Shown: positions 1 to 64,000 of the stretch, piece after piece
Position numbering within the stretch: the stretch's first letter is position 1
Layout of the letters: every line of letters starts with the position of its first letter
Position numbers and translations under genes: made by a program
NCBI GenBank assembly: GCA_963782055.1
Contig: CAWAIF010000003.1
Location: forward strand, 1,568,001 to 1,632,000
Length of the DNA stretch: 64,000 bases
Source: an uncultured delta proteobacterium
Lineage (GTDB): Bacteria > Myxococcota_A > Polyangia > Polyangiales > Polyangiaceae
Reading direction: 5' to 3'
Notes under the pieces: model-generated
What the model saw: the letters and a program-made list of their open reading frames with translations, nothing else
The model's database searches: none
What the model was told of the DNA's origin: nothing

Positions 1-2
1 TG

Positions 3-164
3 GAGCTGCCGCTGTGCCTGGACCACGCCGCCGTCGGCGGTAGCTGCCCGCCGGCGAAGCTCGACAGCGGGGCGCGCGCCGGGCTGCCGGCGTTCTACGC
101 GTACGACCTCCTCTTCGACCGGAAGCAGGAGCAGATCGGCGCGAAGTCCCGGTCGGCGCGCTGA
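3..164 (+). CDS. C-terminal end of a gene entering the window, possibly a pepsin-like aspartic protease fold
   Basis: Frame reads ...GARAGLPAFYAYDLLFDRKQEQIGAKSRSAR* (TGA 162-164). GLPxFYxYxxxFDRxxxxIG resembles the last strands of pepsin-like proteases. Only 53 aa are visible. Confidence 0.4.
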   Translation, partial: ELPLCLDHAAVGGSCPPAKLDSGARAGLPAFYAYDLLFDRKQEQIGAKSRSAR

Positions 165-179
165 GGCCGACCACCCGTC

Positions 180-670
180 TCAGGGCGGCGTCACGCCGCG
201 CGACTGGTTCACCTGGATGCGCGCCTGCACGTCGTTCGCGGCGGTCTGCGCGGACACCACGTCGTAGCCGCCGTCGAAGAGCGCCTTGAGGTCCGCCACC
301 GTCGCGGTGGGCGAGCTCGTGTACGTGAAGGAGCGCACGCCGGCGGGGTGCAGCTTCGTCGTCGTGATGGTCCCGACGCTCACGGTCGGGTCGAACTCGA
401 CCATGAACGCGCGCGGGTTCTTGAGGTTGAGGATCGTGTCGACGTCCGCCACGTTCGTACCGACGTTGACCAGGTACCAGACCGAGTCCCCGCCCGGGAT
501 GGTCGGGACGATGTTCTGGAGGTCGGCCGTCGACCCGAGCTCGATGAAGGCGAAGTCCTCGGCCTTGAGCGCGTGGATCTCCTGCACCGTCCGCGCGTAG
601 TCGGTCGCGAGCTTCACGCAGAGCTGCGTGACCATCTTGCCGCGCAGGGTGTTCAGCACATCGTCGAGAC
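180..670 (-). pseudogene. 5'-truncated gene, glycerophosphodiester phosphodiesterase-like C-terminal part
   Basis: GC3-rich frame LDDVLNTLRGKMVTQLCVK...FDGGYDVVS resembles the second half of a GDPD TIM barrel. No N-terminal HRG motif. Upstream of about 670 the frame becomes antisense to the + strand gene. Confidence 0.45.
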
Positions 671-1058
671 GGGCGACATCCTCGCGCTCCCGTTCGCCGA
701 CGAGTCCTTCGACGCCGTCCTCTCCACGTACAGCATGTGCCCGCTCTACGACCCGGCGAAGGGCGTGCTGCAGCTGTATCGCGTGGTGAAGAAGGGTGGC
801 CGGCTCGCGGCGGCGCACTCGGTCGAGCCGGCGAACGGCTTGATCCGGTGGATCGCCAACGGCGTGGAGAGCGTCGTGTGGCGGTTTCCCAGCCTGAGCA
901 TGGGATGCCGACCGGTGGAGACGCTGGGTGCCCTCCGCGACGCCGGCGCCGAGGTGCTGTTCGAGGAGCGCTTCGGCGTACCGCTCTGGCCGTTCATCGT
1001 CTACGCGGCGCGAAAGCCGGCGGCGGGCGGTCCTGCGCAGAAAGCGCGGGCGGGCTAG
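660..1058 (+). pseudogene. 5'-truncated class I SAM-dependent methyltransferase
   Basis: GDILALPFADESFDAVLSTYSMC...LYRVVKKGGRL is typical of Methyltransf_11 motifs II-III. Motif I (GxGxG) and a credible start are missing. Confidence 0.6.
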
Positions 1059-1126
1059 TTTGGCGGGCGCCTGCGCGCCCCCACACGCCGGTGGCGGACC
1101 CGGGCGTCGCGCGTCATGTGAAGGGC

Positions 1127-2065
1127 ATGGTCCTGCGCGTCGCGCTCCTCGCCTTGCTGCTCGCGGCCTGCGGCTCCCCGCCGAAGCCGCCACGCTCCGG
1201 GTGGCTCACCTCCGTCGACGCGTCGAACCCGCTGGTTGGACGCGCGTACGACGAGCACGCCGGCCGCTTCGTCACCCGCGAGCAGCTCGACGCCGCCCTG
1301 GCCGGCGCGCCCTTCGTCCTGCTCGGCGAGAAGCACGACAACGCCGACCACCACCGGCTGCAGGCGCGCGCGCTCGCGTCCCTCGTCGCCGCCGGCCGCC
1401 GCCCGGCCGTGGTCTTCGAGATGATCGACCTCGGCCTCCAGCCGGCGGTCGACGCGTACATGGCGCGGGCCGACGCGACGGTCGACGGGCTCGGCGGCGT
1501 GCTCCGGTGGGACAAGAGCGGGTGGCCCGCGTGGAGCATCTACCGTCCGATCTTCGAGGTCGCGATGCGGGCGCACCTGCCGATCGTCGCAGCCGGCCTC
1601 TCTCACGACACGGCCCACGCGCTCTTCGAGGGGGGGCTGCCCGCGTTGCCGGGCGATCTCTCGCACCTGGACGTGCCGCCGCTGTCGCCGCCCCTCGAGG
1701 CCTCGCTGGAGCAGGAGCTGGTCGGCGCCCACTGCGGCATGCTCCCGCAGGACATGGTCGCGCCCATGGGTCTCGTGCAGCGGGTGAGGGACGCGCTGAT
1801 GGCGGATCGCATGGTGTCGCGCGCCACGCCCGACGGGGCCGTGCTCGTCGCGGGCGCCGGACACGTGCGGACCGACCGCGGCGTCCCCGTCTACCTGGCG
1901 AGGTCGCGGCCCGCGCGTCGCTCCTTCACCGTCTCCTTCCTGGAGGTGGACACCGGCGGCGACCCACGGGCGTACGCCGCCGATCAGCCGTCCGACGCGC
2001 TCGTGTTCACGCCGCGGGTCGACGACGCGGACCCGTGCGCCCAGTTCCACCACCCGATCCGGTGA
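1127..2065 (+). CDS. ChaN/PhuW-family (heme-uptake-related) lipoprotein
   Basis: Lipobox LLAAC; LLGEKHDNADHHRLQ; FEM; W.W..Y.PIF; AHCG; Q..RD..MA; AGAGHVR. Confidence 0.85.
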   Translation: MVLRVALLALLLAACGSPPKPPRSGWLTSVDASNPLVGRAYDEHAGRFVTREQLDAALAGAPFVLLGEKHDNADHHRLQARALASLVAAGRRPAVVFEMIDLGLQPAVDAYMARADATVDGLGGVLRWDKSGWPAWSIYRPIFEVAMRAHLPIVAAGLSHDTAHALFEGGLPALPGDLSHLDVPPLSPPLEASLEQELVGAHCGMLPQDMVAPMGLVQRVRDALMADRMVSRATPDGAVLVAGAGHVRTDRGVPVYLARSRPARRSFTVSFLEVDTGGDPRAYAADQPSDALVFTPRVDDADPCAQFHHPIR

Positions 2066-2081
2066 TGGGGCTCGCCGTCGG

Positions 2082-2564
2082 TCACTGCGGGCAGGTGGCG
2101 CCGCAGCTCGTCACCGCGGAGAGCTCGTCGGGCCGCGGCGCGCACGCGTTCGCCACGTGGTCGAGGTAGCAGCGCGCCTGGCAGTCGCTCGACGCGGTGC
2201 ACGTCGTCGGACCGGCGTCCGGCGCGGCGCACGCGCTCGTCTTCGCCTGCAGCTCGGCGCACGACGTGCCCGCCTGGGCCGCGGCGATGCACGCGTCGAG
2301 CGCGCTCCTGTCGCATCCCGGGAACTCCGAGGTGATCCCGTTGCAGGTGAAGTTCGAGCTGGTGCACGCGTAGTACGCGTCGAGCTGGTTCCCGCACCCC
2401 GACGCGCTCGCCTCGTCGCGGAGCGCGTCGGTGGCGGTCTGGCACGAGGCGATCCAGTTGGTGTCGCCCTTCTGCGAGCAGTCGCCGACGTTCTCGCAGT
2501 AGGTCTGCTCGTCGGACGCGCACGCGGCGAGCAGGAGGAGCGTGAGGGAGAGGACGGTCTTCAT
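2082..2564 (-). CDS. Cys-rich lipoprotein, hypothetical
   Basis: MKTVLSLTLLLLAAC lipobox; many Cys; start overlaps the stop codon of the upstream porin gene. Confidence 0.8.
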   Translation of the reverse strand: MKTVLSLTLLLLAACASDEQTYCENVGDCSQKGDTNWIASCQTATDALRDEASASGCGNQLDAYYACTSSNFTCNGITSEFPGCDRSALDACIAAAQAGTSCAELQAKTSACAAPDAGPTTCTASSDCQARCYLDHVANACAPRPDELSAVTSCGATCPQ

Positions 2565-3937
2565 CAGAACGCCGCGTGGACCCGCACGGAGAAGACGTGC
2601 ACCGGACCGCGGTCCTGGTTGTACCCGGGGTCGATGATGGGCTGGTAGATGAGCGAGCAGTCCAGGAAGTCCGTCAGGGCGAGCCGGTAGTAGATGTCTC
2701 CCTCGACCTCCGCGCCGTAGTGCAGCGCGCCGTCGCCGAGGATGAAGCCCAGGCCCCCGCCCTCGAGGTAGCGCTCGTGCATCGGCGACAGGCCGTTGAC
2801 GACGAGCGCCGCGCCGGCCTCGTCGCGGTTGCGCTTCCAGAGCTTGCCGCTCTGCACCGCGCCGATCGCGAAGGAGCGATCGATCTCGGTGAAGGCCCAC
2901 GACTCGGTCTGCCCGTCGTTGACGCTCGCGCGCAGGAAGGCGCCGAGGGTGTGCGTGATCTGCTGCTCCATCGAGAGGGCGAAGCCGTACTTCACCCGGC
3001 CGTCCTCGCGCGTCGCCGCGATCTCGTTCCCGTACTTCGCCGGGTCCGCGAGCACCTGCTGGTAGCTCCCCATGCGCGCCTGGTTGACGAAGGCCAGCAC
3101 GCTGAAGGCGCCGGGCCGGCTGGCGATCTTGTAGCGGGCCTCGTACTCGAACATCAGACCGCGCGAGACGTCCAGTCGCCAGTCCATCTTCGCGAGGTTG
3201 GCGTACATGGGCTCGAGGGCGATGCCGGCGCGAGCGGACCACCAGTCCATCGTCAGGTCGGCGAGCGCGCCGTAGGTGTACCCGCGCGTGTCGGCGGGGT
3301 AGTCCCACGCGCCGGAGGCGAAGAGCGCCCAGTCGAAGAAGCCCTCCGTCGCGTCGGCGGCGTAGCGGTTGCCGTCGAACACGTCGGTCACGGCGAGCCG
3401 GCCGACCGTGATGGCCAGCTGGTCTCGGTCGTGCTTGCGGGCGAGGTCGTTCGGGCCCGCCTCGGTGACGACGGTGCCTCCGCCCAGGCCGATCGTCTGG
3501 CGGACGGCGAGCCGCGCCAGGTAGACGGACGGCGCGGGGTCGCCGACGCGGTAGACGATGCCGCCGGGGAACGCCGCGACGCCGAGCGTGCTGCTCAGGC
3601 CCGCGCCGCCGCTCATCTCCGGGTCGACGATCAGCTCGGCGCCCGGCCAGAGGCGCAGGTCGGCGTAGAGGGTGGAGACGAACGCCGACGCCGCCTCGGC
3701 GTCCGGGCTCATGCTGTTCGGGCCGGAGTACTTCGCGAAGAAGGACGGGTGCGCCTGCGTGGCCGCGGTGAGCTGGAGGTGGAAGCTCAGGTACTCCTGC
3801 TCGCCCGCCGCGGGGTTCACCGGCACCGTCGGCTCGTCCTCCGAGGGGACGTCGCGCGGCCCCTTCGCCGCCGCCACGCGCGGGGCGAGAAGCCCGAGCG
3901 CCAGGGCGATCACCGGGGCGCAATGGACGCGGCGCAT
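2564..3937 (-). CDS. OprB-family porin, MnoP-like (high-affinity Mn2+ porin type)
   Basis: Signal peptide; H.Q.T...Q.HP.F.A.YSGPNS; LWPGAE...PE; FDGNRYA; GAWDYPADTRGYTYG; FTEIDRS; NQDRGPV; terminal Phe. Confidence 0.85.
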   Translation of the reverse strand: MRRVHCAPVIALALGLLAPRVAAAKGPRDVPSEDEPTVPVNPAAGEQEYLSFHLQLTAATQAHPSFFAKYSGPNSMSPDAEAASAFVSTLYADLRLWPGAELIVDPEMSGGAGLSSTLGVAAFPGGIVYRVGDPAPSVYLARLAVRQTIGLGGGTVVTEAGPNDLARKHDRDQLAITVGRLAVTDVFDGNRYAADATEGFFDWALFASGAWDYPADTRGYTYGALADLTMDWWSARAGIALEPMYANLAKMDWRLDVSRGLMFEYEARYKIASRPGAFSVLAFVNQARMGSYQQVLADPAKYGNEIAATREDGRVKYGFALSMEQQITHTLGAFLRASVNDGQTESWAFTEIDRSFAIGAVQSGKLWKRNRDEAGAALVVNGLSPMHERYLEGGGLGFILGDGALHYGAEVEGDIYYRLALTDFLDCSLIYQPIIDPGYNQDRGPVHVFSVRVHAAF

Positions 3938-3977
3938 GCGGGATCCGGTCTGTATCACCAAAGGCCTGAAGAACCGC

Positions 3978-4023
3978 CGAAAATTCGTTCATCGGCGCGC
4001 GCGTCCGCTGAACATTTCGTTCG
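3978..4023. promoter_or_regulatory. Candidate enhancer (UAS) pair for a sigma54 activator
   Basis: Two AT-rich imperfect palindromes, CGAAA-ATTC-GTTCA and TGAAC-ATTTC-GTTCG, about 55-100 bp upstream of the -24 box. Confidence 0.45.
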
Positions 4024-4076
4024 GTCGTGTGGTGCGCGCCGGGGGTCGTCCCGCGGTTCCGGGCGGGATCGTCGTG

Positions 4077-4092
4077 CGGCACGACGCGTGCT
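4077..4092 (+). promoter_or_regulatory. sigma54 (-24/-12) promoter of the RND operon
   Basis: CGGCACGACGCGTGCT: GG(4078-79)-N10-GC(4090-91), 37 bp before the ATG; the operon ends in a sigma54 activator gene. Confidence 0.7.
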
Positions 4093-4128
4093 TGGAGCGA
4101 GCCGCCCCGAGGAGTCTTCCCGCAGCCC

Positions 4129-5499
4129 ATGTCCATCGCCCCGAGTCGTCGTGCCCGCTTCCTGGGGCTCGCCGCCCTCTTCGCCGCTCTCCCCCTGACG
4201 TTGATCGCCTCGCCCGCCGGCGCGCAGACCGCTCCGGGCTCCGGCCCCGGTACGGTCGAGGTGGCGCTGCTCCTCCGCAACGACCACGCGCTCGCCGACT
4301 GGCTCTCGCGCAGCCACCCCGACGTCGCGGCCGCCCGCGCGCGCGTGGCGCAGCAGCAAGCCGCCGTCGGCGTGGCGAGGCGGCTGCTGCCGAACCCCTC
4401 CCTGGGCTTCACGGTCGGCGGCATCGCGCTCGGCGAGCGCAACCCCGCCTCGCTCTCGCCCGGCGACACGATGAACTACACGGTGGGGCTCTACCAGACC
4501 ATCGAGCTCGGCAAGCGCGGCCCGCGCGTGGACGCCGAGGTGCTGCGGCGTGACGCGACCGAGCAGGCCTTCCGCGACACCCTCGCCGGGCGGCTGGCCG
4601 ACGCGCGCGACGCCCTCGCGCGGGTGATCTACTTCGACGCGCGGCAGAAGGTCCTCGACGAGCGGCTGAAGTCGGCGCAGGACATCGCCACGCTGGAGAA
4701 GACGCGCCTGCAGCAGGGCGACATCAGCGGGATCGATCACGACCGGCTCGTCCTGGACGCGATGCAGGTGGAGCGCGAGGTGGCGGACAACCACGCCGAC
4801 GCGCAGCTCGCCCTCGCCGACTGCGCCGCGTCGTTGGTGGTGGCGCGCTGCTCGTCACAGGGCGCCACGATGGACGCCGTGGACGCCGCGGCCCCCGCGC
4901 CCATGACCCTCCCCGACGTCGCGCCGGCCATCGCCGGTCGCCCCGACGTGCGGGCGCTGCGCTTCGCCGGCCAGGCGGCCGACGCCGACGCGACGGGGTG
5001 GCGACGTCAGGCGATCCCCGACCCGACCGTGGGCGTGGCCTACACGCGCGATTTCCTCACCTACGCGGGCGACCAGCCCAGCACCTTGAGCCTCACCCTC
5101 TCCATCCCGCTGCCCATCTTCGACCACGGCGCGTACCAGGCGCGGCAGGCTTCGGGGCAGGCCACCGAGCTGGAGCTGCAGGCGCGCTCGCTGGAGTCAC
5201 GCGCCCGCGCCGACGCTGACGCGCTGCTCACCCGGCGCCGCATCCTGGAGCAGAAGCTGAAGGAGCTGCAGGAGGGTGCGGTGCCGCACTCCCGCGCGGT
5301 GCTGCAGGCGATGCAGACCGCCTACCAGCACGGGCAGGTCAGCATGACCGACCTCTTGCTCGTCCGCCGCGACGACGTCGCGCTGACCCTGGACGTGACC
5401 GACACACGCTTCGCCCTGTTCGCGATTCGCAACCAGCTCCGACGCGTCCTCGGCCTCGACGCCGCGGAGCTCTCGGGCGGAAGCCGAGGTGACCGATGA
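4129..5499 (+). CDS. czcC: TolC/CzcC-family outer-membrane efflux protein
   Basis: Signal peptide; LPNPSL; QTIELGKRGPR; IPLPIFD; AYQHGQVSMTDLL; first gene of a C-B-A operon. Confidence 0.85.
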   Translation: MSIAPSRRARFLGLAALFAALPLTLIASPAGAQTAPGSGPGTVEVALLLRNDHALADWLSRSHPDVAAARARVAQQQAAVGVARRLLPNPSLGFTVGGIALGERNPASLSPGDTMNYTVGLYQTIELGKRGPRVDAEVLRRDATEQAFRDTLAGRLADARDALARVIYFDARQKVLDERLKSAQDIATLEKTRLQQGDISGIDHDRLVLDAMQVEREVADNHADAQLALADCAASLVVARCSSQGATMDAVDAAAPAPMTLPDVAPAIAGRPDVRALRFAGQAADADATGWRRQAIPDPTVGVAYTRDFLTYAGDQPSTLSLTLSIPLPIFDHGAYQARQASGQATELELQARSLESRARADADALLTRRRILEQKLKELQEGAVPHSRAVLQAMQTAYQHGQVSMTDLLLVRRDDVALTLDVTDTRFALFAIRNQLRRVLGLDAAELSGGSRGDR

Positions 5500-6677
5500 G
5501 TGACCTTCTCGACAAGTGGAAGACCCTCCGCATCCGGCGCGTCACGGTGCTGAGCGTCGCCGCGGCCGTCCTGGTGAGCGTGGTGTCCGTCGTGGCGTCG
5601 GCGCACTTCCGCCGCAAGCCGCCGCCGCCTCCGCAGACGACGGACGACGTGAACGTGACGGCGGGCCGCATCCGCATCGCCGACGGCGCGCCGCAGTGGG
5701 ACATGGTCAAGCTCGGCCGCGCGGAGGCGAGCACCGAGCGCTGGACCGACCCGGTGCCCGCGCACGTCAAGGTGGACGAGACGCTGGCCGCCCGCGTGGG
5801 TGCCCCGCTCGGCGGCCGCGTGGTGAAGGTCTTCGCCGAGCTGGGCCAGCCGGTGAAGAAGGGCGACATGCTCTTCTCCGTGTCCAGCCCGGACATGGCG
5901 TCCCTCAACGCCGAGAACGCCAAGGCGAAGGTGGAGCTGGAGACCGCGCAGACGGTGCTCGACCGCGTGAAGGCGATCGTGCAGGCGCGCGCGCTGCCGG
6001 CGAAGGAGGAGATCGCGGCGATGCAGCAGCTCCGACAGGCGCAGGTGGACTACGGCACCGCCCAGGCGAAGCTGGCCAGCCTGAGGGTCTCGCCGCGCTC
6101 CGACAGCGAGTTCGTGGTGCGCTCGCCGCGCGACGGCTACGTGGTGGAGAAGAACGTGTTGCCCGGCCAGGAGCTCGGTGACGGCACGGCGACGCTCATG
6201 ATGGTCGCCGACCTGTCCTCGGTCTGGGTGGTCGCCGAGCTCTTCGAGGCCGACGCCGGCGGTGTGGAGGTCGGCACGAAGGCGCACATCACCGTCGCGT
6301 CCATGCCCGGCACCGTGCTCGACGGCACCGTCGACGTGGTCTCGGCGGTGGTCGACCCCGACCGTCACACGGTGCCGGTGCGCGTGCGCCTGGACAACCC
6401 CGACGGCAAGCTCAAGCCCAACACCTACGCGCGCATGCAGTTTCGCTCGACGCCCCCGCCCGGTGCGGTGGAGGTCGCGTCGACCGCCATCGTCTCCGAT
6501 GGCGCGCATCAGTACGTCTACCTGCGCGCGCCGGACGGGAGCTTCGGGCGGCAGGAAGTCGTCGCCGGCCCGGTGCGCGAGGGCCGCGTGCTCATCCTGC
6601 ACGGCCTGCAGGCCGGACAGACCGTCGTCGAGCACGGCGGCATCCTGCTCGACAACCAGATCGCCATCTCCGAGTAG
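5496..6677 (+). CDS. czcB: RND efflux periplasmic adaptor (CzcB/CusB-like)
   Basis: N-terminal TM; GRVVKV..ELGQPVKKGD; RSPRDGYVVE; ADLSSVWV; DNPDGKLKPN. Confidence 0.9.
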   Translation: MSDLLDKWKTLRIRRVTVLSVAAAVLVSVVSVVASAHFRRKPPPPPQTTDDVNVTAGRIRIADGAPQWDMVKLGRAEASTERWTDPVPAHVKVDETLAARVGAPLGGRVVKVFAELGQPVKKGDMLFSVSSPDMASLNAENAKAKVELETAQTVLDRVKAIVQARALPAKEEIAAMQQLRQAQVDYGTAQAKLASLRVSPRSDSEFVVRSPRDGYVVEKNVLPGQELGDGTATLMMVADLSSVWVVAELFEADAGGVEVGTKAHITVASMPGTVLDGTVDVVSAVVDPDRHTVPVRVRLDNPDGKLKPNTYARMQFRSTPPPGAVEVASTAIVSDGAHQYVYLRAPDGSFGRQEVVAGPVREGRVLILHGLQAGQTVVEHGGILLDNQIAISE

Positions 6678-6683
6678 CCTCCC

Positions 6684-9600
6684 ATGCTCGACTCGCTGCT
6701 GCGTTACTCGCTCAAGAACCGCCTCGCGGCGTTCGTCTTCGCGATCACCCTGGCCATCGTCGGGTACTGGTCGTACCGCAACCTCACCGTCGAGGCCTTC
6801 CCCGACCCGACGGATACGCAGGTGCAGGTCATCACCGTCTTCCCCGGCCAGCCGACCGAGGAGGTGGAGCGGCGCGTGTCCATCCCGCTGGAGCGCGCGC
6901 TCAACGGCACGCCGGACCTCTTCCGCCTGCGGAGCGTGTCGCTCTTCGGGCTGTCCTTCGTCACGCTGACGTTCGACGACCAGATCAGCCTGCAGGAGGC
7001 CCGCCAGCTCGTGCTGGAGAGGCTGCGCGACGCCGACCTGCCCGACGGCGTCACCCCGGGGCTCGGGCCCATGGCGACGCCCATCGGCGAGGTCTACCGC
7101 TACAGCCTCGACGGCAAGGGCGCCGACCCGATGACGCTGCGCACCCTGCAGGACTGGGTGGTGCGCCCGCAGTTCCTCCGCGTGCCGGGGGTGGCCGACG
7201 TGGTGTCGTACGGCGGCCTGGTGCGCGAGGTACACGTGGTGCCCGACCCGGCGAAGATGGCGTCGCTCGGCGTGAGCCTGCAGGACGTCTTCGCCGCGCT
7301 GAGCAAGGCGAGCGACAACGCCACGGGCGGCTACGTCGAGCGCGGCTCGGAGATGTTCGTCATTCGCAGCCTGGGCATCTTCAAGACCACCGACGACATC
7401 AAGAAGACGCGCGTGGCGGACCACAACGGCGTGCCGGTGCTCCTGAAGGACGTGGCCGCGGTGGACGACGGCTACCAGCCGCGGCAGGGCATCGTCACGC
7501 GCGACGGCAACCAGGACGCGGTGGAGGGCATCGTCCTGATGCGCCGCGGGCAGAACCCCACGGTCGTGCTGGACGCGCTGCGCGAGCGCATCAAGGAGCT
7601 CAACACGCGCATCCTGCCGCCGGGCGTCAAGGTCGACCCCTTCTACGACCGCACCAACCTGGTCGACAAGACGCTGGACACCGTCTTCCACAACCTGGCG
7701 GAGGGCGCGCTGCTGGTGACGCTCGTCCTCTTCGCCTTCACCCTCTCCATCCGCGCGTCGCTCATCGTGGCGACGGTCATCCCGCTCTCGCTCGCGACGA
7801 GCTTCGCCTACCTCCACGCCCGGGGGATGAGCGCCAACCTGCTCAGCATGGGGGCGATCGACTTCGGCATCATCGTCGACGGCGCGGTCATCCTCGTGGA
7901 GCACCTGTTCCACAAGATCCCGCACTCCGACCCGGACAAGCCCATCGGCGACCGCATCTTCGAGGCGGCCCACGAGGTGGCGCGGCCCACCCTCTTCTCG
8001 CTGCTCATCATCATCGCCGCCTACATCCCCATCTTCAGCATGCAGCGGGTGGAGGGCCGCATCTTCGCCCCCATGGCCAACACCGTGGTGAGCGCCCTCG
8101 TCGGCGCGCTGCTGGTGAGCTTCACCCTGGTGCCGGTGCTCTGCCTCTTCGCCCTGCGCAAGCCGCGGCCGGAGCGCGAGTCGCCGCTCCTGCGCTGGGC
8201 GCGGCAGGCCTACGAGCCCTCGCTGCGCTTCGCCATCGCGCGGCCGGCGCTGGTGCTCATCCTCGCCACGGGCGCGCTGGTCTCCTCCTTCGTCCTCATC
8301 CCCCACCTGGGATCGGAGTTCTTGCCCGAGCTGAACGAGGGCGCGCTGTACGTCACCTTCACCCTGCCGGGGAACATGTCGCTCGCGGAGGGCCGCAAGC
8401 TCACGCCGCAGATCCGCGCGCGGCTGATCCGCACGCCGGAGGTGGACGGCCTGATGAGCCAGCTCGGCCGCCCGGAGGACGGCACCGACCCCACGCTCCC
8501 CAACAACCTGGAGTTCTTCGTCAAGCTCAAGCCCATGGAGGAGTGGCGGAGCGACAAGCACAGCATGGACGATCTGGTCGCCGAGATGACCCACAACCTG
8601 CTGGAGATCCCCGGGCTGGAGTACAACTTCTCGCAGCCCATCCGCGACAACGTCGCCGAGAACATCAGCGGCCAGTTCGGGCAGATCGCGCTCAAGATCT
8701 ACGGCGACGACCTGGACACCCTCCAGCAGGCGGCGGAGACGGCGAAGGACACCATCTCCGGCGTGGCGGGCGTGGCGGACCTGGGCATCGTCAAGAGCGG
8801 CGAGTCGCCGCAGATCGCCGTGAAGCTGGACCGCGACGCCCTCGCGCGCTTCGACCTGGACATGTCCGACGTGCAGGACACCATCGAGACGGCGATGGCG
8901 GGTCACACCGCCAGCCAGCTCTGGGAGGGGGAGAAGCGCTTCGACGTCACCGTGCGCCTGCCGCAGGCGACGCGCGAGGACGTCCAGGCGATCCGCCAGA
9001 TACGCCTTCCGCTCAAGAACGGCACGCTCATCCCGCTCTCCGCCGTCGGTAGGGTGCAGATGGGCCTGGGCCGCGCGGCCATCACCCGCGAGAACGGGCA
9101 CCGGTACGTCGGCGTGCGGATGAACGTCCGCAACCGCGACATGGGGTCGTTCGTGGCCGAGGCGCGGCAGAAGGTGGACGCCGCGCTCCACCTGCCGCCC
9201 GGCTACCAGATCAGCTGGGGTGGCGAGTTCGAGAATCAGCAGCGGGCGATGCAGCGATTGCGGCTCGTCATCCCGCTGGCGCTCGTGATCACCTTTCTGC
9301 TCCTCTTCTCGGCGTTCCAGAGCGTCTGGGACGCCTCCATCATCCTGCTCCACGTGCCCTTCGCCCTCATCGGGGGCGTGCTCGCCCTGGCCGTCGCCGG
9401 GATGACGCTCTCGGTCTCCGCGGCGGTGGGCTTCATCGCACTGCTGGGCCAGGCGGTCCTCAACGGCGTGCTCGTCGTCGCCGCCATACGCGCGCGGCTG
9501 GAGGCCGGGCAGGACTTCTACGAGGCGGTGACCGGAGGCGCCCGGGAGCGCCTGCGCGCCATCCTGATGACCGCCCTGCTCGCCTCCCTGGGTCTGCTCC

Positions 9601-9788
9601 CGGCCGCCATGTCGCACGCCATCGGCAGTGAGACGCAGCGTCCCATCGCGGTCGTGGTGGTGGGGGGGACCATCTCGGCGGCGGCGCTCACCTTGATCGT
9701 CCTGCCGGTGAGCTATTATTGGGCGCTGGTGATCCGTGACGCGCTCAAACGTTACCGTGCGGCGCGCCTCGCCGCGTCGCCGGGGTGA
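6684..9788 (+). CDS. czcA: CusA/CzcA-family heavy-metal efflux RND permease
   Basis: 1034 aa; EAFPDPT; GAIDFGIIVDGAVILVE (HME proton-relay motif); GSEFLPELNEG; RLRAILMTAL. Confidence 0.95.
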   Translation: MLDSLLRYSLKNRLAAFVFAITLAIVGYWSYRNLTVEAFPDPTDTQVQVITVFPGQPTEEVERRVSIPLERALNGTPDLFRLRSVSLFGLSFVTLTFDDQISLQEARQLVLERLRDADLPDGVTPGLGPMATPIGEVYRYSLDGKGADPMTLRTLQDWVVRPQFLRVPGVADVVSYGGLVREVHVVPDPAKMASLGVSLQDVFAALSKASDNATGGYVERGSEMFVIRSLGIFKTTDDIKKTRVADHNGVPVLLKDVAAVDDGYQPRQGIVTRDGNQDAVEGIVLMRRGQNPTVVLDALRERIKELNTRILPPGVKVDPFYDRTNLVDKTLDTVFHNLAEGALLVTLVLFAFTLSIRASLIVATVIPLSLATSFAYLHARGMSANLLSMGAIDFGIIVDGAVILVEHLFHKIPHSDPDKPIGDRIFEAAHEVARPTLFSLLIIIAAYIPIFSMQRVEGRIFAPMANTVVSALVGALLVSFTLVPVLCLFALRKPRPERESPLLRWARQAYEPSLRFAIARPALVLILATGALVSSFVLIPHLGSEFLPELNEGALYVTFTLPGNMSLAEGRKLTPQIRARLIRTPEVDGLMSQLGRPEDGTDPTLPNNLEFFVKLKPMEEWRSDKHSMDDLVAEMTHNLLEIPGLEYNFSQPIRDNVAENISGQFGQIALKIYGDDLDTLQQAAETAKDTISGVAGVADLGIVKSGESPQIAVKLDRDALARFDLDMSDVQDTIETAMAGHTASQLWEGEKRFDVTVRLPQATREDVQAIRQIRLPLKNGTLIPLSAVGRVQMGLGRAAITRENGHRYVGVRMNVRNRDMGSFVAEARQKVDAALHLPPGYQISWGGEFENQQRAMQRLRLVIPLALVITFLLLFSAFQSVWDASIILLHVPFALIGGVLALAVAGMTLSVSAAVGFIALLGQAVLNGVLVVAAIRARLEAGQDFYEAVTGGARERLRAILMTALLASLGLLPAAMSHAIGSETQRPIAVVVVGGTISAAALTLIVLPVSYYWALVIRDALKRYRAARLAASPG

Positions 9789-9792
9789 TCGC

Positions 9793-11438
9793 GTGGTGGG
9801 GGGAGCGGCCAACAAGGTCGCCGCGGCGCACGCGCGCTTCGCCAAGGCGGCGCTGCTCATCTACCTCGGAGCGGCCGTGGTGGCGGTCGCCCTGCTCGTG
9901 GCCACCCTCGTCACCGACCGCAACTACCAGGACGAGCAGACGCAGATGCGCCTGCAGCTCGAGACGGAGGTGCGCGCCTACTACCTGGAGCAGCACCTCA
10001 CCCTGCTCACCGACGAGCTGAGGCGCCTCGGCCGCCGCTCGGAGGTGGACCTCCTCGACGCCAACATGGCCCCGGAGCGCGGACTGCTCGAGGTCTCCCA
10101 CGCGCAGAGCACCTTCTTCAACCTGGGCGTGGCCATCGTGGACGTGGACGGCAACGTGATGTGGTCGGAGCCGGAGACGTTCCTGCCCACGACGACGTCC
10201 CTCGCCGACACGCCGTGGTTTCTGAAGGCGCGGCAGGACCGCGACGAGGCCATCGTGCCGGTCGACCCCCGGGCGAAGGACGCGGTGCTCTACGTCGTGT
10301 CCCCGGTGGTGCGAGACGAGCAGTTCACCGGGGCGCTGGTGGGGGGCATGGACCTGGCGCGCGGGCGGCCGCTGGACCCGGAGGACGCCAGCACGATGAC
10401 CGTCATCGCGACGGGCCGCGGGCAAGTGGTTTACCCCGCGGTCCCGCCGCGCTTCGCCTTCGGCTCGGAGTGGTCGGACATCTTCAAGCGGCCTTCCGCG
10501 CAGACCTCCACCACGCAGACGCGGCTGGACGACGTGCCGATGGTCGTCGCCGCGGTGCCGCTCACCATGGGCAACCTGGTGGTGCTCTCCGTCGCCCCGC
10601 GCGATCGTCTCTTTCACGCCGCGAGCGTCCACATGCGCACGCGGCTTCTGCTCGGGCTCGCGCTGGCCCTGGCGCCGCTGGTGGCGCTGGTGCTCCTGCT
10701 GCGCCGCTCGCTGCGCGAGCTCCGCCGCTCGGAGGAGCAGGCCATGCGGGAGGAGCGGCTGCAGCGCACCGGGGAGGCGGCCAACCTCATCGCCCACGAG
10801 GTGCGCAACTCCCTCAACGGCCTCAAGATGGGGCTGGACCTGGTGCTGCGCGAGAAGAGCCGCCCCAACGAGCGCGTGGTGCGCGAGCTCCGCGCGGAGA
10901 TCGAGCGTCTCAGCGGCTTCACCCACCAGCTCATGCTCTTCGCCAAGGACCCCACCCCGCATCGCTCCGATGTCGACCTCTCCCGCCTGGTGCCCGACGC
11001 GCTCGGCTTCGCGCGGGACCTGGCCGCGGAGCTGGACGTGGAGCTGTCGGTGACTGGCGTGGACGAGCCGCTGCCCGCGCGGGCCGACCCGGTGCTGGTC
11101 CCCATCGCCGTCTCCAACCTGGTGTCCAACGCCCTGGACGCGGTGAGCGGCGCGACGACGGACGGGCCCGGCCGGGTGGAGGTGGACGTCACCGCCGACG
11201 ACGACCAGGTCGCGGTGCGCGTGAGCGACAACGGGCCGGGCGTCCCGGCGGAGCTGCGCGCCAACCTCTTCGAGCCCTTCGTCACCGGCAAGCCGAGCGG
11301 CGTGGGGATCGGCCTGGCGCTGGCGCGCAAGATCGCCCAGGTCCACGGCGGCGACCTGACGCTCATGCCGAGCGAGCGCGGCGCCGAGTTCCGGCTTACC
11401 CTGCCGCGCGGGGCGAAGAAGGCCGTGGAGGGATCCGC

Positions 11439-11442
<4 letters not shown>
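9793..11442 (+). CDS. Membrane sensor histidine kinase (Cache-like periplasmic domain)
   Basis: Two TMs; H-box IAHEVRNSL; N-box NLVSNA; DNGPG; FEPFVTGK; GIGLA. Confidence 0.92.
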
Positions 11443-12818
<1,376 letters not shown>

Positions 12819-12866
12819 GCGCGAGAGGCGGTGGCCGAGGCGCGCGGGACGCACTAACGTGAGGGC

Positions 12867-13163
12867 ATGCGAGAAGAGCTCGCGAGGTCTCTCGGTCCGG
12901 TGGAGTTCGCCGACCTGCGCGCGCACCTCGCGCGCGACGCGGTGATCGTGGTGGACGCGTCGCTCGACCTGCTCGACGTGGGCGAGGCGCTCGCGCTGGA
13001 CGACGAGCCTCGCGTGGCGGCGTGGATCGCCGCCGGGCTGATCGGCAAGCCCTCGCTCCAGGCTCTGGAGCGGTGGGCACGGACGGAGGGCCCGGCGTGG
13101 ACCTCACTGGTGGTGCAGCCCTTCGTGCTGGTGCGGGAAGGGGGAGGGAGCGCCTCGTCGTGA
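12867..13163 (+). CDS. DUF2288-family protein
   Basis: HLARDAVIVVD.SLDL..VG.A...DD...V..W; LVVQPFVLV. Confidence 0.8.
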   Translation: MREELARSLGPVEFADLRAHLARDAVIVVDASLDLLDVGEALALDDEPRVAAWIAAGLIGKPSLQALERWARTEGPAWTSLVVQPFVLVREGGGSASS

Positions 13164-14047
13164 GCGCGGCAGGGGTGGGTACGGCAGGCGCACTCCTCCG
13201 CCTCGCGCGGCCGAAGGGCAGCGCGGCGCTGCTCGCGGTGGTGCTCCTCGGCTACGGCTTCGCGCACTGGGACGTGGGGCTCCCTCTCACCCGGCCGGGC
13301 GCGCTCGGCGCCGTGCTGGTGGCGTGGCTGCTGCTCGGGTCGGGGACTTTGTGGCTCAACGCGTCGCTGGACGGCGACGAGGGCGGCGCGCTCTTCGCCG
13401 AGCGCGCGACGCGTCCGCTGCACCTGACGGCGTGGGCGTACGCCGCGCTGGTCGTCGCGGTGGCGCTCGCGTCGGTCGCGTCGCGCGGAGCGGGGCTCGC
13501 TTGCACGGCGTGCGCGGCGCTCTCGGTGGCGTACTCGCACCCGCGGACCATGTGGAAGGCCCACCCGGTGCTCGGCCCGGCGGTCAACGGGCTGGGCTAC
13601 GGCCTGCTCAGCGCGCTCGGCGGGTGGGCGGTGCCCGGCGTGGCCATGAGCGTGCGCACGGCGGCCGCCTTCGTCTTGCTCTCCGTGTTCGTCGTGGGGA
13701 TGACCTTCGGCGCGCAGGCCTTCCAGCGCGAGGACGACGCGCGCCGCGGCTACCGCACGCTCGTCGTCACGCACGGCCCGGCGGCGTGCCTGCGCGCGCT
13801 GCGGGTGTGCACCCTCGTCTCGGTGGCGGGGGTGGGGGTGCTCGCGGCGGCGGGCGTCTACCCGCGGCTGTGCTTGCTCGGCCTGCCCGCGTTCTTCTTC
13901 GCCGACCGCTGGATGCGCAGGTGGCAGGCGGCACCCTGCGGCGGTGGACCGGGGTACGCGGCGGGGCTGGTGATCCGGATGCTCGCGGCGTGCGGAGTGC
14001 TGGTGGGCCTGGCGTACGCCGCGACGCTCTTCCAGTCGTCGCCGTAG
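13160..14047 (+). CDS. UbiA-family prenyltransferase-like membrane protein
   Basis: Multi-TM; NASLDGDEG; YSHPR..WKAHP; QREDDARRGYRTL. Confidence 0.75.
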   Translation: MSAAGVGTAGALLRLARPKGSAALLAVVLLGYGFAHWDVGLPLTRPGALGAVLVAWLLLGSGTLWLNASLDGDEGGALFAERATRPLHLTAWAYAALVVAVALASVASRGAGLACTACAALSVAYSHPRTMWKAHPVLGPAVNGLGYGLLSALGGWAVPGVAMSVRTAAAFVLLSVFVVGMTFGAQAFQREDDARRGYRTLVVTHGPAACLRALRVCTLVSVAGVGVLAAAGVYPRLCLLGLPAFFFADRWMRRWQAAPCGGGPGYAAGLVIRMLAACGVLVGLAYAATLFQSSP

Positions 14048-14052
14048 CGGAC

Positions 14053-14070
14053 CGCGGCGGCTCCGCCGCG
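14053..14070. terminator. GC hairpin between convergent genes
   Basis: CGCGGCGG-CT-CCGCCGCG between stops at 14047 (+) and 14073 (-); no U-tract. Confidence 0.35.
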
Positions 14071-14072
14071 CG

Positions 14073-14729
14073 TCACTCGTACTTGCGCGCGCACGTACCC
14101 GCGTTGCACACGAAGACGAAGGGCGCGCCGCGCGTGGGTCCGACGGTCTCGCGGTCGGCCGCGTCGCAGGACGTGCAGCGCGTGCCGTCGGCGCACGCGC
14201 AGGGCATCTGGCAGCCCTGCACCGGATCGCACACGAGGCCGGGCGCGCAGTCGCTCGTGGTGTTGCACGTCGCCTCCAGGCTGCCCGTGCACCCGCCGGC
14301 TCCGGTGTCGCAGCTCGCGCAGAGGACCTCGGCGATGGCGTAGCCCCCGCGGCAGGTGATGGACGTCGTGCCGTCGCACGCGCTCGCGGCGCCTTCGGTG
14401 CACGAGGGCTCCGGCGTCGGGGAGAGGGTGCAGAACGCGTCCTGCTTCGTCACGCCTCGCGAGTCCTTCACCCGCTCGGTCTGGCAGAGGCCCGCGCCGC
14501 ACGCCGCCGACACTTGCCACGTGTTGGGGCTGCTGTCGTGATGGTGCACGTCGACCGGGTCGACGGAGACGTCGGTCCCGGAGGGGTGCGCCCGGCACTC
14601 CTCGATGGTGCCGTCCTGCGTGCACCGACGCTCCCCCGGGATGCAGTCGGCGCCCATGCTGCACCCGCCGGTGAGCGTCGCGGCGCCAACGAGCGGACAC
14701 ACGAGACCGAGGACGGTCGTCCACGCCAT
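14073..14729 (-). CDS. Cys-rich lipoprotein, hypothetical
   Basis: MAWTTVLGLVCPLVGAATLTGGC signal; Cys-rich modules; an alternative upstream start lies near 14780. Confidence 0.7.
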   Translation of the reverse strand: MAWTTVLGLVCPLVGAATLTGGCSMGADCIPGERRCTQDGTIEECRAHPSGTDVSVDPVDVHHHDSSPNTWQVSAACGAGLCQTERVKDSRGVTKQDAFCTLSPTPEPSCTEGAASACDGTTSITCRGGYAIAEVLCASCDTGAGGCTGSLEATCNTTSDCAPGLVCDPVQGCQMPCACADGTRCTSCDAADRETVGPTRGAPFVFVCNAGTCARKYE

Positions 14730-14818
14730 GAGCGATCTCCCCGCGATTCCCCGCGCGAGTCGCCTGAAGAGGAGAAGCATGGCCCGGCGCAATGCAAAGC
14801 GTGGGCCACGCCCGCGGG

Positions 14819-15877
14819 CTATCGATCCTGTGCAGTCCGGCGGTGGAGCGGCGCGTGCGCGGCGCCTCCGGAGGCGACGCGCCGATCGCCGAGGTGACCG
14901 GCGACCTGGGTCGCGGTGGTCTTCACGCGCAGCGTGCCGTCGTCGCCGAGCGCCAGGTCGGCGGCGGGCGCGCCCTGGAGGTGTTCGGCGAAGAATGCGA
15001 CGAGGGCGCGACGCGCGAGGGTGCGGACCGTGAAGGAGTCGGCGGTGCCGACGCGGCAGATTCGCTGCCCGGGGAAGTCCGGGTCGTCCATCACCTGGAC
15101 GTGGTCGGCGTTGCGCAGCATGACCTCCACCGTCCCCGCCGGCGCCTGCTCGAAGAAGCGCTCGTAGTTGTGGTCGCGCGGGCAGCAGACGTCCCACCCG
15201 CGCCACGCGACCTGGGCGCCGATGAGCATGAGCGGCGCGTGCAGCGCGCCGAGCGCGACATGGATGACCGAGATCGGTCCCTGATCGTCCGGCTCCAGCG
15301 CCACGACCGCGCGAAACCGGATGTCGACCGCGGCGGCCCACACCGCGTCCTTCGCGCCGCGCGAGTGACCCGCCACACCGAGGCGCGCGGGGTCGACGAG
15401 GCCGGAGGCGACGAGCCAGTCGGCGATGAAGCTCGCGTCGTCCCGGAGCTCCGCGTCGGAGCGGAACGGACCGTACCCTCCCCGCACCGCCACCACGAAG
15501 CCCCGCGACGCGAGGTCGCGCGCGTAGCTCTCGTACTGGAACTCCGGGGCCATCAGCCCGGGCAGGAACACCACCGCGGGGGCAGGGCGCTCCATCCGGG
15601 CCGGGCGGTAGAGCACGATCGCGAACCGACCGATGTCCATCCCGCCGGCGGTGACCATCTCGGGGCCAGGACCGGCCCAGTCGCCACGCCGAAGCTGCCG
15701 CGCGTCCCTCGCAAGCGCTGCGCCCGGCCCCGGGGGGAGCGAGCCCATCCGGACGCAGTCGACGAGCAGGAGCGCCAGCGCCATCGGTACGAAGATGCCG
15801 CCCGCGCGCCTGACGAGGGAGGTCCGGGGCGTGCTCAAGGTGTCCACTCGGCGTAGCAGCCTCGCGCGTTCCGCCAA
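14819..15877 (-). CDS. Alpha/beta hydrolase (chlorophyllase/cutinase-like); real start may be near 15785
   Basis: VVFLPG; LASRGFVV; nucleophile GHSRG; ADHVQVMD. Confidence 0.8.
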   Translation of the reverse strand: MAERARLLRRVDTLSTPRTSLVRRAGGIFVPMALALLLVDCVRMGSLPPGPGAALARDARQLRRGDWAGPGPEMVTAGGMDIGRFAIVLYRPARMERPAPAVVFLPGLMAPEFQYESYARDLASRGFVVAVRGGYGPFRSDAELRDDASFIADWLVASGLVDPARLGVAGHSRGAKDAVWAAAVDIRFRAVVALEPDDQGPISVIHVALGALHAPLMLIGAQVAWRGWDVCCPRDHNYERFFEQAPAGTVEVMLRNADHVQVMDDPDFPGQRICRVGTADSFTVRTLARRALVAFFAEHLQGAPAADLALGDDGTLRVKTTATQVAGHLGDRRVASGGAAHAPLHRRTAQDR

Positions 15878-15885
15878 GCTCGGCC

Positions 15886-16938
15886 ATGCGCGTCATGCGC
15901 GGCACGAGTCTCGCACCATGGCCGGGCATGACGCTCGAGGTGGTCCGCAACGAGGCCCCGGCGCGCGCGCCGCTCATCGCCAATCTCGTCCGCCGGCACG
16001 GCGGTCCCGTCTCGGCGGCGCTCTTCGACGCCGACATCGAGGTGTTTCGCGCCGAAAGCATGGAGGGGGTGATCGCATTCCGCCACGGTTTCGGTTGCGC
16101 CGTCTCCATCGGCGATCCGGTGTGCGCGCGCGACCGCATGCCGGCGCTAGCCGAGGCCTTTCGCTCCCACTGCCGTGCTCGCGGGTGGAGCACGGTGTAC
16201 GCCGTCGCCAGCGAGCCTCTCGCGGCGTGGGCCGCGAATCGCGGGTACGCCGCCATCGAGTTCGCGCGCGAGCTGATCGTCGACCCCCGTCACGACCCGC
16301 TCGCGGGCTCGTCCGCGCAGCGGCTCCGTGGCAAGGTGCACCGCGCCGAGCGGGAGGGCGTGGTCGCCGCGGAGTACGCGCCAGGCGCGGCGCGCGACGA
16401 GGCGCTCGAGAGGGCGCTCACGGCCGCCGCCCGCGCGTGGCTCGAGGCGCGGCATGGCCCGCAGGTCTACCTGACACCCATCGCGCTGTTCGCCGGGCGC
16501 GGATGCAAGCGCTGGTTTTACGCGCGGCGCGGCGAGGCCATCGTCGGCGTGATGCAGCTCGTCCGCATGGACGCGTACGACGGCTACCTCATCAGCCAGC
16601 TCATCGCCACACCCGACGCGCCGCCGGGTACGACCGAGTTGCTCGGCGTCGCGGGGCTTTCGGCGCTCGGCGTGGAGGGGTGCGGCTACGCCACCTGGGG
16701 GCCCGCGCCGCTCGTGGACTTCGGCCACGTCACGGGCCTCGGTTCGCTCTCCGAGCAGATCGGGCGCGCGGTCTATCGCGCCGCCGGACACGCCTTCCAC
16801 CTCGAGGCGCGCAACGACTACCGCCGCAAGTTCCCCATCGCGCGCACCGCGGGCTCCTACCTGCTCTTCGACCCGCCCCGGATCGGCCCGGGTATCGCGC
16901 TCGAGGTGCTGCGCGCCTTCCACGCGTCGGCCCGCTGA
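15886..16938 (+). CDS. Stand-alone aminoacyl-phosphatidylglycerol synthase (MprF C-terminal/DUF2156-like) domain protein
   Basis: IGDPVC; F..HC...GW; LRGKVHRAEREG; DAPPGTTELL; G.APL; YRRKF; no TM flippase domain. Confidence 0.75.
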   Translation: MRVMRGTSLAPWPGMTLEVVRNEAPARAPLIANLVRRHGGPVSAALFDADIEVFRAESMEGVIAFRHGFGCAVSIGDPVCARDRMPALAEAFRSHCRARGWSTVYAVASEPLAAWAANRGYAAIEFARELIVDPRHDPLAGSSAQRLRGKVHRAEREGVVAAEYAPGAARDEALERALTAAARAWLEARHGPQVYLTPIALFAGRGCKRWFYARRGEAIVGVMQLVRMDAYDGYLISQLIATPDAPPGTTELLGVAGLSALGVEGCGYATWGPAPLVDFGHVTGLGSLSEQIGRAVYRAAGHAFHLEARNDYRRKFPIARTAGSYLLFDPPRIGPGIALEVLRAFHASAR

Positions 16939-16954
16939 GCCATCGTCCGACCCG

Positions 16955-17794
16955 TCAAGCCAGACCGGTCCATTCGCGGCTGCGACGCACCAGCTCGTCC
17001 TGCAGGGCGATGTCGTTGGCGAGCGGGTTGGGCTCCTTGCGCTTGCAGCTGTCGTAGTACAGGCCGGTCTCCTTCGCGAGGGAGGGGTCGGTGGCGCACC
17101 AGGTCTGCGTCCTCGCGCCCCGCTCGTTGGAGATCATGAAGGGCTTGAGCAGCCCGGCGAAGATGCCCAGTCGCCGTGACCAGATGTCGCTCGCCACGGT
17201 GCCGGGGTGGAGCGAGTAGGTCGTCACCGGGGTGTCGGCGAGCCTGCGCGCGAGCTCCTTGGCGTACAGCACGTTGCACAGCTTGCTCACGAAGTACTCG
17301 GGCATCGCGCTGGTGCTCCGCGTGACGCCGCGCACGGCGTCCCAGTCGATCCCCTTCGCGCGGTAATGGCCTTCGCTGGAGACGATGACGACGCGCCCCT
17401 GCGGCGCGCGCCGGACCAGCGGGAGCAGGCGCTCGGTGAGCAGGAAGGGGCCGAGGTGGTTGGTCCCGAAGGTCAGCTCGAAGCCGTCCTTCGTCTCGCC
17501 GCGCACGCCGGCGATCCCCGCGTTGTCGATCAGGGCGTCGATCGTCGGGTCGAGCGCCAGGATCTCGTCGGCCGCCCGGCGGACGGAGGCCAGATCGCCG
17601 AGCTCCAGGGCCACGAAGGACGCCTCCAGCCCGGGGTGGGCGCGGAGCTCGGCGAGGACGGGCTCGGTCTTCTCTCGGCTGCGCGAGGCGATGAGGATGC
17701 GCGAAGCGCCCGCCTCGGCGAGCGCCCGGACGGTGGCCCGCCCGATGCCGGTGTTGGCACCCGTCACGACGTACGTCTTGCCCTTCAGGTTCAT
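16955..17794 (-). CDS. SDR oxidoreductase (retinol dehydrogenase-like)
   Basis: TGANTGIG; DNAG; FGTNHLG; YFVSK; HPG. Confidence 0.92.
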   Translation of the reverse strand: MNLKGKTYVVTGANTGIGRATVRALAEAGASRILIASRSREKTEPVLAELRAHPGLEASFVALELGDLASVRRAADEILALDPTIDALIDNAGIAGVRGETKDGFELTFGTNHLGPFLLTERLLPLVRRAPQGRVVIVSSEGHYRAKGIDWDAVRGVTRSTSAMPEYFVSKLCNVLYAKELARRLADTPVTTYSLHPGTVASDIWSRRLGIFAGLLKPFMISNERGARTQTWCATDPSLAKETGLYYDSCKRKEPNPLANDIALQDELVRRSREWTGLA

Positions 17795-17850
17795 GAGCGC
17801 CTCCGATGCCGCGGCCGCGGCCCCCGTCGCCGGGGACGGTATCACGCCGC

Positions 17851-19812
17851 TCAGCCGGAGGGTCTGCGCGCCTCCAGCTCCTCCCACCGCGCCGTGCGCT
17901 TCGTCACCTCCGCCTGCGCCGCTTCCAGCGCGGCGCGCACCGGCCCCACCTCCGCCGGCGTCTCGGCGTAGAGCGCCGGGTCGGCGAGGCGCGCCTCCAG
18001 GCGCGCGACCTCCGCCTCCGCCTCGGCGACGACGTCCAGGATGCCGTCCAGCTCGATGCGCTCGGCGTAGGTGAGGGGCTTCGGGCCCGGCGCCGCCTGC
18101 CGCCGCGCGCGAGGCGCGGCAGGTGCGGCCTCCGGCGCCGCGCGCTTGCCCGGCGCATCGGGGCGCTGCGACCGGTATGTCGCGTAGTTGCCGGCGTAGA
18201 GCACCGCGTGCCCGTCCGGCTCCATCGCCAGGATGTGGGTCGCGACCCGATCCAGAAAGGCGCGATCGTGCGAGACGACGAGCGCGGCGCCCGGCCACGA
18301 CTCCAGCAGCTCCTCCAGCGTGGCGAGGGTGGTCACGTCCAGATCGTTGGTGGGCTCGTCCAGGAGCAGCAGGTTGTCGCCTGCGCGCAGCACCTTGGCC
18401 AGCGCGACGCGCGCGCGCTCGCCGCCGGAGAGCGAGCCCACCTTCTGCCGCTGCTTGGCGCCGTCGAAGAGGAACTGCTCCAGGTACGCGCGCATCTCCA
18501 CGGTGCGCTCGCCGATGGTCACGACGCCCGCGCCCTGCCGCTCGGCGCCCTCCCGCCCCGCCACGTTGTCCAGCACCGACCAGCCGTCCTCCAGGTTCGC
18601 CCGGGCCTGGTCGAAGTGCGCGATGCGCGTGCGCCCGCCGCGCACCACCTTGCCGGCCGCCGGCTCCAGCTCGCCGGTGACCACGCGCAGCAGCGAGGTC
18701 TTGCCCGCGCCGTTGGGACCGACGATGCCCACGCGCTCGCCGGTCTGCAGGTGCAGCGTCACGTCCTTCACGAGCACGCGGCCGGCGATCGCCACGTCCA
18801 CGTGCTCCAGGTCCAGCACCGTCTTGCCCAGGCGCGGCGCCGAGGACTCCAGCCCGGTGAGGTCGAGGGCCTGCGGCGCCTTCGTCGGCTCGGCGGCGGC
18901 CAGGGCTTCCGCCCGCTGGATGCGCGCCTTCTGCTTGGTGCTGCGCGCCTTCGCGCCGCGGCGTAGCCACGCGGTCTCTCGCCGCAGCAGGTTGAGGCGG
19001 TTCTGCCCGACGCGCTCCTCGTGAGCGAGCCGCTCCGCCTTCTGCTCCAGGTAATCGGCGTAGCCGCCGGCGTACTCGGTGAGCGCGCCGCGATCGAGCT
19101 CCAGGATGCGGTTGCAGAGCGCGTCCATCACGTAGCGGTCGTGGGTGACCACCAGCACCGCGCCGCCGAAGTCGCTCGCGAGGTACTCCTCCAGCCAGGC
19201 GATGGTGTCGGCGTCCAGGTGGTTGGTGGGCTCGTCCAGGATGGCGAGATCAGGCCGGGCGACGAGGATGCGCGCGAGGGCGACGCGGCGCCGCTCGCCG
19301 CCGCTCATGGTGCCCACGGCGCGGTCGGCGTCGCGCACGCCCAGCTTGTCCAGCATCTCGCTCGCGAGGTGCCCGCGCGACCACCCGCCGAGGTGCTCCA
19401 CGCGCTCGGCGAGGTGCGACTGCTCCAGCACGAGGGCGTCGGTCGCGCCCTCCCGCTCGATGCGCCGTGTGACCTCGGCGTGGCGGGTCGAGGCGTCCTT
19501 CCACGCGGCGAGCCCCTCCTCGACCACCTCGCGCGCCGTTGCCTCCGCCGTGAGCGTCGGCTCCTGCGCGAGGTACAGGATGGAGGCGTCGCGGCGGCGG
19601 TCGACGGTCCCGGTGTCCGCCACCTCGATGCCGGCGAGCACGCGCAGCAGCGTGGACTTGCCGGTCCCGTTGATGCCGAGCAAGCCCACGCGCTCGCCCG
19701 CGGCGACGCTCAGCGACACGTCGCGCAGCAACGTCTGCGTCCCGTACGCCTTGGCGAGGTGGCGGGCGCCGAGGACCGGACCGGAGCGAAGGTCGGGGAG
19801 GGAGGGCGGCAT
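17851..19812 (-). CDS. ABC-F family ATPase (Uup-like)
   Basis: Two NBDs (GINGTGKS/SGGE/DEPTNHLD; GPNGAGKT/LSGGE/DEPTNDLD); KARSTKQKAR linker; C-terminal coiled coil ending RWEELE. Confidence 0.93.
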   Translation of the reverse strand: MPPSLPDLRSGPVLGARHLAKAYGTQTLLRDVSLSVAAGERVGLLGINGTGKSTLLRVLAGIEVADTGTVDRRRDASILYLAQEPTLTAEATAREVVEEGLAAWKDASTRHAEVTRRIEREGATDALVLEQSHLAERVEHLGGWSRGHLASEMLDKLGVRDADRAVGTMSGGERRRVALARILVARPDLAILDEPTNHLDADTIAWLEEYLASDFGGAVLVVTHDRYVMDALCNRILELDRGALTEYAGGYADYLEQKAERLAHEERVGQNRLNLLRRETAWLRRGAKARSTKQKARIQRAEALAAAEPTKAPQALDLTGLESSAPRLGKTVLDLEHVDVAIAGRVLVKDVTLHLQTGERVGIVGPNGAGKTSLLRVVTGELEPAAGKVVRGGRTRIAHFDQARANLEDGWSVLDNVAGREGAERQGAGVVTIGERTVEMRAYLEQFLFDGAKQRQKVGSLSGGERARVALAKVLRAGDNLLLLDEPTNDLDVTTLATLEELLESWPGAALVVSHDRAFLDRVATHILAMEPDGHAVLYAGNYATYRSQRPDAPGKRAAPEAAPAAPRARRQAAPGPKPLTYAERIELDGILDVVAEAEAEVARLEARLADPALYAETPAEVGPVRAALEAAQAEVTKRTARWEELEARRPSG

Positions 19813-20013
19813 GGCGTAGTGTACGGTCGAGCGCAGACGCCCTACCAGCAGCCGCCCCCGAGGGCCAGGCGGTTTCGGTCCGGGTCAGCATTCTCGTTCT
19901 GGTCGCGGCTCGACCTTGGAGGTGCGCGGCAGAGCCGGGGGCTGGCCATGGACACGACGTGCCGCGTTCCTATGTTGGGGATGCGGCGCACAGGCCGTGA
20001 GAGAGAGGCATGG

Positions 20014-21252
20014 GTGGACGCCGTGGCCGGCCCGCAGCGCAAGAAGACGATCCTGGTGGTGGACGACACCGCCCCGCTGCGTCGCGCTCTGGCGTTCCAG
20101 CTCGTCATGCTCGGGTTCGCGGTCCGGGAGGCGGAGGATGGCCTGCAGGCGCTCGAGGAGGTGGAGCGCGCCACGCCCGACCTCGTCCTCTCCGACCTGC
20201 GCATGCCCCGCATGGACGGGCTCGCGCTGCTCGCCTCGCTCCGCGAGTCGCACCCCGACCTGCCGGTGGTGGTGATGTCCGGGGCGGGTCTGCTGCAGGA
20301 CGCCATCGGCGCGATGAGGCTCGGCGCGTGGGACTACGTCGAGAAGCCTCTGCCGCCCGCGGAGGCGCTGAGGCACGCGCTCGATCGCGTGCTGGAGAGC
20401 GCGGCCCTCCGCGAGGAAAATCGGTGCCAGCGCCGGCAGCTCGAGGCGACCAACCGCGAGCTGCGCGCGACGCTCACCCTCCTCGCCGCCGACGAGGAGG
20501 CGGGGAGGCAGCTGCAGTTTCGCATGCTGCCGAAGAACCACATGAGATTCGGCCCGTTCGAGTTCAGCCGCGAGCTGTTGCCTTCGGCGTTCCTGAGCGG
20601 GGACTTCGTCGACGCCTTCGTCATCGACGACCACCGCTGGGCCTTCTACCTGGCGGACGTGGCCGGTCACGGCGTCTCGTCGGCGATGGTGACCGTACTG
20701 GTGCGCTCGCTCGTCCAGGGCATCGCCGGCGAGCGCGGCCCGGGCGGCGACCCGCTGGTGCTCTCCCCGGCGCGCGTCCTCGAGCGCCTCAACCAGGAGA
20801 TGGCCAAGGAGCGCGTCGACAAGCACCTGACGCTCTTCTTCGGCGTGATCGACAACGCGGACGCCACGCTCGTGTACGCCAACGCGGGGCAGTTCCCGTG
20901 GCCGATCGTCTACGACGGGTCGCGCGTGACGCCCCTCGCGCACCCGGGCATGCCCATCGGCATGCTCGCCCACGCGCGTTACGAGGAGCACTCCATCCAC
21001 TTCGCCGACGAGGGTCGGCTGGTGGCCGTCTCCGACGGCTTGCTGGAGGTCCTGCCTCACAGCGGCGTCGCGGCGAAGCAGGCGTTCCTCGACGCTCTCT
21101 TCGCGCGCGACGACGTGACCGTGGAGCAGGTGCGCCACGAGCTCCGACTCGACGAGCGCCTGCCGCTCCCGGACGACATCGCGATCCTGCTCATCAAGAG
21201 AGGAGGGACCCATGCCTCAGTCGAGAACGCGGGCGCTCTTCGGCCTCGCTGA
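20014..21252 (+). CDS. Response regulator fused to a PP2C/SpoIIE domain (Pseudomonas RssB-like)
   Basis: REC (VVDD, SDLRMP, YVEKP); AGRQLQFRMLP; PSAFLSGDFVD; DVAGHG; SDGLLE; PDDIA; GAGAGG RBS. Confidence 0.9.
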   Translation: MDAVAGPQRKKTILVVDDTAPLRRALAFQLVMLGFAVREAEDGLQALEEVERATPDLVLSDLRMPRMDGLALLASLRESHPDLPVVVMSGAGLLQDAIGAMRLGAWDYVEKPLPPAEALRHALDRVLESAALREENRCQRRQLEATNRELRATLTLLAADEEAGRQLQFRMLPKNHMRFGPFEFSRELLPSAFLSGDFVDAFVIDDHRWAFYLADVAGHGVSSAMVTVLVRSLVQGIAGERGPGGDPLVLSPARVLERLNQEMAKERVDKHLTLFFGVIDNADATLVYANAGQFPWPIVYDGSRVTPLAHPGMPIGMLAHARYEEHSIHFADEGRLVAVSDGLLEVLPHSGVAAKQAFLDALFARDDVTVEQVRHELRLDERLPLPDDIAILLIKRGGTHASVENAGALRPR

Positions 21253-21733
21253 CCGCATGGCGGTCCTCGTCCTGGAGGGGCCCGTCCGCTACACAGCCGC
21301 GCAGGCGCTCCGCGCGTTCGTCGACGGACCCCTGGCGCACGCGGACGTGGACACCGTCGTGGTGGACCTGCGAAGGGCGACCTTCATCGACAGCACGGGC
21401 ATGGGTCTGGTCGCCCGCGTCGGCAAGTCCACGCTGGAGCGGCACGGGCGGCGGGCCGTGCTGGTCTGCCAGGACAACGACGTCGCCGTCGCCCTCCGCG
21501 CCGCCACGTTCGATCTGCTGTGCGCGATGGTGGAGGAGCCGCCCTACGACGCACAACCGGCTCTCGAGGAGGTCTCGCTCCCGCAGGCGGACGCCGCCGA
21601 AGGGCAGGCGCTCGGCCGCGTCATCCTGGAGGCCCACCGTGACCTCTCCGTGCTCAGCGAGCACAACCGTGACGAGTACGCGAGGGTCATTGCCGCGCTG
21701 GAAGCGGAGCTGCCGCGGGGCAGCTCGTCGTGA
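21212..21733 (+). CDS. STAS anti-anti-sigma protein (RssC-like)
   Basis: VDLRRATFIDSTGMG; C-terminal ILEAHRDL..LSEHNR..Y..V...LE extension; GGAGG RBS. Confidence 0.85.
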   Translation: MPQSRTRALFGLADRMAVLVLEGPVRYTAAQALRAFVDGPLAHADVDTVVVDLRRATFIDSTGMGLVARVGKSTLERHGRRAVLVCQDNDVAVALRAATFDLLCAMVEEPPYDAQPALEEVSLPQADAAEGQALGRVILEAHRDLSVLSEHNRDEYARVIAALEAELPRGSSS

Positions 21734-21758
21734 GGGTTCTGGCGACTCGCCGCGCGGA

Positions 21759-22592
21759 TCAGGGGTCGTCGCCCAGCGCCGCCGCGAGGCTTGCGTCGCG
21801 CGCCCAGTCGCTCCAGCTGCCCTCGTAGAGCATCGCGCCTCCCATGCCCGCGCGCTCGAGCGCGAGGATGTCGTGGCAAGCGGTGACGCCGGAGCCGCAG
21901 TAGACGATGACCGGCACATCGCCGGTCGCGCCGAGGGCGCGGTAGCGCTCCCGCAGCGCGGCGGCGCTCTTGAACCGGCCGTCCTGCAGGTTCTCCGCCC
22001 ACGGGGCGCTCTTCGCGCCGGGGATGTGGCCGGGACGGGCGTCGATCGGCTCGCGCTCGCCGCGGTAACGCTCCCGCGCGCGCGCGTCGAGGAGCAGCGC
22101 CCCGGCGGAGAGCGCGGTGGCGACCGCGCGCTTGTCGACGACCCACGGCGCGCGCGGCGTCGCCTCGAAGTCGCCCGGCGCGACGGCCGGCACGTCACGG
22201 ACGAGCGCGCCGCCCGCCGCGGTCCACGCCTGCAGACCGCCGTCCAGCACCGAGGCACGCGGGTGGCCGTGCGCGCGCAGCAGCCACCAGAGGCGCGACG
22301 CGATCGCGCCGCCGGTGTCGTCGAGCGCCACCACGTGCGTGCCGCGCGAGACACCCGCCGCGCGCATGGCCGCGGCGAGCCGCGCAGGATCGGGGAGGGG
22401 ATGGCGGCCAGGGCCCTCCGGCGCGCTGACGTCCTCCAGGTCGACGAACACCGATCCCGGGACGTGCCCCTCGGCGTAGGCGGCGGCGCCCTGGTTCCCC
22501 TGCATGTACCAGCGGAAGTCCACGACGCGCACGTCGGGATCGCCGGCGTGGGCGAGGAGCCATCCCGCGTCGACGAGGAGAGGAGCGCTCAC
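21759..22592 (-). CDS. sseA: 3-mercaptopyruvate/thiosulfate sulfurtransferase (tandem rhodanese)
   Basis: GHVPGS; GRHPLP; RLWWLL; LDGG; DARARERY.GE.EP.D; YCGSGVTAC; YEGSWSDW. Confidence 0.93.
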   Translation of the reverse strand: MSAPLLVDAGWLLAHAGDPDVRVVDFRWYMQGNQGAAAYAEGHVPGSVFVDLEDVSAPEGPGRHPLPDPARLAAAMRAAGVSRGTHVVALDDTGGAIASRLWWLLRAHGHPRASVLDGGLQAWTAAGGALVRDVPAVAPGDFEATPRAPWVVDKRAVATALSAGALLLDARARERYRGEREPIDARPGHIPGAKSAPWAENLQDGRFKSAAALRERYRALGATGDVPVIVYCGSGVTACHDILALERAGMGGAMLYEGSWSDWARDASLAAALGDDP

Positions 22593-22688
22593 GGCGCGTC
22601 AAGGTAGCAGACGCCGCGCGCCGTGGTACGGTGCCGCGCGCGTCACGCCGTCGTGGACGCTCGTCACCCTGGCTCCCAGTCACCCGAG

Positions 22689-23300
22689 ATGGCCGATTTC
22701 GTCAGGTCCGCAGCGCTGCTGCTGGTGCTCCTCAACCCGTTCCTGGTGATCGTCTACCTGGTCGACGTGGTCGAGAAGCTCCCGTGGAAGCGGTTCGCCC
22801 GGGTTCTGCTCGCCGGGGGGGCCATCGCCGCCGGGGTGCTGTGCTGCTTCGCCATCCTGGGTGACGCCATCTTCTCCAACATGGTGCAGGCGAAGTTCGC
22901 GTCCTTCCAGATCTTCGGCGGCGTCGTCTTCCTCCTCATCGGGCTGCAGTTCGTCTTCCAGGGGCCGAAGGCGATCAACATCCTGCGCGGCGACTCGGAG
23001 CACCTCGCCGGCGCCATCGCCATGCCGGTGCTGATCGGCCCCGGCACCATCAGCGCCAGCGTCATCATCGGCAAGCGGCACGATCGGCTGGTGGCCTGCG
23101 TGATCGTGGCGGTGGCGGTGATCAGCTCCGTCGTCCTCATGCTCGGGCTCAAGTGGCTTCACGACTTCGTGCGCCCGCGCAACGAGCGCCTCGTGCAGCG
23201 TTACATCGAGATCACCGGGCGCATCGTGGCCCTCTTCGTCGGCACGGTGGCCGTCGAGATGATCATGCAAGGCATCGAGTCCTGGCTCGGCAAGTTCTGA
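22689..23300 (+). CDS. MarC-family membrane protein
   Basis: LLNPF; FQIFGG; AMPVLIGPGTIS; VEMIMQGI. Confidence 0.88.
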   Translation: MADFVRSAALLLVLLNPFLVIVYLVDVVEKLPWKRFARVLLAGGAIAAGVLCCFAILGDAIFSNMVQAKFASFQIFGGVVFLLIGLQFVFQGPKAINILRGDSEHLAGAIAMPVLIGPGTISASVIIGKRHDRLVACVIVAVAVISSVVLMLGLKWLHDFVRPRNERLVQRYIEITGRIVALFVGTVAVEMIMQGIESWLGKF

Positions 23301-23302
23301 GA

Positions 23303-24934
23303 TCAGGCCCGGCCGAGCCCGGCGGGGGATGGCTCGATCGACCCTTCCGTCACCGCCTTCAGGCGCTCCACCCACGGCGCGACGTCCACCCCCGCCATCG
23401 AGGCGCTTGGCTCCCCCGCGAACGGGACCGTCGCGATCCTCGCCTCCGGCGCGCGCGCGATCACGGCCTTCACGCGAGGGTCGACGCGCACCAGCTCCTC
23501 GCGCAGGAGCGACTCCGACGTGTCGAGCGGCCACGCCCAGACGGCGACTGACCCGAGCGCCCCGACCAGCGCCGCCCGCGCGCCCGGCGGCGGAGCCGGC
23601 GCCGCCCCCGCGGGCAGCGCGCACACGGCGAGGGTCAGGCCCGGGCCACGCGCCCAGAGCGCCGCCAGCTTCGCCAGGTTGCGCTGCGCGGCGACGCGCC
23701 GCTTGCCGATGGCGGCGAGCGAGCGGGGCGCGGAAAAGACCAGATCCACCTCGTGCGCGTCGGCGACGTGCGCGTGAGGCTGCGCCACGGCGGCGATGAC
23801 GAGGTCCGCCTCGGTGTCGTCGCCGTCCTCGCCGGCGCGCGCGGCCCGCAGCAGCTCCGTCACGCGCTGCGTGAGGCCGAGCGACGCCAGGGCATCCATC
23901 GCCCGGAGGCGCAGGGCGCGCTCGTCCTCGGCGCTCGAGTCCAGCGCGGCGTCCGCGTCCACCAGCGCCGCGCCGAGACCGACGCCGAGCGCGCGGAACC
24001 TGTCGCGAAGCGTGTCCACCTCCTGGCGCGAGGGCGGCTCGCCCAGCATGCGCCGCGCGCGATGGCCGATGCGCTCCGCGAAGGCGGCGAAGACCGAGAG
24101 CGGCGGCGCCGCGCCCTCGGCGATCTCCTTGCCGTTCGCCGCGAGATCGCGCGCGGCCTCCGCCTGCCCGGCGTCCAGCGCGACCTCCGCCAGGAACGCG
24201 AGCGCGCGCGCCCGTCCGTGGCGATCCCCGAGGCGCGTGGCGAGGAGCTCCTGCGCCCCCAGGTGCGCCCGCGCCGCATCCAGGTCGCCGCGCGCGAGGG
24301 CGAGGGAGCCGAGCTGGCCGCGGGCGATGGCCTCGCTCTCCACCAGGCCGAGCCGCCGCGCCAGCTCCGCCGCGTGCTCCAGCACGCTCGCCGCCGCGCC
24401 CTGCGCGCCGAGCACGCCGTAGAGCGTGCCCATGGAGTTGAGGACGCGCACGCGCTCGGGGAGGAGGTCGTCGGAGGCGGCGACGGCCACGGCGAACGCG
24501 TCGAGCGCCTGCTCCGGCTGCCCCGCCGCGACGTACGCGGCGCCGAGGACGGTGCTCGCGGTGGCGCGCACGAGCGCGTCCTCGCCCGCCGCCCGCCCCA
24601 CCGCCGCGATCCGCGCGATGAGCTCGGGGAGGTGCTGGCGTGGACCGCGGCGCGTCTCGGCCACGAGCGACTCGCATCGCGCGAGCGCGCTCGCCTGCGC
24701 CTCGCCGCACGCGGCGAACGCCTCGGCGGCGGCGGAGAGCTCGGTCCCCGCGAGGTGGAGCTGCCCGGTGCGAAGCGCCAGCTCCCCGCGCGCGAAGCGC
24801 AGGGCGGCGCGCTCCGCGGCCGAGGAGACGACGCCCTCGAGGCGATCCATCTCCGCGCGCGCCCCCTCGGGCGCGCCGCCGAGCAGGAGGCGCTCCACCG
24901 TGGAGTGCGGGGCGAGGGGCGCGAGCGGCCTCAC
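23303..24934 (-). CDS. TPR (MalT-like helical repeat) protein with an unassigned C-terminal alpha/beta domain
   Basis: RVLNSMGTLYGVLG, AIARGQLGSLALARGDLDAAR, ARALAFLAEVALDAG repeats; GTGA coupling to the S8 gene. Confidence 0.8.
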   Translation of the reverse strand: MRPLAPLAPHSTVERLLLGGAPEGARAEMDRLEGVVSSAAERAALRFARGELALRTGQLHLAGTELSAAAEAFAACGEAQASALARCESLVAETRRGPRQHLPELIARIAAVGRAAGEDALVRATASTVLGAAYVAAGQPEQALDAFAVAVAASDDLLPERVRVLNSMGTLYGVLGAQGAAASVLEHAAELARRLGLVESEAIARGQLGSLALARGDLDAARAHLGAQELLATRLGDRHGRARALAFLAEVALDAGQAEAARDLAANGKEIAEGAAPPLSVFAAFAERIGHRARRMLGEPPSRQEVDTLRDRFRALGVGLGAALVDADAALDSSAEDERALRLRAMDALASLGLTQRVTELLRAARAGEDGDDTEADLVIAAVAQPHAHVADAHEVDLVFSAPRSLAAIGKRRVAAQRNLAKLAALWARGPGLTLAVCALPAGAAPAPPPGARAALVGALGSVAVWAWPLDTSESLLREELVRVDPRVKAVIARAPEARIATVPFAGEPSASMAGVDVAPWVERLKAVTEGSIEPSPAGLGRA

Positions 24935-25734
24935 GACGCCGCCCTCGCTTCCTGCGCCGCGCGCCAGCGCGCCGCGAGCGCGTGCAGCGACGCCTTGGTC
25001 ACGTCGATGGAGAGCCCGGGGCGCGCGGCCCGGATGCGCGCGACGTGCGCGGCCACGTGCGGGGTCGCGAAGGACGTGCCGGTCCAGCGGCGCTCGCCGC
25101 CGCCGAGCGCCGGCGCGAGCACGTTCTCCCCGGGCGCCACGATCTCGTAGTCGGCGGTGAGCTGCGTGCGAAGCCCCTCCGCGTCGTCGAACGCCGCGCG
25201 CCCCACGCCGATGAGCGACTTGAACTTCCCCGGGTAGGTCCGGAACGCGCCCAGGTTGGGCCCGGAGGCGACGAGCACGACGCCGCGCGTGTACGCCGCG
25301 TCGGCGAGCTCGTACAGGTCCACGATGCCGGGGTAGTCCCCCGGCCGGAGCGGTGCGCTCCGCGGCACGTCGATGCCCAGGCTGAGGTTGACCACGTCGT
25401 AGCGCTCCACGACGCAGTGCCGGATCGCCGCCAGCAGGAGCTCGCGCGTGCACTTGCCGCCCGCGTCGAGCACGCGCACGTCGGCGATCTCGGCCTCCGG
25501 GACGAGGCGGTGGATGATGCCCGCGCAGGCCGTGCCGTGACCGCTCGCGTCGCCACCCTCGCAGGGCTCCGCGCGCGGCTTCCCCTCGCCGGCGCGCATG
25601 GCGAGGTGGCGCATGTTGGCCGCGCGGAGCCACGGGTGGGAAGGGTCGACGCCGGAGTCGACGATGGCGACGCGCACGCCGCGGCCGGACGCCACGATCG
25701 GCACGTCGGCGCCGAAGTCCGCCGGCGCGGTCAC
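24931..25734 (-). CDS. Cytoplasmic S8 (subtilisin-like) serine peptidase
   Basis: Triad motifs VDSGV, GHGTAC, GTSFATP; NLSLG; ASGPN; no signal peptide or prodomain. Confidence 0.92.
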   Translation of the reverse strand: MTAPADFGADVPIVASGRGVRVAIVDSGVDPSHPWLRAANMRHLAMRAGEGKPRAEPCEGGDASGHGTACAGIIHRLVPEAEIADVRVLDAGGKCTRELLLAAIRHCVVERYDVVNLSLGIDVPRSAPLRPGDYPGIVDLYELADAAYTRGVVLVASGPNLGAFRTYPGKFKSLIGVGRAAFDDAEGLRTQLTADYEIVAPGENVLAPALGGGERRWTGTSFATPHVAAHVARIRAARPGLSIDVTKASLHALAARWRAAQEARAAS

Positions 25735-26519
25735 GGGGTGTCCCCTTCGCCGCCGTGCGCGACGCGCTCCAGCCCGCGGAAGTACGCGTCGAAGCGCTCC
25801 AGCACGTCCACGACGAGCTGGGCGTCGTCGGGCCCGCGCGACGCCACGCGGCCGCAGAGCAGGGCGAGGCGCAGGCTGGTGCGGTACGCGGGGTCGAGGC
25901 GCATCGCCCGCACGTGCCGCTCGAGCTGCGCGCCGAGGCGCGTGTCCAGATCGCCGCCGAGCACGTCGGGGAGTGCGCGCGCGAAGAGCTCGAAGAGCGC
26001 CCGCTCGGTCCGGAAGCTCTCCACGGTGAGGGAGAGCACGTCGCCGAGCTGCTGGGCCAGGCGTACCTCGCGATCGCCCGACGCCTCGGCGCGCAGGAGC
26101 ATCACCCCGCCGACCACGCCGCGGCCGACGCGGATGGGCGCGAGGACACAGGAGCGCGGCGAGGACGCGACGGCGTCACGCAGGGGAGCGAGGGCGGGGT
26201 CGTCCGGCTCCAGCGACAGCGCGTGCGCGTCGCCGCCGGCGAGCAGGTACGCGAAGGGCGTCCCCACCGCGAGGAGCTGGAGGTCCAGCTCGCGGAAGCC
26301 TTCGGGCGTGGCGACGACCGGCACGTGGAGGCGGCCGAACGCCTCCAGCTCCAGCGCGACGAGCGCCTCGTCGCACGGCACCGCGATGCACGCGAACTGG
26401 AGCTGCTCGCGCAGGCCCCGCACGCGCGCCTCCACGCTCGCGACGAGCGACGACGACTCGATCGTCGAGAGCAGGTCGCGCAGGCGGGCGACGAAGGCGT
26501 TCTGGGGCTCGCGCGGCAT
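25731..26519 (-). CDS. GAF-like domain protein with a C-terminal helical domain
   Basis: SCVLAPIRVGRGVVGGVMLLR...DREVRLAQQLG (GAF C-terminal signature); no output enzyme domain; coupled to the S8 gene. Confidence 0.7.
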   Translation of the reverse strand: MPREPQNAFVARLRDLLSTIESSSLVASVEARVRGLREQLQFACIAVPCDEALVALELEAFGRLHVPVVATPEGFRELDLQLLAVGTPFAYLLAGGDAHALSLEPDDPALAPLRDAVASSPRSCVLAPIRVGRGVVGGVMLLRAEASGDREVRLAQQLGDVLSLTVESFRTERALFELFARALPDVLGGDLDTRLGAQLERHVRAMRLDPAYRTSLRLALLCGRVASRGPDDAQLVVDVLERFDAYFRGLERVAHGGEGDTP

Positions 26520-26530
26520 GGCCACCGAGT

Positions 26531-28423
26531 CTACTCCGCCACCGCGGCGGGCGCGCCCGGCGCGGGCGCCGTGTCCGGCGCGCGCAGCGCGTCCGCCAGG
26601 AGCTCGCGGTAGGGCGCGCACGTGGCGCGGAGCTCCTCGTGCGTCCCGCGGGCGACGATGCGACCGCCGTCGAGCAGCACGTTGAAGGTGGCGTCGAGCA
26701 GGTGGGGCGCGTGCGTCACGACGATGCAGGTGCGGCCCGAGGCCGCGGCCTTCACCCGGCGCAGGAGCGCCTCGGCGTCGGCGCTCGGGAGGGCCGCCTC
26801 CGGCTCGTCGAGCAGGAGCACAGGGGGCTTGCGCAGCACCATGCGAGCCAGGGCGAGACGGCGGATCTCCCCGCCGGAGAGGTTGCTCTGCGCGGCGCGG
26901 AAGGAGTAGTCGAGGTCGCGCTCGCTCCCCGTCCCGAACTGCCCGTCCAGGCCGGCGACGCGCAGCGCCTCCTCCAGCTCGGTGTCGTCCGGTGTACGGT
27001 CCAGCCCGAGCGTGAGGTTCTCGCGCAGGGAGCGGTCGAGCAGCGCCGAGTGCTGACCCAGCACGCCGAAGACGCGCGGAAGGTCGTCGGGCTCGAGGTC
27101 ACGAACGTCGACGCCGTCCACCGTGATCGCCCCCGCCGTCGGGTCGACGCCGCGGAGCAGCAAGCGGAGGAGGGTGGACTTGCCCGAGCCGCTCTTGCCG
27201 CAGATGCCCACGACGGCGCCGGCCGGGATGTCGAGCGTGACGCCGTCGAGCTGCGGCTTCGGCGATCCCTCGAAGGCGAAGCTCACCGCGTCGAAGCGCA
27301 CGTCGCCGCGCAGGGCGGCGGGGTCGGCGTGGCGCGCGCCCTCGCGGCGCGGCGGCGAGGCGGGCAGGGAGAGCACGCGCGCGCTGGCCTCCAGCATCGG
27401 GCGGCGCTCGGTGAAGCCGATGCGCAGGCCGTCCAGGCCGTCGAGGCGCGCCATGAGGAGGGGCACGAGCAGCACCAGCTTGGCCACGACGCCCGGCGGC
27501 ATCTGTCCGTGCGCGCCGTGGACGCTCTGCAGCACGAGCACGACGAGCAGCGGCGAGAGCGCGGTGAAGGCGCTCTTGATCTGGCCGGTGGAGGCGAGGG
27601 CTGCGGCGTGTCTGGACCGGCCGTCCGCGCACTCCTGGGCGACCTCCGCGAACTCGTCGACCGCCGCGTCGCGCGCGCCGAGCAGCCGGAGCTCCTCGCT
27701 TCGCTCGAGCGTCTCCCCGAGGCGCCCGAACAGCGCGGCGTCGGCGTGCTGCATGGAGGCGTAGGCGGCCGACACGCGCCGGATCGCGCGCTGCGAGAGC
27801 AGCCGTGACAGGACGAAGATGGCGACCCCTCCGCCGAGCGCGAGCCACGCCCCCGACGCGACGAGGTCGTAGCCCAGCACGGCGAGGCTGAAGACGATCT
27901 GCGGCAGGTTGGCCAGCGCCGCGACGAGGAACTCGGCGACCCCGGGCGCGGTGCTCGCGATGGTCACCCGCACCAGGTCCGCTCCCCGCGCGCCCGGGCG
28001 GCCGCGCGGCGTCCTGGACGCCGCGGGAGCAAGGCGCTCGCGATCGGCGGCGGAGGCGCGGAGCGCCGCCCGGAGCATCGCCACCCGGAGCGCCGCGGCG
28101 ACGCGTGCCCCCAGCGTGGTCGAGAGGCGCATGGAGTACATCGTGAGGCCGACGGAGACGAGCGTGGCCAGCACCGCCGCGCCCACGGCCGCCGCGGGGC
28201 CCCCGACGTGGAGCCAGTCGGCGAAGGCGCCGCTCAGGCCGTGCCCCTCTCGCGCCGGCGCGCCCGGCGTCATCACCGCGTCGATGGCGGTCCCGACGAG
28301 CGCCGGCGAGACGCTGGAGGCAGACCCCGCAAGGGCCGCGACCCCGACGATGCCGAGCGCGCCGAGCGCGAGCTTGCCCCGGAAATCAGCCGCCGCGCGG
28401 GTGACGATGAGTCGTAAGGTCAC
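26531..28423 (-). CDS. ABC exporter, fused permease plus ATPase (ABCB type, no C39 domain); start approximate
   Basis: TM region, then GKSGSGKST, LSGGE, LLLDEP, VTH. Confidence 0.9.
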   Translation of the reverse strand: MTLRLIVTRAAADFRGKLALGALGIVGVAALAGSASSVSPALVGTAIDAVMTPGAPAREGHGLSGAFADWLHVGGPAAAVGAAVLATLVSVGLTMYSMRLSTTLGARVAAALRVAMLRAALRASAADRERLAPAASRTPRGRPGARGADLVRVTIASTAPGVAEFLVAALANLPQIVFSLAVLGYDLVASGAWLALGGGVAIFVLSRLLSQRAIRRVSAAYASMQHADAALFGRLGETLERSEELRLLGARDAAVDEFAEVAQECADGRSRHAAALASTGQIKSAFTALSPLLVVLVLQSVHGAHGQMPPGVVAKLVLLVPLLMARLDGLDGLRIGFTERRPMLEASARVLSLPASPPRREGARHADPAALRGDVRFDAVSFAFEGSPKPQLDGVTLDIPAGAVVGICGKSGSGKSTLLRLLLRGVDPTAGAITVDGVDVRDLEPDDLPRVFGVLGQHSALLDRSLRENLTLGLDRTPDDTELEEALRVAGLDGQFGTGSERDLDYSFRAAQSNLSGGEIRRLALARMVLRKPPVLLLDEPEAALPSADAEALLRRVKAAASGRTCIVVTHAPHLLDATFNVLLDGGRIVARGTHEELRATCAPYRELLADALRAPDTAPAPGAPAAVAE

Positions 28424-28498
28424 AAGAGTCCTGCCCAGAGCCCTCGGGCCGTCGGTGACCGCGCACCACAAAGCCTCTCGCGATGCGCTCGCGACCGA

Positions 28499-28507
28499 TG
28501 GTAACCT
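28499..28507 (+). promoter_or_regulatory. Possible extended -10 element in the divergent intergenic region
   Basis: TG-G-TAACCT about 33 bp upstream of ATG 28541; RBS GGAGGAG at 28526-28532. Confidence 0.3.
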
Positions 28508-28540
28508 ATCCAGTCCTTGTCTGCTGGAGGAGCGAAGACA

Positions 28541-28864
28541 ATGAGCGAGGACACGTCTCCCATCTTGGTGGTCCCCTTGCCTGGAGGGCGCGTCGCGCGC
28601 GTCCCCCTGGCCGAGCTCGAGCGGTTCGTCGCGGCCGGCGCGAAGCTCTCGCACACCGGCGAAGAGGAGGCGGCGGCGACCGACCCGGACGGGGACGTGA
28701 CGGCGCACCACCTCAACGTGGACGCCTCCACCGGCACGAGCACCTGGCATACCGACTACGAGTACGGCCCGTGCAGCTATACGGACGAATCCGGCTTTCC
28801 GCACTACGGCTTCGCGTGGCACTGCCACCCCACCGGCAGCGAGTACGCCGAGGTCCTTCGCTGA
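28541..28864 (+). CDS. 107-aa small protein, leader/core precursor-like (DVTAH motif)
   Basis: Strong RBS; GC3-rich codons; acidic linker EEEAAATDPDGDVTAH followed by a His/Tyr/Trp/Cys-rich C-terminal half. Confidence 0.85.
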   Translation: MSEDTSPILVVPLPGGRVARVPLAELERFVAAGAKLSHTGEEEAAATDPDGDVTAHHLNVDASTGTSTWHTDYEYGPCSYTDESGFPHYGFAWHCHPTGSEYAEVLR

Positions 28865-28865
28865 C

Positions 28866-30044
28866 ATGAACGCGGCCAGAACTCTCGCCTCCGGCGCGGC
28901 GCTCGCCACGTTCGTCGCGGCTGGTCCCGGGTGTCTCTCGACCGTCCACCCGCTCGACCAGGCGGGGACGGTCCAGATCTACTCCGACGTCAGCGGGCCG
29001 CTCTTCGCCGCCACGCCCGGCGGGTCGACGCGCCAGCGGTACTCCGAGAACGTGACGCTGGAGCTGACCGAGGACGGGCAGCCCGCGCACAACGCCTTCG
29101 TCGACGTGAAGGTGTCCTCGGCCGCGCTGACGCTCCATGCCACCGACGACACCTGCAAGTTCGACGGCGGCTTCTTCCGCTGCTCCGCCGACGCGCAGGG
29201 GTTCGCCTACTTCCGGGTGGAGGCCGCGTCCAACTGGTCCACCACCGACCCGGCGAAGGTGGAGGCCACCTGGTCGGACAGGTCCGCGACGCTGAATGTC
29301 ACCGTGTTCCCGCCGGGCCTGCCGTCCAACGTGACCGCGTTCTCGCTGAGCGTGGGAGGCCTCGCGGCCGACCAGCACGTGCCCCCGACCTTCGCTCCCT
29401 TCTCGTGCACGTACAAGCCGGCGGACCCGCAGGCCCCCTGGTCGGCGAAGCCGCGCTCGAGGCAGGTCGTCGTCCACGCGGTTGCCGCCGCCGGCGATCC
29501 CGACGTCCTCACCAACGCGCCCGTCGTACTCCAGTCGCCGAGCACCGACGTCCAGTTCTCCACGGCGCCCGATTGCACGCAGCGGTCGTCGCAGCTCACG
29601 GTCTTGCTCGACGCGGCAGGTAGCTCGTCCCCCGCCTACGCGTGCTTCAGCGATCTCGGCGGGACCGTCGAGATCCAGGCGGTCTCCGGCGAGGTGGCGG
29701 CGACCGCGTCGTCGAAGCAGCAGGTCATCGTCGACGCCGAGCCGTACTTCCTGGGCGTCACCGCCATCAACCCGGTGGCGCACGTCGATCAATCGAACAA
29801 CCTGTTCCAGATCGAGGCGCGCGACGCTCTCGGTCAGCGGCTCGCCCTCTCCGTCGGCGTGTCGGCGGCCGGCACCGGATCGATCTCTCTCTCCCAGGCC
29901 ACCTACAAGCTCGCCGACGAATCCGCCGACCCCACCGTCGTGACCGCGATCCCCAAGACCACCGGCGCGGTCCACCTCCACGTCGCGCCGTCGCTCGCGC
30001 CCAGCCTGGGCTGCGACTCCCCAGACATCGACATCCAACCGTGA
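28866..30044 (+). CDS. Predicted lipoprotein, beta-rich (Ig-like repeats possible)
   Basis: Signal ending in GPGC; Thr/Ser/Val-rich beta-strand pattern; 1-bp gap after the peptide gene. Confidence 0.75.
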   Translation: MNAARTLASGAALATFVAAGPGCLSTVHPLDQAGTVQIYSDVSGPLFAATPGGSTRQRYSENVTLELTEDGQPAHNAFVDVKVSSAALTLHATDDTCKFDGGFFRCSADAQGFAYFRVEAASNWSTTDPAKVEATWSDRSATLNVTVFPPGLPSNVTAFSLSVGGLAADQHVPPTFAPFSCTYKPADPQAPWSAKPRSRQVVVHAVAAAGDPDVLTNAPVVLQSPSTDVQFSTAPDCTQRSSQLTVLLDAAGSSSPAYACFSDLGGTVEIQAVSGEVAATASSKQQVIVDAEPYFLGVTAINPVAHVDQSNNLFQIEARDALGQRLALSVGVSAAGTGSISLSQATYKLADESADPTVVTAIPKTTGAVHLHVAPSLAPSLGCDSPDIDIQP

Positions 30045-32020
30045 TTTCCAGAACACTCCTTCGAAGCCTCCTCGCCTGCACCGTCGGCCTGGCCGCCGTG
30101 GTGTGGTCTCCGGCCCGCGCGCGCGCGCAGTCCCAGCCCGCGGCGGCGGTTCGCGTCGAGGCCGGCGCGGACGTGCACGTCGCCGCCGGCATCAAGACGG
30201 ACGCCACGCCGATGACGGTGGTCACCACGGGCGCGGCGCCTCCCTCGGCGACGTCCGCACCGGTGGAGATCTTCCCCCTCGCCGCGCACGCGTGGCTCCA
30301 CACGCTCGATCTCGGCGACGCCGACTACAAGCGCATCGACGCCGCGCGCAGGAGCCTCCCCGGCTCGTGGTTCTGTCGCACGCCGGCCGGGGCCGCCGCC
30401 TGCTCCGCGCAGGGGCACGTGGGCCCCGCGGAGGGCTACGACGACGCGATCCTCCTCTCCATCCGCCACATGCTCCCCTGGGCGGCGAGCGCGATCACCG
30501 TGTACAACCGGCGGCAAGGTCTGCTCTACGATCCCCGGCTGGTCGGCCACGCGGTGAACAACCTCTCCCGCTGGAAGGGGGAGGGGATCCCGCGCCCGGC
30601 GCCGCCGCCCATGCCCGCGCCGCCGCGCGCGCACGCCGGAAAGCAGGACGTGTGTCCGCCGGTGCCGATGCCGTCGCTCCCGCCGAGCGACGGCGAGCTG
30701 CAGCTCGTCTTCCGCTGGCCCACGCCGGCCGAGACTGGCGACTTCCGGTACATCGCGGTGGTGGACGAGTGCAACAACGCGGTCGTGACCCGCTTCGCGC
30801 GGCAGTTCTACGTCCCGGCGGAGGTGGAGGCGACCGACAGCTGCACGGCGGCCGGCGTAGGCCGTGGCCCGCTCAAGCTGCTGCGCGGCGGCACGACCCT
30901 CCACGTCACCGCGTTCAACCTCGACGCGCCGACACGCGGCAACGTCCTGTCGTCCACGTACCGCGTGACCGTCCCGAACATGGAGACCGACGCCGACGGT
31001 CACCCCGCGCCGGTGCTCGTGCCGGACTTCTCGCGGGACGACCTGCGCCTCGACTGCAGCGCCACGGAGGCGCCGAAGGCGAAGCCGAAGCCCGCGAGCG
31101 ACAAGTGCCCCGCGGGCCCGCCGCCGCGCGCCGGTCACGCCATGGCCGACGAGTCCTTCGTCATCGGGCCGGAGCCGCTGCGCACCGGGCGGTGCCGCAT
31201 CGTCTTCGACTCGCCGAGGATCTCCCGCCTCTCCGGCGCGCCGCTGCTCCTGCACGTCACGCTGGAGCGCGTGGACGTCGCGGCCGACGCGGGCAACCGC
31301 GGCCTCGTCCACGCCTCGTGGCTGGTCTCGCCCGGGCCGGGGCGGTCCTTCGTGCTGCCGCCGCTCGGGGCGATCGAAGGCGACTCCCGGCTGCGCCTGA
31401 CGGTGTCGTCGGACCCGGCCGGCGCCTCCGGGAAGGCCATCGTCTTCACCGACGCGCTGCGCGGCGTGAAGCACGCGACGGGCACCACCGCCAGCGGCTT
31501 CCGCCGGGACATCGCCTCTTCCACGATCACCACCGCGGCGCTCTGCGGCGGGTGGGACTTCCGCACCATCGAGGAGACCGGCTCCTGCTTCCGCGCCTAC
31601 ATCACGGTGCCGGTGATGCTCGCGACGTTCCAGATGACGCGCGCGCCCTGGGAAGAGAAGCCCATCATCGACCCCTCGGTGCCAGGTGGCATCGGCGTGG
31701 CCCTCGCGTTCGACCGCTACGACCCGGCGAAGCAGCAGGCGTTCCCGCTCTCCTTGCAGATCGGCGGCGCCTTCGAGAAGCTGACCGACAGCAAGAACGG
31801 CATCCTCGCCTACGTCGGGTTGATGCCCTCGCTGCCCGTCCTCGGCAAGGGGGGCACGACGACGTCCATCGGCCTGCTCGCCGGGCTAGGGCTCACCTAC
31901 ATCATGGACTCCGCCGGCCCCAACGAGGGCTTCAAGCCGGCGCTCTTCGTCGCGGTGGTGATCGGCACAGGCCAGTTCGTCCTCAAGGCGACCGGCGCGA
32001 ACACCGTCACGAGCGAGTGA
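30041..32020 (+). CDS. Secreted protein with C-terminal amphipathic beta-strands (possible outer-membrane anchor)
   Basis: Signal peptide ...WSPARARA; paired Cys; Gly/hydrophobic alternating strands in the last ~130 aa; GTGA overlap. Confidence 0.75.
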   Translation: MISRTLLRSLLACTVGLAAVVWSPARARAQSQPAAAVRVEAGADVHVAAGIKTDATPMTVVTTGAAPPSATSAPVEIFPLAAHAWLHTLDLGDADYKRIDAARRSLPGSWFCRTPAGAAACSAQGHVGPAEGYDDAILLSIRHMLPWAASAITVYNRRQGLLYDPRLVGHAVNNLSRWKGEGIPRPAPPPMPAPPRAHAGKQDVCPPVPMPSLPPSDGELQLVFRWPTPAETGDFRYIAVVDECNNAVVTRFARQFYVPAEVEATDSCTAAGVGRGPLKLLRGGTTLHVTAFNLDAPTRGNVLSSTYRVTVPNMETDADGHPAPVLVPDFSRDDLRLDCSATEAPKAKPKPASDKCPAGPPPRAGHAMADESFVIGPEPLRTGRCRIVFDSPRISRLSGAPLLLHVTLERVDVAADAGNRGLVHASWLVSPGPGRSFVLPPLGAIEGDSRLRLTVSSDPAGASGKAIVFTDALRGVKHATGTTASGFRRDIASSTITTAALCGGWDFRTIEETGSCFRAYITVPVMLATFQMTRAPWEEKPIIDPSVPGGIGVALAFDRYDPAKQQAFPLSLQIGGAFEKLTDSKNGILAYVGLMPSLPVLGKGGTTTSIGLLAGLGLTYIMDSAGPNEGFKPALFVAVVIGTGQFVLKATGANTVTSE

Positions 32021-32076
32021 GCGAGGCGCCCTTGGGGGCCGTGGTCAGCCGCGCGATGAAGTAGGATGGTCGTCCG

Positions 32077-35000
32077 ATGACGACAATCGCGGAAGAGGCG
32101 CACGACATCGGTGCGTTGCTGCGACGCGCTGCGGTCGAGCGCGATCCGGTGCCGTCGCTCCTGCTCGCGCTGCGGTGGCGTCGTGCCGCCGGCCCCGAGG
32201 ACAGGCAGGCCGTCGAGGCGCGCGTCGTCGACGCGGCGACGGCCTCGTACGAGGGACTCGCGGGCCTGGTCCGGGCCATTCACATCTACTGGCCGGAGGG
32301 ACTGCTGGCGCCGCCGGTGCGTGCCTCCCTCCACGTCGCGCTGGAGGCGGGGCGGTTCGAGGCGCACGAGCTGTTCCACGTGCTCTCCCCGCTGCTCGCG
32401 GCGGAGGACCGCTTCGAGGAGCTGCTCGCGCACTCGGAGAGGCTGGGGCTCGGCGCGCGGCTGCGCCTGGCGACGCTGTGCCAGCGGCTGGCGACCGCGG
32501 TGCAGGTGTTCGGGCCGGAGGCCTTCGTCCCGGGCGAGCGCGAGCGCGCGTTCGACACCGTGCTCGAGCGGCTCTTCGAGGACCGCGACGCCGGCGTGGC
32601 GCTGCGCGCCGCGTGGGCGGTCGGCGTCCGGGCCGCGGCGTCCAAGCCCTGGCGCGGCCGCCTCGCCGCCCTCTCGCGCGACGCTTCGCCGCGGCGCAAG
32701 CGCCGGGCCCTGGCGGCGCGCACCGCGCTCTGGGTGCTCGGGGAGGACGCCTGGGACTACGAGCGGGAGCTCACGTCTGGGCTGGGCAAGACCGACCCGT
32801 ACGCGCGCGCGACGGCCCTGCTCGCGATGCGGTTCGGCGTCCGCATCGCCCCGGGCACGGTGGCGGCGATGGCGGAGCAGCTCGTGTCGCGGTCCGCGCC
32901 GGTGGAGGTGCTCGTCGCGGCGCTCGAGCTCGCGCGCGTGCACCCTGACGAGGCGCTCCGCACGCACGTCGCCGAGCGCGCGGAGGTCGAGCGGCCTCCG
33001 GCGGAGCTCGCGATCCTGCTCCGGCGGACCGCGCCCGGAGCGCCGGGCGGCGCGGCCGGCATCGTGGAGCTCGGCGACGCGCTCGTGGAAGCCTCCGCCG
33101 TGTCGCCTGGCGAGGCATCGCGCGCGGCGGCGGCGCTCGCGCGGCGACTCTCGCGCGGGATCAGCGGCGACGCCGAGGAGCAGGAGGCCTGCGAGCGGGT
33201 GCTCTTCGACGGGACGCTCTTTCGCGACGCGCTCGTCATCGGGGCCCGTACGCCCGCCGCCCGTCGCGAGGCGTACGAGGTGTGGGTGGGCGCGGTGGCC
33301 GCGTGCCGTGAGGCGCGCCTCGCCGCGCTGGGTGAGGGGGATGCGCGGGAGCGGACCGCGGCGTGGCGGCGCGCGGCCAGGGCGCTCGACGCGTCCCCGC
33401 GCGGCATCCGGCGGGACGGGGCGCCGGACGCGGAGGCCCGCAGCCCGGTGCGCCGGGACGCGGCGCGCGTCCGCCTCGCGAGCGCCGCGCGCCTGGCCGG
33501 CCGCGCCGACTCGATGGAGGAGCGTCCGGCGATCGGCGCCCTCCTCGTCGCCGCCGACATCGAGGCCGTGGTCGCGCCGAGCGTCTTCGGGGACGTGCTG
33601 GCGGCGCTGCTCTCGTCGCGCTCGCCGCGCGCGCTCCGCCACGCGCTCGATGGCTGCCCCGCGGGTGCGCCCCTGCACGACGCGCTCACGGCCCTGGAGG
33701 CGCTCCGCGCGCTCGCCGAGCCCCGGGGGAAGAAGGCGCCGGCCGTGGATCGCGACACGCTCGCGCAGGCGACGTGGCACCTCGCGCAGGCGTCGCTCGC
33801 GGTCACGGGGGATCGTGCCGCACCGGCCGCGGCTGCGCCGCTCGCGCTGGACGCCGCCGTGAGCCTCTCCCTGGCGCCACCGTCGTCGCCGGGCGCCGTG
33901 CTCGCCGCATGGAGCGCCGCCGCGCGTGCGTGCATCCGCCTGCGCGAGGGGGTGGCAGAGGACGCAGGCGCGCCGCCGCCGTCCTTCCCGAACGCCGCGC
34001 GCGTCGAGAAGGCAATCGTCTCGCTCTTCGAGCCTCAGTCCAGGCGCGAGCGCTCCCTCAAGGACGAGGCGGCGCTGGAGGTGCTCGCCTCCGTCGTCCC
34101 GCCCGCGCTGGCGTCGCTCCCGCACCTGCTCGGCCGGGTGCTGCGCGCGCGCAAGGCGCCGGCGGCTCGCCCGCGCCGTGACCCGTTCGCGCCGTCGAAG
34201 GTCATCGGCGACTTCGTCGTGGAGAAGAAGCTCGGCGCCGGCGGGATGGGCGCGTGCCTGCTGGTTCGCCGCCGGGCGGCGCCGCGGGGCGCCGGGTGCT
34301 TCGTGCTCAAGGTCCCCCTGAAGGGGGATGCCTTCGCCCAGTGCGCCTTCGTGGACGAGGCGCAGACCCTCATCACGCTGTCGCGCGCCCCCCACCCGGG
34401 CGTGGTGCGCTTCCTCGGCTACATGACGTGCGGCTACCGCCTGCCGTACCTGATCATGCAGCACATCGAGGGCAGGCCGCTCGACGGCGTGCTGAAGAAG
34501 GGACCGCTGCCCCTGGGTGCGGCGCTCCGCGATGGCGCGCGGCTCGCCGATGCGCTCGCGCACTGCCACGCGAGCGGTGTCACGCACCACGACGTCAAGC
34601 CCGCCAACGTCATCTCCGGTCCGGAGGGCGCGGTGCTCGTGGACTTCGGCATCGCCGGAGCCGGGAAGGACGGCGCGGGGACGCCCATGTACATGTCGCC
34701 GGAGCGCTTCGACCGCACCAATGCGCCGGAGCTCGCGCCCGCCGCCGACGTCTTCGCCCTGGGCTGCATGGTGCACGAGCTCTGGACCGGCACGCCGCTG
34801 ATGAACGTGCCCATCGGCGCGCACGAGGCGCCGGAGATCCCCTCCACCATCGTCGAGTTGAGCCGCGAGGTCGGGCGGGGCGAGGCGAGCATGATGGGCG
34901 TCCAGCTCGTCTTCGGCGTGCTCGCGCGGACGCACGCACTCCTCGTGCGGCGTCTCGCTCGCGGGCTGGATGGTGCGCCCGCCGCGCTGCGGGCGCCGCT

Positions 35001-35118
35001 CGGCACCCTCGTCGAGGCGATGGTGGCGACCGACCCGCGCACACGCCCGACCGCGGCGTTCGCGGCCGCCGAGCTCGGGCGCCTGGCGTCGGTCGTGGAG
35101 CGGGCGGTCACGGTATAG
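32077..35118 (+). CDS. Ser/Thr protein kinase with a long N-terminal HEAT/ARM-like helical region and a C-terminal kinase domain
   Basis: LGAGGMG; VLK; FVDEA; HHDVKPAN; DFG; GTPMYMSPE; DVFALG; no TM seen. Confidence 0.9.
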   Translation: MTTIAEEAHDIGALLRRAAVERDPVPSLLLALRWRRAAGPEDRQAVEARVVDAATASYEGLAGLVRAIHIYWPEGLLAPPVRASLHVALEAGRFEAHELFHVLSPLLAAEDRFEELLAHSERLGLGARLRLATLCQRLATAVQVFGPEAFVPGERERAFDTVLERLFEDRDAGVALRAAWAVGVRAAASKPWRGRLAALSRDASPRRKRRALAARTALWVLGEDAWDYERELTSGLGKTDPYARATALLAMRFGVRIAPGTVAAMAEQLVSRSAPVEVLVAALELARVHPDEALRTHVAERAEVERPPAELAILLRRTAPGAPGGAAGIVELGDALVEASAVSPGEASRAAAALARRLSRGISGDAEEQEACERVLFDGTLFRDALVIGARTPAARREAYEVWVGAVAACREARLAALGEGDARERTAAWRRAARALDASPRGIRRDGAPDAEARSPVRRDAARVRLASAARLAGRADSMEERPAIGALLVAADIEAVVAPSVFGDVLAALLSSRSPRALRHALDGCPAGAPLHDALTALEALRALAEPRGKKAPAVDRDTLAQATWHLAQASLAVTGDRAAPAAAAPLALDAAVSLSLAPPSSPGAVLAAWSAAARACIRLREGVAEDAGAPPPSFPNAARVEKAIVSLFEPQSRRERSLKDEAALEVLASVVPPALASLPHLLGRVLRARKAPAARPRRDPFAPSKVIGDFVVEKKLGAGGMGACLLVRRRAAPRGAGCFVLKVPLKGDAFAQCAFVDEAQTLITLSRAPHPGVVRFLGYMTCGYRLPYLIMQHIEGRPLDGVLKKGPLPLGAALRDGARLADALAHCHASGVTHHDVKPANVISGPEGAVLVDFGIAGAGKDGAGTPMYMSPERFDRTNAPELAPAADVFALGCMVHELWTGTPLMNVPIGAHEAPEIPSTIVELSREVGRGEASMMGVQLVFGVLARTHALLVRRLARGLDGAPAALRAPLGTLVEAMVATDPRTRPTAAFAAAELGRLASVVERAVTV

Positions 35119-35126
35119 TGGCTCGA

Positions 35127-36362
35127 ATGGCCGTCGAGACGTCCACAGAAGAGCGGGTCGAGAGGGCGCCGGACGTGCCCGTGGCCCACGAGCGTGGCGG
35201 GCGGGCCGACCTCGCGGCGCTGCGCGACCGCCGCGCGCTCGCGATGATGCCCGTGGTGGTCTTCGGCGCGATGCTCCCGTTCGTCGCCCGCGCGACCGAG
35301 TCGCTCTGGATGGACGCTTCCCCGGTCGCGAAGGCGCGGCTCCTCGTCCGGCTCTGCGTGAGCTTCGTCCTGCTCGGCTGCTACCCGCTGGTTCTCGTCC
35401 TCGTGCGCCTCGGAGTCACCGACGTGACGGCGAGCCAGCACCGCTGGCTTCTCCGGGTGTACCCGGCTGTCACCACCCTGTGGCAGTCCCTGGTGGCGCT
35501 GGACGCGTTCGTACTGATCGCGTGGCCCCGGCTGGTCTCCATGCCGAGCTTCGCCGCCGATCTGACCATCTCCATCGCTGCGTGCGGGCTCATCCCGTTC
35601 GTGCAGCACCACATGACCTTCTTCTATGGCTTCGACGTCGGCACCCTCCTCCGCGCGCGCGCCCTGCTGGGCAAGGAGCCGAAGCTCGCGCGCGCTCCCC
35701 TGGACACGCTCGACTACAAGGTGTTGCAGCTCATCGCCAGGAGCGGCAGTGACGTGGCGAACGTGATGATCAACGACATGGGGATCGGCTTCCGCGATCT
35801 CATGCTTCGCCTGGCGAAGCTCGTGGCGCTCGGCTACCTGCACGTCGTCAAGGAGCTCCACGGCCCGCAGGTGGTCCTCTCCACGCTGGCCACCGACACG
35901 CTGGCGCTCCCGATATCGCTGTTCACGTGGGACACCGACGATCGCGAGCTGCTCGGCGAGCTCGCGAGCGCGCGGCTGTCGCTGGAGGCGCGCGAGCCGC
36001 AGAAGGTCGTGGTGGCGTGCGCGCGCTCGTGCGAGCGGCTCCTGCGCGGCGGACTGGCGACCGTCGAGCCCAGGATCACGCACGTGGGCAACAAGGAGCT
36101 CTCGAAGGCGACGCTGGGAGAGCTCGTGGGCGCCTGTCGGCAGCACAGGATCATCGGTCGCTTCGAGGACGGCATTTTCTCGGCGATCAACGAGCGCAGG
36201 AAGAAGATCCACGCGCTCGAAGGGGAGGCGCCCATCGACGACCAGGACGCCTTCGTGCTCTACACGCTGACCGAGATCGTCGCGCGTGATCTGCTCACGC
36301 GCCGGCGCGGGCGCGGGCGTCGCGCCGGCGACGACCCCGCAGCCGCGCCTCCCACTCAGTAG
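35127..36362 (+). CDS. Membrane protein: about 4 TM, winged HTH, HEPN/DUF4145-like domain
   Basis: Hydrophobic helices; LDYKVLQLIA...RLAKLVALGYL (wHTH); ACARSCERLL...TLGELV...INERRKKIH (Rx4H). Confidence 0.7.
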   Translation: MAVETSTEERVERAPDVPVAHERGGRADLAALRDRRALAMMPVVVFGAMLPFVARATESLWMDASPVAKARLLVRLCVSFVLLGCYPLVLVLVRLGVTDVTASQHRWLLRVYPAVTTLWQSLVALDAFVLIAWPRLVSMPSFAADLTISIAACGLIPFVQHHMTFFYGFDVGTLLRARALLGKEPKLARAPLDTLDYKVLQLIARSGSDVANVMINDMGIGFRDLMLRLAKLVALGYLHVVKELHGPQVVLSTLATDTLALPISLFTWDTDDRELLGELASARLSLEAREPQKVVVACARSCERLLRGGLATVEPRITHVGNKELSKATLGELVGACRQHRIIGRFEDGIFSAINERRKKIHALEGEAPIDDQDAFVLYTLTEIVARDLLTRRRGRGRRAGDDPAAAPPTQ

Positions 36363-39300
36363 CACGAGCAGAGCGGATCGCCCGGCGAGCAGCGACAGGT
36401 GGGCTTCGCCGAGACCTTCGGGAACTTCGGTCGCCGGACGGGGGGCGCGCCCGCGTCGGCGGCCGCAGCGTCGCAGGCCGTCGTGTCGCCCGCCTTGCAG
36501 AGCTGGACCAGCATCGCCTTCGCCTCGGCCGGGTCGGCGAAGGGCTGCGCGGGCTCCCCGGTGCCCGCTATGAGGCGCGCGCAGGACGTGGCATCGTGGG
36601 CCTGGCAGGCGCGCCCGAAGAAGTCCGCTGCGCGTCGCGCGTCCTTCGACACGCCGCGGCCCTCCGCGAACGTCTCGCCCGCGAGCGCGCAGCCGGTCGC
36701 GTCGTCCGCGTCGCAGGCGCGCTGGAAGAGGGAGACGGCGCGCACGGCGTCCTGCGCGACGCCGACCCCGCCGGCGTAGAGTCTGCCCAGGTTGCCGCAG
36801 GCGTGGGCGTCGCCGTCGGTGCACGCGTGATCGTACAGCTTGGCGGCGCGCGCCGGATCCTTCGGCGCTCCGCGGCCGTCCTCGACGAGCGCACCGAGCC
36901 CGCCGCAGGCGAAGGCGTGGCCGGCGTTGCACGCCGTCTCGAAGAGCTTCGCCGCGCGCGGCAGATCGTCTCCCTTCGTGGCCAGCGAGACCGCCAGCAT
37001 GCCGCACGCGGACGACGAGCCGGCGGTGCAGGCGCGGTCGTAGAGGGAGCGCGCGCGCGCGGCGTCTCGCGTCACGCCCTCGCCGGTGTCGTAGAGCACG
37101 CCGAGGTTGGCGCACCCGTTGGGGTACCCACCGTCGCACGACTGCTGGTAGAGCTTCGCCGCCCGCGCCAGGTCCTTGGGCCCACCGCGCCCCTCCTTGA
37201 GCATGATGCCGAGCGAGTCGCAGGCCTGCGCGCGGCCGGCGTCGCACGCCTGTCCGTAGCGGACGCGCGCGGCGTCGTAGTCGGTCGTCAGGCCGTGGCC
37301 CCTCTCCAGCGCCGCCCCGAGCTCGTAGCACGCCTGGGAATCTCCGCCGTCGCACGCCCGCCGGTAGAGCTCGGCGGCCCGCGCCGCGTCCTTGGGGACG
37401 CCGCTCGCCTGCGCATACATCACGCCCAGGCTGAAGCAGCTCGTCGCGTTGCCTCGGTCGCACTGCTTGGTGCAGTCGGGCGCGTCGCCGAGCGTGCACT
37501 CGTGAGGCTGGAGGGCGCGCCGGAAGCCGAAGGCCGTCGCGCCGGACCCCGCGAGCACCAGGGCGGCGCCGGCGCCGGCCAGGACCTTGTTGCGGCGCAC
37601 GGCCAGGCCCACGCGGTAGCCGAGCGTCGCGCCGCGCGCGGTGACGGGCCGTCCGGCCAGCAGCGCGTCGATGTCCTGGGCGAGCTCGCGCGCGGTGCCG
37701 TAGCGAAGCGCGCGATCCTTCTGCGTGGCCTTCTCCAGGATCTTCGCCAGGTCCACCGGCAGCGTGGGGTTCGCCTTGCGCGCGGGGAGCGGCGCGGCGT
37801 GGAGCACCTGCGTGACGAGCTGCGCCTCGGTCTCGCCGTCGAAGAAGGCGCGCCCCGTGAAGAGCTCGTAGAAGGTGGCCGCCAGCGCGTAGACGTCGGC
37901 GCGCGCGTCGAGGTCGAGCAGGCTCCGCTGGAGCTGCTCCGGGGGCATGTAGCGGAGCGTGCCGAGGAGGGAGCTCTTGTCGCGCGTGATGGATTGGGTC
38001 GCGTCGCCGATCGCCGCGAGCCCAAGGTCCATCACCACGACGCGATGGTCCGTGGCGGTCACCATCAGGTTCCCGGGCTTGAGGTCTCGGTGGAGAATCC
38101 CCGCGTCGTGCAGCGCCTGCACGGCGAGCGCGGCGTCGCGGAAGAGGCGCGTGAGCTTGCGGACGCGCTCCACGCCCGTCTCGGCGATGGGATCCGGGCG
38201 CGCGGGGGCTGCCTTCGCCGTGTCGGCGAGCGCCGCGGCCTTCACCTTCCGCACGCCGCTCGACGCGGTCGCGATCGCGGCGTCCAGGCTGTCGCTCGAC
38301 GCGAGCGCGCCGGCCACCTCCGACAGGTCGGCGCCCTCGATGAGCTCCATCGCGTAGTAGTGCGTGTCGCCGCGCTTGCCGGAGGTGAGGATCTTGACGA
38401 CGTTCGGGTGGTCGCAGCGTGACAGCGACTGGATCTCGCGCCGGAACCTCGCCACCGCGACCGGGTCGTCGGCGGTCCCGGGGGCGAGCATCTTGAGGGC
38501 GACGAGGCGGCCGAGGCTCTCCTGCCGCGCGAGGTGCACGACGCCCATCCCGCCCTCCCCGAGCTTGCCTAGCAGGGTGTAGTCGCCGAACTGGTCGTCG
38601 CGCGGCGCCTCCTCCGCGCGCGCGGTCAGCGGCGCGGCGTGCAGCAGCGCCACGACGTCCTGTTCCACGGAGGGGAACTCCTCGGCGAGGGCCTTGCCCC
38701 TCAGCGCCTCGCCGCCGACGTAGTCCAGGAAGGAGCAGCCGGAGCCTCCGCGCCCGTTGAAGTACAGCACCTGCTCGCGCAGCTCGGACTCGCGGAAGAG
38801 CAGCCATGGGTGCAGGGGGGTGAAGGTGTCCTCGCGCATCGCCCACAGCCGGCGTGGCAGGACGTCCTCGGGGAGCGGCGTGCCGCGCGGGTCGAGCACG
38901 AGGGGCGTCTCGTCGGACAGGTCGAGCAGCCTGCCCGTGCGCGTGCCGTCGGGCCCGACCTCCACGGAGTCGACGAACACGACCTTCGTGCCAGGCGCGA
39001 GGAAGAGGCCCTCGTGCCACGCGGCGTCCAGGCCCGCCACGAGCGTGGTCGCCGCGTCGTCGTAGAACGCGGCTCCGCGCGTGGAGCCGTGACCGAGGAC
39101 CTGGTTCCGGTACGCGGGCACGCCGTCAAGCAGTCGGCGCGGCGTGACCGAACGGCTGCCGTCCGGCTTGCCCTTGACGACCTCGGAGAAGAGCGAGCTC
39201 ACGGCCAGGACGGCCGGGTCGTCGAGCCGCGCGTCGCGGGTGTCGATCGCGCGCACGAAGTGGCCGATGGACGGCATGGCGAGGGTGCCCGCGTCCGCGG

Positions 39301-39451
39301 GAGGCCGGGCCGCCACCGTCAGGCGAATGGACGCCTCCCACGCGTAGTACGCGGTGTCATGGCGCTCCTTGGGCGACTTCGCGTTGTGCGCGCGACGCCG
39401 GAGCGCGGCCACGGGCAGCGGCAAGGCGGACCGGGATACGACGCGGGGCAT
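36356..39451 (-). CDS. Receptor Ser/Thr kinase: N-terminal helical domain, kinase, TM, SEL1-like repeats
   Basis: LGEGGMG; VALK; HRDLKPGN; DLGLA; GTLRYMPPE; TM VLAGAGAALVLAG; repeated AC..LG..Y..G.GV..D..RA..LY..AC. Confidence 0.93.
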   Translation of the reverse strand: MPRVVSRSALPLPVAALRRRAHNAKSPKERHDTAYYAWEASIRLTVAARPPADAGTLAMPSIGHFVRAIDTRDARLDDPAVLAVSSLFSEVVKGKPDGSRSVTPRRLLDGVPAYRNQVLGHGSTRGAAFYDDAATTLVAGLDAAWHEGLFLAPGTKVVFVDSVEVGPDGTRTGRLLDLSDETPLVLDPRGTPLPEDVLPRRLWAMREDTFTPLHPWLLFRESELREQVLYFNGRGGSGCSFLDYVGGEALRGKALAEEFPSVEQDVVALLHAAPLTARAEEAPRDDQFGDYTLLGKLGEGGMGVVHLARQESLGRLVALKMLAPGTADDPVAVARFRREIQSLSRCDHPNVVKILTSGKRGDTHYYAMELIEGADLSEVAGALASSDSLDAAIATASSGVRKVKAAALADTAKAAPARPDPIAETGVERVRKLTRLFRDAALAVQALHDAGILHRDLKPGNLMVTATDHRVVVMDLGLAAIGDATQSITRDKSSLLGTLRYMPPEQLQRSLLDLDARADVYALAATFYELFTGRAFFDGETEAQLVTQVLHAAPLPARKANPTLPVDLAKILEKATQKDRALRYGTARELAQDIDALLAGRPVTARGATLGYRVGLAVRRNKVLAGAGAALVLAGSGATAFGFRRALQPHECTLGDAPDCTKQCDRGNATSCFSLGVMYAQASGVPKDAARAAELYRRACDGGDSQACYELGAALERGHGLTTDYDAARVRYGQACDAGRAQACDSLGIMLKEGRGGPKDLARAAKLYQQSCDGGYPNGCANLGVLYDTGEGVTRDAARARSLYDRACTAGSSSACGMLAVSLATKGDDLPRAAKLFETACNAGHAFACGGLGALVEDGRGAPKDPARAAKLYDHACTDGDAHACGNLGRLYAGGVGVAQDAVRAVSLFQRACDADDATGCALAGETFAEGRGVSKDARRAADFFGRACQAHDATSCARLIAGTGEPAQPFADPAEAKAMLVQLCKAGDTTACDAAAADAGAPPVRRPKFPKVSAKPTCRCSPGDPLCSCY

Positions 39452-39515
39452 GGTGAGCCGGAGTGTACACCGAGGTCGTGGTCGGTGGCTCCACGGCCCG
39501 GCCCCCGCGCGCCCC

Positions 39516-42293
39516 TCAAGGACAGTCGCAGAGGGGATCGCGTCGCGGGTCGCAGTCGCAGTCGCCGCGCCTCGCGCGCCGGTCCTCGATCGGCTCGACG
39601 GGCGCCTCGCCGGGCGGCTCGAGGATGTCGGGCGCCCGAGACGGCGCGCGGGAGAGGCCGGTCTCGGTGAATCGCTCGGCGCAGAGGGCGAAGGGGAGAT
39701 CCATGGCGCCCACGCGGCATACGAGGCCGTCGGCGACGTCGCCGTGCAGCTCGACGTGCCCCGCGGCGTCGAAGGCTACGCTGCCGCCGGGGACCGGCGC
39801 GACGGCGAAGCGGCGGGCCGCCGACGTGACGTCGAGCACCTGCAGCGCGTCCCCTCCGGTCACCGCGACGCTGCCATCCGCGGACAGCGCGACCGACGTG
39901 GCGTGCAGATCGTCGAACGCCGCCACGGCCTTGCCCTTGCGCAGGTCGCGCACGTCCAGCCAGTTGTGCTGCGCGATCGCCACGACCTCGCCGTCGGCGG
40001 AGGTGGCCAGGGGCCCGCACCCGTCCATCTGGCGGATGGAGAAGGCGTCGGCGTCGCGCTTCTCCTCTGCGTCCGGGGGCTCCAGCCGGAAGCGCTGCGT
40101 CACTCCGTCGCCGTTCCGGCGCTGTTTCGGCCGCGCCAGGAGCGCGGGCACGACGCGCATCGGGGAGGCGCCGGTGCGGATCCCCTCCGCCTGGGAGACG
40201 ACCACCGTCCCGTCGGCGAGGAACGCGGCGTGCGCCGCGAACTCGTCGTAGGGGAGCTTACCCACCCGCGCGCCCGTGGAGGTGTCGAAGACGCCGAGCC
40301 ACGACGGGCTGTGGCTCACGGTGAGCATCACCCGCGCCCCGTCCCGCGAGAGCAGCGGCGCGTGCCGCTCGAAGCCGTCGCCGAACCTGGAGTGCTCCTT
40401 CGGGAGCACCACGTGGGCGAGCTCGCGGCCGGAGGCGAGGTCGAAGGTCCCCAGCTCCTCGCCGTCCATCCACGCCACCACCTTGTGGCCACCGGCGCTG
40501 ACGGCGATGGGGCCGCGCGCCGCCTTCACGTCGAATCGCGCGATCTCCTGCGCGTCGTCCGACGCGAAGGTGCGCATGGTGCCGTCCTCCAGCAGGGCGA
40601 CCACCCTCTTCCCGTCGGGGGTCATCACCGCATCGAGCGTCGCCGGCCCGGGCGCGATCCGCAGCGGCGCGCGGGATCCGTCGGTGGTGACGACCATCAC
40701 GTCCGAGGCGCCGGCGGTCGTAGACCAGCGCCAGGGTGGTGCGCCGACGAGGGCGATCGCCACCCGCCCGTCGCCGGACAGCCGCACGTCCGAGGCCGGC
40801 TTGCGCTCCGCGGTCGAGCGCTCCTCGCCCGTCGCGAGATCACCCACGCGCAGCTGGCCGTCGTCATCGACCCAGGCGACCCGGGCCGCCCGCGGGTCAA
40901 GCAGGAAGCGGTCGTGTCGCGCGAGGTGAAGTGTGACCTTCCCCGAGGGGAGGGCGACGAAGCGTCGCTCCTCCGCGTGCTTTCCCGCCCGCGCCAGCAT
41001 CGACAGATAGGCGTGTCCGATCAGCTCGACGTTCGAGAACCGCCCCTCGCCGAGGTCGAGGGTCACGTCGCCGGTCCTGGTGTCGATGACGAGCACGTGG
41101 TAAGCGCGCTCCTGCCCGACGACGACGACCGCGAGCGAGCCGTCATCGGAGACCACCGCGTCGACGCAGTAGCGGCCGGCCACCTTCCGCCGTCGCTCGT
41201 GGTCGTCGCGGAGGATGTGCAGCACGTGGTCGGGCGTCAGCCGCATGGAGACCTTGCCGTCCGCGGTGGTCGCCTGGCACAACGGCTCCGCCTCCCGTCG
41301 GCTGCGGTGATGGCGCGTTCCGACGCCCCCGCCGCTCTGCAGCAGGGCCAGCGCGCCCGAGGTTCCGGACTCCCGTCCGGCCGCTGGAGCGTTCTTCGGC
41401 GCGGTCGCGCTGGGTCGGAGCGACCACGTCTCCGGCCCGGCGCCCACATCGAACTGAAGCGCGTCGCCGCCCGGTGAGAACGTCACGCCAGATATCCGCG
41501 AGGCGACCACCAGACGCCGCAGCTCGCGGCCGTCGGTCAGGTCCCAGAGTCGGACGGTCCCGTCTGCGGAGCCGGAGGCGATGCGCCGCCCGTCCGGCGA
41601 GAAGGCGACGTCGGAGACGTAGGCCGTGTGACCGCGCAGGCGGAGCCTCTCCTGCATCGAGGTGGCGTCGACGACGGCGATCGCGTCATCCGCCTCCACC
41701 GCGAGCAGTGAGCCGTCGGGCGACCACGCGAGGATCTCACCGTACCGCTCGGCGCGGACGGTCACCTCCGCGCGCGCGTGCGCGGCCCGCTCGTAGGCGG
41801 TGAGCGTCCGGTCGAGCAAGCGCTGCGCCTCCGCCGCGTCGCCCGCCGCATGCGCCCTGGCGGCGAGCTCGAGCAGGACGGAGGGGGCCTCCGTCCCGCG
41901 CCCCGTGGCGACGAGGTCGCGCGCCCGCTTCGCGGCGGCCTGCGCGGCAGCCGCCGCCGTCCGCTCCGCGTCGATGGCGTCTGCGAGGCTCGTCGCCGCC
42001 TCGCGTCGCCCCACCTCGGCGAGGGTGGAGACCTGAAGGTCCTCCATCGCCCGCGCGTGTGACGGGCAGGCGCGCTCGTCGGCGGCGATCACGCGCAGCG
42101 CGCGGTCGAGGCGGCCCCGCGCGAGCAACGCCTGCACGCGAGGCCGGGGCGGAGCGACGCGGGCGCATGGGTCCGGCGCGCGCGCTGCCGTCTTTGGCGG
42201 GACCGCCCGAGGCGTCGACGCGCACGCCGCCACCACCCACAAGCCCGTCGCGAGCGCGAGACGTCGCACGATCCGCGAAGATACCACGTTCAC
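39516..42293 (-). CDS. WD40-repeat lipoprotein with an N-terminal TPR-like region
   Basis: Lipobox [36 protein letters not shown]; many degenerate blades; start approximate. Confidence 0.85.
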
Positions 42294-42315
42294 CGCTCTC
42301 CGCTCCGCGGCTACC

Positions 42316-45132
42316 ATGCGTAGCGTGCGGCTTCTTCCCTGCGTGCTCGGCTTGGTGCTCGCTCTCGGCTGCGGGGGCACGCCGCGGGCGCGCACGCCGC
42401 ATGCGCCCGCGGCGCACGTGGGACGTCCGCCGGAGCAGTTCATCCAGAGCACCCACTGGGGCGACGTCACCACGCTGGCCTTCTCCCCCGACGGCGCCTA
42501 CCTCGCCTCCGCGGCCGAGGACCGGACGCTGCGTGTCTGGGACGTGCCCCGCCGCCGCGAGCTGCGCATCTTCCCCGTTGACGGCGAGGTCACCTCGCTC
42601 TCCTGGGACGGTCACGCGCGGCTCATGGTGGGACGAGAGCACGAACGCGCTGTGCTCCTGGACGTGCAGAAGGGCACCGAGATCGCCGAGCTGGGTGCGA
42701 TCGCGCGCACGGGCCCGTTCCGCGTCCCGGGCAACCCCGCCCGCTGGCTCGCCTGGGCGGACCGCGGTAGTCACTTCGACGAGGGGCTCGCGACGTTCGA
42801 CGACGACGGCAACCGCGTCGCCAACCTGGAATCGCTGCAGGCCGTGGGGGATGCCCCCATCGCCTTCACCCCCGACGCCTCGGCGGCCAGCGTCGCCCCC
42901 CCCTTCATCGACACGAAACCCGTCCTGCTTCACCGGGTGGGCGCCAGCTTCGTGCCGGTGGACGTGAAGCTTCCCGCAGCGCCGCCCGACTCGCGCTGGA
43001 CGGCCCTCGTCCCCGCTCCAGGCGCCGCCGCCGCCGCACTCCTGGGCGAGTCGGGCCCGTCGTACCTCGTCGGCGCGCGCGCGCCGCGGCCTCTGCCCAC
43101 ACCGGCGGATCACGTGGTCCGAACCGCCGTCTTCTCCCCATCGGCAGACGCGCTCGCCGTCGTCCTCGCCGACAAGACGTCGTGGTTCTATCCCGGCGCC
43201 GGGTCGCTGGCGGTGGTGGACGTCGCGACCGACGCGCTGCGCTTCGCCGAGGCGCCCGGCGGCACGACCGTCCTCGCCTTCTCCCCCGATGGTCGCACCA
43301 TCGCCGCCGGGGACGTCCTCGGCCGCATCACCCTCTTCGACGCGCGCACCGGGCGGCACCTCGGTGCGTTCGGCCAGCGCATCGTCGGCGGTGGGTGGCT
43401 CCACTTCGAGGGCAACGAGCTGGTGGTGGAGTCGTGTCGCGGGGTGACGCGGTGGTCGCTCGTCACCGGCGCGCTGCTCCGCCGGCGCGCCATCAAGTGT
43501 GACGAGAAGCGCATCCGGAGCCTGGACCGCGCGCACGCCGCCGGCCTGACGCGCGTCGTCACCGCCCCGGACGGCACGACCTACGCCGGCGACGAGGACG
43601 GCAACCTCCTGGTGACGCGCGGCGGGCGCACGATCGCGCGCGGGAAGAGCGACGGGCTCGCCATCGAGCAGCTCGTGCTCGACCCGAAGGCCGGACGCCT
43701 CGCCTCGGTGAGCAGCGACCAGATCGTGCGCATCTGGGACGCGAAGACGGCGGCGGTGCGCGCCCTCTTCATCGCCTTCGATGACGACGAGTGGATGGCC
43801 ACCACCCCGCGCGGGGCCTACTTCGGCACGCGGGAGGTGGACGATCGCGTGGGCTGGGTCTACGAGGACCCCCTCGACCTCTACTCCTTCGCGCAGTTCA
43901 AGGGGGAGTTCGAGTCCCCGGACCAGGTGCGGCGCAGGTTGGCCGGCGAGGACGTGGAGGCGCCGACGTACGTGCCGCGCCCGCCGAGCGTCAAGCTCGT
44001 CTCCGCGCCCACCACCCCGGTGCGCTCGGTCGCGGCGACGGTGCGCGTGGCGGTCGGGTCGGAGAGCCGGGTCGCCGCGGTGCGCGCCTTCGTCGAGGCA
44101 CGGCTGGTCGCCGAGGTCCATCCCTCGCCGGGCGCGCGCACCGTCGACCTCGCCGTCCCGCTGCGGAGCGGCACCAACCACGTCAGCGTCGTCGCCTTCG
44201 ACGATCAGGGCATCGCCTCCAACGAGCTGCCCCTGGAGATCCAGAGTCTGGCGCCGCCGGGCGCGCGCCCGGACGTGTGGGTCGTCGCCATCGGCGTCAG
44301 CGCGTACCCACACCTGCTCGACCTGGTGCGGCTCCCGCCGGCGAGGCGCGCCCGGGAGCTGGCCGACCTGCAGCTGCACGCGGCCCGTCGCGACGCCGAG
44401 GCGATCGCCGGCGCGATGGGGGCGATGGCCGGCCCGGGCAAGGCCTACGCGCGCGCACACGTGGTGCTCCTGCCCGACGCGCGGGCGGATGGCGACTCCA
44501 TCCGCCGCGCCCTCGGCGGGCTCGCCGCCATGCGCCCGTCCGACCTCGGCGTGATCTTCTTCGCCGGCCACGGCCTGGAGTCCAGGCACGGCGACATGGT
44601 GCTCGTCACCGGTGGCGCGCAGCTCGCCGCGGACGGCAAGGGCCTCACGCCGGAGTCGCTCGCCGGCGCGACCGTGGGCTGGCAGGAGCTGGCGGACGCG
44701 CTCTCCCGTGCGAAGGGGCGAGTGCTCGTGTTGCTGGACGCGTGCCACTCCGGCCACTTCAACCAGGATCTGGTGCCGCCCAACGGCGTGCTGGCGGACC
44801 GGCTGGTGCGCGACGGCCGTGCCGGTGCCATCGTCTTCGCCGCCGCGAAGGGCCGCCAGTCCTCCTACGAGGGCGACGTCCGCCGGGACGCGCGCGCCGG
44901 CGCGGCAGCTGGGCGCGCGCCACGCGCCATGCACGGCCTGTTCACGTCCGCGATCCTCGACGCGCTGGCCGACGCCTCCACCGACCGCAACCACGACGGG
45001 ACGCTGCAGGCCTCCGAGCTCATCGACGCGACGACCGACCGCGTCTCGCAGGCGTCCGGCGGGAAGCAGACGCCGTGGGTCGTGCGGCGAGAGGAGTTCG
45101 GCGACTTCGCGTTGAAGCGCGTCGCGCGGTGA
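42316..45132 (+). CDS. Lipoprotein: WD40 repeats, Ig-like domain, caspase-family (C14) peptidase
   Basis: Lipobox [58 protein letters not shown]. Confidence 0.92.
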
Positions 45133-45141
45133 GCGCGCGCG

Positions 45142-45435
45142 TCAGTTGGTGAGGCGGATCCCGCGCTTGCGCAGGCACTGATCGTTGACGTTCTCGTAGC
45201 CCTCCGGGCACTGGCCCTGCGCGTCGGGCTCGGGCGGCGGCCCGGCGTCCTCCTCGGGGGCCGGGGTCGCCACCGCGGTGTCGCTCGGCTCGGGCGTGGC
45301 GGAGGGCGTCGGGCTCACCGCGTGGGTACCGGCGTCGCCGGCGCACGCAACGACCGCGAGCGCGGGCAGGAGGAAGGAAACGGCGAGCCAGGATTCCACA
45401 GTCCGGAGTATCGGCGGCCTCCGCGTCTCCAGCAA
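45142..45435 (-). CDS. Small lipoprotein, hypothetical (start uncertain, possibly ~45399)
   Basis: AVVAC lipobox; Pro/Glu linker; CPEGYENVNDQC. Confidence 0.6.
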   Translation of the reverse strand: MLETRRPPILRTVESWLAVSFLLPALAVVACAGDAGTHAVSPTPSATPEPSDTAVATPAPEEDAGPPPEPDAQGQCPEGYENVNDQCLRKRGIRLTN

Positions 45436-45438
45436 GAC

Positions 45439-48400
45439 TCACGCGGACGCCGTCGTGCCGTCACCGCCACGCGCGAGGTCCTGCAGCTCGGGCGTCTCGA
45501 CGCCGGGGCGCCTGCCGAGGAGCTCCAGCGCGCCGCGAGCGACTGCGCGGCCCTGGTCCATCTGGCCTGCCGCTCGCAGGCGGCGCGCCGCGAGCACCAG
45601 GGCCGCGATGGGCAGCTCCAGCAGCTCCGGTCTCGGCTGGATGCCCAGCACCTCGGCCTGAAGCTCGACCGCGATCGCCGCCGTGCCGGCGGTGTCGCCC
45701 GCCTCCGCCGCGTCCACGAGGGCCAGCGCGCGGAGCTGCGCCGCGCGGAGCGGGTCGGGCGTGGCGCCGGCGCGCTCGGCCAGGAGCCGCTCGGCCTCTT
45801 CGTCTCGCCGGCCGCGGGCCACCGCCCGCGCGGCCTTCAGCCACGCGCACGACGCGGCGACCTCGTCGTTGTGGCTGCGCGTGGCGAGCTCGTCCGCGCG
45901 CGCCAGGACCCTGTCCACGTCTTCGCGGCGGAGCAGCGCCCGCACGTGGGCCAGCGTGAGGAGGGTGTTCGCCTGCTCGCCGAAGAGCGTGAGCGAAGCG
46001 TCGACCTCGGCCGCCCGGACCAGCGCCGCCTCGGCTTCCTCCAGGTGTCCTGCCTCCAGCTCGTAGGAGCCGACGTTGCCGAGGGCGATCGCCACCAGCC
46101 GCGGGTCCTCGATGCGCTCGCCCAGGGCGAGCTGCCTCCTCGCGTGGGCCACCGCCGCGTCCAGACGCCCGCGCTCGCGCTCCGCCACGCCGAGGTTGCC
46201 GAGCGCAGCGGCCAACGTGCGCGTCAGGCCGGCGCGCGTCGCGATGTCCAGCGCCTCCTTCCACAGCGCCAGCGGCGTCTCCAGGTCTCCAAGCCGCCAC
46301 GCCGAGGTGCCGGCGGTGATGCGCGTGGTGGCCCGCGCGGCGTCGTCCCCGCTCTCGTCCGCCCACGCCACCGCGCGCTGCGCCAGCGCCATGGCGCCCG
46401 CCCCGTCCCGCGACTGCGACGCGATGGCCTGCTGGCGGCGCGCCTCCGCGGCGTCCGCCAGCGCCCCGGCCTCGTGGAGCTTCTCGCTGGCGTCGGCGAG
46501 CAGCGTGCCCGCCTCCTCCGCGCCGCCACGCAGCGCGAGGATCTCCGCGCGCCGCACCCCCGCGCGCAGCGCCAGCACCCGCTCCCCCGCCGCGGTCGCC
46601 CCCTCGCTCGCGGCGGAGAGCAGCGTGAGCGCGTCGTCGAGCAGGCCGCGCTGCTGCGCGAGCAGGGCCATCCGGAAGCTTGCCTCCGCCACGAGGAGGC
46701 TCGCGCCCAAATGCCCTGCGATGGTGCGCGCCGCGGCGACGACCGTCTGCGCGGCGGCGACCTCCCCCGTGGCGAAGAGGCCGTCGAACGCCGCGAGCAG
46801 CGCCCGGGTCCCGTTCGCCGCGGGCCGCCGCGTCAGCTCCTCCAGCACCGCGCCCGTCGAGGCGTCCTGGGTGCGCGTCATCTGCTCCAGGAGGGCGCGC
46901 GCGATCTCCACCACGATCGCCGCGGCCGGCCCGGAGCCGGCGCGGGCCAGCGACTCGGCGGTGAGCGACGCGCGCCCCGCCCGCGCCGCGCGCAAGAGGA
47001 GCGTGACCAGCGCGCCCTGGAGTGCCTCGAACCGCGTCGCCCTCCGCGCGAGGCCGAGCACACCCACCGGGTCGCGGCAGGACGCCTCGTGGTGATCGGC
47101 GAGGAGGTACTCGAGCAGGCGAGGGGACTGAAACCGCACCAGCGTCCGCTCGCCGTCCCAGATCTCCACCAGCGCGCCCAGGTCCAGCAGCTGCGCGTAC
47201 GCGCTGTCGCGCTCCACGTTGCGCAGCGCGCGGCGCAGCGCCGGCACGTCGTACAGGTCGTCTCTCGCCACCGCGTCGGTGCCCGCGGCGTCGAGCTCGC
47301 CCGCGACCGAGCGCAGCAGGGCCCCGCGCTCGTAGAAGGGACCGGTCGGGTCGCCCTCGGCGACGACCACGTGAGCAAAGTACATCCGCATCGCGTCGTC
47401 GCTGGAGAGGTCGCGCGGCACGGCGCGCCCGCGGTACGTCGCCGCGAGCAGCCGCAGCATCAGCGGGTTGCGCATGAGCGCCGCCGTGGAGCCGCCGCGC
47501 AGCTCGTCGAAGGGCGTGAGCGGGCGGAAGGCACGCGTCTCGCCATCCTCCGTCTCCGCGCGGTGCTCGCGGTAGCGCGCGTACAGCTCCGCCACCTCGT
47601 CCGACTCCAGCTCCCCGATGGGGACGTAAGGCACCCGTCGCATCTGCGCGCCGGCGCGCTGCTCGGTGGCGAAGTAGCGCGTCCCCTCCAGCCGCCCGAA
47701 CCGCGACTCCGCGGGCAGGCGCTCCCACGTGCCGGCCCCCATCGTGGCGATCACGCGCACCCAGGGGTAGTCGCTCACCTGCCGCACCAGGGCGTCGAGC
47801 GACCCGACGAGTGCGCCCAGGTCCCCGGTGTGCTCGTTCAGCCCGTCGACGAGGACCCAGAGGCGCCGCCCCGCCCGAGCGAAGGCGCGGCTCGCCCCGC
47901 CGAGGAAGTCCTCGAAGAAGGTGTCGCGGAGGCCGAGGTCGCGCAGCACGCGCGACTGCAGGTCCGCGCCGGGGAGCGCGGCGGCGCGATAGAGCAGCAC
48001 GACGTCGCCCTGCTGCGCGCGGCGCAGGGCGTGCTCGGCGAGGAGGGTCGTCTTGCCACTCCCGCTCGCCCCCGCGAAGACCAGCGCCCGGCAGTCAGAG
48101 GCGTCGAGCTCGCCCACCGGTCGTGTGACGGCGCGGGGCAGGACGACGACGCCGGGCAGGTAGCGACCGGACGCGACGAGCTCGCTCATCGCCGGCCCGG
48201 TCACGCGGCTCGCCGCCTCGCGCAATGCGTCCACGCTCAGGTCGCCGAGGCGCAGCAGCCTGGCGTCGGTGGCCTTCTGCGCGAGCAGCGCGCGCCAAGC
48301 CGCCGCGCGCCCCTGCCGCTCCACGTGCGCGCCCTGGGTGCCGGCGTAGATGAGCGTGGAGCGCGTGTTGCCCTCGAAGAGCAGCACGTCGTCGCCGCCC

Positions 48401-49236
48401 TCGCCCCTGTCGAAGAGCGGGTCGAGCGCGAGCGAGCGTCCGTCCTCCGCCACGAAGGCGAGCACCTCCGCCCCGCCGAGCGTGTAGCGCGCGAGGAAGC
48501 GCGCCTCCTCCAGGACCTCCTCGAGCACCGGCGTGTAGAGGGCGAGCAGCTCCCGCGCGCGCGCGACCGCCAGGTCCGAGCCGTGCGCCAGCCCGTTACG
48601 GAGCTTGATGAGCGCCTGGATCTTGCCCAGCTTGCTGGTGCGGGTGCGCGCCTGCCCGCGCTCGTCCTCGTAGGGTGTCTCGGCGAGGAACCAGCTCCGG
48701 CAGCGCAGCTCCAGGTGATCGTAGGCCGCGGGCAGCTCGCGGAAGAAGGGCTCCACGCCCGCGTCGCGGAACGCGGCGAGCGCTCGCACCGAGAAGAGGT
48801 GCCAGACGCTGATGAGGGGGCGCTGGAAGTCTCGCGAGAGCAGCTCGTTGAGCTGCGCGTCGCGCAGGGGCGAGCGCAGGTACTGGCTGGCGAGCGTGAG
48901 CGCCCAGACCTTGAGCACCCGCGTGAAGGTGTCGACCAGGAGGCGGCAGCGCTGGCGGGGATCCTGCTCCACCGCGAAGCGCCGGTAGGTATCGGCGATG
49001 GGCGCCGGCATGCCGCGCACCAGATCGGGTGTGGCCTCGACGCGCGGTGGCTCCGGCGTGGTCACGACCCCGGCCGCCACCGCGACGCCCTCGGCGAAGG
49101 TGACCGGGCCCCCGGGCCGCAGCACCCGCGGCTCTCCCCGCGCGGGGACCAGGACCACCTCGCCGGTCAGCTCGTCGAGCACCAGGAGCCCGTCTTCCGA
49201 CGGGAACGCGGTGTAGCGCTTCAGGGGCGAGGGCAT
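45439..49236 (-). CDS. STAND (NACHT/Avs-like) NTPase with an N-terminal helical effector-like domain and C-terminal TPRs
   Basis: Walker A GASGSGKTT; Walker B WVLVDGLNE; RNPLMLRL; wHTH ..LLDLGAL...RFQSP; TPR repeats ALGNLG/ALGNVG. Confidence 0.88.
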   Translation of the reverse strand: MPSPLKRYTAFPSEDGLLVLDELTGEVVLVPARGEPRVLRPGGPVTFAEGVAVAAGVVTTPEPPRVEATPDLVRGMPAPIADTYRRFAVEQDPRQRCRLLVDTFTRVLKVWALTLASQYLRSPLRDAQLNELLSRDFQRPLISVWHLFSVRALAAFRDAGVEPFFRELPAAYDHLELRCRSWFLAETPYEDERGQARTRTSKLGKIQALIKLRNGLAHGSDLAVARARELLALYTPVLEEVLEEARFLARYTLGGAEVLAFVAEDGRSLALDPLFDRGEGGDDVLLFEGNTRSTLIYAGTQGAHVERQGRAAAWRALLAQKATDARLLRLGDLSVDALREAASRVTGPAMSELVASGRYLPGVVVLPRAVTRPVGELDASDCRALVFAGASGSGKTTLLAEHALRRAQQGDVVLLYRAAALPGADLQSRVLRDLGLRDTFFEDFLGGASRAFARAGRRLWVLVDGLNEHTGDLGALVGSLDALVRQVSDYPWVRVIATMGAGTWERLPAESRFGRLEGTRYFATEQRAGAQMRRVPYVPIGELESDEVAELYARYREHRAETEDGETRAFRPLTPFDELRGGSTAALMRNPLMLRLLAATYRGRAVPRDLSSDDAMRMYFAHVVVAEGDPTGPFYERGALLRSVAGELDAAGTDAVARDDLYDVPALRRALRNVERDSAYAQLLDLGALVEIWDGERTLVRFQSPRLLEYLLADHHEASCRDPVGVLGLARRATRFEALQGALVTLLLRAARAGRASLTAESLARAGSGPAAAIVVEIARALLEQMTRTQDASTGAVLEELTRRPAANGTRALLAAFDGLFATGEVAAAQTVVAAARTIAGHLGASLLVAEASFRMALLAQQRGLLDDALTLLSAASEGATAAGERVLALRAGVRRAEILALRGGAEEAGTLLADASEKLHEAGALADAAEARRQQAIASQSRDGAGAMALAQRAVAWADESGDDAARATTRITAGTSAWRLGDLETPLALWKEALDIATRAGLTRTLAAALGNLGVAERERGRLDAAVAHARRQLALGERIEDPRLVAIALGNVGSYELEAGHLEEAEAALVRAAEVDASLTLFGEQANTLLTLAHVRALLRREDVDRVLARADELATRSHNDEVAASCAWLKAARAVARGRRDEEAERLLAERAGATPDPLRAAQLRALALVDAAEAGDTAGTAAIAVELQAEVLGIQPRPELLELPIAALVLAARRLRAAGQMDQGRAVARGALELLGRRPGVETPELQDLARGGDGTTASA

Positions 49237-49261
49237 CACCCCGCAGCTTATCCCGCCTCCC

Positions 49262-50275
49262 TCACGGCGAACACGGATCGCGCAGGGCGATGTTCGCCCG
49301 GGCGAGCGTCCGCTTCGTCCCGCGGTCGACGAGGTCGTCCGGCATGGCGGCAACCGCAGCGCGCGCTTCGTCGCGGCCGCGCATCAACGCGACGACCGCC
49401 TCGTTGCGCCGGACCGCGCCCGGCAGCTCGGGGTCCGCGCCCGACCAGCGCGCCTCGGCGTCGTGGTGGCCGTCGCGCAGCGCCTCGCAGTAGGCGTCGT
49501 CCTGCCGGGCGCTCTGCGCGTCGGTGGGGTGCGTCGGGAAGCCGAAGGAGACGCTCTGGGTGAAGTGCGGGTAGGGCAGACCCTGCGGCACGCCCTCACG
49601 CATCCAGAGCACCGACGCCCGCGCCCACACGATCGCCTTCGGCCGGATCCCCGCGCGCGCCTGCGTGACCTCCCGCGCGAAGGTGAGATGGAGCCTGTGG
49701 TAGGCGTTGCCGCGGATGGCGGGCTCGACCGCGACGACGCCGCCGTCCCCCCAGCGCATCGTGAACGCGTCGAGCCCGCGCAGCGCCGCCTCGAGGGCGC
49801 GCAGCTCGTCCGCGGGTGCGGCGACGAAGGTGGGATGGAAGCAGGCGGCGAGCCGCGCGTGCCAGTCCGCGTCGTCGCCGTCGGGGCCATCGTCGAGGTG
49901 AGGCACCTCCCGCCGCAGCAGGCCCCAGCGTGCCCCGGGCGTCGCGGTGCAGGTGACGACCACGTGCTCCTCCCCGGGGACGTCGTCGCAGACGGCTGGC
50001 TGCAGGCACTGCTGGTCCGTAGCGAGCACCCGGTTGGCCTCCACCGTGCAGTACGCGTCGCGCACCTCGACAGCGGCGCGCGGCGCCGGGTACGGCGGCA
50101 GGTGGGGATCGTCCGGCGTGGTCGCCCAGAGGTCCAGGGTGCGGTGGAGCAGGCAGGACGTGTAGACCTTCGGCGGCTCCGGGACGCGCGCCGGGGGCGG
50201 CGCGACGGCGCGGGTGCCGCACGCCGTCACGATGGCGGCCAGCACCACGCCCGCGGATCCGGCGGCGCGCCTCAC
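49262..50275 (-). CDS. Lipoprotein, hypothetical
   Basis: VLAAIVTAC lipobox; GTGA overlap with the upstream gene. Confidence 0.7.
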   Translation of the reverse strand: MRRAAGSAGVVLAAIVTACGTRAVAPPPARVPEPPKVYTSCLLHRTLDLWATTPDDPHLPPYPAPRAAVEVRDAYCTVEANRVLATDQQCLQPAVCDDVPGEEHVVVTCTATPGARWGLLRREVPHLDDGPDGDDADWHARLAACFHPTFVAAPADELRALEAALRGLDAFTMRWGDGGVVAVEPAIRGNAYHRLHLTFAREVTQARAGIRPKAIVWARASVLWMREGVPQGLPYPHFTQSVSFGFPTHPTDAQSARQDDAYCEALRDGHHDAEARWSGADPELPGAVRRNEAVVALMRGRDEARAAVAAMPDDLVDRGTKRTLARANIALRDPCSP

Positions 50276-51219
50276 GGCTTCCCCTTCGCGCACGGGTCCA
50301 CCGTGGTCTCGGCGCTCGCGTCGACGGCCTCGTCGATCGCGCGCGGCGCCATCGCCCGCGCCTCCTTCAACCGCCCGGCGAGGGCGAGCACGAGGGGGAA
50401 GTTGCGCGAGGTGGGCTCGTCCTTGCGGTAGTAGCTCACGATCGGCTCCCACGCGATCCCCGACGCGTCCCGGGGCTTCTCGTGCTCCATCCCGTCGCCG
50501 GTCCCGCGGAGCAGCCACGGCACCATGCCGTCCTCGAAGGAGAGGCGGAGCACCGCCTGCGTCGGATGGAAGGGCAGGGTCACCACCGGGCGTCCCGCGC
50601 GGGCGGCGTGCACGGCGACCGCCGTCTCGTCGGGGCCGGCGACTGCCGAGTAGAGGCACGTGCCGTCGGGCTCCTCGCGGCAGTGCCCGAGGAAGGGCGC
50701 CTCGTCGTGCTCTACGGTCACGATGACGTACGCCTCGCCGGGGGATGGAGGGAGGGCGCCCGGGTCGGCCGCGAGCGCCGCCTCGTAGCGCGCGACCGCG
50801 TCCTTGGGCCACACCGTCGGGTGCACCGCGTAGCACCGGGACAGCCGATCACGCAGGTCCTGGCTGGGGGACCGCTCGGAGTGCTGGGTGGCGGCAAACG
50901 TCGGGTCGAGCGCGCTCCCCGGCTCGCAGCGCACGCGCCGGCCGGCGGCGGTCTCGCGGACCACGCAGGTGAGCTGCACCACGCCGACGCTCGCGCCCGG
51001 CGTGGGCCACGGCGCCTCGCCCGCCGGGACGGCGCGCGTGTAGAACGTCGCGCGAAACGACGCGTGGCTGGTGAAGTGGTCGATCGGGTGCCAGTCGGCG
51101 CCGGCCCCGTCGGCGGATTCGTGCGCGCAGCCGGCGAGCGCCGCGGCGAGGGCTGAGAGGACGGCGAGCGCGCGGCGCATCGAAGGCCGTCGGACGCGCT
51201 CGGCGGGCGGCGTATTCAT
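50272..51219 (-). CDS. Lipoprotein, hypothetical (start may be ATG 51180)
   Basis: MRRALAVLSALAAALAGC lipobox. Confidence 0.75.
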   Translation of the reverse strand: MNTPPAERVRRPSMRRALAVLSALAAALAGCAHESADGAGADWHPIDHFTSHASFRATFYTRAVPAGEAPWPTPGASVGVVQLTCVVRETAAGRRVRCEPGSALDPTFAATQHSERSPSQDLRDRLSRCYAVHPTVWPKDAVARYEAALAADPGALPPSPGEAYVIVTVEHDEAPFLGHCREEPDGTCLYSAVAGPDETAVAVHAARAGRPVVTLPFHPTQAVLRLSFEDGMVPWLLRGTGDGMEHEKPRDASGIAWEPIVSYYRKDEPTSRNFPLVLALAGRLKEARAMAPRAIDEAVDASAETTVDPCAKGKP

Positions 51220-51235
51220 CTGCTAAGCATGCGGC

Positions 51236-52276
51236 GTGGGCCGCTCCTTCTACCTCGCACCCCTGCTCCTGCTCCTTGCCGCGTGTGGCGGCCGCACCGA
51301 GCTCGGCGCGGCGCGGGCCGATGCGAGCGTGGTGGACGCAGGCGTACCACGCGACGCGGGCGTGGATCGCGGCGTGCCCGCGGCGCCGGGGAGCGTCGTG
51401 CTCTTCGGGGGGATCGGCGGTCCCGCCGCGGTGACGCCCTTTGGCGACACGTGGGGATGGGACGGCTTGGCCTGGACCGAGCTCCAGACCGGCGGCCCGG
51501 CGCCGCGCTGGGGTGCGGCGTCCGGACTGCGCGACGGCAAGCTCGTCGTCTTCGGCGGCTGTCCCGGCACGACGGCGTATCTGGACGACACCTGGACGTT
51601 CGACGGCTCGGCGTGGGCATCCGTCCCCTCGAGCGGGCCCGTCGCCCGGGTCTACGCGGCGACGGCACCCTCCGCCGGTTCCCTGCTGATGATGGGCGGA
51701 GATCCGAGCGCCGCCCCGTGGCTGACCGAGATGTGGTCCTTCGACGGCAAGGCGTGGAACAAGCTCGGCGCCAGCCTCGCCGGGCTTCCGGCCAACAGCG
51801 TCGGCGGGCCGGGCCTGCCCTTCCAGCCGGCGGTCTCCCTCGCCGGGCGGGTGGTGCTCTTCGGCGCCATCGGCCCGCAGAATCAGGTCCTGGGCGACAC
51901 TTGGTCCTTCGACGGCACCGCATGGCACCAGCTCCCCGTGAAGGGCCCGGCCGGCAGGTACGGCGCCGTCTTCGCCACGCTGGGCAACGAGGCGGTGCTG
52001 TTCGGCGGCTCGACGGACTGGGTGGGCGAGCACCCCGAGGGAGACACCTGGCTCTTCGACGGCAAGTCGTGGAAGGCGGTCCCCGGCCCCGGCCCCAGCC
52101 CGCGCGTGCTCGCAGCGGCCGCGGAGCACGACGGCAAGCTGGTGCTCTTCGGCGGGGAGGACGCCATAGACCACGTCCTGGACGACACCTGGGAGTTCGA
52201 CGGCACGTCCTGGGCGCAGCTCCCGGTGCACGGTCCGCCCGCGCGCGCGGCGGCGGCCATGACGACGCTCCCCTGA
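51236..52276 (+). CDS. Kelch-repeat beta-propeller lipoprotein
   Basis: LLAACGGRTEL; six repeats of LFGG...DTW.FDG..W. Confidence 0.9.
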   Translation: MGRSFYLAPLLLLLAACGGRTELGAARADASVVDAGVPRDAGVDRGVPAAPGSVVLFGGIGGPAAVTPFGDTWGWDGLAWTELQTGGPAPRWGAASGLRDGKLVVFGGCPGTTAYLDDTWTFDGSAWASVPSSGPVARVYAATAPSAGSLLMMGGDPSAAPWLTEMWSFDGKAWNKLGASLAGLPANSVGGPGLPFQPAVSLAGRVVLFGAIGPQNQVLGDTWSFDGTAWHQLPVKGPAGRYGAVFATLGNEAVLFGGSTDWVGEHPEGDTWLFDGKSWKAVPGPGPSPRVLAAAAEHDGKLVLFGGEDAIDHVLDDTWEFDGTSWAQLPVHGPPARAAAAMTTLP

Positions 52277-52279
52277 GCG

Positions 52280-53827
52280 CTACTCCGCGGCCTGCTTCGC
52301 CAGCGCCTGCTGCACCTTGCTGTGGCGCCGCCCGTAGAAGAAGTAGATCGCCATGCCGATGGCGAGCCAGACGGCCAGGCGCAGCCACGTCTCCCAGGGG
52401 AGCGCGATCATCATCGCCGCCGCGACGACGATGCCCATGATGGGGGTGAACGGCACCCACGGCGTCTTGAAGGGGCGCTCCATCTCGGGGTGGCGGCGCC
52501 GCAGGATCCACACCCCCGCGCACACGATGACGAACGCGAGCAGCGTACCGATGCTCACCAGCTCGCCCAGGATCCCGATGGGAATGAGGGCGGCGAAGAT
52601 CGCGACGAAGATGCCGACGGCGATGGACGAGAGCCACGGCGTGCGGAAGCGCGGGTGGATGCTCGCCGCCCACTTCCAGAGCAGGCCGTCGTTGCTCATG
52701 CTGAAGAACACGCGCGACTGCGCGAGGAGCATCACCAGCATGACCGAGCCGAGGCCGGCGATCGCCCCGACCTTCACCAAAAATCGCCCCCAGTGCACGC
52801 CGGTGGCGTCGACGCCGACGGCGACAGGGTCGGGCACGTTGAGGCTGGTGTAGGGGACCAGCCCGGTGAGCGTGCCGGCGACCAGGATGTAGAGCACCGT
52901 GCAGACCAGGAGCGAGCCGAGGATGCCGATGGGCATGTCCTTCTGGGGCTGCTTCGCCTCCTGCGCGGCCGTCGAGACGGCGTCGAAGCCGATGTACGCG
53001 AAGAAGATGACGCCCGCCCCGCGCAGCACCCCGCTCCACCCGAAGTGACCGAACTCCCCGGTGTTCGGCGGGATGAAGGGCGTCCAGTTCTTGTGCAGCG
53101 GCGCCCAGTGCGCGTGCGCCAGCGTGGAGATGCCCAGCCCGATGAAGACGAGCACCACGCTGATTCTGATCATGACGACGGCGGTGTTCACGCTCGCCGA
53201 CTCGCGGATGCCCACCACCAGGATGGCGGTCACCACCAGGATGGCGAGGAACGCGACCAGGTTGAAGCTCGCCGTCACGTGGGGGAGCGTGGCCGGGTCG
53301 ACGTGCGCCTTCTCCAGCACGTGCTGGATGGTGTCGGCCGGCGCCCACCGGCCCTGGTACTGGACGAGGTCGGTCCCCGGCGAGGCGGTGAGCGACGGCG
53401 GGATGTGCACGCCGTAGTCCTGCAAGAAGCTGTTGAGGTAGCCGCTCCAGCCGACCGCGACCGTGGCCGCGCCGAAGGCGTACTCCAGGATGAGGTCCCA
53501 GCCGATGATCCACGCGAAGAGCTCGCCGAGCGTGGCGTAGCCGTAGGTGTAGGCGCTCCCGGCGATGGGGATGAGTGAGGCGAACTCGGCGTAACAGAGG
53601 CCCGCGAAGCCGCAGCCGATGCCCGCGATGATGAAGGAGATCATGATCGCCGGGCCCGCGTACTGCGCGGCGGCGCTGCCCGTCAGCACGAAGATGCCCG
53701 CGCCGATGATGGCCCCGACCCCGAGCGCGACGAGATCGCGCGCGGCCAGGGCGCGCTTGAGCCCGCCCTCCTCGCTGTCCGCCTCCGCACGCAGCGCGTG
53801 GAATTCCTTGCGTGCCAACAGTCCCAT
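52280..53827 (-). CDS. APC-family amino acid permease (CAT/YfnA-like)
   Basis: GAIIGAGIFVLTG; CYAEFAS; GSAYTY; GWDLILEY; FAYIGFDAVST; RPFKTP. Confidence 0.95.
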   Translation of the reverse strand: MGLLARKEFHALRAEADSEEGGLKRALAARDLVALGVGAIIGAGIFVLTGSAAAQYAGPAIMISFIIAGIGCGFAGLCYAEFASLIPIAGSAYTYGYATLGELFAWIIGWDLILEYAFGAATVAVGWSGYLNSFLQDYGVHIPPSLTASPGTDLVQYQGRWAPADTIQHVLEKAHVDPATLPHVTASFNLVAFLAILVVTAILVVGIRESASVNTAVVMIRISVVLVFIGLGISTLAHAHWAPLHKNWTPFIPPNTGEFGHFGWSGVLRGAGVIFFAYIGFDAVSTAAQEAKQPQKDMPIGILGSLLVCTVLYILVAGTLTGLVPYTSLNVPDPVAVGVDATGVHWGRFLVKVGAIAGLGSVMLVMLLAQSRVFFSMSNDGLLWKWAASIHPRFRTPWLSSIAVGIFVAIFAALIPIGILGELVSIGTLLAFVIVCAGVWILRRRHPEMERPFKTPWVPFTPIMGIVVAAAMMIALPWETWLRLAVWLAIGMAIYFFYGRRHSKVQQALAKQAAE

Positions 53828-53991
53828 GCGTCCTCCGCTCGCGCTTATACCCCGGGGCGGTACGTCGCGACCAGGCTTCGGCGCCGTCCGGCAGGTTCTC
53901 CCCCGGACCGCGCGGCGAAGGCGATGCGCGCCCCGCGTAGCGCTTGCAGTCGGCCCCCGCGCGATCGCGCCCGGCCCACCGCCTTTCCGCT

Positions 53992-54007
53992 TGGCACCGA
54001 CGATGCA
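53992..54007 (+). promoter_or_regulatory. sigma54 (-24/-12) promoter
   Basis: TGGCACCGACGATGCA: GG(53993-94)-N10-GC(54005-06), 27 bp before ATG 54034; GAGG RBS. Confidence 0.7.
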
Positions 54008-54033
54008 ACGGACATGTCGCACGAGGTCATCCC

Positions 54034-54516
54034 ATGTCCACCACGACCACGCACCCCCCCACCAACAACACGCGCGCGATCGCCGCGATCAACGCCTGCA
54101 TCGAGGCCTGCACCGACGGCCAGAAGGCGTACGCCATCGCCGCGGCCAACGTCCGCGCGCCCGCCATCAAGACGCTCTACCAGTCCTACTCCGACCAGCG
54201 CGCGGCCTTCGCCCTGGCGCTGCAGGACGCCGTACGCAAGCTCGGCGGCTTCCCGGAGAACCAGGGCACGGTCAGGGGCGCCGCGCGCCGCCGCATCATG
54301 GAGATGCGTCGGGGCGTCGAGTTCACCCATGACGACCGCGTCGTCATCCAGGAGTGCATCCGCGACGAGCAGGCATCCCTCCGGGCCTACGAGACGGCCT
54401 TCCGCACGGCCCCTCGCGAGGGGCTGCCCGGCGACGTCGGGCAGATGCTCGACGCGCAGTACGAGGCCATCCTCACCTCCATCGGCGAGAGCAAGAACCG
54501 CCTGGACATGCACTGA
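54034..54516 (+). CDS. PA2169/DUF2383-family ferritin-like four-helix-bundle protein
   Basis: N..IE...DG.K.Y; QR..FA..LQ..V..LGG.PE..GT..G; EC.R.E......YE. Confidence 0.88.
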   Translation: MSTTTTHPPTNNTRAIAAINACIEACTDGQKAYAIAAANVRAPAIKTLYQSYSDQRAAFALALQDAVRKLGGFPENQGTVRGAARRRIMEMRRGVEFTHDDRVVIQECIRDEQASLRAYETAFRTAPREGLPGDVGQMLDAQYEAILTSIGESKNRLDMH

Positions 54517-54568
54517 AGTCCGGCCGCGGCGTTGGCCACGCGCCGGGCCGGCGGCTATCCTGCCGCGC

Positions 54569-55975
54569 GTGGGAACGTCGGCCCCCAGCTTGCCGCAGGT
54601 CGGCGCCATCCTCGGCGGCAAGTACCGCGTGGAGCGCGTGCTCGGCGAGGGCGGGATGGGCATCGTCTTCCAGGCGGTCCACACCCGTCTGGACAAGCAC
54701 GTCGCCATCAAGATGCTCCTGCCGCAGATGCTCCAGGTCCCGGAGCTGGTCGGCCGCTTCGAGCGCGAGGCTCGCGCCGCCGGCCGCCTCCGCCACCGCC
54801 ACAGCGCGCGCGTCATCGACGTGGACGTCACCGCGGACGGCATCCCCTTCATGGTGATGGAGCTGCTGCACGGCCACGACCTGGAGACCGAGCTGCGCGC
54901 GCGCGGCCGCCTCCCGCCGGGCGAGGCGGTGGCCTACGTGACGCAGGCGTGCGCCGCGATGGCCGAGGCGCACGAGGCGGGCATCGTGCATCGCGATCTC
55001 AAGCCGTCCAACCTGTTCCTGAGCGAGGAGCAGGACGGCACCGTGTGCGTGAAGGTCCTGGACTTCGGCATCTCCAAGCTGCAGACGCCCGACGAGGCGC
55101 GCGTCACGTCGACGCAGACGCAGATGGGGACGCCGCTGTACATGTCGCCGGAGCAGGTGCGCTCGGCGAAGAACGTCGACCTGCGCACCGACGTGTGGTC
55201 GCTCGGCGTCATCCTCTACGAGCTGCTCGCTGGCCACGCGCCCTTCGACGGGACGCCCATGGCCGTGGCCGCCGCCATCGTCGGGGATACGCCGCCGCCA
55301 CTTCGGCAGCTCGTGCCCGAGGTGCCCGAGGCGCTCGCCGTCGTGGTCGCGCGGGCGATGGAGAAGGATCCGGCGCGTCGCTTCGCCTCGACCGTCTCGC
55401 TGAGCGAGGCGCTCGCCCCCTTCGCCACCGCGCCCGCGGCTGCCCGGCCGAGCCTGCCGCTCGACGCACGGCAGGTGCAGACGTCGTCGCCCTCGCTGGT
55501 CACCGCGCCCACGCTCGCCGCGACGCCCGCCGATGCCGGCGCCAGACCGCGCGAGCCGGAGGGAGCCACCGGCGGGAGCTGGGCCACGTCGGAGGCCGAG
55601 ACGCCGCGTCCGCGCCGCACGGGGTTGCTCGTGGCGGGGGTCGGCGCGGTGGTGGTGCTCGCCGGCGTCGCCTTTCTCGCCTCGAGGCTGGTGCACGCGC
55701 CCCCGAGCCCGGCGGCCGCCGACTCCCGGACCGCGCCGCCCGCGCCCAGCGCGAGCGTGGCCCGCGCGCCCATGGACTCCGCCGCGCCTGTCTCCTCCAC
55801 GCCGTCGCCCGCGCCGCCGTCGCCCACGACGACCCGCTCGACCGCGACGACCGCGACGACGGCGGCGACGGCGAGGAACTCGGCGACGCCGGCACACGGC
55901 ACGTACACCGCGCGGCCGCGGCACCCGCCGCCCCCGGTCACGACGGCGCCCGTCAGCAACCCGCAACGCCTCTGA
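54569..55975 (+). CDS. Membrane Ser/Thr protein kinase
   Basis: LGEGGMG; VAIK; HRDLKPSN; DFGISK; GTPLYMSPEQ; TM; Pro/Thr-rich tail. Confidence 0.95.
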   Translation: MGTSAPSLPQVGAILGGKYRVERVLGEGGMGIVFQAVHTRLDKHVAIKMLLPQMLQVPELVGRFEREARAAGRLRHRHSARVIDVDVTADGIPFMVMELLHGHDLETELRARGRLPPGEAVAYVTQACAAMAEAHEAGIVHRDLKPSNLFLSEEQDGTVCVKVLDFGISKLQTPDEARVTSTQTQMGTPLYMSPEQVRSAKNVDLRTDVWSLGVILYELLAGHAPFDGTPMAVAAAIVGDTPPPLRQLVPEVPEALAVVVARAMEKDPARRFASTVSLSEALAPFATAPAAARPSLPLDARQVQTSSPSLVTAPTLAATPADAGARPREPEGATGGSWATSEAETPRPRRTGLLVAGVGAVVVLAGVAFLASRLVHAPPSPAAADSRTAPPAPSASVARAPMDSAAPVSSTPSPAPPSPTTTRSTATTATTAATARNSATPAHGTYTARPRHPPPPVTTAPVSNPQRL

Positions 55976-55990
55976 CGCCCGCCCGTCAGA
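55971..55990. terminator. Inverted repeat containing both convergent stop codons
   Basis: TCTGACG-CCCGCC-CGTCAGA; no U-tract. Confidence 0.3.
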
Positions 55991-57695
55991 GCGAGTAGAC
56001 CCACACCGTGTCGTCGATCAGCACGACGAGCCGGTTGTTGGCGCCGAGCACCATCCTGTACGGCAGCGCGGTCAGCGTGATGCCCAGCGGCGCCGCGTGC
56101 AGCCCGAGCCCCACCAGCTCGTTCTTCTCGTTGCTGTCGTAGAAGGTGCCGTCCGAGGCGAAGGCGGGGAAGGCGGCGCTGCCGTTGTACGTCGTGGACT
56201 GCTTGCCGTCGGCGTCCACCGAGTACAGGTTGTAGTCGTCCGCGGTGAAGTAGGTGGTCCCGTCCGGCGTGATGGCGACAATCTGCGCGATGGAGTGCAT
56301 GCCCTCGTCCGTTCGCCACACGACCTTGCTAAGGTCCGACGCCACCCGGGCGATGGAGAAGGGGTAAGGCGGGCCGTTGACTCCGGCCTCGGAGTCGTAG
56401 TCCACCACCAGGAGCCTGTAGTCGCCATCCGGCCCGACCGAGACGGTGTCCAGCGCGCCGCCCGCGAGGACCTGCAGCTTGCCGAGCACCTTCAGGTCGG
56501 CGTCCATCGCCCAGAGCGTGCCGTTGCTGGTGTCGCCGACGAGCACCTTGCCGCCGGTCACCGTCGGGTCGACGAGGTCGAAGCCCCCGAGCGTGCTCGA
56601 CGTGGGCCCGGGCTCGAGCCCGTTCAGCGTGTCCACCGAGTCGACCTGGCTCACCGGTCCGCTGAAGTACAGCCGCCCGGCCGCGCCGGGCCCGGGCGTC
56701 AGCGTGGAGCGCACGGTGGTGTCGGGCGCGTCCACCGGCGTGCCCTTCACCGCGCCCGTCAGCGGGTCGATGGCGAAGATCTGCGTGTCGTCTCCGGCGT
56801 AGACCGTGCCCGTCGGCCCGATGAGCAAGGTCCCGTCGGTCGACGACAGCGGCGTCCCCTGCAGGGGCACCTCCCACGTCTTGGACACCGTCTGCAGGTC
56901 GAACCTGGCCAGCTCACCGTTCTCCGCAAGGACGTAGGCGGCGTTGGCGGCGTCGATGGCGATGGTCCGCGGGATGCCGCCGTCCATCGTGAAGGACTTG
57001 GAGCTGGTCAGCTTGGGCTGCAGCACCGCCCCGAAGCGACTCAGCCCGGTGTGGCCAGGGCAGCCGAGGTGCATCGGCCAGACGGCGCCGGCCTGCAGCC
57101 CGCTCATGTCCCCGCACCCGGACGGCCCGGCGCCGCCGTCCAGCCCGCCGTCCCCGGCGTCGCCCGGCCCGGCGTCGACCCCGCCGTCGGCGTGGAGGCT
57201 GCAATCGCTCCTGCACTGCTCGGGGTCCACCTGCGCCGAGACGCACACGCCGTCGACGCAGGTCTTGTCGCCGGAGCAAGGCACGCCCGCGCACACCTGC
57301 TGCAGCAAGATGGGCACCGTCAGCGCCGTGCTGTCCAGGAACGGCAAGGAGCGGCGGGCGTGGAGACACCCCGGCGCTCCCTCGGCGCAGGTCCCGTCGT
57401 TGTCGATCGTCGCGGGGGCCACCGCCGCGATGACCTCGATGGTGATGGGCCGCGCCTTGCCCGGCGTGACGACCACCTTCCCGACGTAGCCGCCCGCGCA
57501 CGCCGACGACGCGGCGGCGATCGGCCCCTGCGGGTCGTAGGTGGCGCCGACGCGCACGCCGACGGGGCCGGTGAGCAGGGCGCAGTCGAAGTCGGTGGTG
57601 ACCTCCACCACGATCTCGGTCGGATCGCGGCACCCCAGGTACGCCGCGCCGCAGAGGAGCGGCACCAGCGCCAGCCCCGCGACGCGCTTCACCAT
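55986..57695 (-). CDS. Lipoprotein with a PQQ-like beta-propeller
   Basis: LGCRDPTEIVVEVTTD; Cys-rich N-terminal module; GLQAGAVWPM...CPGHTG.S; propeller blades. Confidence 0.8.
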   Translation of the reverse strand: MVKRVAGLALVPLLCGAAYLGCRDPTEIVVEVTTDFDCALLTGPVGVRVGATYDPQGPIAAASSACAGGYVGKVVVTPGKARPITIEVIAAVAPATIDNDGTCAEGAPGCLHARRSLPFLDSTALTVPILLQQVCAGVPCSGDKTCVDGVCVSAQVDPEQCRSDCSLHADGGVDAGPGDAGDGGLDGGAGPSGCGDMSGLQAGAVWPMHLGCPGHTGLSRFGAVLQPKLTSSKSFTMDGGIPRTIAIDAANAAYVLAENGELARFDLQTVSKTWEVPLQGTPLSSTDGTLLIGPTGTVYAGDDTQIFAIDPLTGAVKGTPVDAPDTTVRSTLTPGPGAAGRLYFSGPVSQVDSVDTLNGLEPGPTSSTLGGFDLVDPTVTGGKVLVGDTSNGTLWAMDADLKVLGKLQVLAGGALDTVSVGPDGDYRLLVVDYDSEAGVNGPPYPFSIARVASDLSKVVWRTDEGMHSIAQIVAITPDGTTYFTADDYNLYSVDADGKQSTTYNGSAAFPAFASDGTFYDSNEKNELVGLGLHAAPLGITLTALPYRMVLGANNRLVVLIDDTVWVYSL

Positions 57696-58621
57696 CGCAA
57701 GGGAGCCCCGACCTGCCCGGGGGTGAAGCCGTCCCCGGAGTCCGGGGAACGCGGCGTCAGGAGCGCCACCGTCAGGGCCGCGCCGCCTGCCACCACGACG
57801 GCGATGCCCGTCCAGAACCACCACCTGGTGGCGATGGAGGAGCGGGCCACCAGCGGCACGTCCAGCTCGTGCCGCGCCCCTGCGGCGACGACCGCCGCGC
57901 TCTCCGCGTCCTCGTAGCCGTCCCGCTGCACGACGACCTTGTGCGAGCCCGCGGTCACGGTCACCTCGATGGGCGCGGTGCCCTCGCGCGTGCCGTCGAC
58001 GAAGACCGTCCCGCCGCCCGGCTTCGTCTGGATCACCAGCACGCCGTGCGTGTTCTTCGCGTCCAGCTTGGCGTCGATGACCGTCGTCCCCCCGCCGGCG
58101 AGGTCGAGCTGTCTGCGGTAGGGGAGGTAGCCGTCGGCGTCGATCTCCACCGAGGCCTTCCCCGCCGCGAGCCGCAGTGGCTTGGCGAGCGGCGTGGTGC
58201 CCACGACGCGCTCGCGGACGAGCACGCGCGCGCCGCTCACGTTGGTGGTGATGGCCAGCGTGGCTACCTTGGCGCGCACCTCTGCGATGAGCTCGTCGAG
58301 CCGGGGGACGCGCGCCTTGAGCGCGGGTGGCGCCTCCCGCGCGAAGGCCTCGAGGGAGTCCAGCGCCTCCGGGTAGTCGCCCCGCGCCCTGCGGACCTGA
58401 CCCACGTTGTAGAGGATCGCCGGGTCGTGGGAGAGCGCGTAGGACGCCGCGTAGTCCTTGAGCGCCTCGTCGTAGTGGAGCGCGTCCATCGCCGCGTCGC
58501 CCTGCGTCTTGAGGTCGTGCGCGCGGGCGGCGTCGTCGGGCGAGGGGTCGCCGGCGAAGGCGCCGCTGGCGACGACGAAGAGCGCCAGGGCGAGGGCGAG
58601 CGGCCAGCGGTGTGGCGTCAT
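57689..58621 (-). CDS. TPR plus PEGA domain protein
   Basis: Signal; ILYNVGQ TPR; GARVLV...VGTTPL and VFVDG...GTAP....GSHKVVVQRDGY (two PEGA); WWFWTGI TM. Confidence 0.88.
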   Translation of the reverse strand: MTPHRWPLALALALFVVASGAFAGDPSPDDAARAHDLKTQGDAAMDALHYDEALKDYAASYALSHDPAILYNVGQVRRARGDYPEALDSLEAFAREAPPALKARVPRLDELIAEVRAKVATLAITTNVSGARVLVRERVVGTTPLAKPLRLAAGKASVEIDADGYLPYRRQLDLAGGGTTVIDAKLDAKNTHGVLVIQTKPGGGTVFVDGTREGTAPIEVTVTAGSHKVVVQRDGYEDAESAAVVAAGARHELDVPLVARSSIATRWWFWTGIAVVVAGGAALTVALLTPRSPDSGDGFTPGQVGAPLRW

Positions 58622-58704
58622 GACAGACCGGAGATATATCGTCGCGGACCCGGCCCGCCAAGGAGCCATGGATCGAGGGCTCGGGCGGCTGCCCTCGAGC
58701 GGGC

Positions 58705-60267
58705 TCAGGGAGGCGCGGCCGGGGCGGGGTACTTCGCGACGAGATCCGGCGTGACCGCGTCGGCGTCGGCGATCTCCCGGTAGACGGACACCGCCTGCCG
58801 GGCGACGCGCGTCTTCTGCGGGTCCTTCGGGTCCACGGCGTACAGGCCCAGCTTCCAGTCCATGCCGTGGTTCCACTCGTAGTTGTCCATCAGCGACCAG
58901 TAGAAGTAGCCGCGCACGTCGGCGCCGTCGTGGATGGCGCGGGCGAGCCAGGAGAGGTGCCGGACCATGTAGCTCGGCGCGGTGCCGTCATCGTTCGGGT
59001 CGGCCGCGCCGTTCTCGGTGATGATCGCCGGGAGCCCGAGGTCGTTCTTCACGATCATCGCCATCTCGTAGATGCCGTGCGGGTAGTCCTCGTACGTCTG
59101 GATCGTGAAGGGGTTGAAGGTGCTGAGCGGCGAGAGGTCGGGCAGCGCGGGCGCAGTCTCCCCCTGCACGGTGATGCGCGTGTAGTAGTTGATGCCGATG
59201 TAATCCATCCGGTTGGCGAGGTCGTCGCGGTGCACCGGGTTGCCGTCCAGGTTGGCGTCCAGGTCCCCCTTCGCCACCCCGTTCAGGTAGACCATGTTCC
59301 ACAGGTAAAAGACGTTCTTCGCCGCCTGCACGTCGACGGGGTCGGTCGGGTCCTTCGGCGCGACCGGCGACATGGCGTAGACCACGCCCACCTGCGAGGC
59401 CTTGCCGTCGCCGTCGGCGTCCACCGTGTCGTTCGCCTTGATGGCGTCGTACATGCGCGCGTGCGCCTCGATGAGCGCGACGAGCACCGTCTTGGCGTCG
59501 GCGCTCTGCAGCGTCACCGCGGGCGGGTTGGAGCGCTCGGCCGAGGGGAAGATGTACCCGGGCAGCACCACCGCGAAGGGCTCGTTGAGCGTCGCCCAGA
59601 GGTCCACCTCTCCGCCGAACTCCTTCGCGACGAAGCCGGCGTACTTGGCGATCTCGGCGACGGTCTTGTCCTTGTCCAGCCACCCGCGCGGCGAGCACGT
59701 CTCGATGTTCTGGTGGCAGCCCACGCCGTCGTGCACCCACGTGGGCAGGGTGTAGTGGTCGACGGTGACGAGCGGGGTGATCCCGCGCTGCTTCATCGCC
59801 GCGAGCATGGCGTGGTAGTGCGCGAGCGCCGCCGGGTCGGCGATCGCCTTCAGCGCGTCGTAGCCCTCGACGCCCCAGGTGGGCTTGGGGAAGATGCGGC
59901 TCCACTCGAAGCTGAAGCGGAAGCCGCCGAGGTGCACCTCGTTCTTGAGCAGGTCGAGATCCTTCTCGTAGAGCTCCCACTCGCCCGGGCCGTCGTCGGG
60001 AGACTCGCCGCTCACGTGCGTCCCGGTGTCGCCGACGATCGCGGGGGAGGTGACGAACTGATACCAGTCGCTGTTGGGATCGTCGCACTGGTCCTTGGCG
60101 AGCGTCGGGCAGCCCATGTCCACCTGGAAGCCCGCCACCGAGGCGCCGAAGAGGAACCCCTTCGGGAAGGGAGGGGGCGGTCCCTCGTCGGGCGCGGGCG
60201 ACGACGAGTCGCACGCGGCGAGCAAGACCGCCGCCAGCAGCACGCAGAAGCTGGAGAGGCGCATCAC
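58705..60267 (-). CDS. Glycoside hydrolase family 1 lipoprotein
   Basis: LLAAC; FPKGFLFG; RFSFEWSRIFP; TLNEP; GINYY; ITENG; WSLMDNYEW. Confidence 0.95.
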   Translation of the reverse strand: MMRLSSFCVLLAAVLLAACDSSSPAPDEGPPPPFPKGFLFGASVAGFQVDMGCPTLAKDQCDDPNSDWYQFVTSPAIVGDTGTHVSGESPDDGPGEWELYEKDLDLLKNEVHLGGFRFSFEWSRIFPKPTWGVEGYDALKAIADPAALAHYHAMLAAMKQRGITPLVTVDHYTLPTWVHDGVGCHQNIETCSPRGWLDKDKTVAEIAKYAGFVAKEFGGEVDLWATLNEPFAVVLPGYIFPSAERSNPPAVTLQSADAKTVLVALIEAHARMYDAIKANDTVDADGDGKASQVGVVYAMSPVAPKDPTDPVDVQAAKNVFYLWNMVYLNGVAKGDLDANLDGNPVHRDDLANRMDYIGINYYTRITVQGETAPALPDLSPLSTFNPFTIQTYEDYPHGIYEMAMIVKNDLGLPAIITENGAADPNDDGTAPSYMVRHLSWLARAIHDGADVRGYFYWSLMDNYEWNHGMDWKLGLYAVDPKDPQKTRVARQAVSVYREIADADAVTPDLVAKYPAPAAPP

Positions 60268-60327
60268 TGTGCAATCTACCTCAACGCGCTGCCCTTCGTG
60301 CCCGACGCGTAGCGGAGGGCCCGCGCC

Positions 60328-60349
60328 AGGGGCGGCGCGTGCCGCCCCT
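60328..60349 (-). terminator. GC-rich hairpin downstream of the beta-barrel gene
   Basis: AGGGGCGGC-GCGT-GCCGCCCCT, 6 bp after the stop; no U-tract. Confidence 0.35.
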
Positions 60350-60355
60350 CCCAGA

Positions 60356-61213
60356 TCAGCGGAAGTAGAACTCCACCGCGGCGCCGGCGCCCACGTAGTG
60401 AGCGCCGTCGTCGATGCGGGGGAAGTCGATCTGCGCCTTGAGGTCCAGGAAGCGCGCGAGCGACACCCCCACGCCGAAGCCCAGGTTGACGTCGAAGCGC
60501 CGCGGGGAGTCGGCGTAGGCGTCCTCCGAGTAGTAGCGAAAGCCGGTCATCGGCCCGAGCCACACGCGGTCGGTCACCTGGAACCAGAACGCCACCGGCA
60601 CCTCGAAGGTTGCGAGCACCCGCCGGTGGAAGGTGAAGTGGCTGTAGGCGCCGAGGTCGATGCGCACCTTGGTGCCGATGTGGAACGCCATCGGCACGCC
60701 CACCACCTGCGTGAAATCGGTGCCCCCCGCCGTCGGGAAGATGGCGCGCCCCTCCACGCCGAGCTCGAAGACGTTCTTCACGAAGAGGATGCGGCCGCGC
60801 ACCCTCAGCTCGGGGTTGGCGAACGCGTCGCCCCCGTAGACGCCGGGATAGAAGGCGAGCGGGTCGAAGGGGCGCGCGTACGCGTCGGCGTGGCTGACGG
60901 CGCCTTCGTTGATGCCGAGGCCGTCGTCGAAGCCGCGGAAGCCCACGCGGAAGCCGATGTCGACGCGGCCCGCGATCCCCAGCACGCCGTCGACGCTGAC
61001 GCCGGTGCCGTTGAAGGAGCAGTACCCGCAGCGGGGGCCGACACCCTCGTCGGCGTGGGCGAAGCCGCCGCCCAGGTCGATGGTCCCCGCGACGGGCCCC
61101 GGGAGCGTGAGGAGCCGATCCACCCAGCGCGGGGTGGTGCCGGCGGCGCGGGCGCTTCCCGCGGTCAGCAGCGTGGCGGCCGTGGCCGCAGCGAGCGCGA
61201 ATCCGAGACGCAT
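60356..61213 (-). CDS. Outer-membrane beta-barrel protein, hypothetical
   Basis: Signal peptide ...SARA; alternating beta-strands; terminal VEFYFR. Confidence 0.8.
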   Translation of the reverse strand: MRLGFALAAATAATLLTAGSARAAGTTPRWVDRLLTLPGPVAGTIDLGGGFAHADEGVGPRCGYCSFNGTGVSVDGVLGIAGRVDIGFRVGFRGFDDGLGINEGAVSHADAYARPFDPLAFYPGVYGGDAFANPELRVRGRILFVKNVFELGVEGRAIFPTAGGTDFTQVVGVPMAFHIGTKVRIDLGAYSHFTFHRRVLATFEVPVAFWFQVTDRVWLGPMTGFRYYSEDAYADSPRRFDVNLGFGVGVSLARFLDLKAQIDFPRIDDGAHYVGAGAAVEFYFR

Positions 61214-61329
61214 GGGAGCACCTCCTGACCCAAGCTCTACCGCGCCGGCGGCCCTGCCGTCTCCCCTCCCGTGACGAAGTCCCTGCGCCCCCTTGGTCGT
61301 GCGCCGGACAAGGTCTACCCTGACGGGCC

Positions 61330-62256
61330 ATGATTCGATCCTCCTCGCCCCGGCGCCGCGTCCTCGCCGCCGTCGCCTCGAGCCTCCTCGCCGCCCTCCT
61401 CGCCACCGCCTGCAAGGCGCACCCGGGCGACTCGTGCGACGGCCCGGCCACCAAGTGCTACTCGCCCACGCAGAACCTCTCCTGTCAGGGCGGGCACTAC
61501 ATGCTCGAGACGTGCAAGGGCCCGAAGAAGTGCTCGGTGGAGAACGGCAAGGCCGTCTGCGACAACACCCACGCCGACATCGGCGACCCGTGCGTTGCGA
61601 TCAACTCGCTGGTGTGCTCGTCGGACGGGAAGTCGGAGCTGCGCTGCGTGAACCACAAGTACGCGCTGGTCAACCACTGCGGGGGCGGCGGCTGCAGCAT
61701 GAGCGACACCGGCGACGCGTACTGCTCGTGGCCGTACGGCATCGCAGGCGAGCCGTGCAAGGACAAGGGCGCGTGCAGCCAGGACGCCAAGACCGAGCTG
61801 GCGTGTGTCGGCGGCAAGCTGGTGGCGAAGAACCCGTGTCGCGGCGACGAGAAGTGCGTGGGGCTCTCATCCGGCCCCAACTGCGACCGCTCGGTGGGTC
61901 TGCCCGGCGACTCGTGCGACCCCAACGACCCCGAGCTCGCCGCCGCGTGCACGCAGGCGGGTGACACGCTCCTCGTCTGCCAGAACCACAAGCTCGTCCC
62001 GGGGCCTCGCTGCGCGGGCGAGGGCAAGTGCGGCGTGGCCAAGTACGGCATCGACGGCCGGCGTCACTTCCGCGCCGTGTGCGACCAGTCGATGGCGGAC
62101 GAGGGCGACGACTGCATCAAGGACCAGGGCCTCGCCTGCGCCACCGACCTGAAGAGCCGTCTCATCTGCAAGAACGGCAAGTTCACCCTCGACAAGCTCT
62201 GCAAGAAGAAAGACTGCATCGTCCACAGCGTCCCTGACCCCTTCGAGTGCGATTGA
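61330..62256 (+). CDS. Cys-rich repeat lipoprotein
   Basis: LATAC; about 5 modules G..C....CS.D.K..L.C...K......C.G...C. Confidence 0.85.
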   Translation: MIRSSSPRRRVLAAVASSLLAALLATACKAHPGDSCDGPATKCYSPTQNLSCQGGHYMLETCKGPKKCSVENGKAVCDNTHADIGDPCVAINSLVCSSDGKSELRCVNHKYALVNHCGGGGCSMSDTGDAYCSWPYGIAGEPCKDKGACSQDAKTELACVGGKLVAKNPCRGDEKCVGLSSGPNCDRSVGLPGDSCDPNDPELAAACTQAGDTLLVCQNHKLVPGPRCAGEGKCGVAKYGIDGRRHFRAVCDQSMADEGDDCIKDQGLACATDLKSRLICKNGKFTLDKLCKKKDCIVHSVPDPFECD

Positions 62257-62840
62257 GCGAGCGGCGCCTCTACCCCCCTGCCGTCCGGGCGCGCCGCACC
62301 GCGCACGTCATCTCCTTCTTCGCCGTCGCCTTCTCCCTCGGGTTCGGGGTCACCCTGAGGGTCTCCCTCGGGCGCATGCCGCCGGGGACCACCTTCGCCG
62401 ACTTCTTCTCGCCGGACTCCGGCCTGGCGGTGGCGGCCCTGTGGCTCTCGCTCGCCCTCTCCCTGCTGTGCATCGCCCTGGTGCTGCGCATGCTGGCGGC
62501 CATCTTCGAGCTGCTCTGGCTGGAGCGCGCGTGGTCCAACCTGCCCGAGGAGCTGCGTCGCGTCGGCCCGGTGGACAACGTGAGCTCGGTGATGGTCCTG
62601 GGCTTCTCCTTCGTCCCGGTCGTGAACTACGTGTGGAAGCTGGGGCTGGTGCGGGGCATCGCCAACGGGCTGGAGGCCGTGCGCGCGGAGACGCCGTTCC
62701 GTTCCCCGGTGCCGAGGCGGCTGGGGACGGCGGCGGTGATCGCCGGCTGGGTGCCCGGCCTCAACGTGTACCTCGCCCCCTTCCTCTGGGAGATGTTCGC
62801 CCGGCGGATCGACGCGGTGGTGGTCGAGCTCGGGGGGTGA
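62247..62840 (+). CDS. Membrane protein (DUF4328-like)
   Basis: Four hydrophobic segments; W..RAWSNLP; FVPVVN. Confidence 0.65.
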   Translation: MRLSERRLYPPAVRARRTAHVISFFAVAFSLGFGVTLRVSLGRMPPGTTFADFFSPDSGLAVAALWLSLALSLLCIALVLRMLAAIFELLWLERAWSNLPEELRRVGPVDNVSSVMVLGFSFVPVVNYVWKLGLVRGIANGLEAVRAETPFRSPVPRRLGTAAVIAGWVPGLNVYLAPFLWEMFARRIDAVVVELGG

Positions 62841-62859
62841 GCGCGGGCCGCGGCGGCCG

Positions 62860-63186
62860 TCACGGCGAGGCGTCGCAGGAGACGTGCGCGACGAAGACGC
62901 GGGCCGGCGAGGCGCGGAAGGTGAGCACGTCGACGGACGCCCTGCCCTGGACGCTCACCTGCTGGGGCTGCGGGTTGACGTCGGTGAAGACGGTGCAGAC
63001 GAACGACCGGTCGCACGCGTTGGTCAGGTGCACGACGTGGTTGTAGGCGCCGCCCACCGGGATCGCCTCGGGGCGCGCGGTGACGCAGGGGGGGCTGGCG
63101 TCCTCGGCCGCGGCGCGCGGGGCGGCGACGACGAGGGGCAGGGCGACCCCGAAGAGAACGGCGGCGATGGCGGCGACGCGCTTCAT
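62860..63186 (-). CDS. Small secreted protein, hypothetical
   Basis: MKRVAA signal; YNHVVHLTNAC...C.V.TDVNP. Confidence 0.75.
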   Translation of the reverse strand: MKRVAAIAAVLFGVALPLVVAAPRAAAEDASPPCVTARPEAIPVGGAYNHVVHLTNACDRSFVCTVFTDVNPQPQQVSVQGRASVDVLTFRASPARVFVAHVSCDASP

Positions 63187-63287
63187 GACCCGGTAGAAAG
63201 GTGTGTCCGGCGCGGCGGGGGTCAAGATCGCAAGCGCCGCGCGGCAGCGCGCCTCTTGCGTCGAGGCGCGGCTTGAAGCACGAAGGG

Positions 63288-63632
63288 GTGGTGGAGATCG
63301 TGGTCTTCGTCGTGGGGTCGGTCGTCGGCCTCTTGCTCCTGTGGCTCGCGTCCCGCTCGGCCATCACCCTCTGCGTGCTGGAGGTTCAGGCCGGCGAGCT
63401 GACCGTGGTTCAGGGCGCCCTCGCGCCGCGCGTCCGCTCCGACGTCGAGGACGTGGTGCAGCGCGCCAAGGTCGCGCACGCCACCATTCGCATCGTCCGG
63501 CAGGGGGATCACGCCGCGCTGCAGATCCGGGGGGACATGTCCGACGCGACGCGGCAGCGGCTGCGCAACGTCGTCGGTAACGTGCCGCTCGCCAAGCTGA
63601 AGGCGGGAGGCGCGCGCAAGCGCCGCCGCTGA
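63288..63632 (+). CDS. DUF3634-family protein
   Basis: N-terminal TM; G.L.P....D..DV; QRLRNVVG. Confidence 0.7.
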   Translation: MVEIVVFVVGSVVGLLLLWLASRSAITLCVLEVQAGELTVVQGALAPRVRSDVEDVVQRAKVAHATIRIVRQGDHAALQIRGDMSDATRQRLRNVVGNVPLAKLKAGGARKRRR

Positions 63633-63698
63633 TGCACCCTCGCGCCGTCCTCCCATCCGTGTAAACTGCAGGGCGTAGCTTTGCGGAAGGGGCTTTCC

Positions 63699-64000
63699 AT
63701 GAGCTTGCTGGGTCACCTGCGTCTGGTCGCCGCCGCGGCGGGCGCCTCGGTCGCGATTTGGGCGTGCGCCACCTCCACGAGCGACACACCGCCGCCTGCA
63801 TCTTGCGCGGCGGGGCTGTCGCTGTGCGGGGACGTGTGCGCCAACCTGAAGACGAGCGCGCTGCACTGCGGGACGTGCGACAAGGCGTGCGACCCGGACC
63901 AGCGCTGCAGCAACGGGACGTGCAAGCTGGGGTGCGCGGACGGGCTGACGTCGTGCAGCAGCGGGTGCGCGGACCTGAAGAACGACCCGAAGAACTGCGG
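63699..64000 (+). CDS. Cys-rich lipoprotein (C.D...D..NCG repeats), runs off the window
   Basis: AIWAC lipobox; CANLKTSALHCGTCDKAC; CADLKNDPKNCG. Confidence 0.8.
   Translation, partial: MSLLGHLRLVAAAAGASVAIWACATSTSDTPPPASCAAGLSLCGDVCANLKTSALHCGTCDKACDPDQRCSNGTCKLGCADGLTSCSSGCADLKNDPKNC

Follow-up and report, generated by a model that had tools for sequence, protein, structure and literature searches.

The window, a stretch of 64,000 nucleotides from an uncultured member of the Polyangiaceae, includes the nine open reading frames of the locus in two divergent arms (Table 1), with the coordinates, strands, gaps and 117-bp intergenic region of the original prediction. Codon-position GC is gene-typical for all nine frames (GC3 0.91–0.97), and a codon model, whose training set partly included these genes, called the same nine independently. 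There was no compositional sign of recent transfer. Pfam confirmed the S8, GAF and kinase domains and an ABC exporter without a C39 domain. On the left arm, the ABC and GAF genes are separated by 11 bp, while GAF/S8 and S8/TPR each overlap by 4 bp; on the right arm, the gaps from the peptide gene through the transmembrane (TM) protein gene are 1, −4, 56 and 8 bp. The description of the arms as tightly coupled is overstated, as TAnnnT hexamers 7–9 nt ahead of the ATG of the GAF, kinase (TAGGAT, 32062–32067) and TM-protein genes hint otherwise. In the sampled half of the main contig, the hexamer precedes 103 of 562 unit-first genes versus 2 of 184 overlapping genes. At the GAF and TM-protein genes it is a hint only, because it overlaps the upstream stop codon. 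The intergenic region shows no conserved motif, and its sequence is not kept in two other loci (L002 and L003). RNA-run contigs matching the Sorangium peptide operon were rejected as expression evidence, since intergenic parts were covered as well.

Table 1. Features of the locus, with positions in the window.
Feature	Position	Strand	Assignment	Characteristics
TPR protein, 543 aa	23303..24934	-	core	Pfam TPR_MalT E 2e-10, below cut-off
Minimal cytoplasmic S8 subtilisin, 267 aa	24931..25734	-	core	Pfam S8; triad D26/H66/S221
GAF protein, 262 aa	25731..26519	-	core	Pfam GAF at cut-off; C-terminal helices
ABC exporter, 630 aa	26531..28423	-	core	6 TM + NBD; no C39 domain (Pfam, NCBIfam)
Divergent intergenic region, 117 bp	28424..28540			TAACCT hexamer 28502-28507; GGAGGAG ahead of peptide ATG
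Small His-rich protein (peptide), 107 aa	28541..28864	+	core	hairpin-helix 9-31, variable linker, DVTAH 52-56, 52-aa C-terminal part
Lipoprotein, 392 aa	28866..30044	+	core	Cys23; three invasin/intimin-type Ig domains
Sec-exported protein, 659 aa	30041..32020	+	core	Ig-like middle domains; six amphipathic C-terminal strands 516-647
Kinase, 1013 aa	32077..35118	+	accessory	C-terminal Ser/Thr kinase (Pfam Pkinase 714-994; K745, HHD, DFG)
TM protein, 411 aa	35127..36362	+	probably outside system	4 TM segments; C-terminal R357-x4-H362 motif
R-x4-H helical domain, kinase and Sel1 repeats (Pfam), 1031 aa	36356..39451	-	possible accessory	

The small His-rich protein matched no Pfam or NCBIfam model, its profile found nothing significant among PDB sequences, and ESM Atlas gave no usable match. 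Among 71 distinct homologues, the motif reads DVTAH in 41 and DVVAH in 16. The C-terminal part keeps a length of 52–54 aa and is strongly conserved, with His70, His94 and His96 invariant, and the N-terminal part ranges from 47 to 110 aa. The N-terminal hairpin-helix, together with an invariant His38, is as conserved as the C-terminal part. Most homologues have no signal peptide. One genome, G457, encodes a lipoprotein form, with a hydrophobic signal and a Cys and no DVxAH; the motif is also absent from further signal-bearing forms (P0035–P0037), and P0041 and P0044, which have signal-like N-termini, still show a motif-like stretch. The hairpin-helix, supposedly a leader, is retained in signal-bearing forms (twice in G457). 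Because of this retention and the invariance of His38, it is no mere disposable leader. Several genomes hold additional orphan copies of the peptide.

The four left-arm proteins are predicted to serve processing and export. The S8 protein lacks both signal peptide and propeptide, its catalytic triad is invariant (24/24), and none of 28 homologues has a hydrophobic N-terminus, the catalytic Asp being preceded by 7–37 residues. Its top NCBIfam model is QhpE, at 105 bits against a cut-off of 165. The GAF protein carries no output domain and is likely a regulator of the protease; an orthologue is found in 44 of 47 peptide-bearing genomes, and the ABC membrane domain has one in 45 of the 47. The TPR gene follows S8 in 27 of 28 GAF loci, and the 28th stops at a contig edge. 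Its top PDB matches are the LGN/GPSM2 TPRs, and it is likely a scaffold or precursor chaperone of this arm. No DNA-binding or HTH family in Pfam matched the TPR or GAF protein, and no HlyD/adaptor or TolC gene was found among the called genes of compact loci. In this, and in the missing C39 domain of the exporter, the locus differs from PCAT and type I secretion. GAF–S8 and GAF–TPR pairs also occur without the peptide, including one S8–GAF pair on an actinobacterial plasmid, and some GAF–TPR pairs occur without S8.

On the right arm, the lipoprotein gene follows the peptide gene in all 45 genome loci with room for it, and the gene for the 659-aa protein is present in 41 of 41. Cys23 of the lipoprotein is at least 90% conserved, and its AF2 model (pLDDT 91) resembles FdeC (Z 11.4, rmsd 12.6 over 281 aligned residues) and intimin (Z 10.8–11.0). 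The C-terminal strands of the 659-aa protein, which alternate hydrophobic and Gly-rich faces, are predicted to be the outer-membrane β-barrel part. The AF2 model, which leaves out residues 105–216, has a pLDDT of 59 overall and mostly 77–91 across the strands. These compare with the OprF, OmpA and NspA barrels at Z 5.8–6.5, a value within the range of common arrangements, and the fold search gave no Foldseek match at E ≤ 0.001 and a best Z of 7.9. The usual monomeric barrel has more than six strands. Profiles of both envelope proteins found nothing significant among PDB sequences, and a complex prediction with peptide 50–107, lipoprotein 25–392 and barrel protein 85–650 scored 0.00, which counts neither for nor against an interaction.

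The seven genes of these two groups are found together across genomes, form one operon in a second lineage and have decayed jointly. Peptide and GAF markers are found together in 58 of 301 family genomes, which are kin and not independent, with the peptide alone in 5, GAF alone in 4 and neither in 234. Among 151 order genomes, the 3 with one marker are also those with the other. The arms are divergent in orientation and 47–185 kb apart on 14 complete Sorangium chromosomes. In the second lineage (G396, G668 and G669), the genes form one same-strand operon, barrel–lipoprotein–GAF–S8–TPR–ABC–peptide. Its peptide (hhalign 88%; without Cys78) and TPR protein (94%) are homologous to those of the window; its lipoprotein and barrel protein have no detectable homology to them and are alike in layout alone. 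The large protein ends in an amphipathic strand run in both lineages, as judged by eye in the second. The complete genome G760 shows both arms decayed together, with GAF, S8 and TPR fragmented, ABC and peptide absent, and a barrel remnant of 40 aa. The claim that the two arms are one system thus held. By sequence comparison, this system is a set of seven genes (TPR, S8, GAF, ABC, peptide, lipoprotein and envelope protein) conserved in soil myxobacteria. It is mostly single copy and retained across whole genera; six sampled congeners of the window's genome are without it, a hint of gain or loss.

Partial forms separate its components. G457, one fragmented assembly (98% complete, 420 contigs), yielded no GAF, S8, ABC or TPR orthologue, and its lipoprotein–barrel–peptide operon is intact, with the lipid-anchored form of the peptide still behind both partners. 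In G714 and G801, ABC adjoins the peptide, matches to S8 and TPR are weak, and GAF is absent.

The nine genes do not form one conserved unit, as had been proposed. The N-terminal part of the window's kinase, an Ala/Arg-rich region of no known family, is found in 2 of 49 genomes, in both as the next gene after TPR on the left arm. Elsewhere the linked kinase is a different protein, kinase–FHA–Rx4H. A kinase–FHA protein was seen in 24 of the 40 peptide loci with sufficient upstream sequence; it also adjoins the second-lineage operon and, in the order, occurs in the same 2 genomes that have the system. Homology of the window kinase's N-terminus to these proteins was rejected, as the likeness is limited to the kinase domain. 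There is a real kinase slot beside the system, occupied by different proteins in different genomes; the predicted kinase output survives in that a kinase is usually linked, but not as this particular protein, which moves between arms. The TM-protein gene occurs in 10 of 50 genomes and near a core gene in none of 10 loci, and among 151 order genomes only in the window's own. It is probably a separate neighbor rather than a member of the system. The TM protein matched no family (Pfam, PADLOC, PHROG, PDB) and had no usable ESM Atlas match. The labels HEAT-like, wHTH and HEPN given to the kinase and TM proteins found no family match; four TM segments and the R-x4-H motif, conserved in 8 of 8 close homologues, are all that the TM protein shows. 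Kinases with R-x4-H helical domains do recur next to the system. The 1031-aa protein, encoded beyond the locus as originally delimited, is one such; its N-terminal domain occurs once in the genome, and a homologue lies immediately behind the barrel gene in L003, with a second copy elsewhere in that genome. A single family for all R-x4-H domains was not accepted, since the three sets resemble one another only weakly (hhalign 3% and 29%) and do not resemble the TM protein.

Together, these features lead us to a tentative model, to which we give a probability of about 0.45, in which a cytoplasmic QhpE-like subtilisin cuts the His-rich protein and the ABC exporter delivers it to the Ig lipoprotein and the outer-membrane β-strand protein, with which it would probably act as a subunit that binds metal. 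Peptide, lipoprotein and barrel protein would be made together. S8, GAF and TPR would act as a processing unit, in which GAF may gate the protease and TPR hold the precursor, given that the protease has no propeptide. The cut is predicted inside V-x-[AG]-[HY], at the DVxAH motif, a sequence that fits the P4–P1 preference of subtilisins. With no HlyD or TolC partner in the locus, the ABC exporter would release the product into the periplasm, where His70, His94 and His96, along with Cys78 in one lineage, may bind metal. The hairpin-helix may remain attached as a docking part, and the linked Ser/Thr kinase would be a replaceable regulator. The weakest step is the physiological purpose, which is probably surface metal-sensing or scaffolding.

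A conserved C-terminal part of fixed length behind a variable linker counts for the model. S8 and a C39-less ABC exporter had been suggested as the maturation and export route, and G457 speaks for this at the sequence level, as it lacks both and has a lipoprotein-form peptide. The Qhp precedent adds to this, QhpE being the best NCBIfam match of S8: QhpE removes a 28-residue leader, after which the small subunit QhpC is exported to the periplasm by an ABC transporter (PMC7876137). Against the model stand the six strands and weak structural model of the barrel protein, the envelope proteins of the second lineage, without detectable homology, and the GAF–S8 and GAF–TPR pairs without peptide, as well as the retained hairpin-helix and His38, the absence of GAF from G714 and G801, and P0041 and P0044, which have signal-like N-termini and a motif-like stretch. 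A bolder version, an undescribed bacterial route of export and assembly, is doubtful: a ligand-gated GAF–S8–TPR unit would license a His-rich, metal-binding mini-protein for ABC export, the Ig lipoprotein and an oligomeric six-strand pore would display or secrete it under kinase/FHA control, and the inner-membrane arm would be replaceable by a lipoprotein signal on the cargo.

Other readings were weighed against the same evidence. That the processed peptide is a cell-density or developmental signal, caught by the barrel protein and lipoprotein and read via TPR/GAF and kinase, is rather doubtful. The linkage of TPR, GAF and kinase, the recurrence of kinase–FHA proteins beside the system in both lineages and the orphan peptide copies favor it, but the C-terminal part is long and conserved, not short and variable like a signal, neither TPR nor GAF matched a DNA-binding domain, and G457 retains the envelope pair with a predicted lipid-anchored peptide where TPR and GAF were not found. 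It is unlikely that the six-strand protein oligomerizes into an outer-membrane pore, with the lipoprotein as accessory, through which the small protein, fed by ABC and S8, is exported or polymerized on the surface in the manner of curli or Fap. The strand run common to both lineages, the inseparable peptide, lipoprotein and barrel genes and the lack of TolC/HlyD in the loci would suit such two-step secretion; the peptide cores, however, have no repeats and little Gln (4.2%) or Asn (1.1%), AF2 closes the strands as a small monomeric barrel, and a single peptide gene is coupled 1:1 to its partners. Similarly unlikely is export of the small protein whole, as a folded two-part domain, with S8–GAF–TPR acting on another target (ABC, kinase or TPR). 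Conservation and retention of the hairpin-helix and His38 point this way, as do the plasmid S8–GAF pair, the GAF–TPR pairs without S8 and the ABC gene that remains with the peptide in G714 and G801. Set against this is the DVxAH motif, conserved at the linker end in ABC-type precursors and missing where a signal takes over, in G457 and P0035–P0037.

A role in conflict (kin discrimination, anti-phage defense or programmed death), with a HEPN protein as RNase output, is very unlikely. The recurrent R-x4-H-domain kinases and the congeners without the system could be read in its favor. However, the system is kept across genera, and among Sorangium strains the identities of peptide, lipoprotein and barrel protein (0.86–0.91) match those of S8 and GAF (0.88–0.89), and they track each other (rho 0.85–0.91). 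The peptide and the surface proteins thus vary no more than the protease does, and this conservation argues against kin discrimination or defense. PADLOC gave only generic matches (kinase, ATPase, subtilase and TPR), viral contigs held no copies of GAF, peptide or P0046, and the RNase output finds no support, with HEPN unconfirmed and the TM gene unlinked elsewhere. The least probable reading makes the peptide a RiPP tailored by an enzyme from another genomic locus. Its layout resembles that of leader and core, Trp, His, Tyr and Cys residues are conserved, and S8 leader peptidases, including the cytoplasmic ElxP, are standard in such pathways (PMC10885120). Yet the compact operons hold no enzyme, a radical-SAM motif is absent from the window (motif scan) and from 86 loci, with other enzyme classes judged from gene calls and Pfam, and the sole PqqD gene lies ~240 kb off, beside a lasso-protease-like ORF. 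The original statement that no tailoring enzyme is present also agrees with the nine proteins themselves, none of which matched such a family in Pfam or NCBIfam.

Known systems share parts of this arrangement. Curli (Csg) and Fap use small Sec-exported subunits with Q/N-rich repeats, and Fap includes a peptidase. The present system would likewise pair a small secreted subunit with a lipoprotein or accessory factor, a peptidase (as in Fap) and a dedicated β-strand protein predicted for the outer membrane (six amphipathic strands, barrel matches at Z 5.8–7.9), but its subunit is His-rich, free of repeats and predicted to leave by ABC export. A TPR protein and a peptide predicted to be processed and exported recall RRNPP systems; here, in contrast, no HTH or phosphatase domain was detected, the peptide is long and conserved, and the partners belong to a Gram-negative envelope. 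TraA/TraB is also an operonic pair of surface protein and β-barrel in myxobacteria, but the present pair has no polymorphic domain among strains (whole-protein identities of 0.81–0.91 across 14 Sorangium, similar to the protease), no shared family match, and a linked protease and exporter. In RiPP clusters (class I lanthipeptide LanP/LanT, ElxP; cyanobactin PatA), an S8 leader peptidase works with a separate ABC exporter (PMC10885120), and the precursor has a conserved junction motif as here; the tailoring enzyme is missing from our system, which has instead a conserved His-rich part of 52–54 aa, a lipoprotein and a barrel protein as obligatory partners, and a precursor swappable for a lipoprotein form. 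Such rerouting is shared with DybA/MNIO clusters, in which some precursor family members follow the lipoprotein pathway (PMC13056109). Those clusters have an MNIO enzyme and a CPxCG motif, and the available part of that paper does not mention a subtilisin, GAF protein or ABC transporter. Closest is Qhp, where a minimal S8 without a signal peptide and an ABC exporter without a C39 domain accompany a small precursor, an arrangement seen here in the genes, and where, as would be the case here, a small leader-bearing protein joins two separately exported envelope proteins (PMC7876137). However, S8 falls below the QhpE cut-off and the peptide has no QhpC family match. The nine genes and the second-lineage operon include no radical SAM (QhpD), flavoprotein, heme or propeller subunit, and GAF, TPR, Ig lipoprotein, barrel protein and kinases appear instead. 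The literature search found general papers and none describing the seven-gene system; the accessible part of PMC7159879 describes other systems.

What emerges is an envelope system of several genes, conserved in Sorangium, Polyangium, their relatives and a second myxobacterial lineage. As originally stated, it matches no named system (NCBIfam, PADLOC); no curated family or defense model was found to cover it, and for three of its proteins there is no known family. The chemistry of its parts, subtilisin and ABC exporter, is known, and the gene set lacks defining features of every family considered. For the QhpE/QhpF route, the only client known to us is a subunit of an enzyme that depends on radical-SAM tailoring; in the present system, the same logic would apply to a protein without modification and to a partner in the outer membrane. 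Comparing genomes also yields predicted sites of cleavage and of metal binding, with G457 as a natural bypass and G760 as a natural knockout, in a genus that is culturable.

The two arms of the locus belong together, as the original prediction held, since their genes co-occur in genomes of the order and the family and share an operon in a second myxobacterial lineage. Each of the two markers, the left-arm GAF protein and the right-arm 107-aa peptide, is found in 3 of the 151 genomes sampled from the order, with full overlap between the two sets. Among 301 family genomes, in which kin are not independent, 58 carry both, 5 the peptide only, 4 GAF only and 234 neither. A phylum-wide search, positive in 4 of 401 genomes, led to the second lineage, which carries the label Kofleriaceae from the sources of its homologues; GAF is found in 4 of the 147 genomes of that order. 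Its operon encodes on one strand the barrel protein, lipoprotein, GAF, S8, TPR, ABC and peptide (genomes G396, G668 and G669; partial in G667). Peptide, GAF, S8 and TPR are homologous to those of the window; homology of the lipoprotein and barrel protein to the window's is not detectable. The arms lie back to back in the window and at loci L002, L003 and L155, within ~20 kb in genomes G144, G681, G700 and G777, and 47-185 kb apart, with orientation unchanged, in 14 complete Sorangium chromosomes. Three of the GAF-only genomes have a distant GAF-TPR pair, and the fourth, the complete genome G760, shows decay of both arms. Two of the peptide-only genomes retain other left-arm genes, and the fifth, G457, is discussed below.

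In the window, a sequence check of the nine ORFs, their strands and gaps agrees with the initial description, and Pfam and NCBIfam uphold the TPR, S8, GAF, C39-less ABC exporter and kinase domain calls. Neither database gave a family match for the peptide, lipoprotein, 659-aa (barrel) protein or TM protein, and for the nine genes PADLOC returned only generic domain matches. By profile search, the peptide, lipoprotein, barrel, GAF, TPR, TM protein and S8 orthologue are each single-copy in this genome. Promoter-like hexamers ahead of the GAF, kinase and TM genes coincide with module borders in other genomes. On the window's contig (half sampled), TAnnnT lies 5-10 nt before the ATG of 103/562 unit-first genes versus 2/184 overlapping genes, counts that make widespread leaderless transcription in this genome likely.

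Peptide homologues numbered 21 in one search and 47 genome plus 31 metagenome loci in others, under record titles that name Sorangium, Polyangium, Byssovorax, Polyangiaceae or Myxococcales. At 45/45 genome loci with room and 24/25 metagenome loci the peptide is followed by the lipoprotein gene, and the 659-aa gene is present at 41/41 and 5/5, respectively. Of 71 distinct peptides, 41 have DVTAH and 16 have DVVAH at the junction. From the junction His to the C-terminus there are 52-54 aa (66 peptides with a placeable motif), while the part ahead of it can be anything between 47 and 110 aa long. H38, H56, H70, C78, H94 and H96 are invariant across 43 locus-derived rows. Small proteins with no other relation to the peptide (P0046, P0052, P0056) also contain its C-terminal His hairpin (WH...H-x-HP) as a mini-domain; no viral contigs carrying it were found. 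The lipoprotein model is a confident fold of three invasin-type Ig domains. The 659-aa model is weak (pLDDT 59): its middle domains are Ig-like, and six long strands at the C-terminus bear a hydrophobic and a Gly-rich face. Because its matches to small outer-membrane barrels reach just Z 5.8-6.5, its outer-membrane location is a prediction.

In the left arm, GAF-S8-TPR are adjacent at 27/28 loci, drawn from 28 of 44 GAF-positive genomes, and the remaining locus stops at a contig edge. Of 47 peptide-bearing genomes, 45 have the ABC orthologue and 44 the GAF orthologue. The S8 catalytic triad is invariant among homologues, and both signal and propeptide are absent. The top-scoring S8 model is QhpE, below its cut-off. 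An S8-GAF pair on a Miltoncostaea plasmid marks this pair as a wider module.

The kinase claim holds in part. Different linked kinases in different genomes argue that the kinase slot is real, and the window's own kinase is one of several occupants: its N-terminal part, found in 2/49 genomes and there immediately after TPR, travels with the system in this lineage only. A conserved kinase-FHA protein, which has an R-x4-H domain at its C-terminus, occurs at 24/40 peptide loci with room, adjoins the second-lineage operon and is in the same two order genomes as the system; it is absent from the window's genome and its two closest loci. Family matches to it gave nothing beyond the kinase domain, and in most Polyangiaceae-type loci its gene is divergent from the peptide. 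The TM protein, predicted to be a member, is probably not one: it occurs in 10/50 genomes, never adjoining a core gene, and in 1/151 order genomes. The sample was built such that all of those 10 carry the system, so the TM gene may still be loosely linked to it. Its HEPN label, which derives from an R-x4-H motif, is putative. Because a homologue with other C-terminal repeats lies directly behind the barrel gene at L003, the window's kinase-Sel1 gene may be a further accessory gene.

Features around the locus and at related loci (G000:C3, contig of the window; L, other loci)
Feature	Location	Strand	Remark
R-x4-H helical domain + kinase + Sel1 gene	window 36356-39451	-	outside the originally predicted range
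Large propeller/repeat protein genes	window 39516-49236		first is WD40 (Pfam)
Presumed RND efflux operon, then two-component pair	window 4129-12818		resembles outer-membrane factor, adaptor, CusA-type transporter
Single PqqD gene	G000:C3:1835906-1836507		adjoins lasso-protease-like ORF; ~240 kb from locus
Kinase-FHA-like-R-x4-H gene	L013:6467-9604	-	
Kinase-FHA-like-R-x4-H gene	L130:1808-4807	-	
Kinase-FHA-like-R-x4-H gene	L129:18457 onward	+	
R-x4-H domain + P-loop-like region + WD40 protein	L129:14230-18372	-	directly upstream of second-lineage operon
R-x4-H domain + P-loop-like region + WD40 protein	L130:4936-9117	+	directly upstream of second-lineage operon
Second peptide copies	L141:9451-9891; L146:9272-9598; L147:6319-6627; L148:5801-6109; L149; L151:7485-8192		tandem copies or orphans, among the latter one in lipoprotein form
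S8-GAF pair	L135:11953-13346		Miltoncostaea (Actinomycetota) plasmid; adjoins sigma factor + kinase
Distant GAF-TPR pair	L142:6749-9170; L143; L144:1-1203		no S8, ABC or peptide; one genus

Genome G457 (98% complete, 420 contigs) yielded no GAF, S8, ABC or TPR orthologue and retains a lipoprotein-barrel-peptide operon. Its peptide lacks DVxAH and has an N-terminal hydrophobic signal whose last residue is Cys. Similar forms with a signal are P0035-P0037, one of them an orphan second copy in a full-system genome. These forms suggest two things: the left arm serves to bring the small protein through the inner membrane, and the envelope is where this protein works. They keep the N-terminal hairpin-helix, which is therefore probably structural rather than a throw-away leader. 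We favour, at a probability of roughly 0.45, a route in which the cytoplasmic S8 protease would cut the small protein at DVxAH, with GAF as regulator and TPR as scaffold of this step. The ABC transporter would then export the small protein, which would assemble with the lipoprotein and barrel protein and bind metal through its His triad. QhpC/QhpE/QhpF (PMC7876137) are the precedent for the S8 and ABC route.

Several alternatives compete with this cleavage-and-export route. A signalling role for the peptide is unlikely, though the strongest of them. Somewhat weaker, and level with each other, are an oligomeric secretion pore and export without cleavage, the protease being regulatory. Bearing on the latter, in the peptide-only genomes G714 and G801 the ABC gene adjoins the peptide and S8/TPR matches are weak, which counts against an obligatory protease. 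Conflict or defence roles, including the kin discrimination first proposed, appear improbable, since in Sorangium strains the divergence of the peptide and surface proteins does not outpace that of the protease, and they co-vary. Least probable of all is a RiPP with a distant enzyme.

Compared with named systems, the seven-gene core (both arms without kinase and TM protein) would work like qhp maturation, yet falls outside that class, as it does outside RiPP, PCAT/type I secretion, RRNPP, curli/Fap and TraAB. A literature search found no description of the gene set, which large comparative supplements or subscription journals could contain. The window's genome has six congeners in the sample, and none of them carries either marker, so the window's compact copy may have been acquired; its locus shows no GC anomaly. 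The locus represents a real seven-gene envelope system that is apparently undescribed and has a kinase as accessory; we infer its function.
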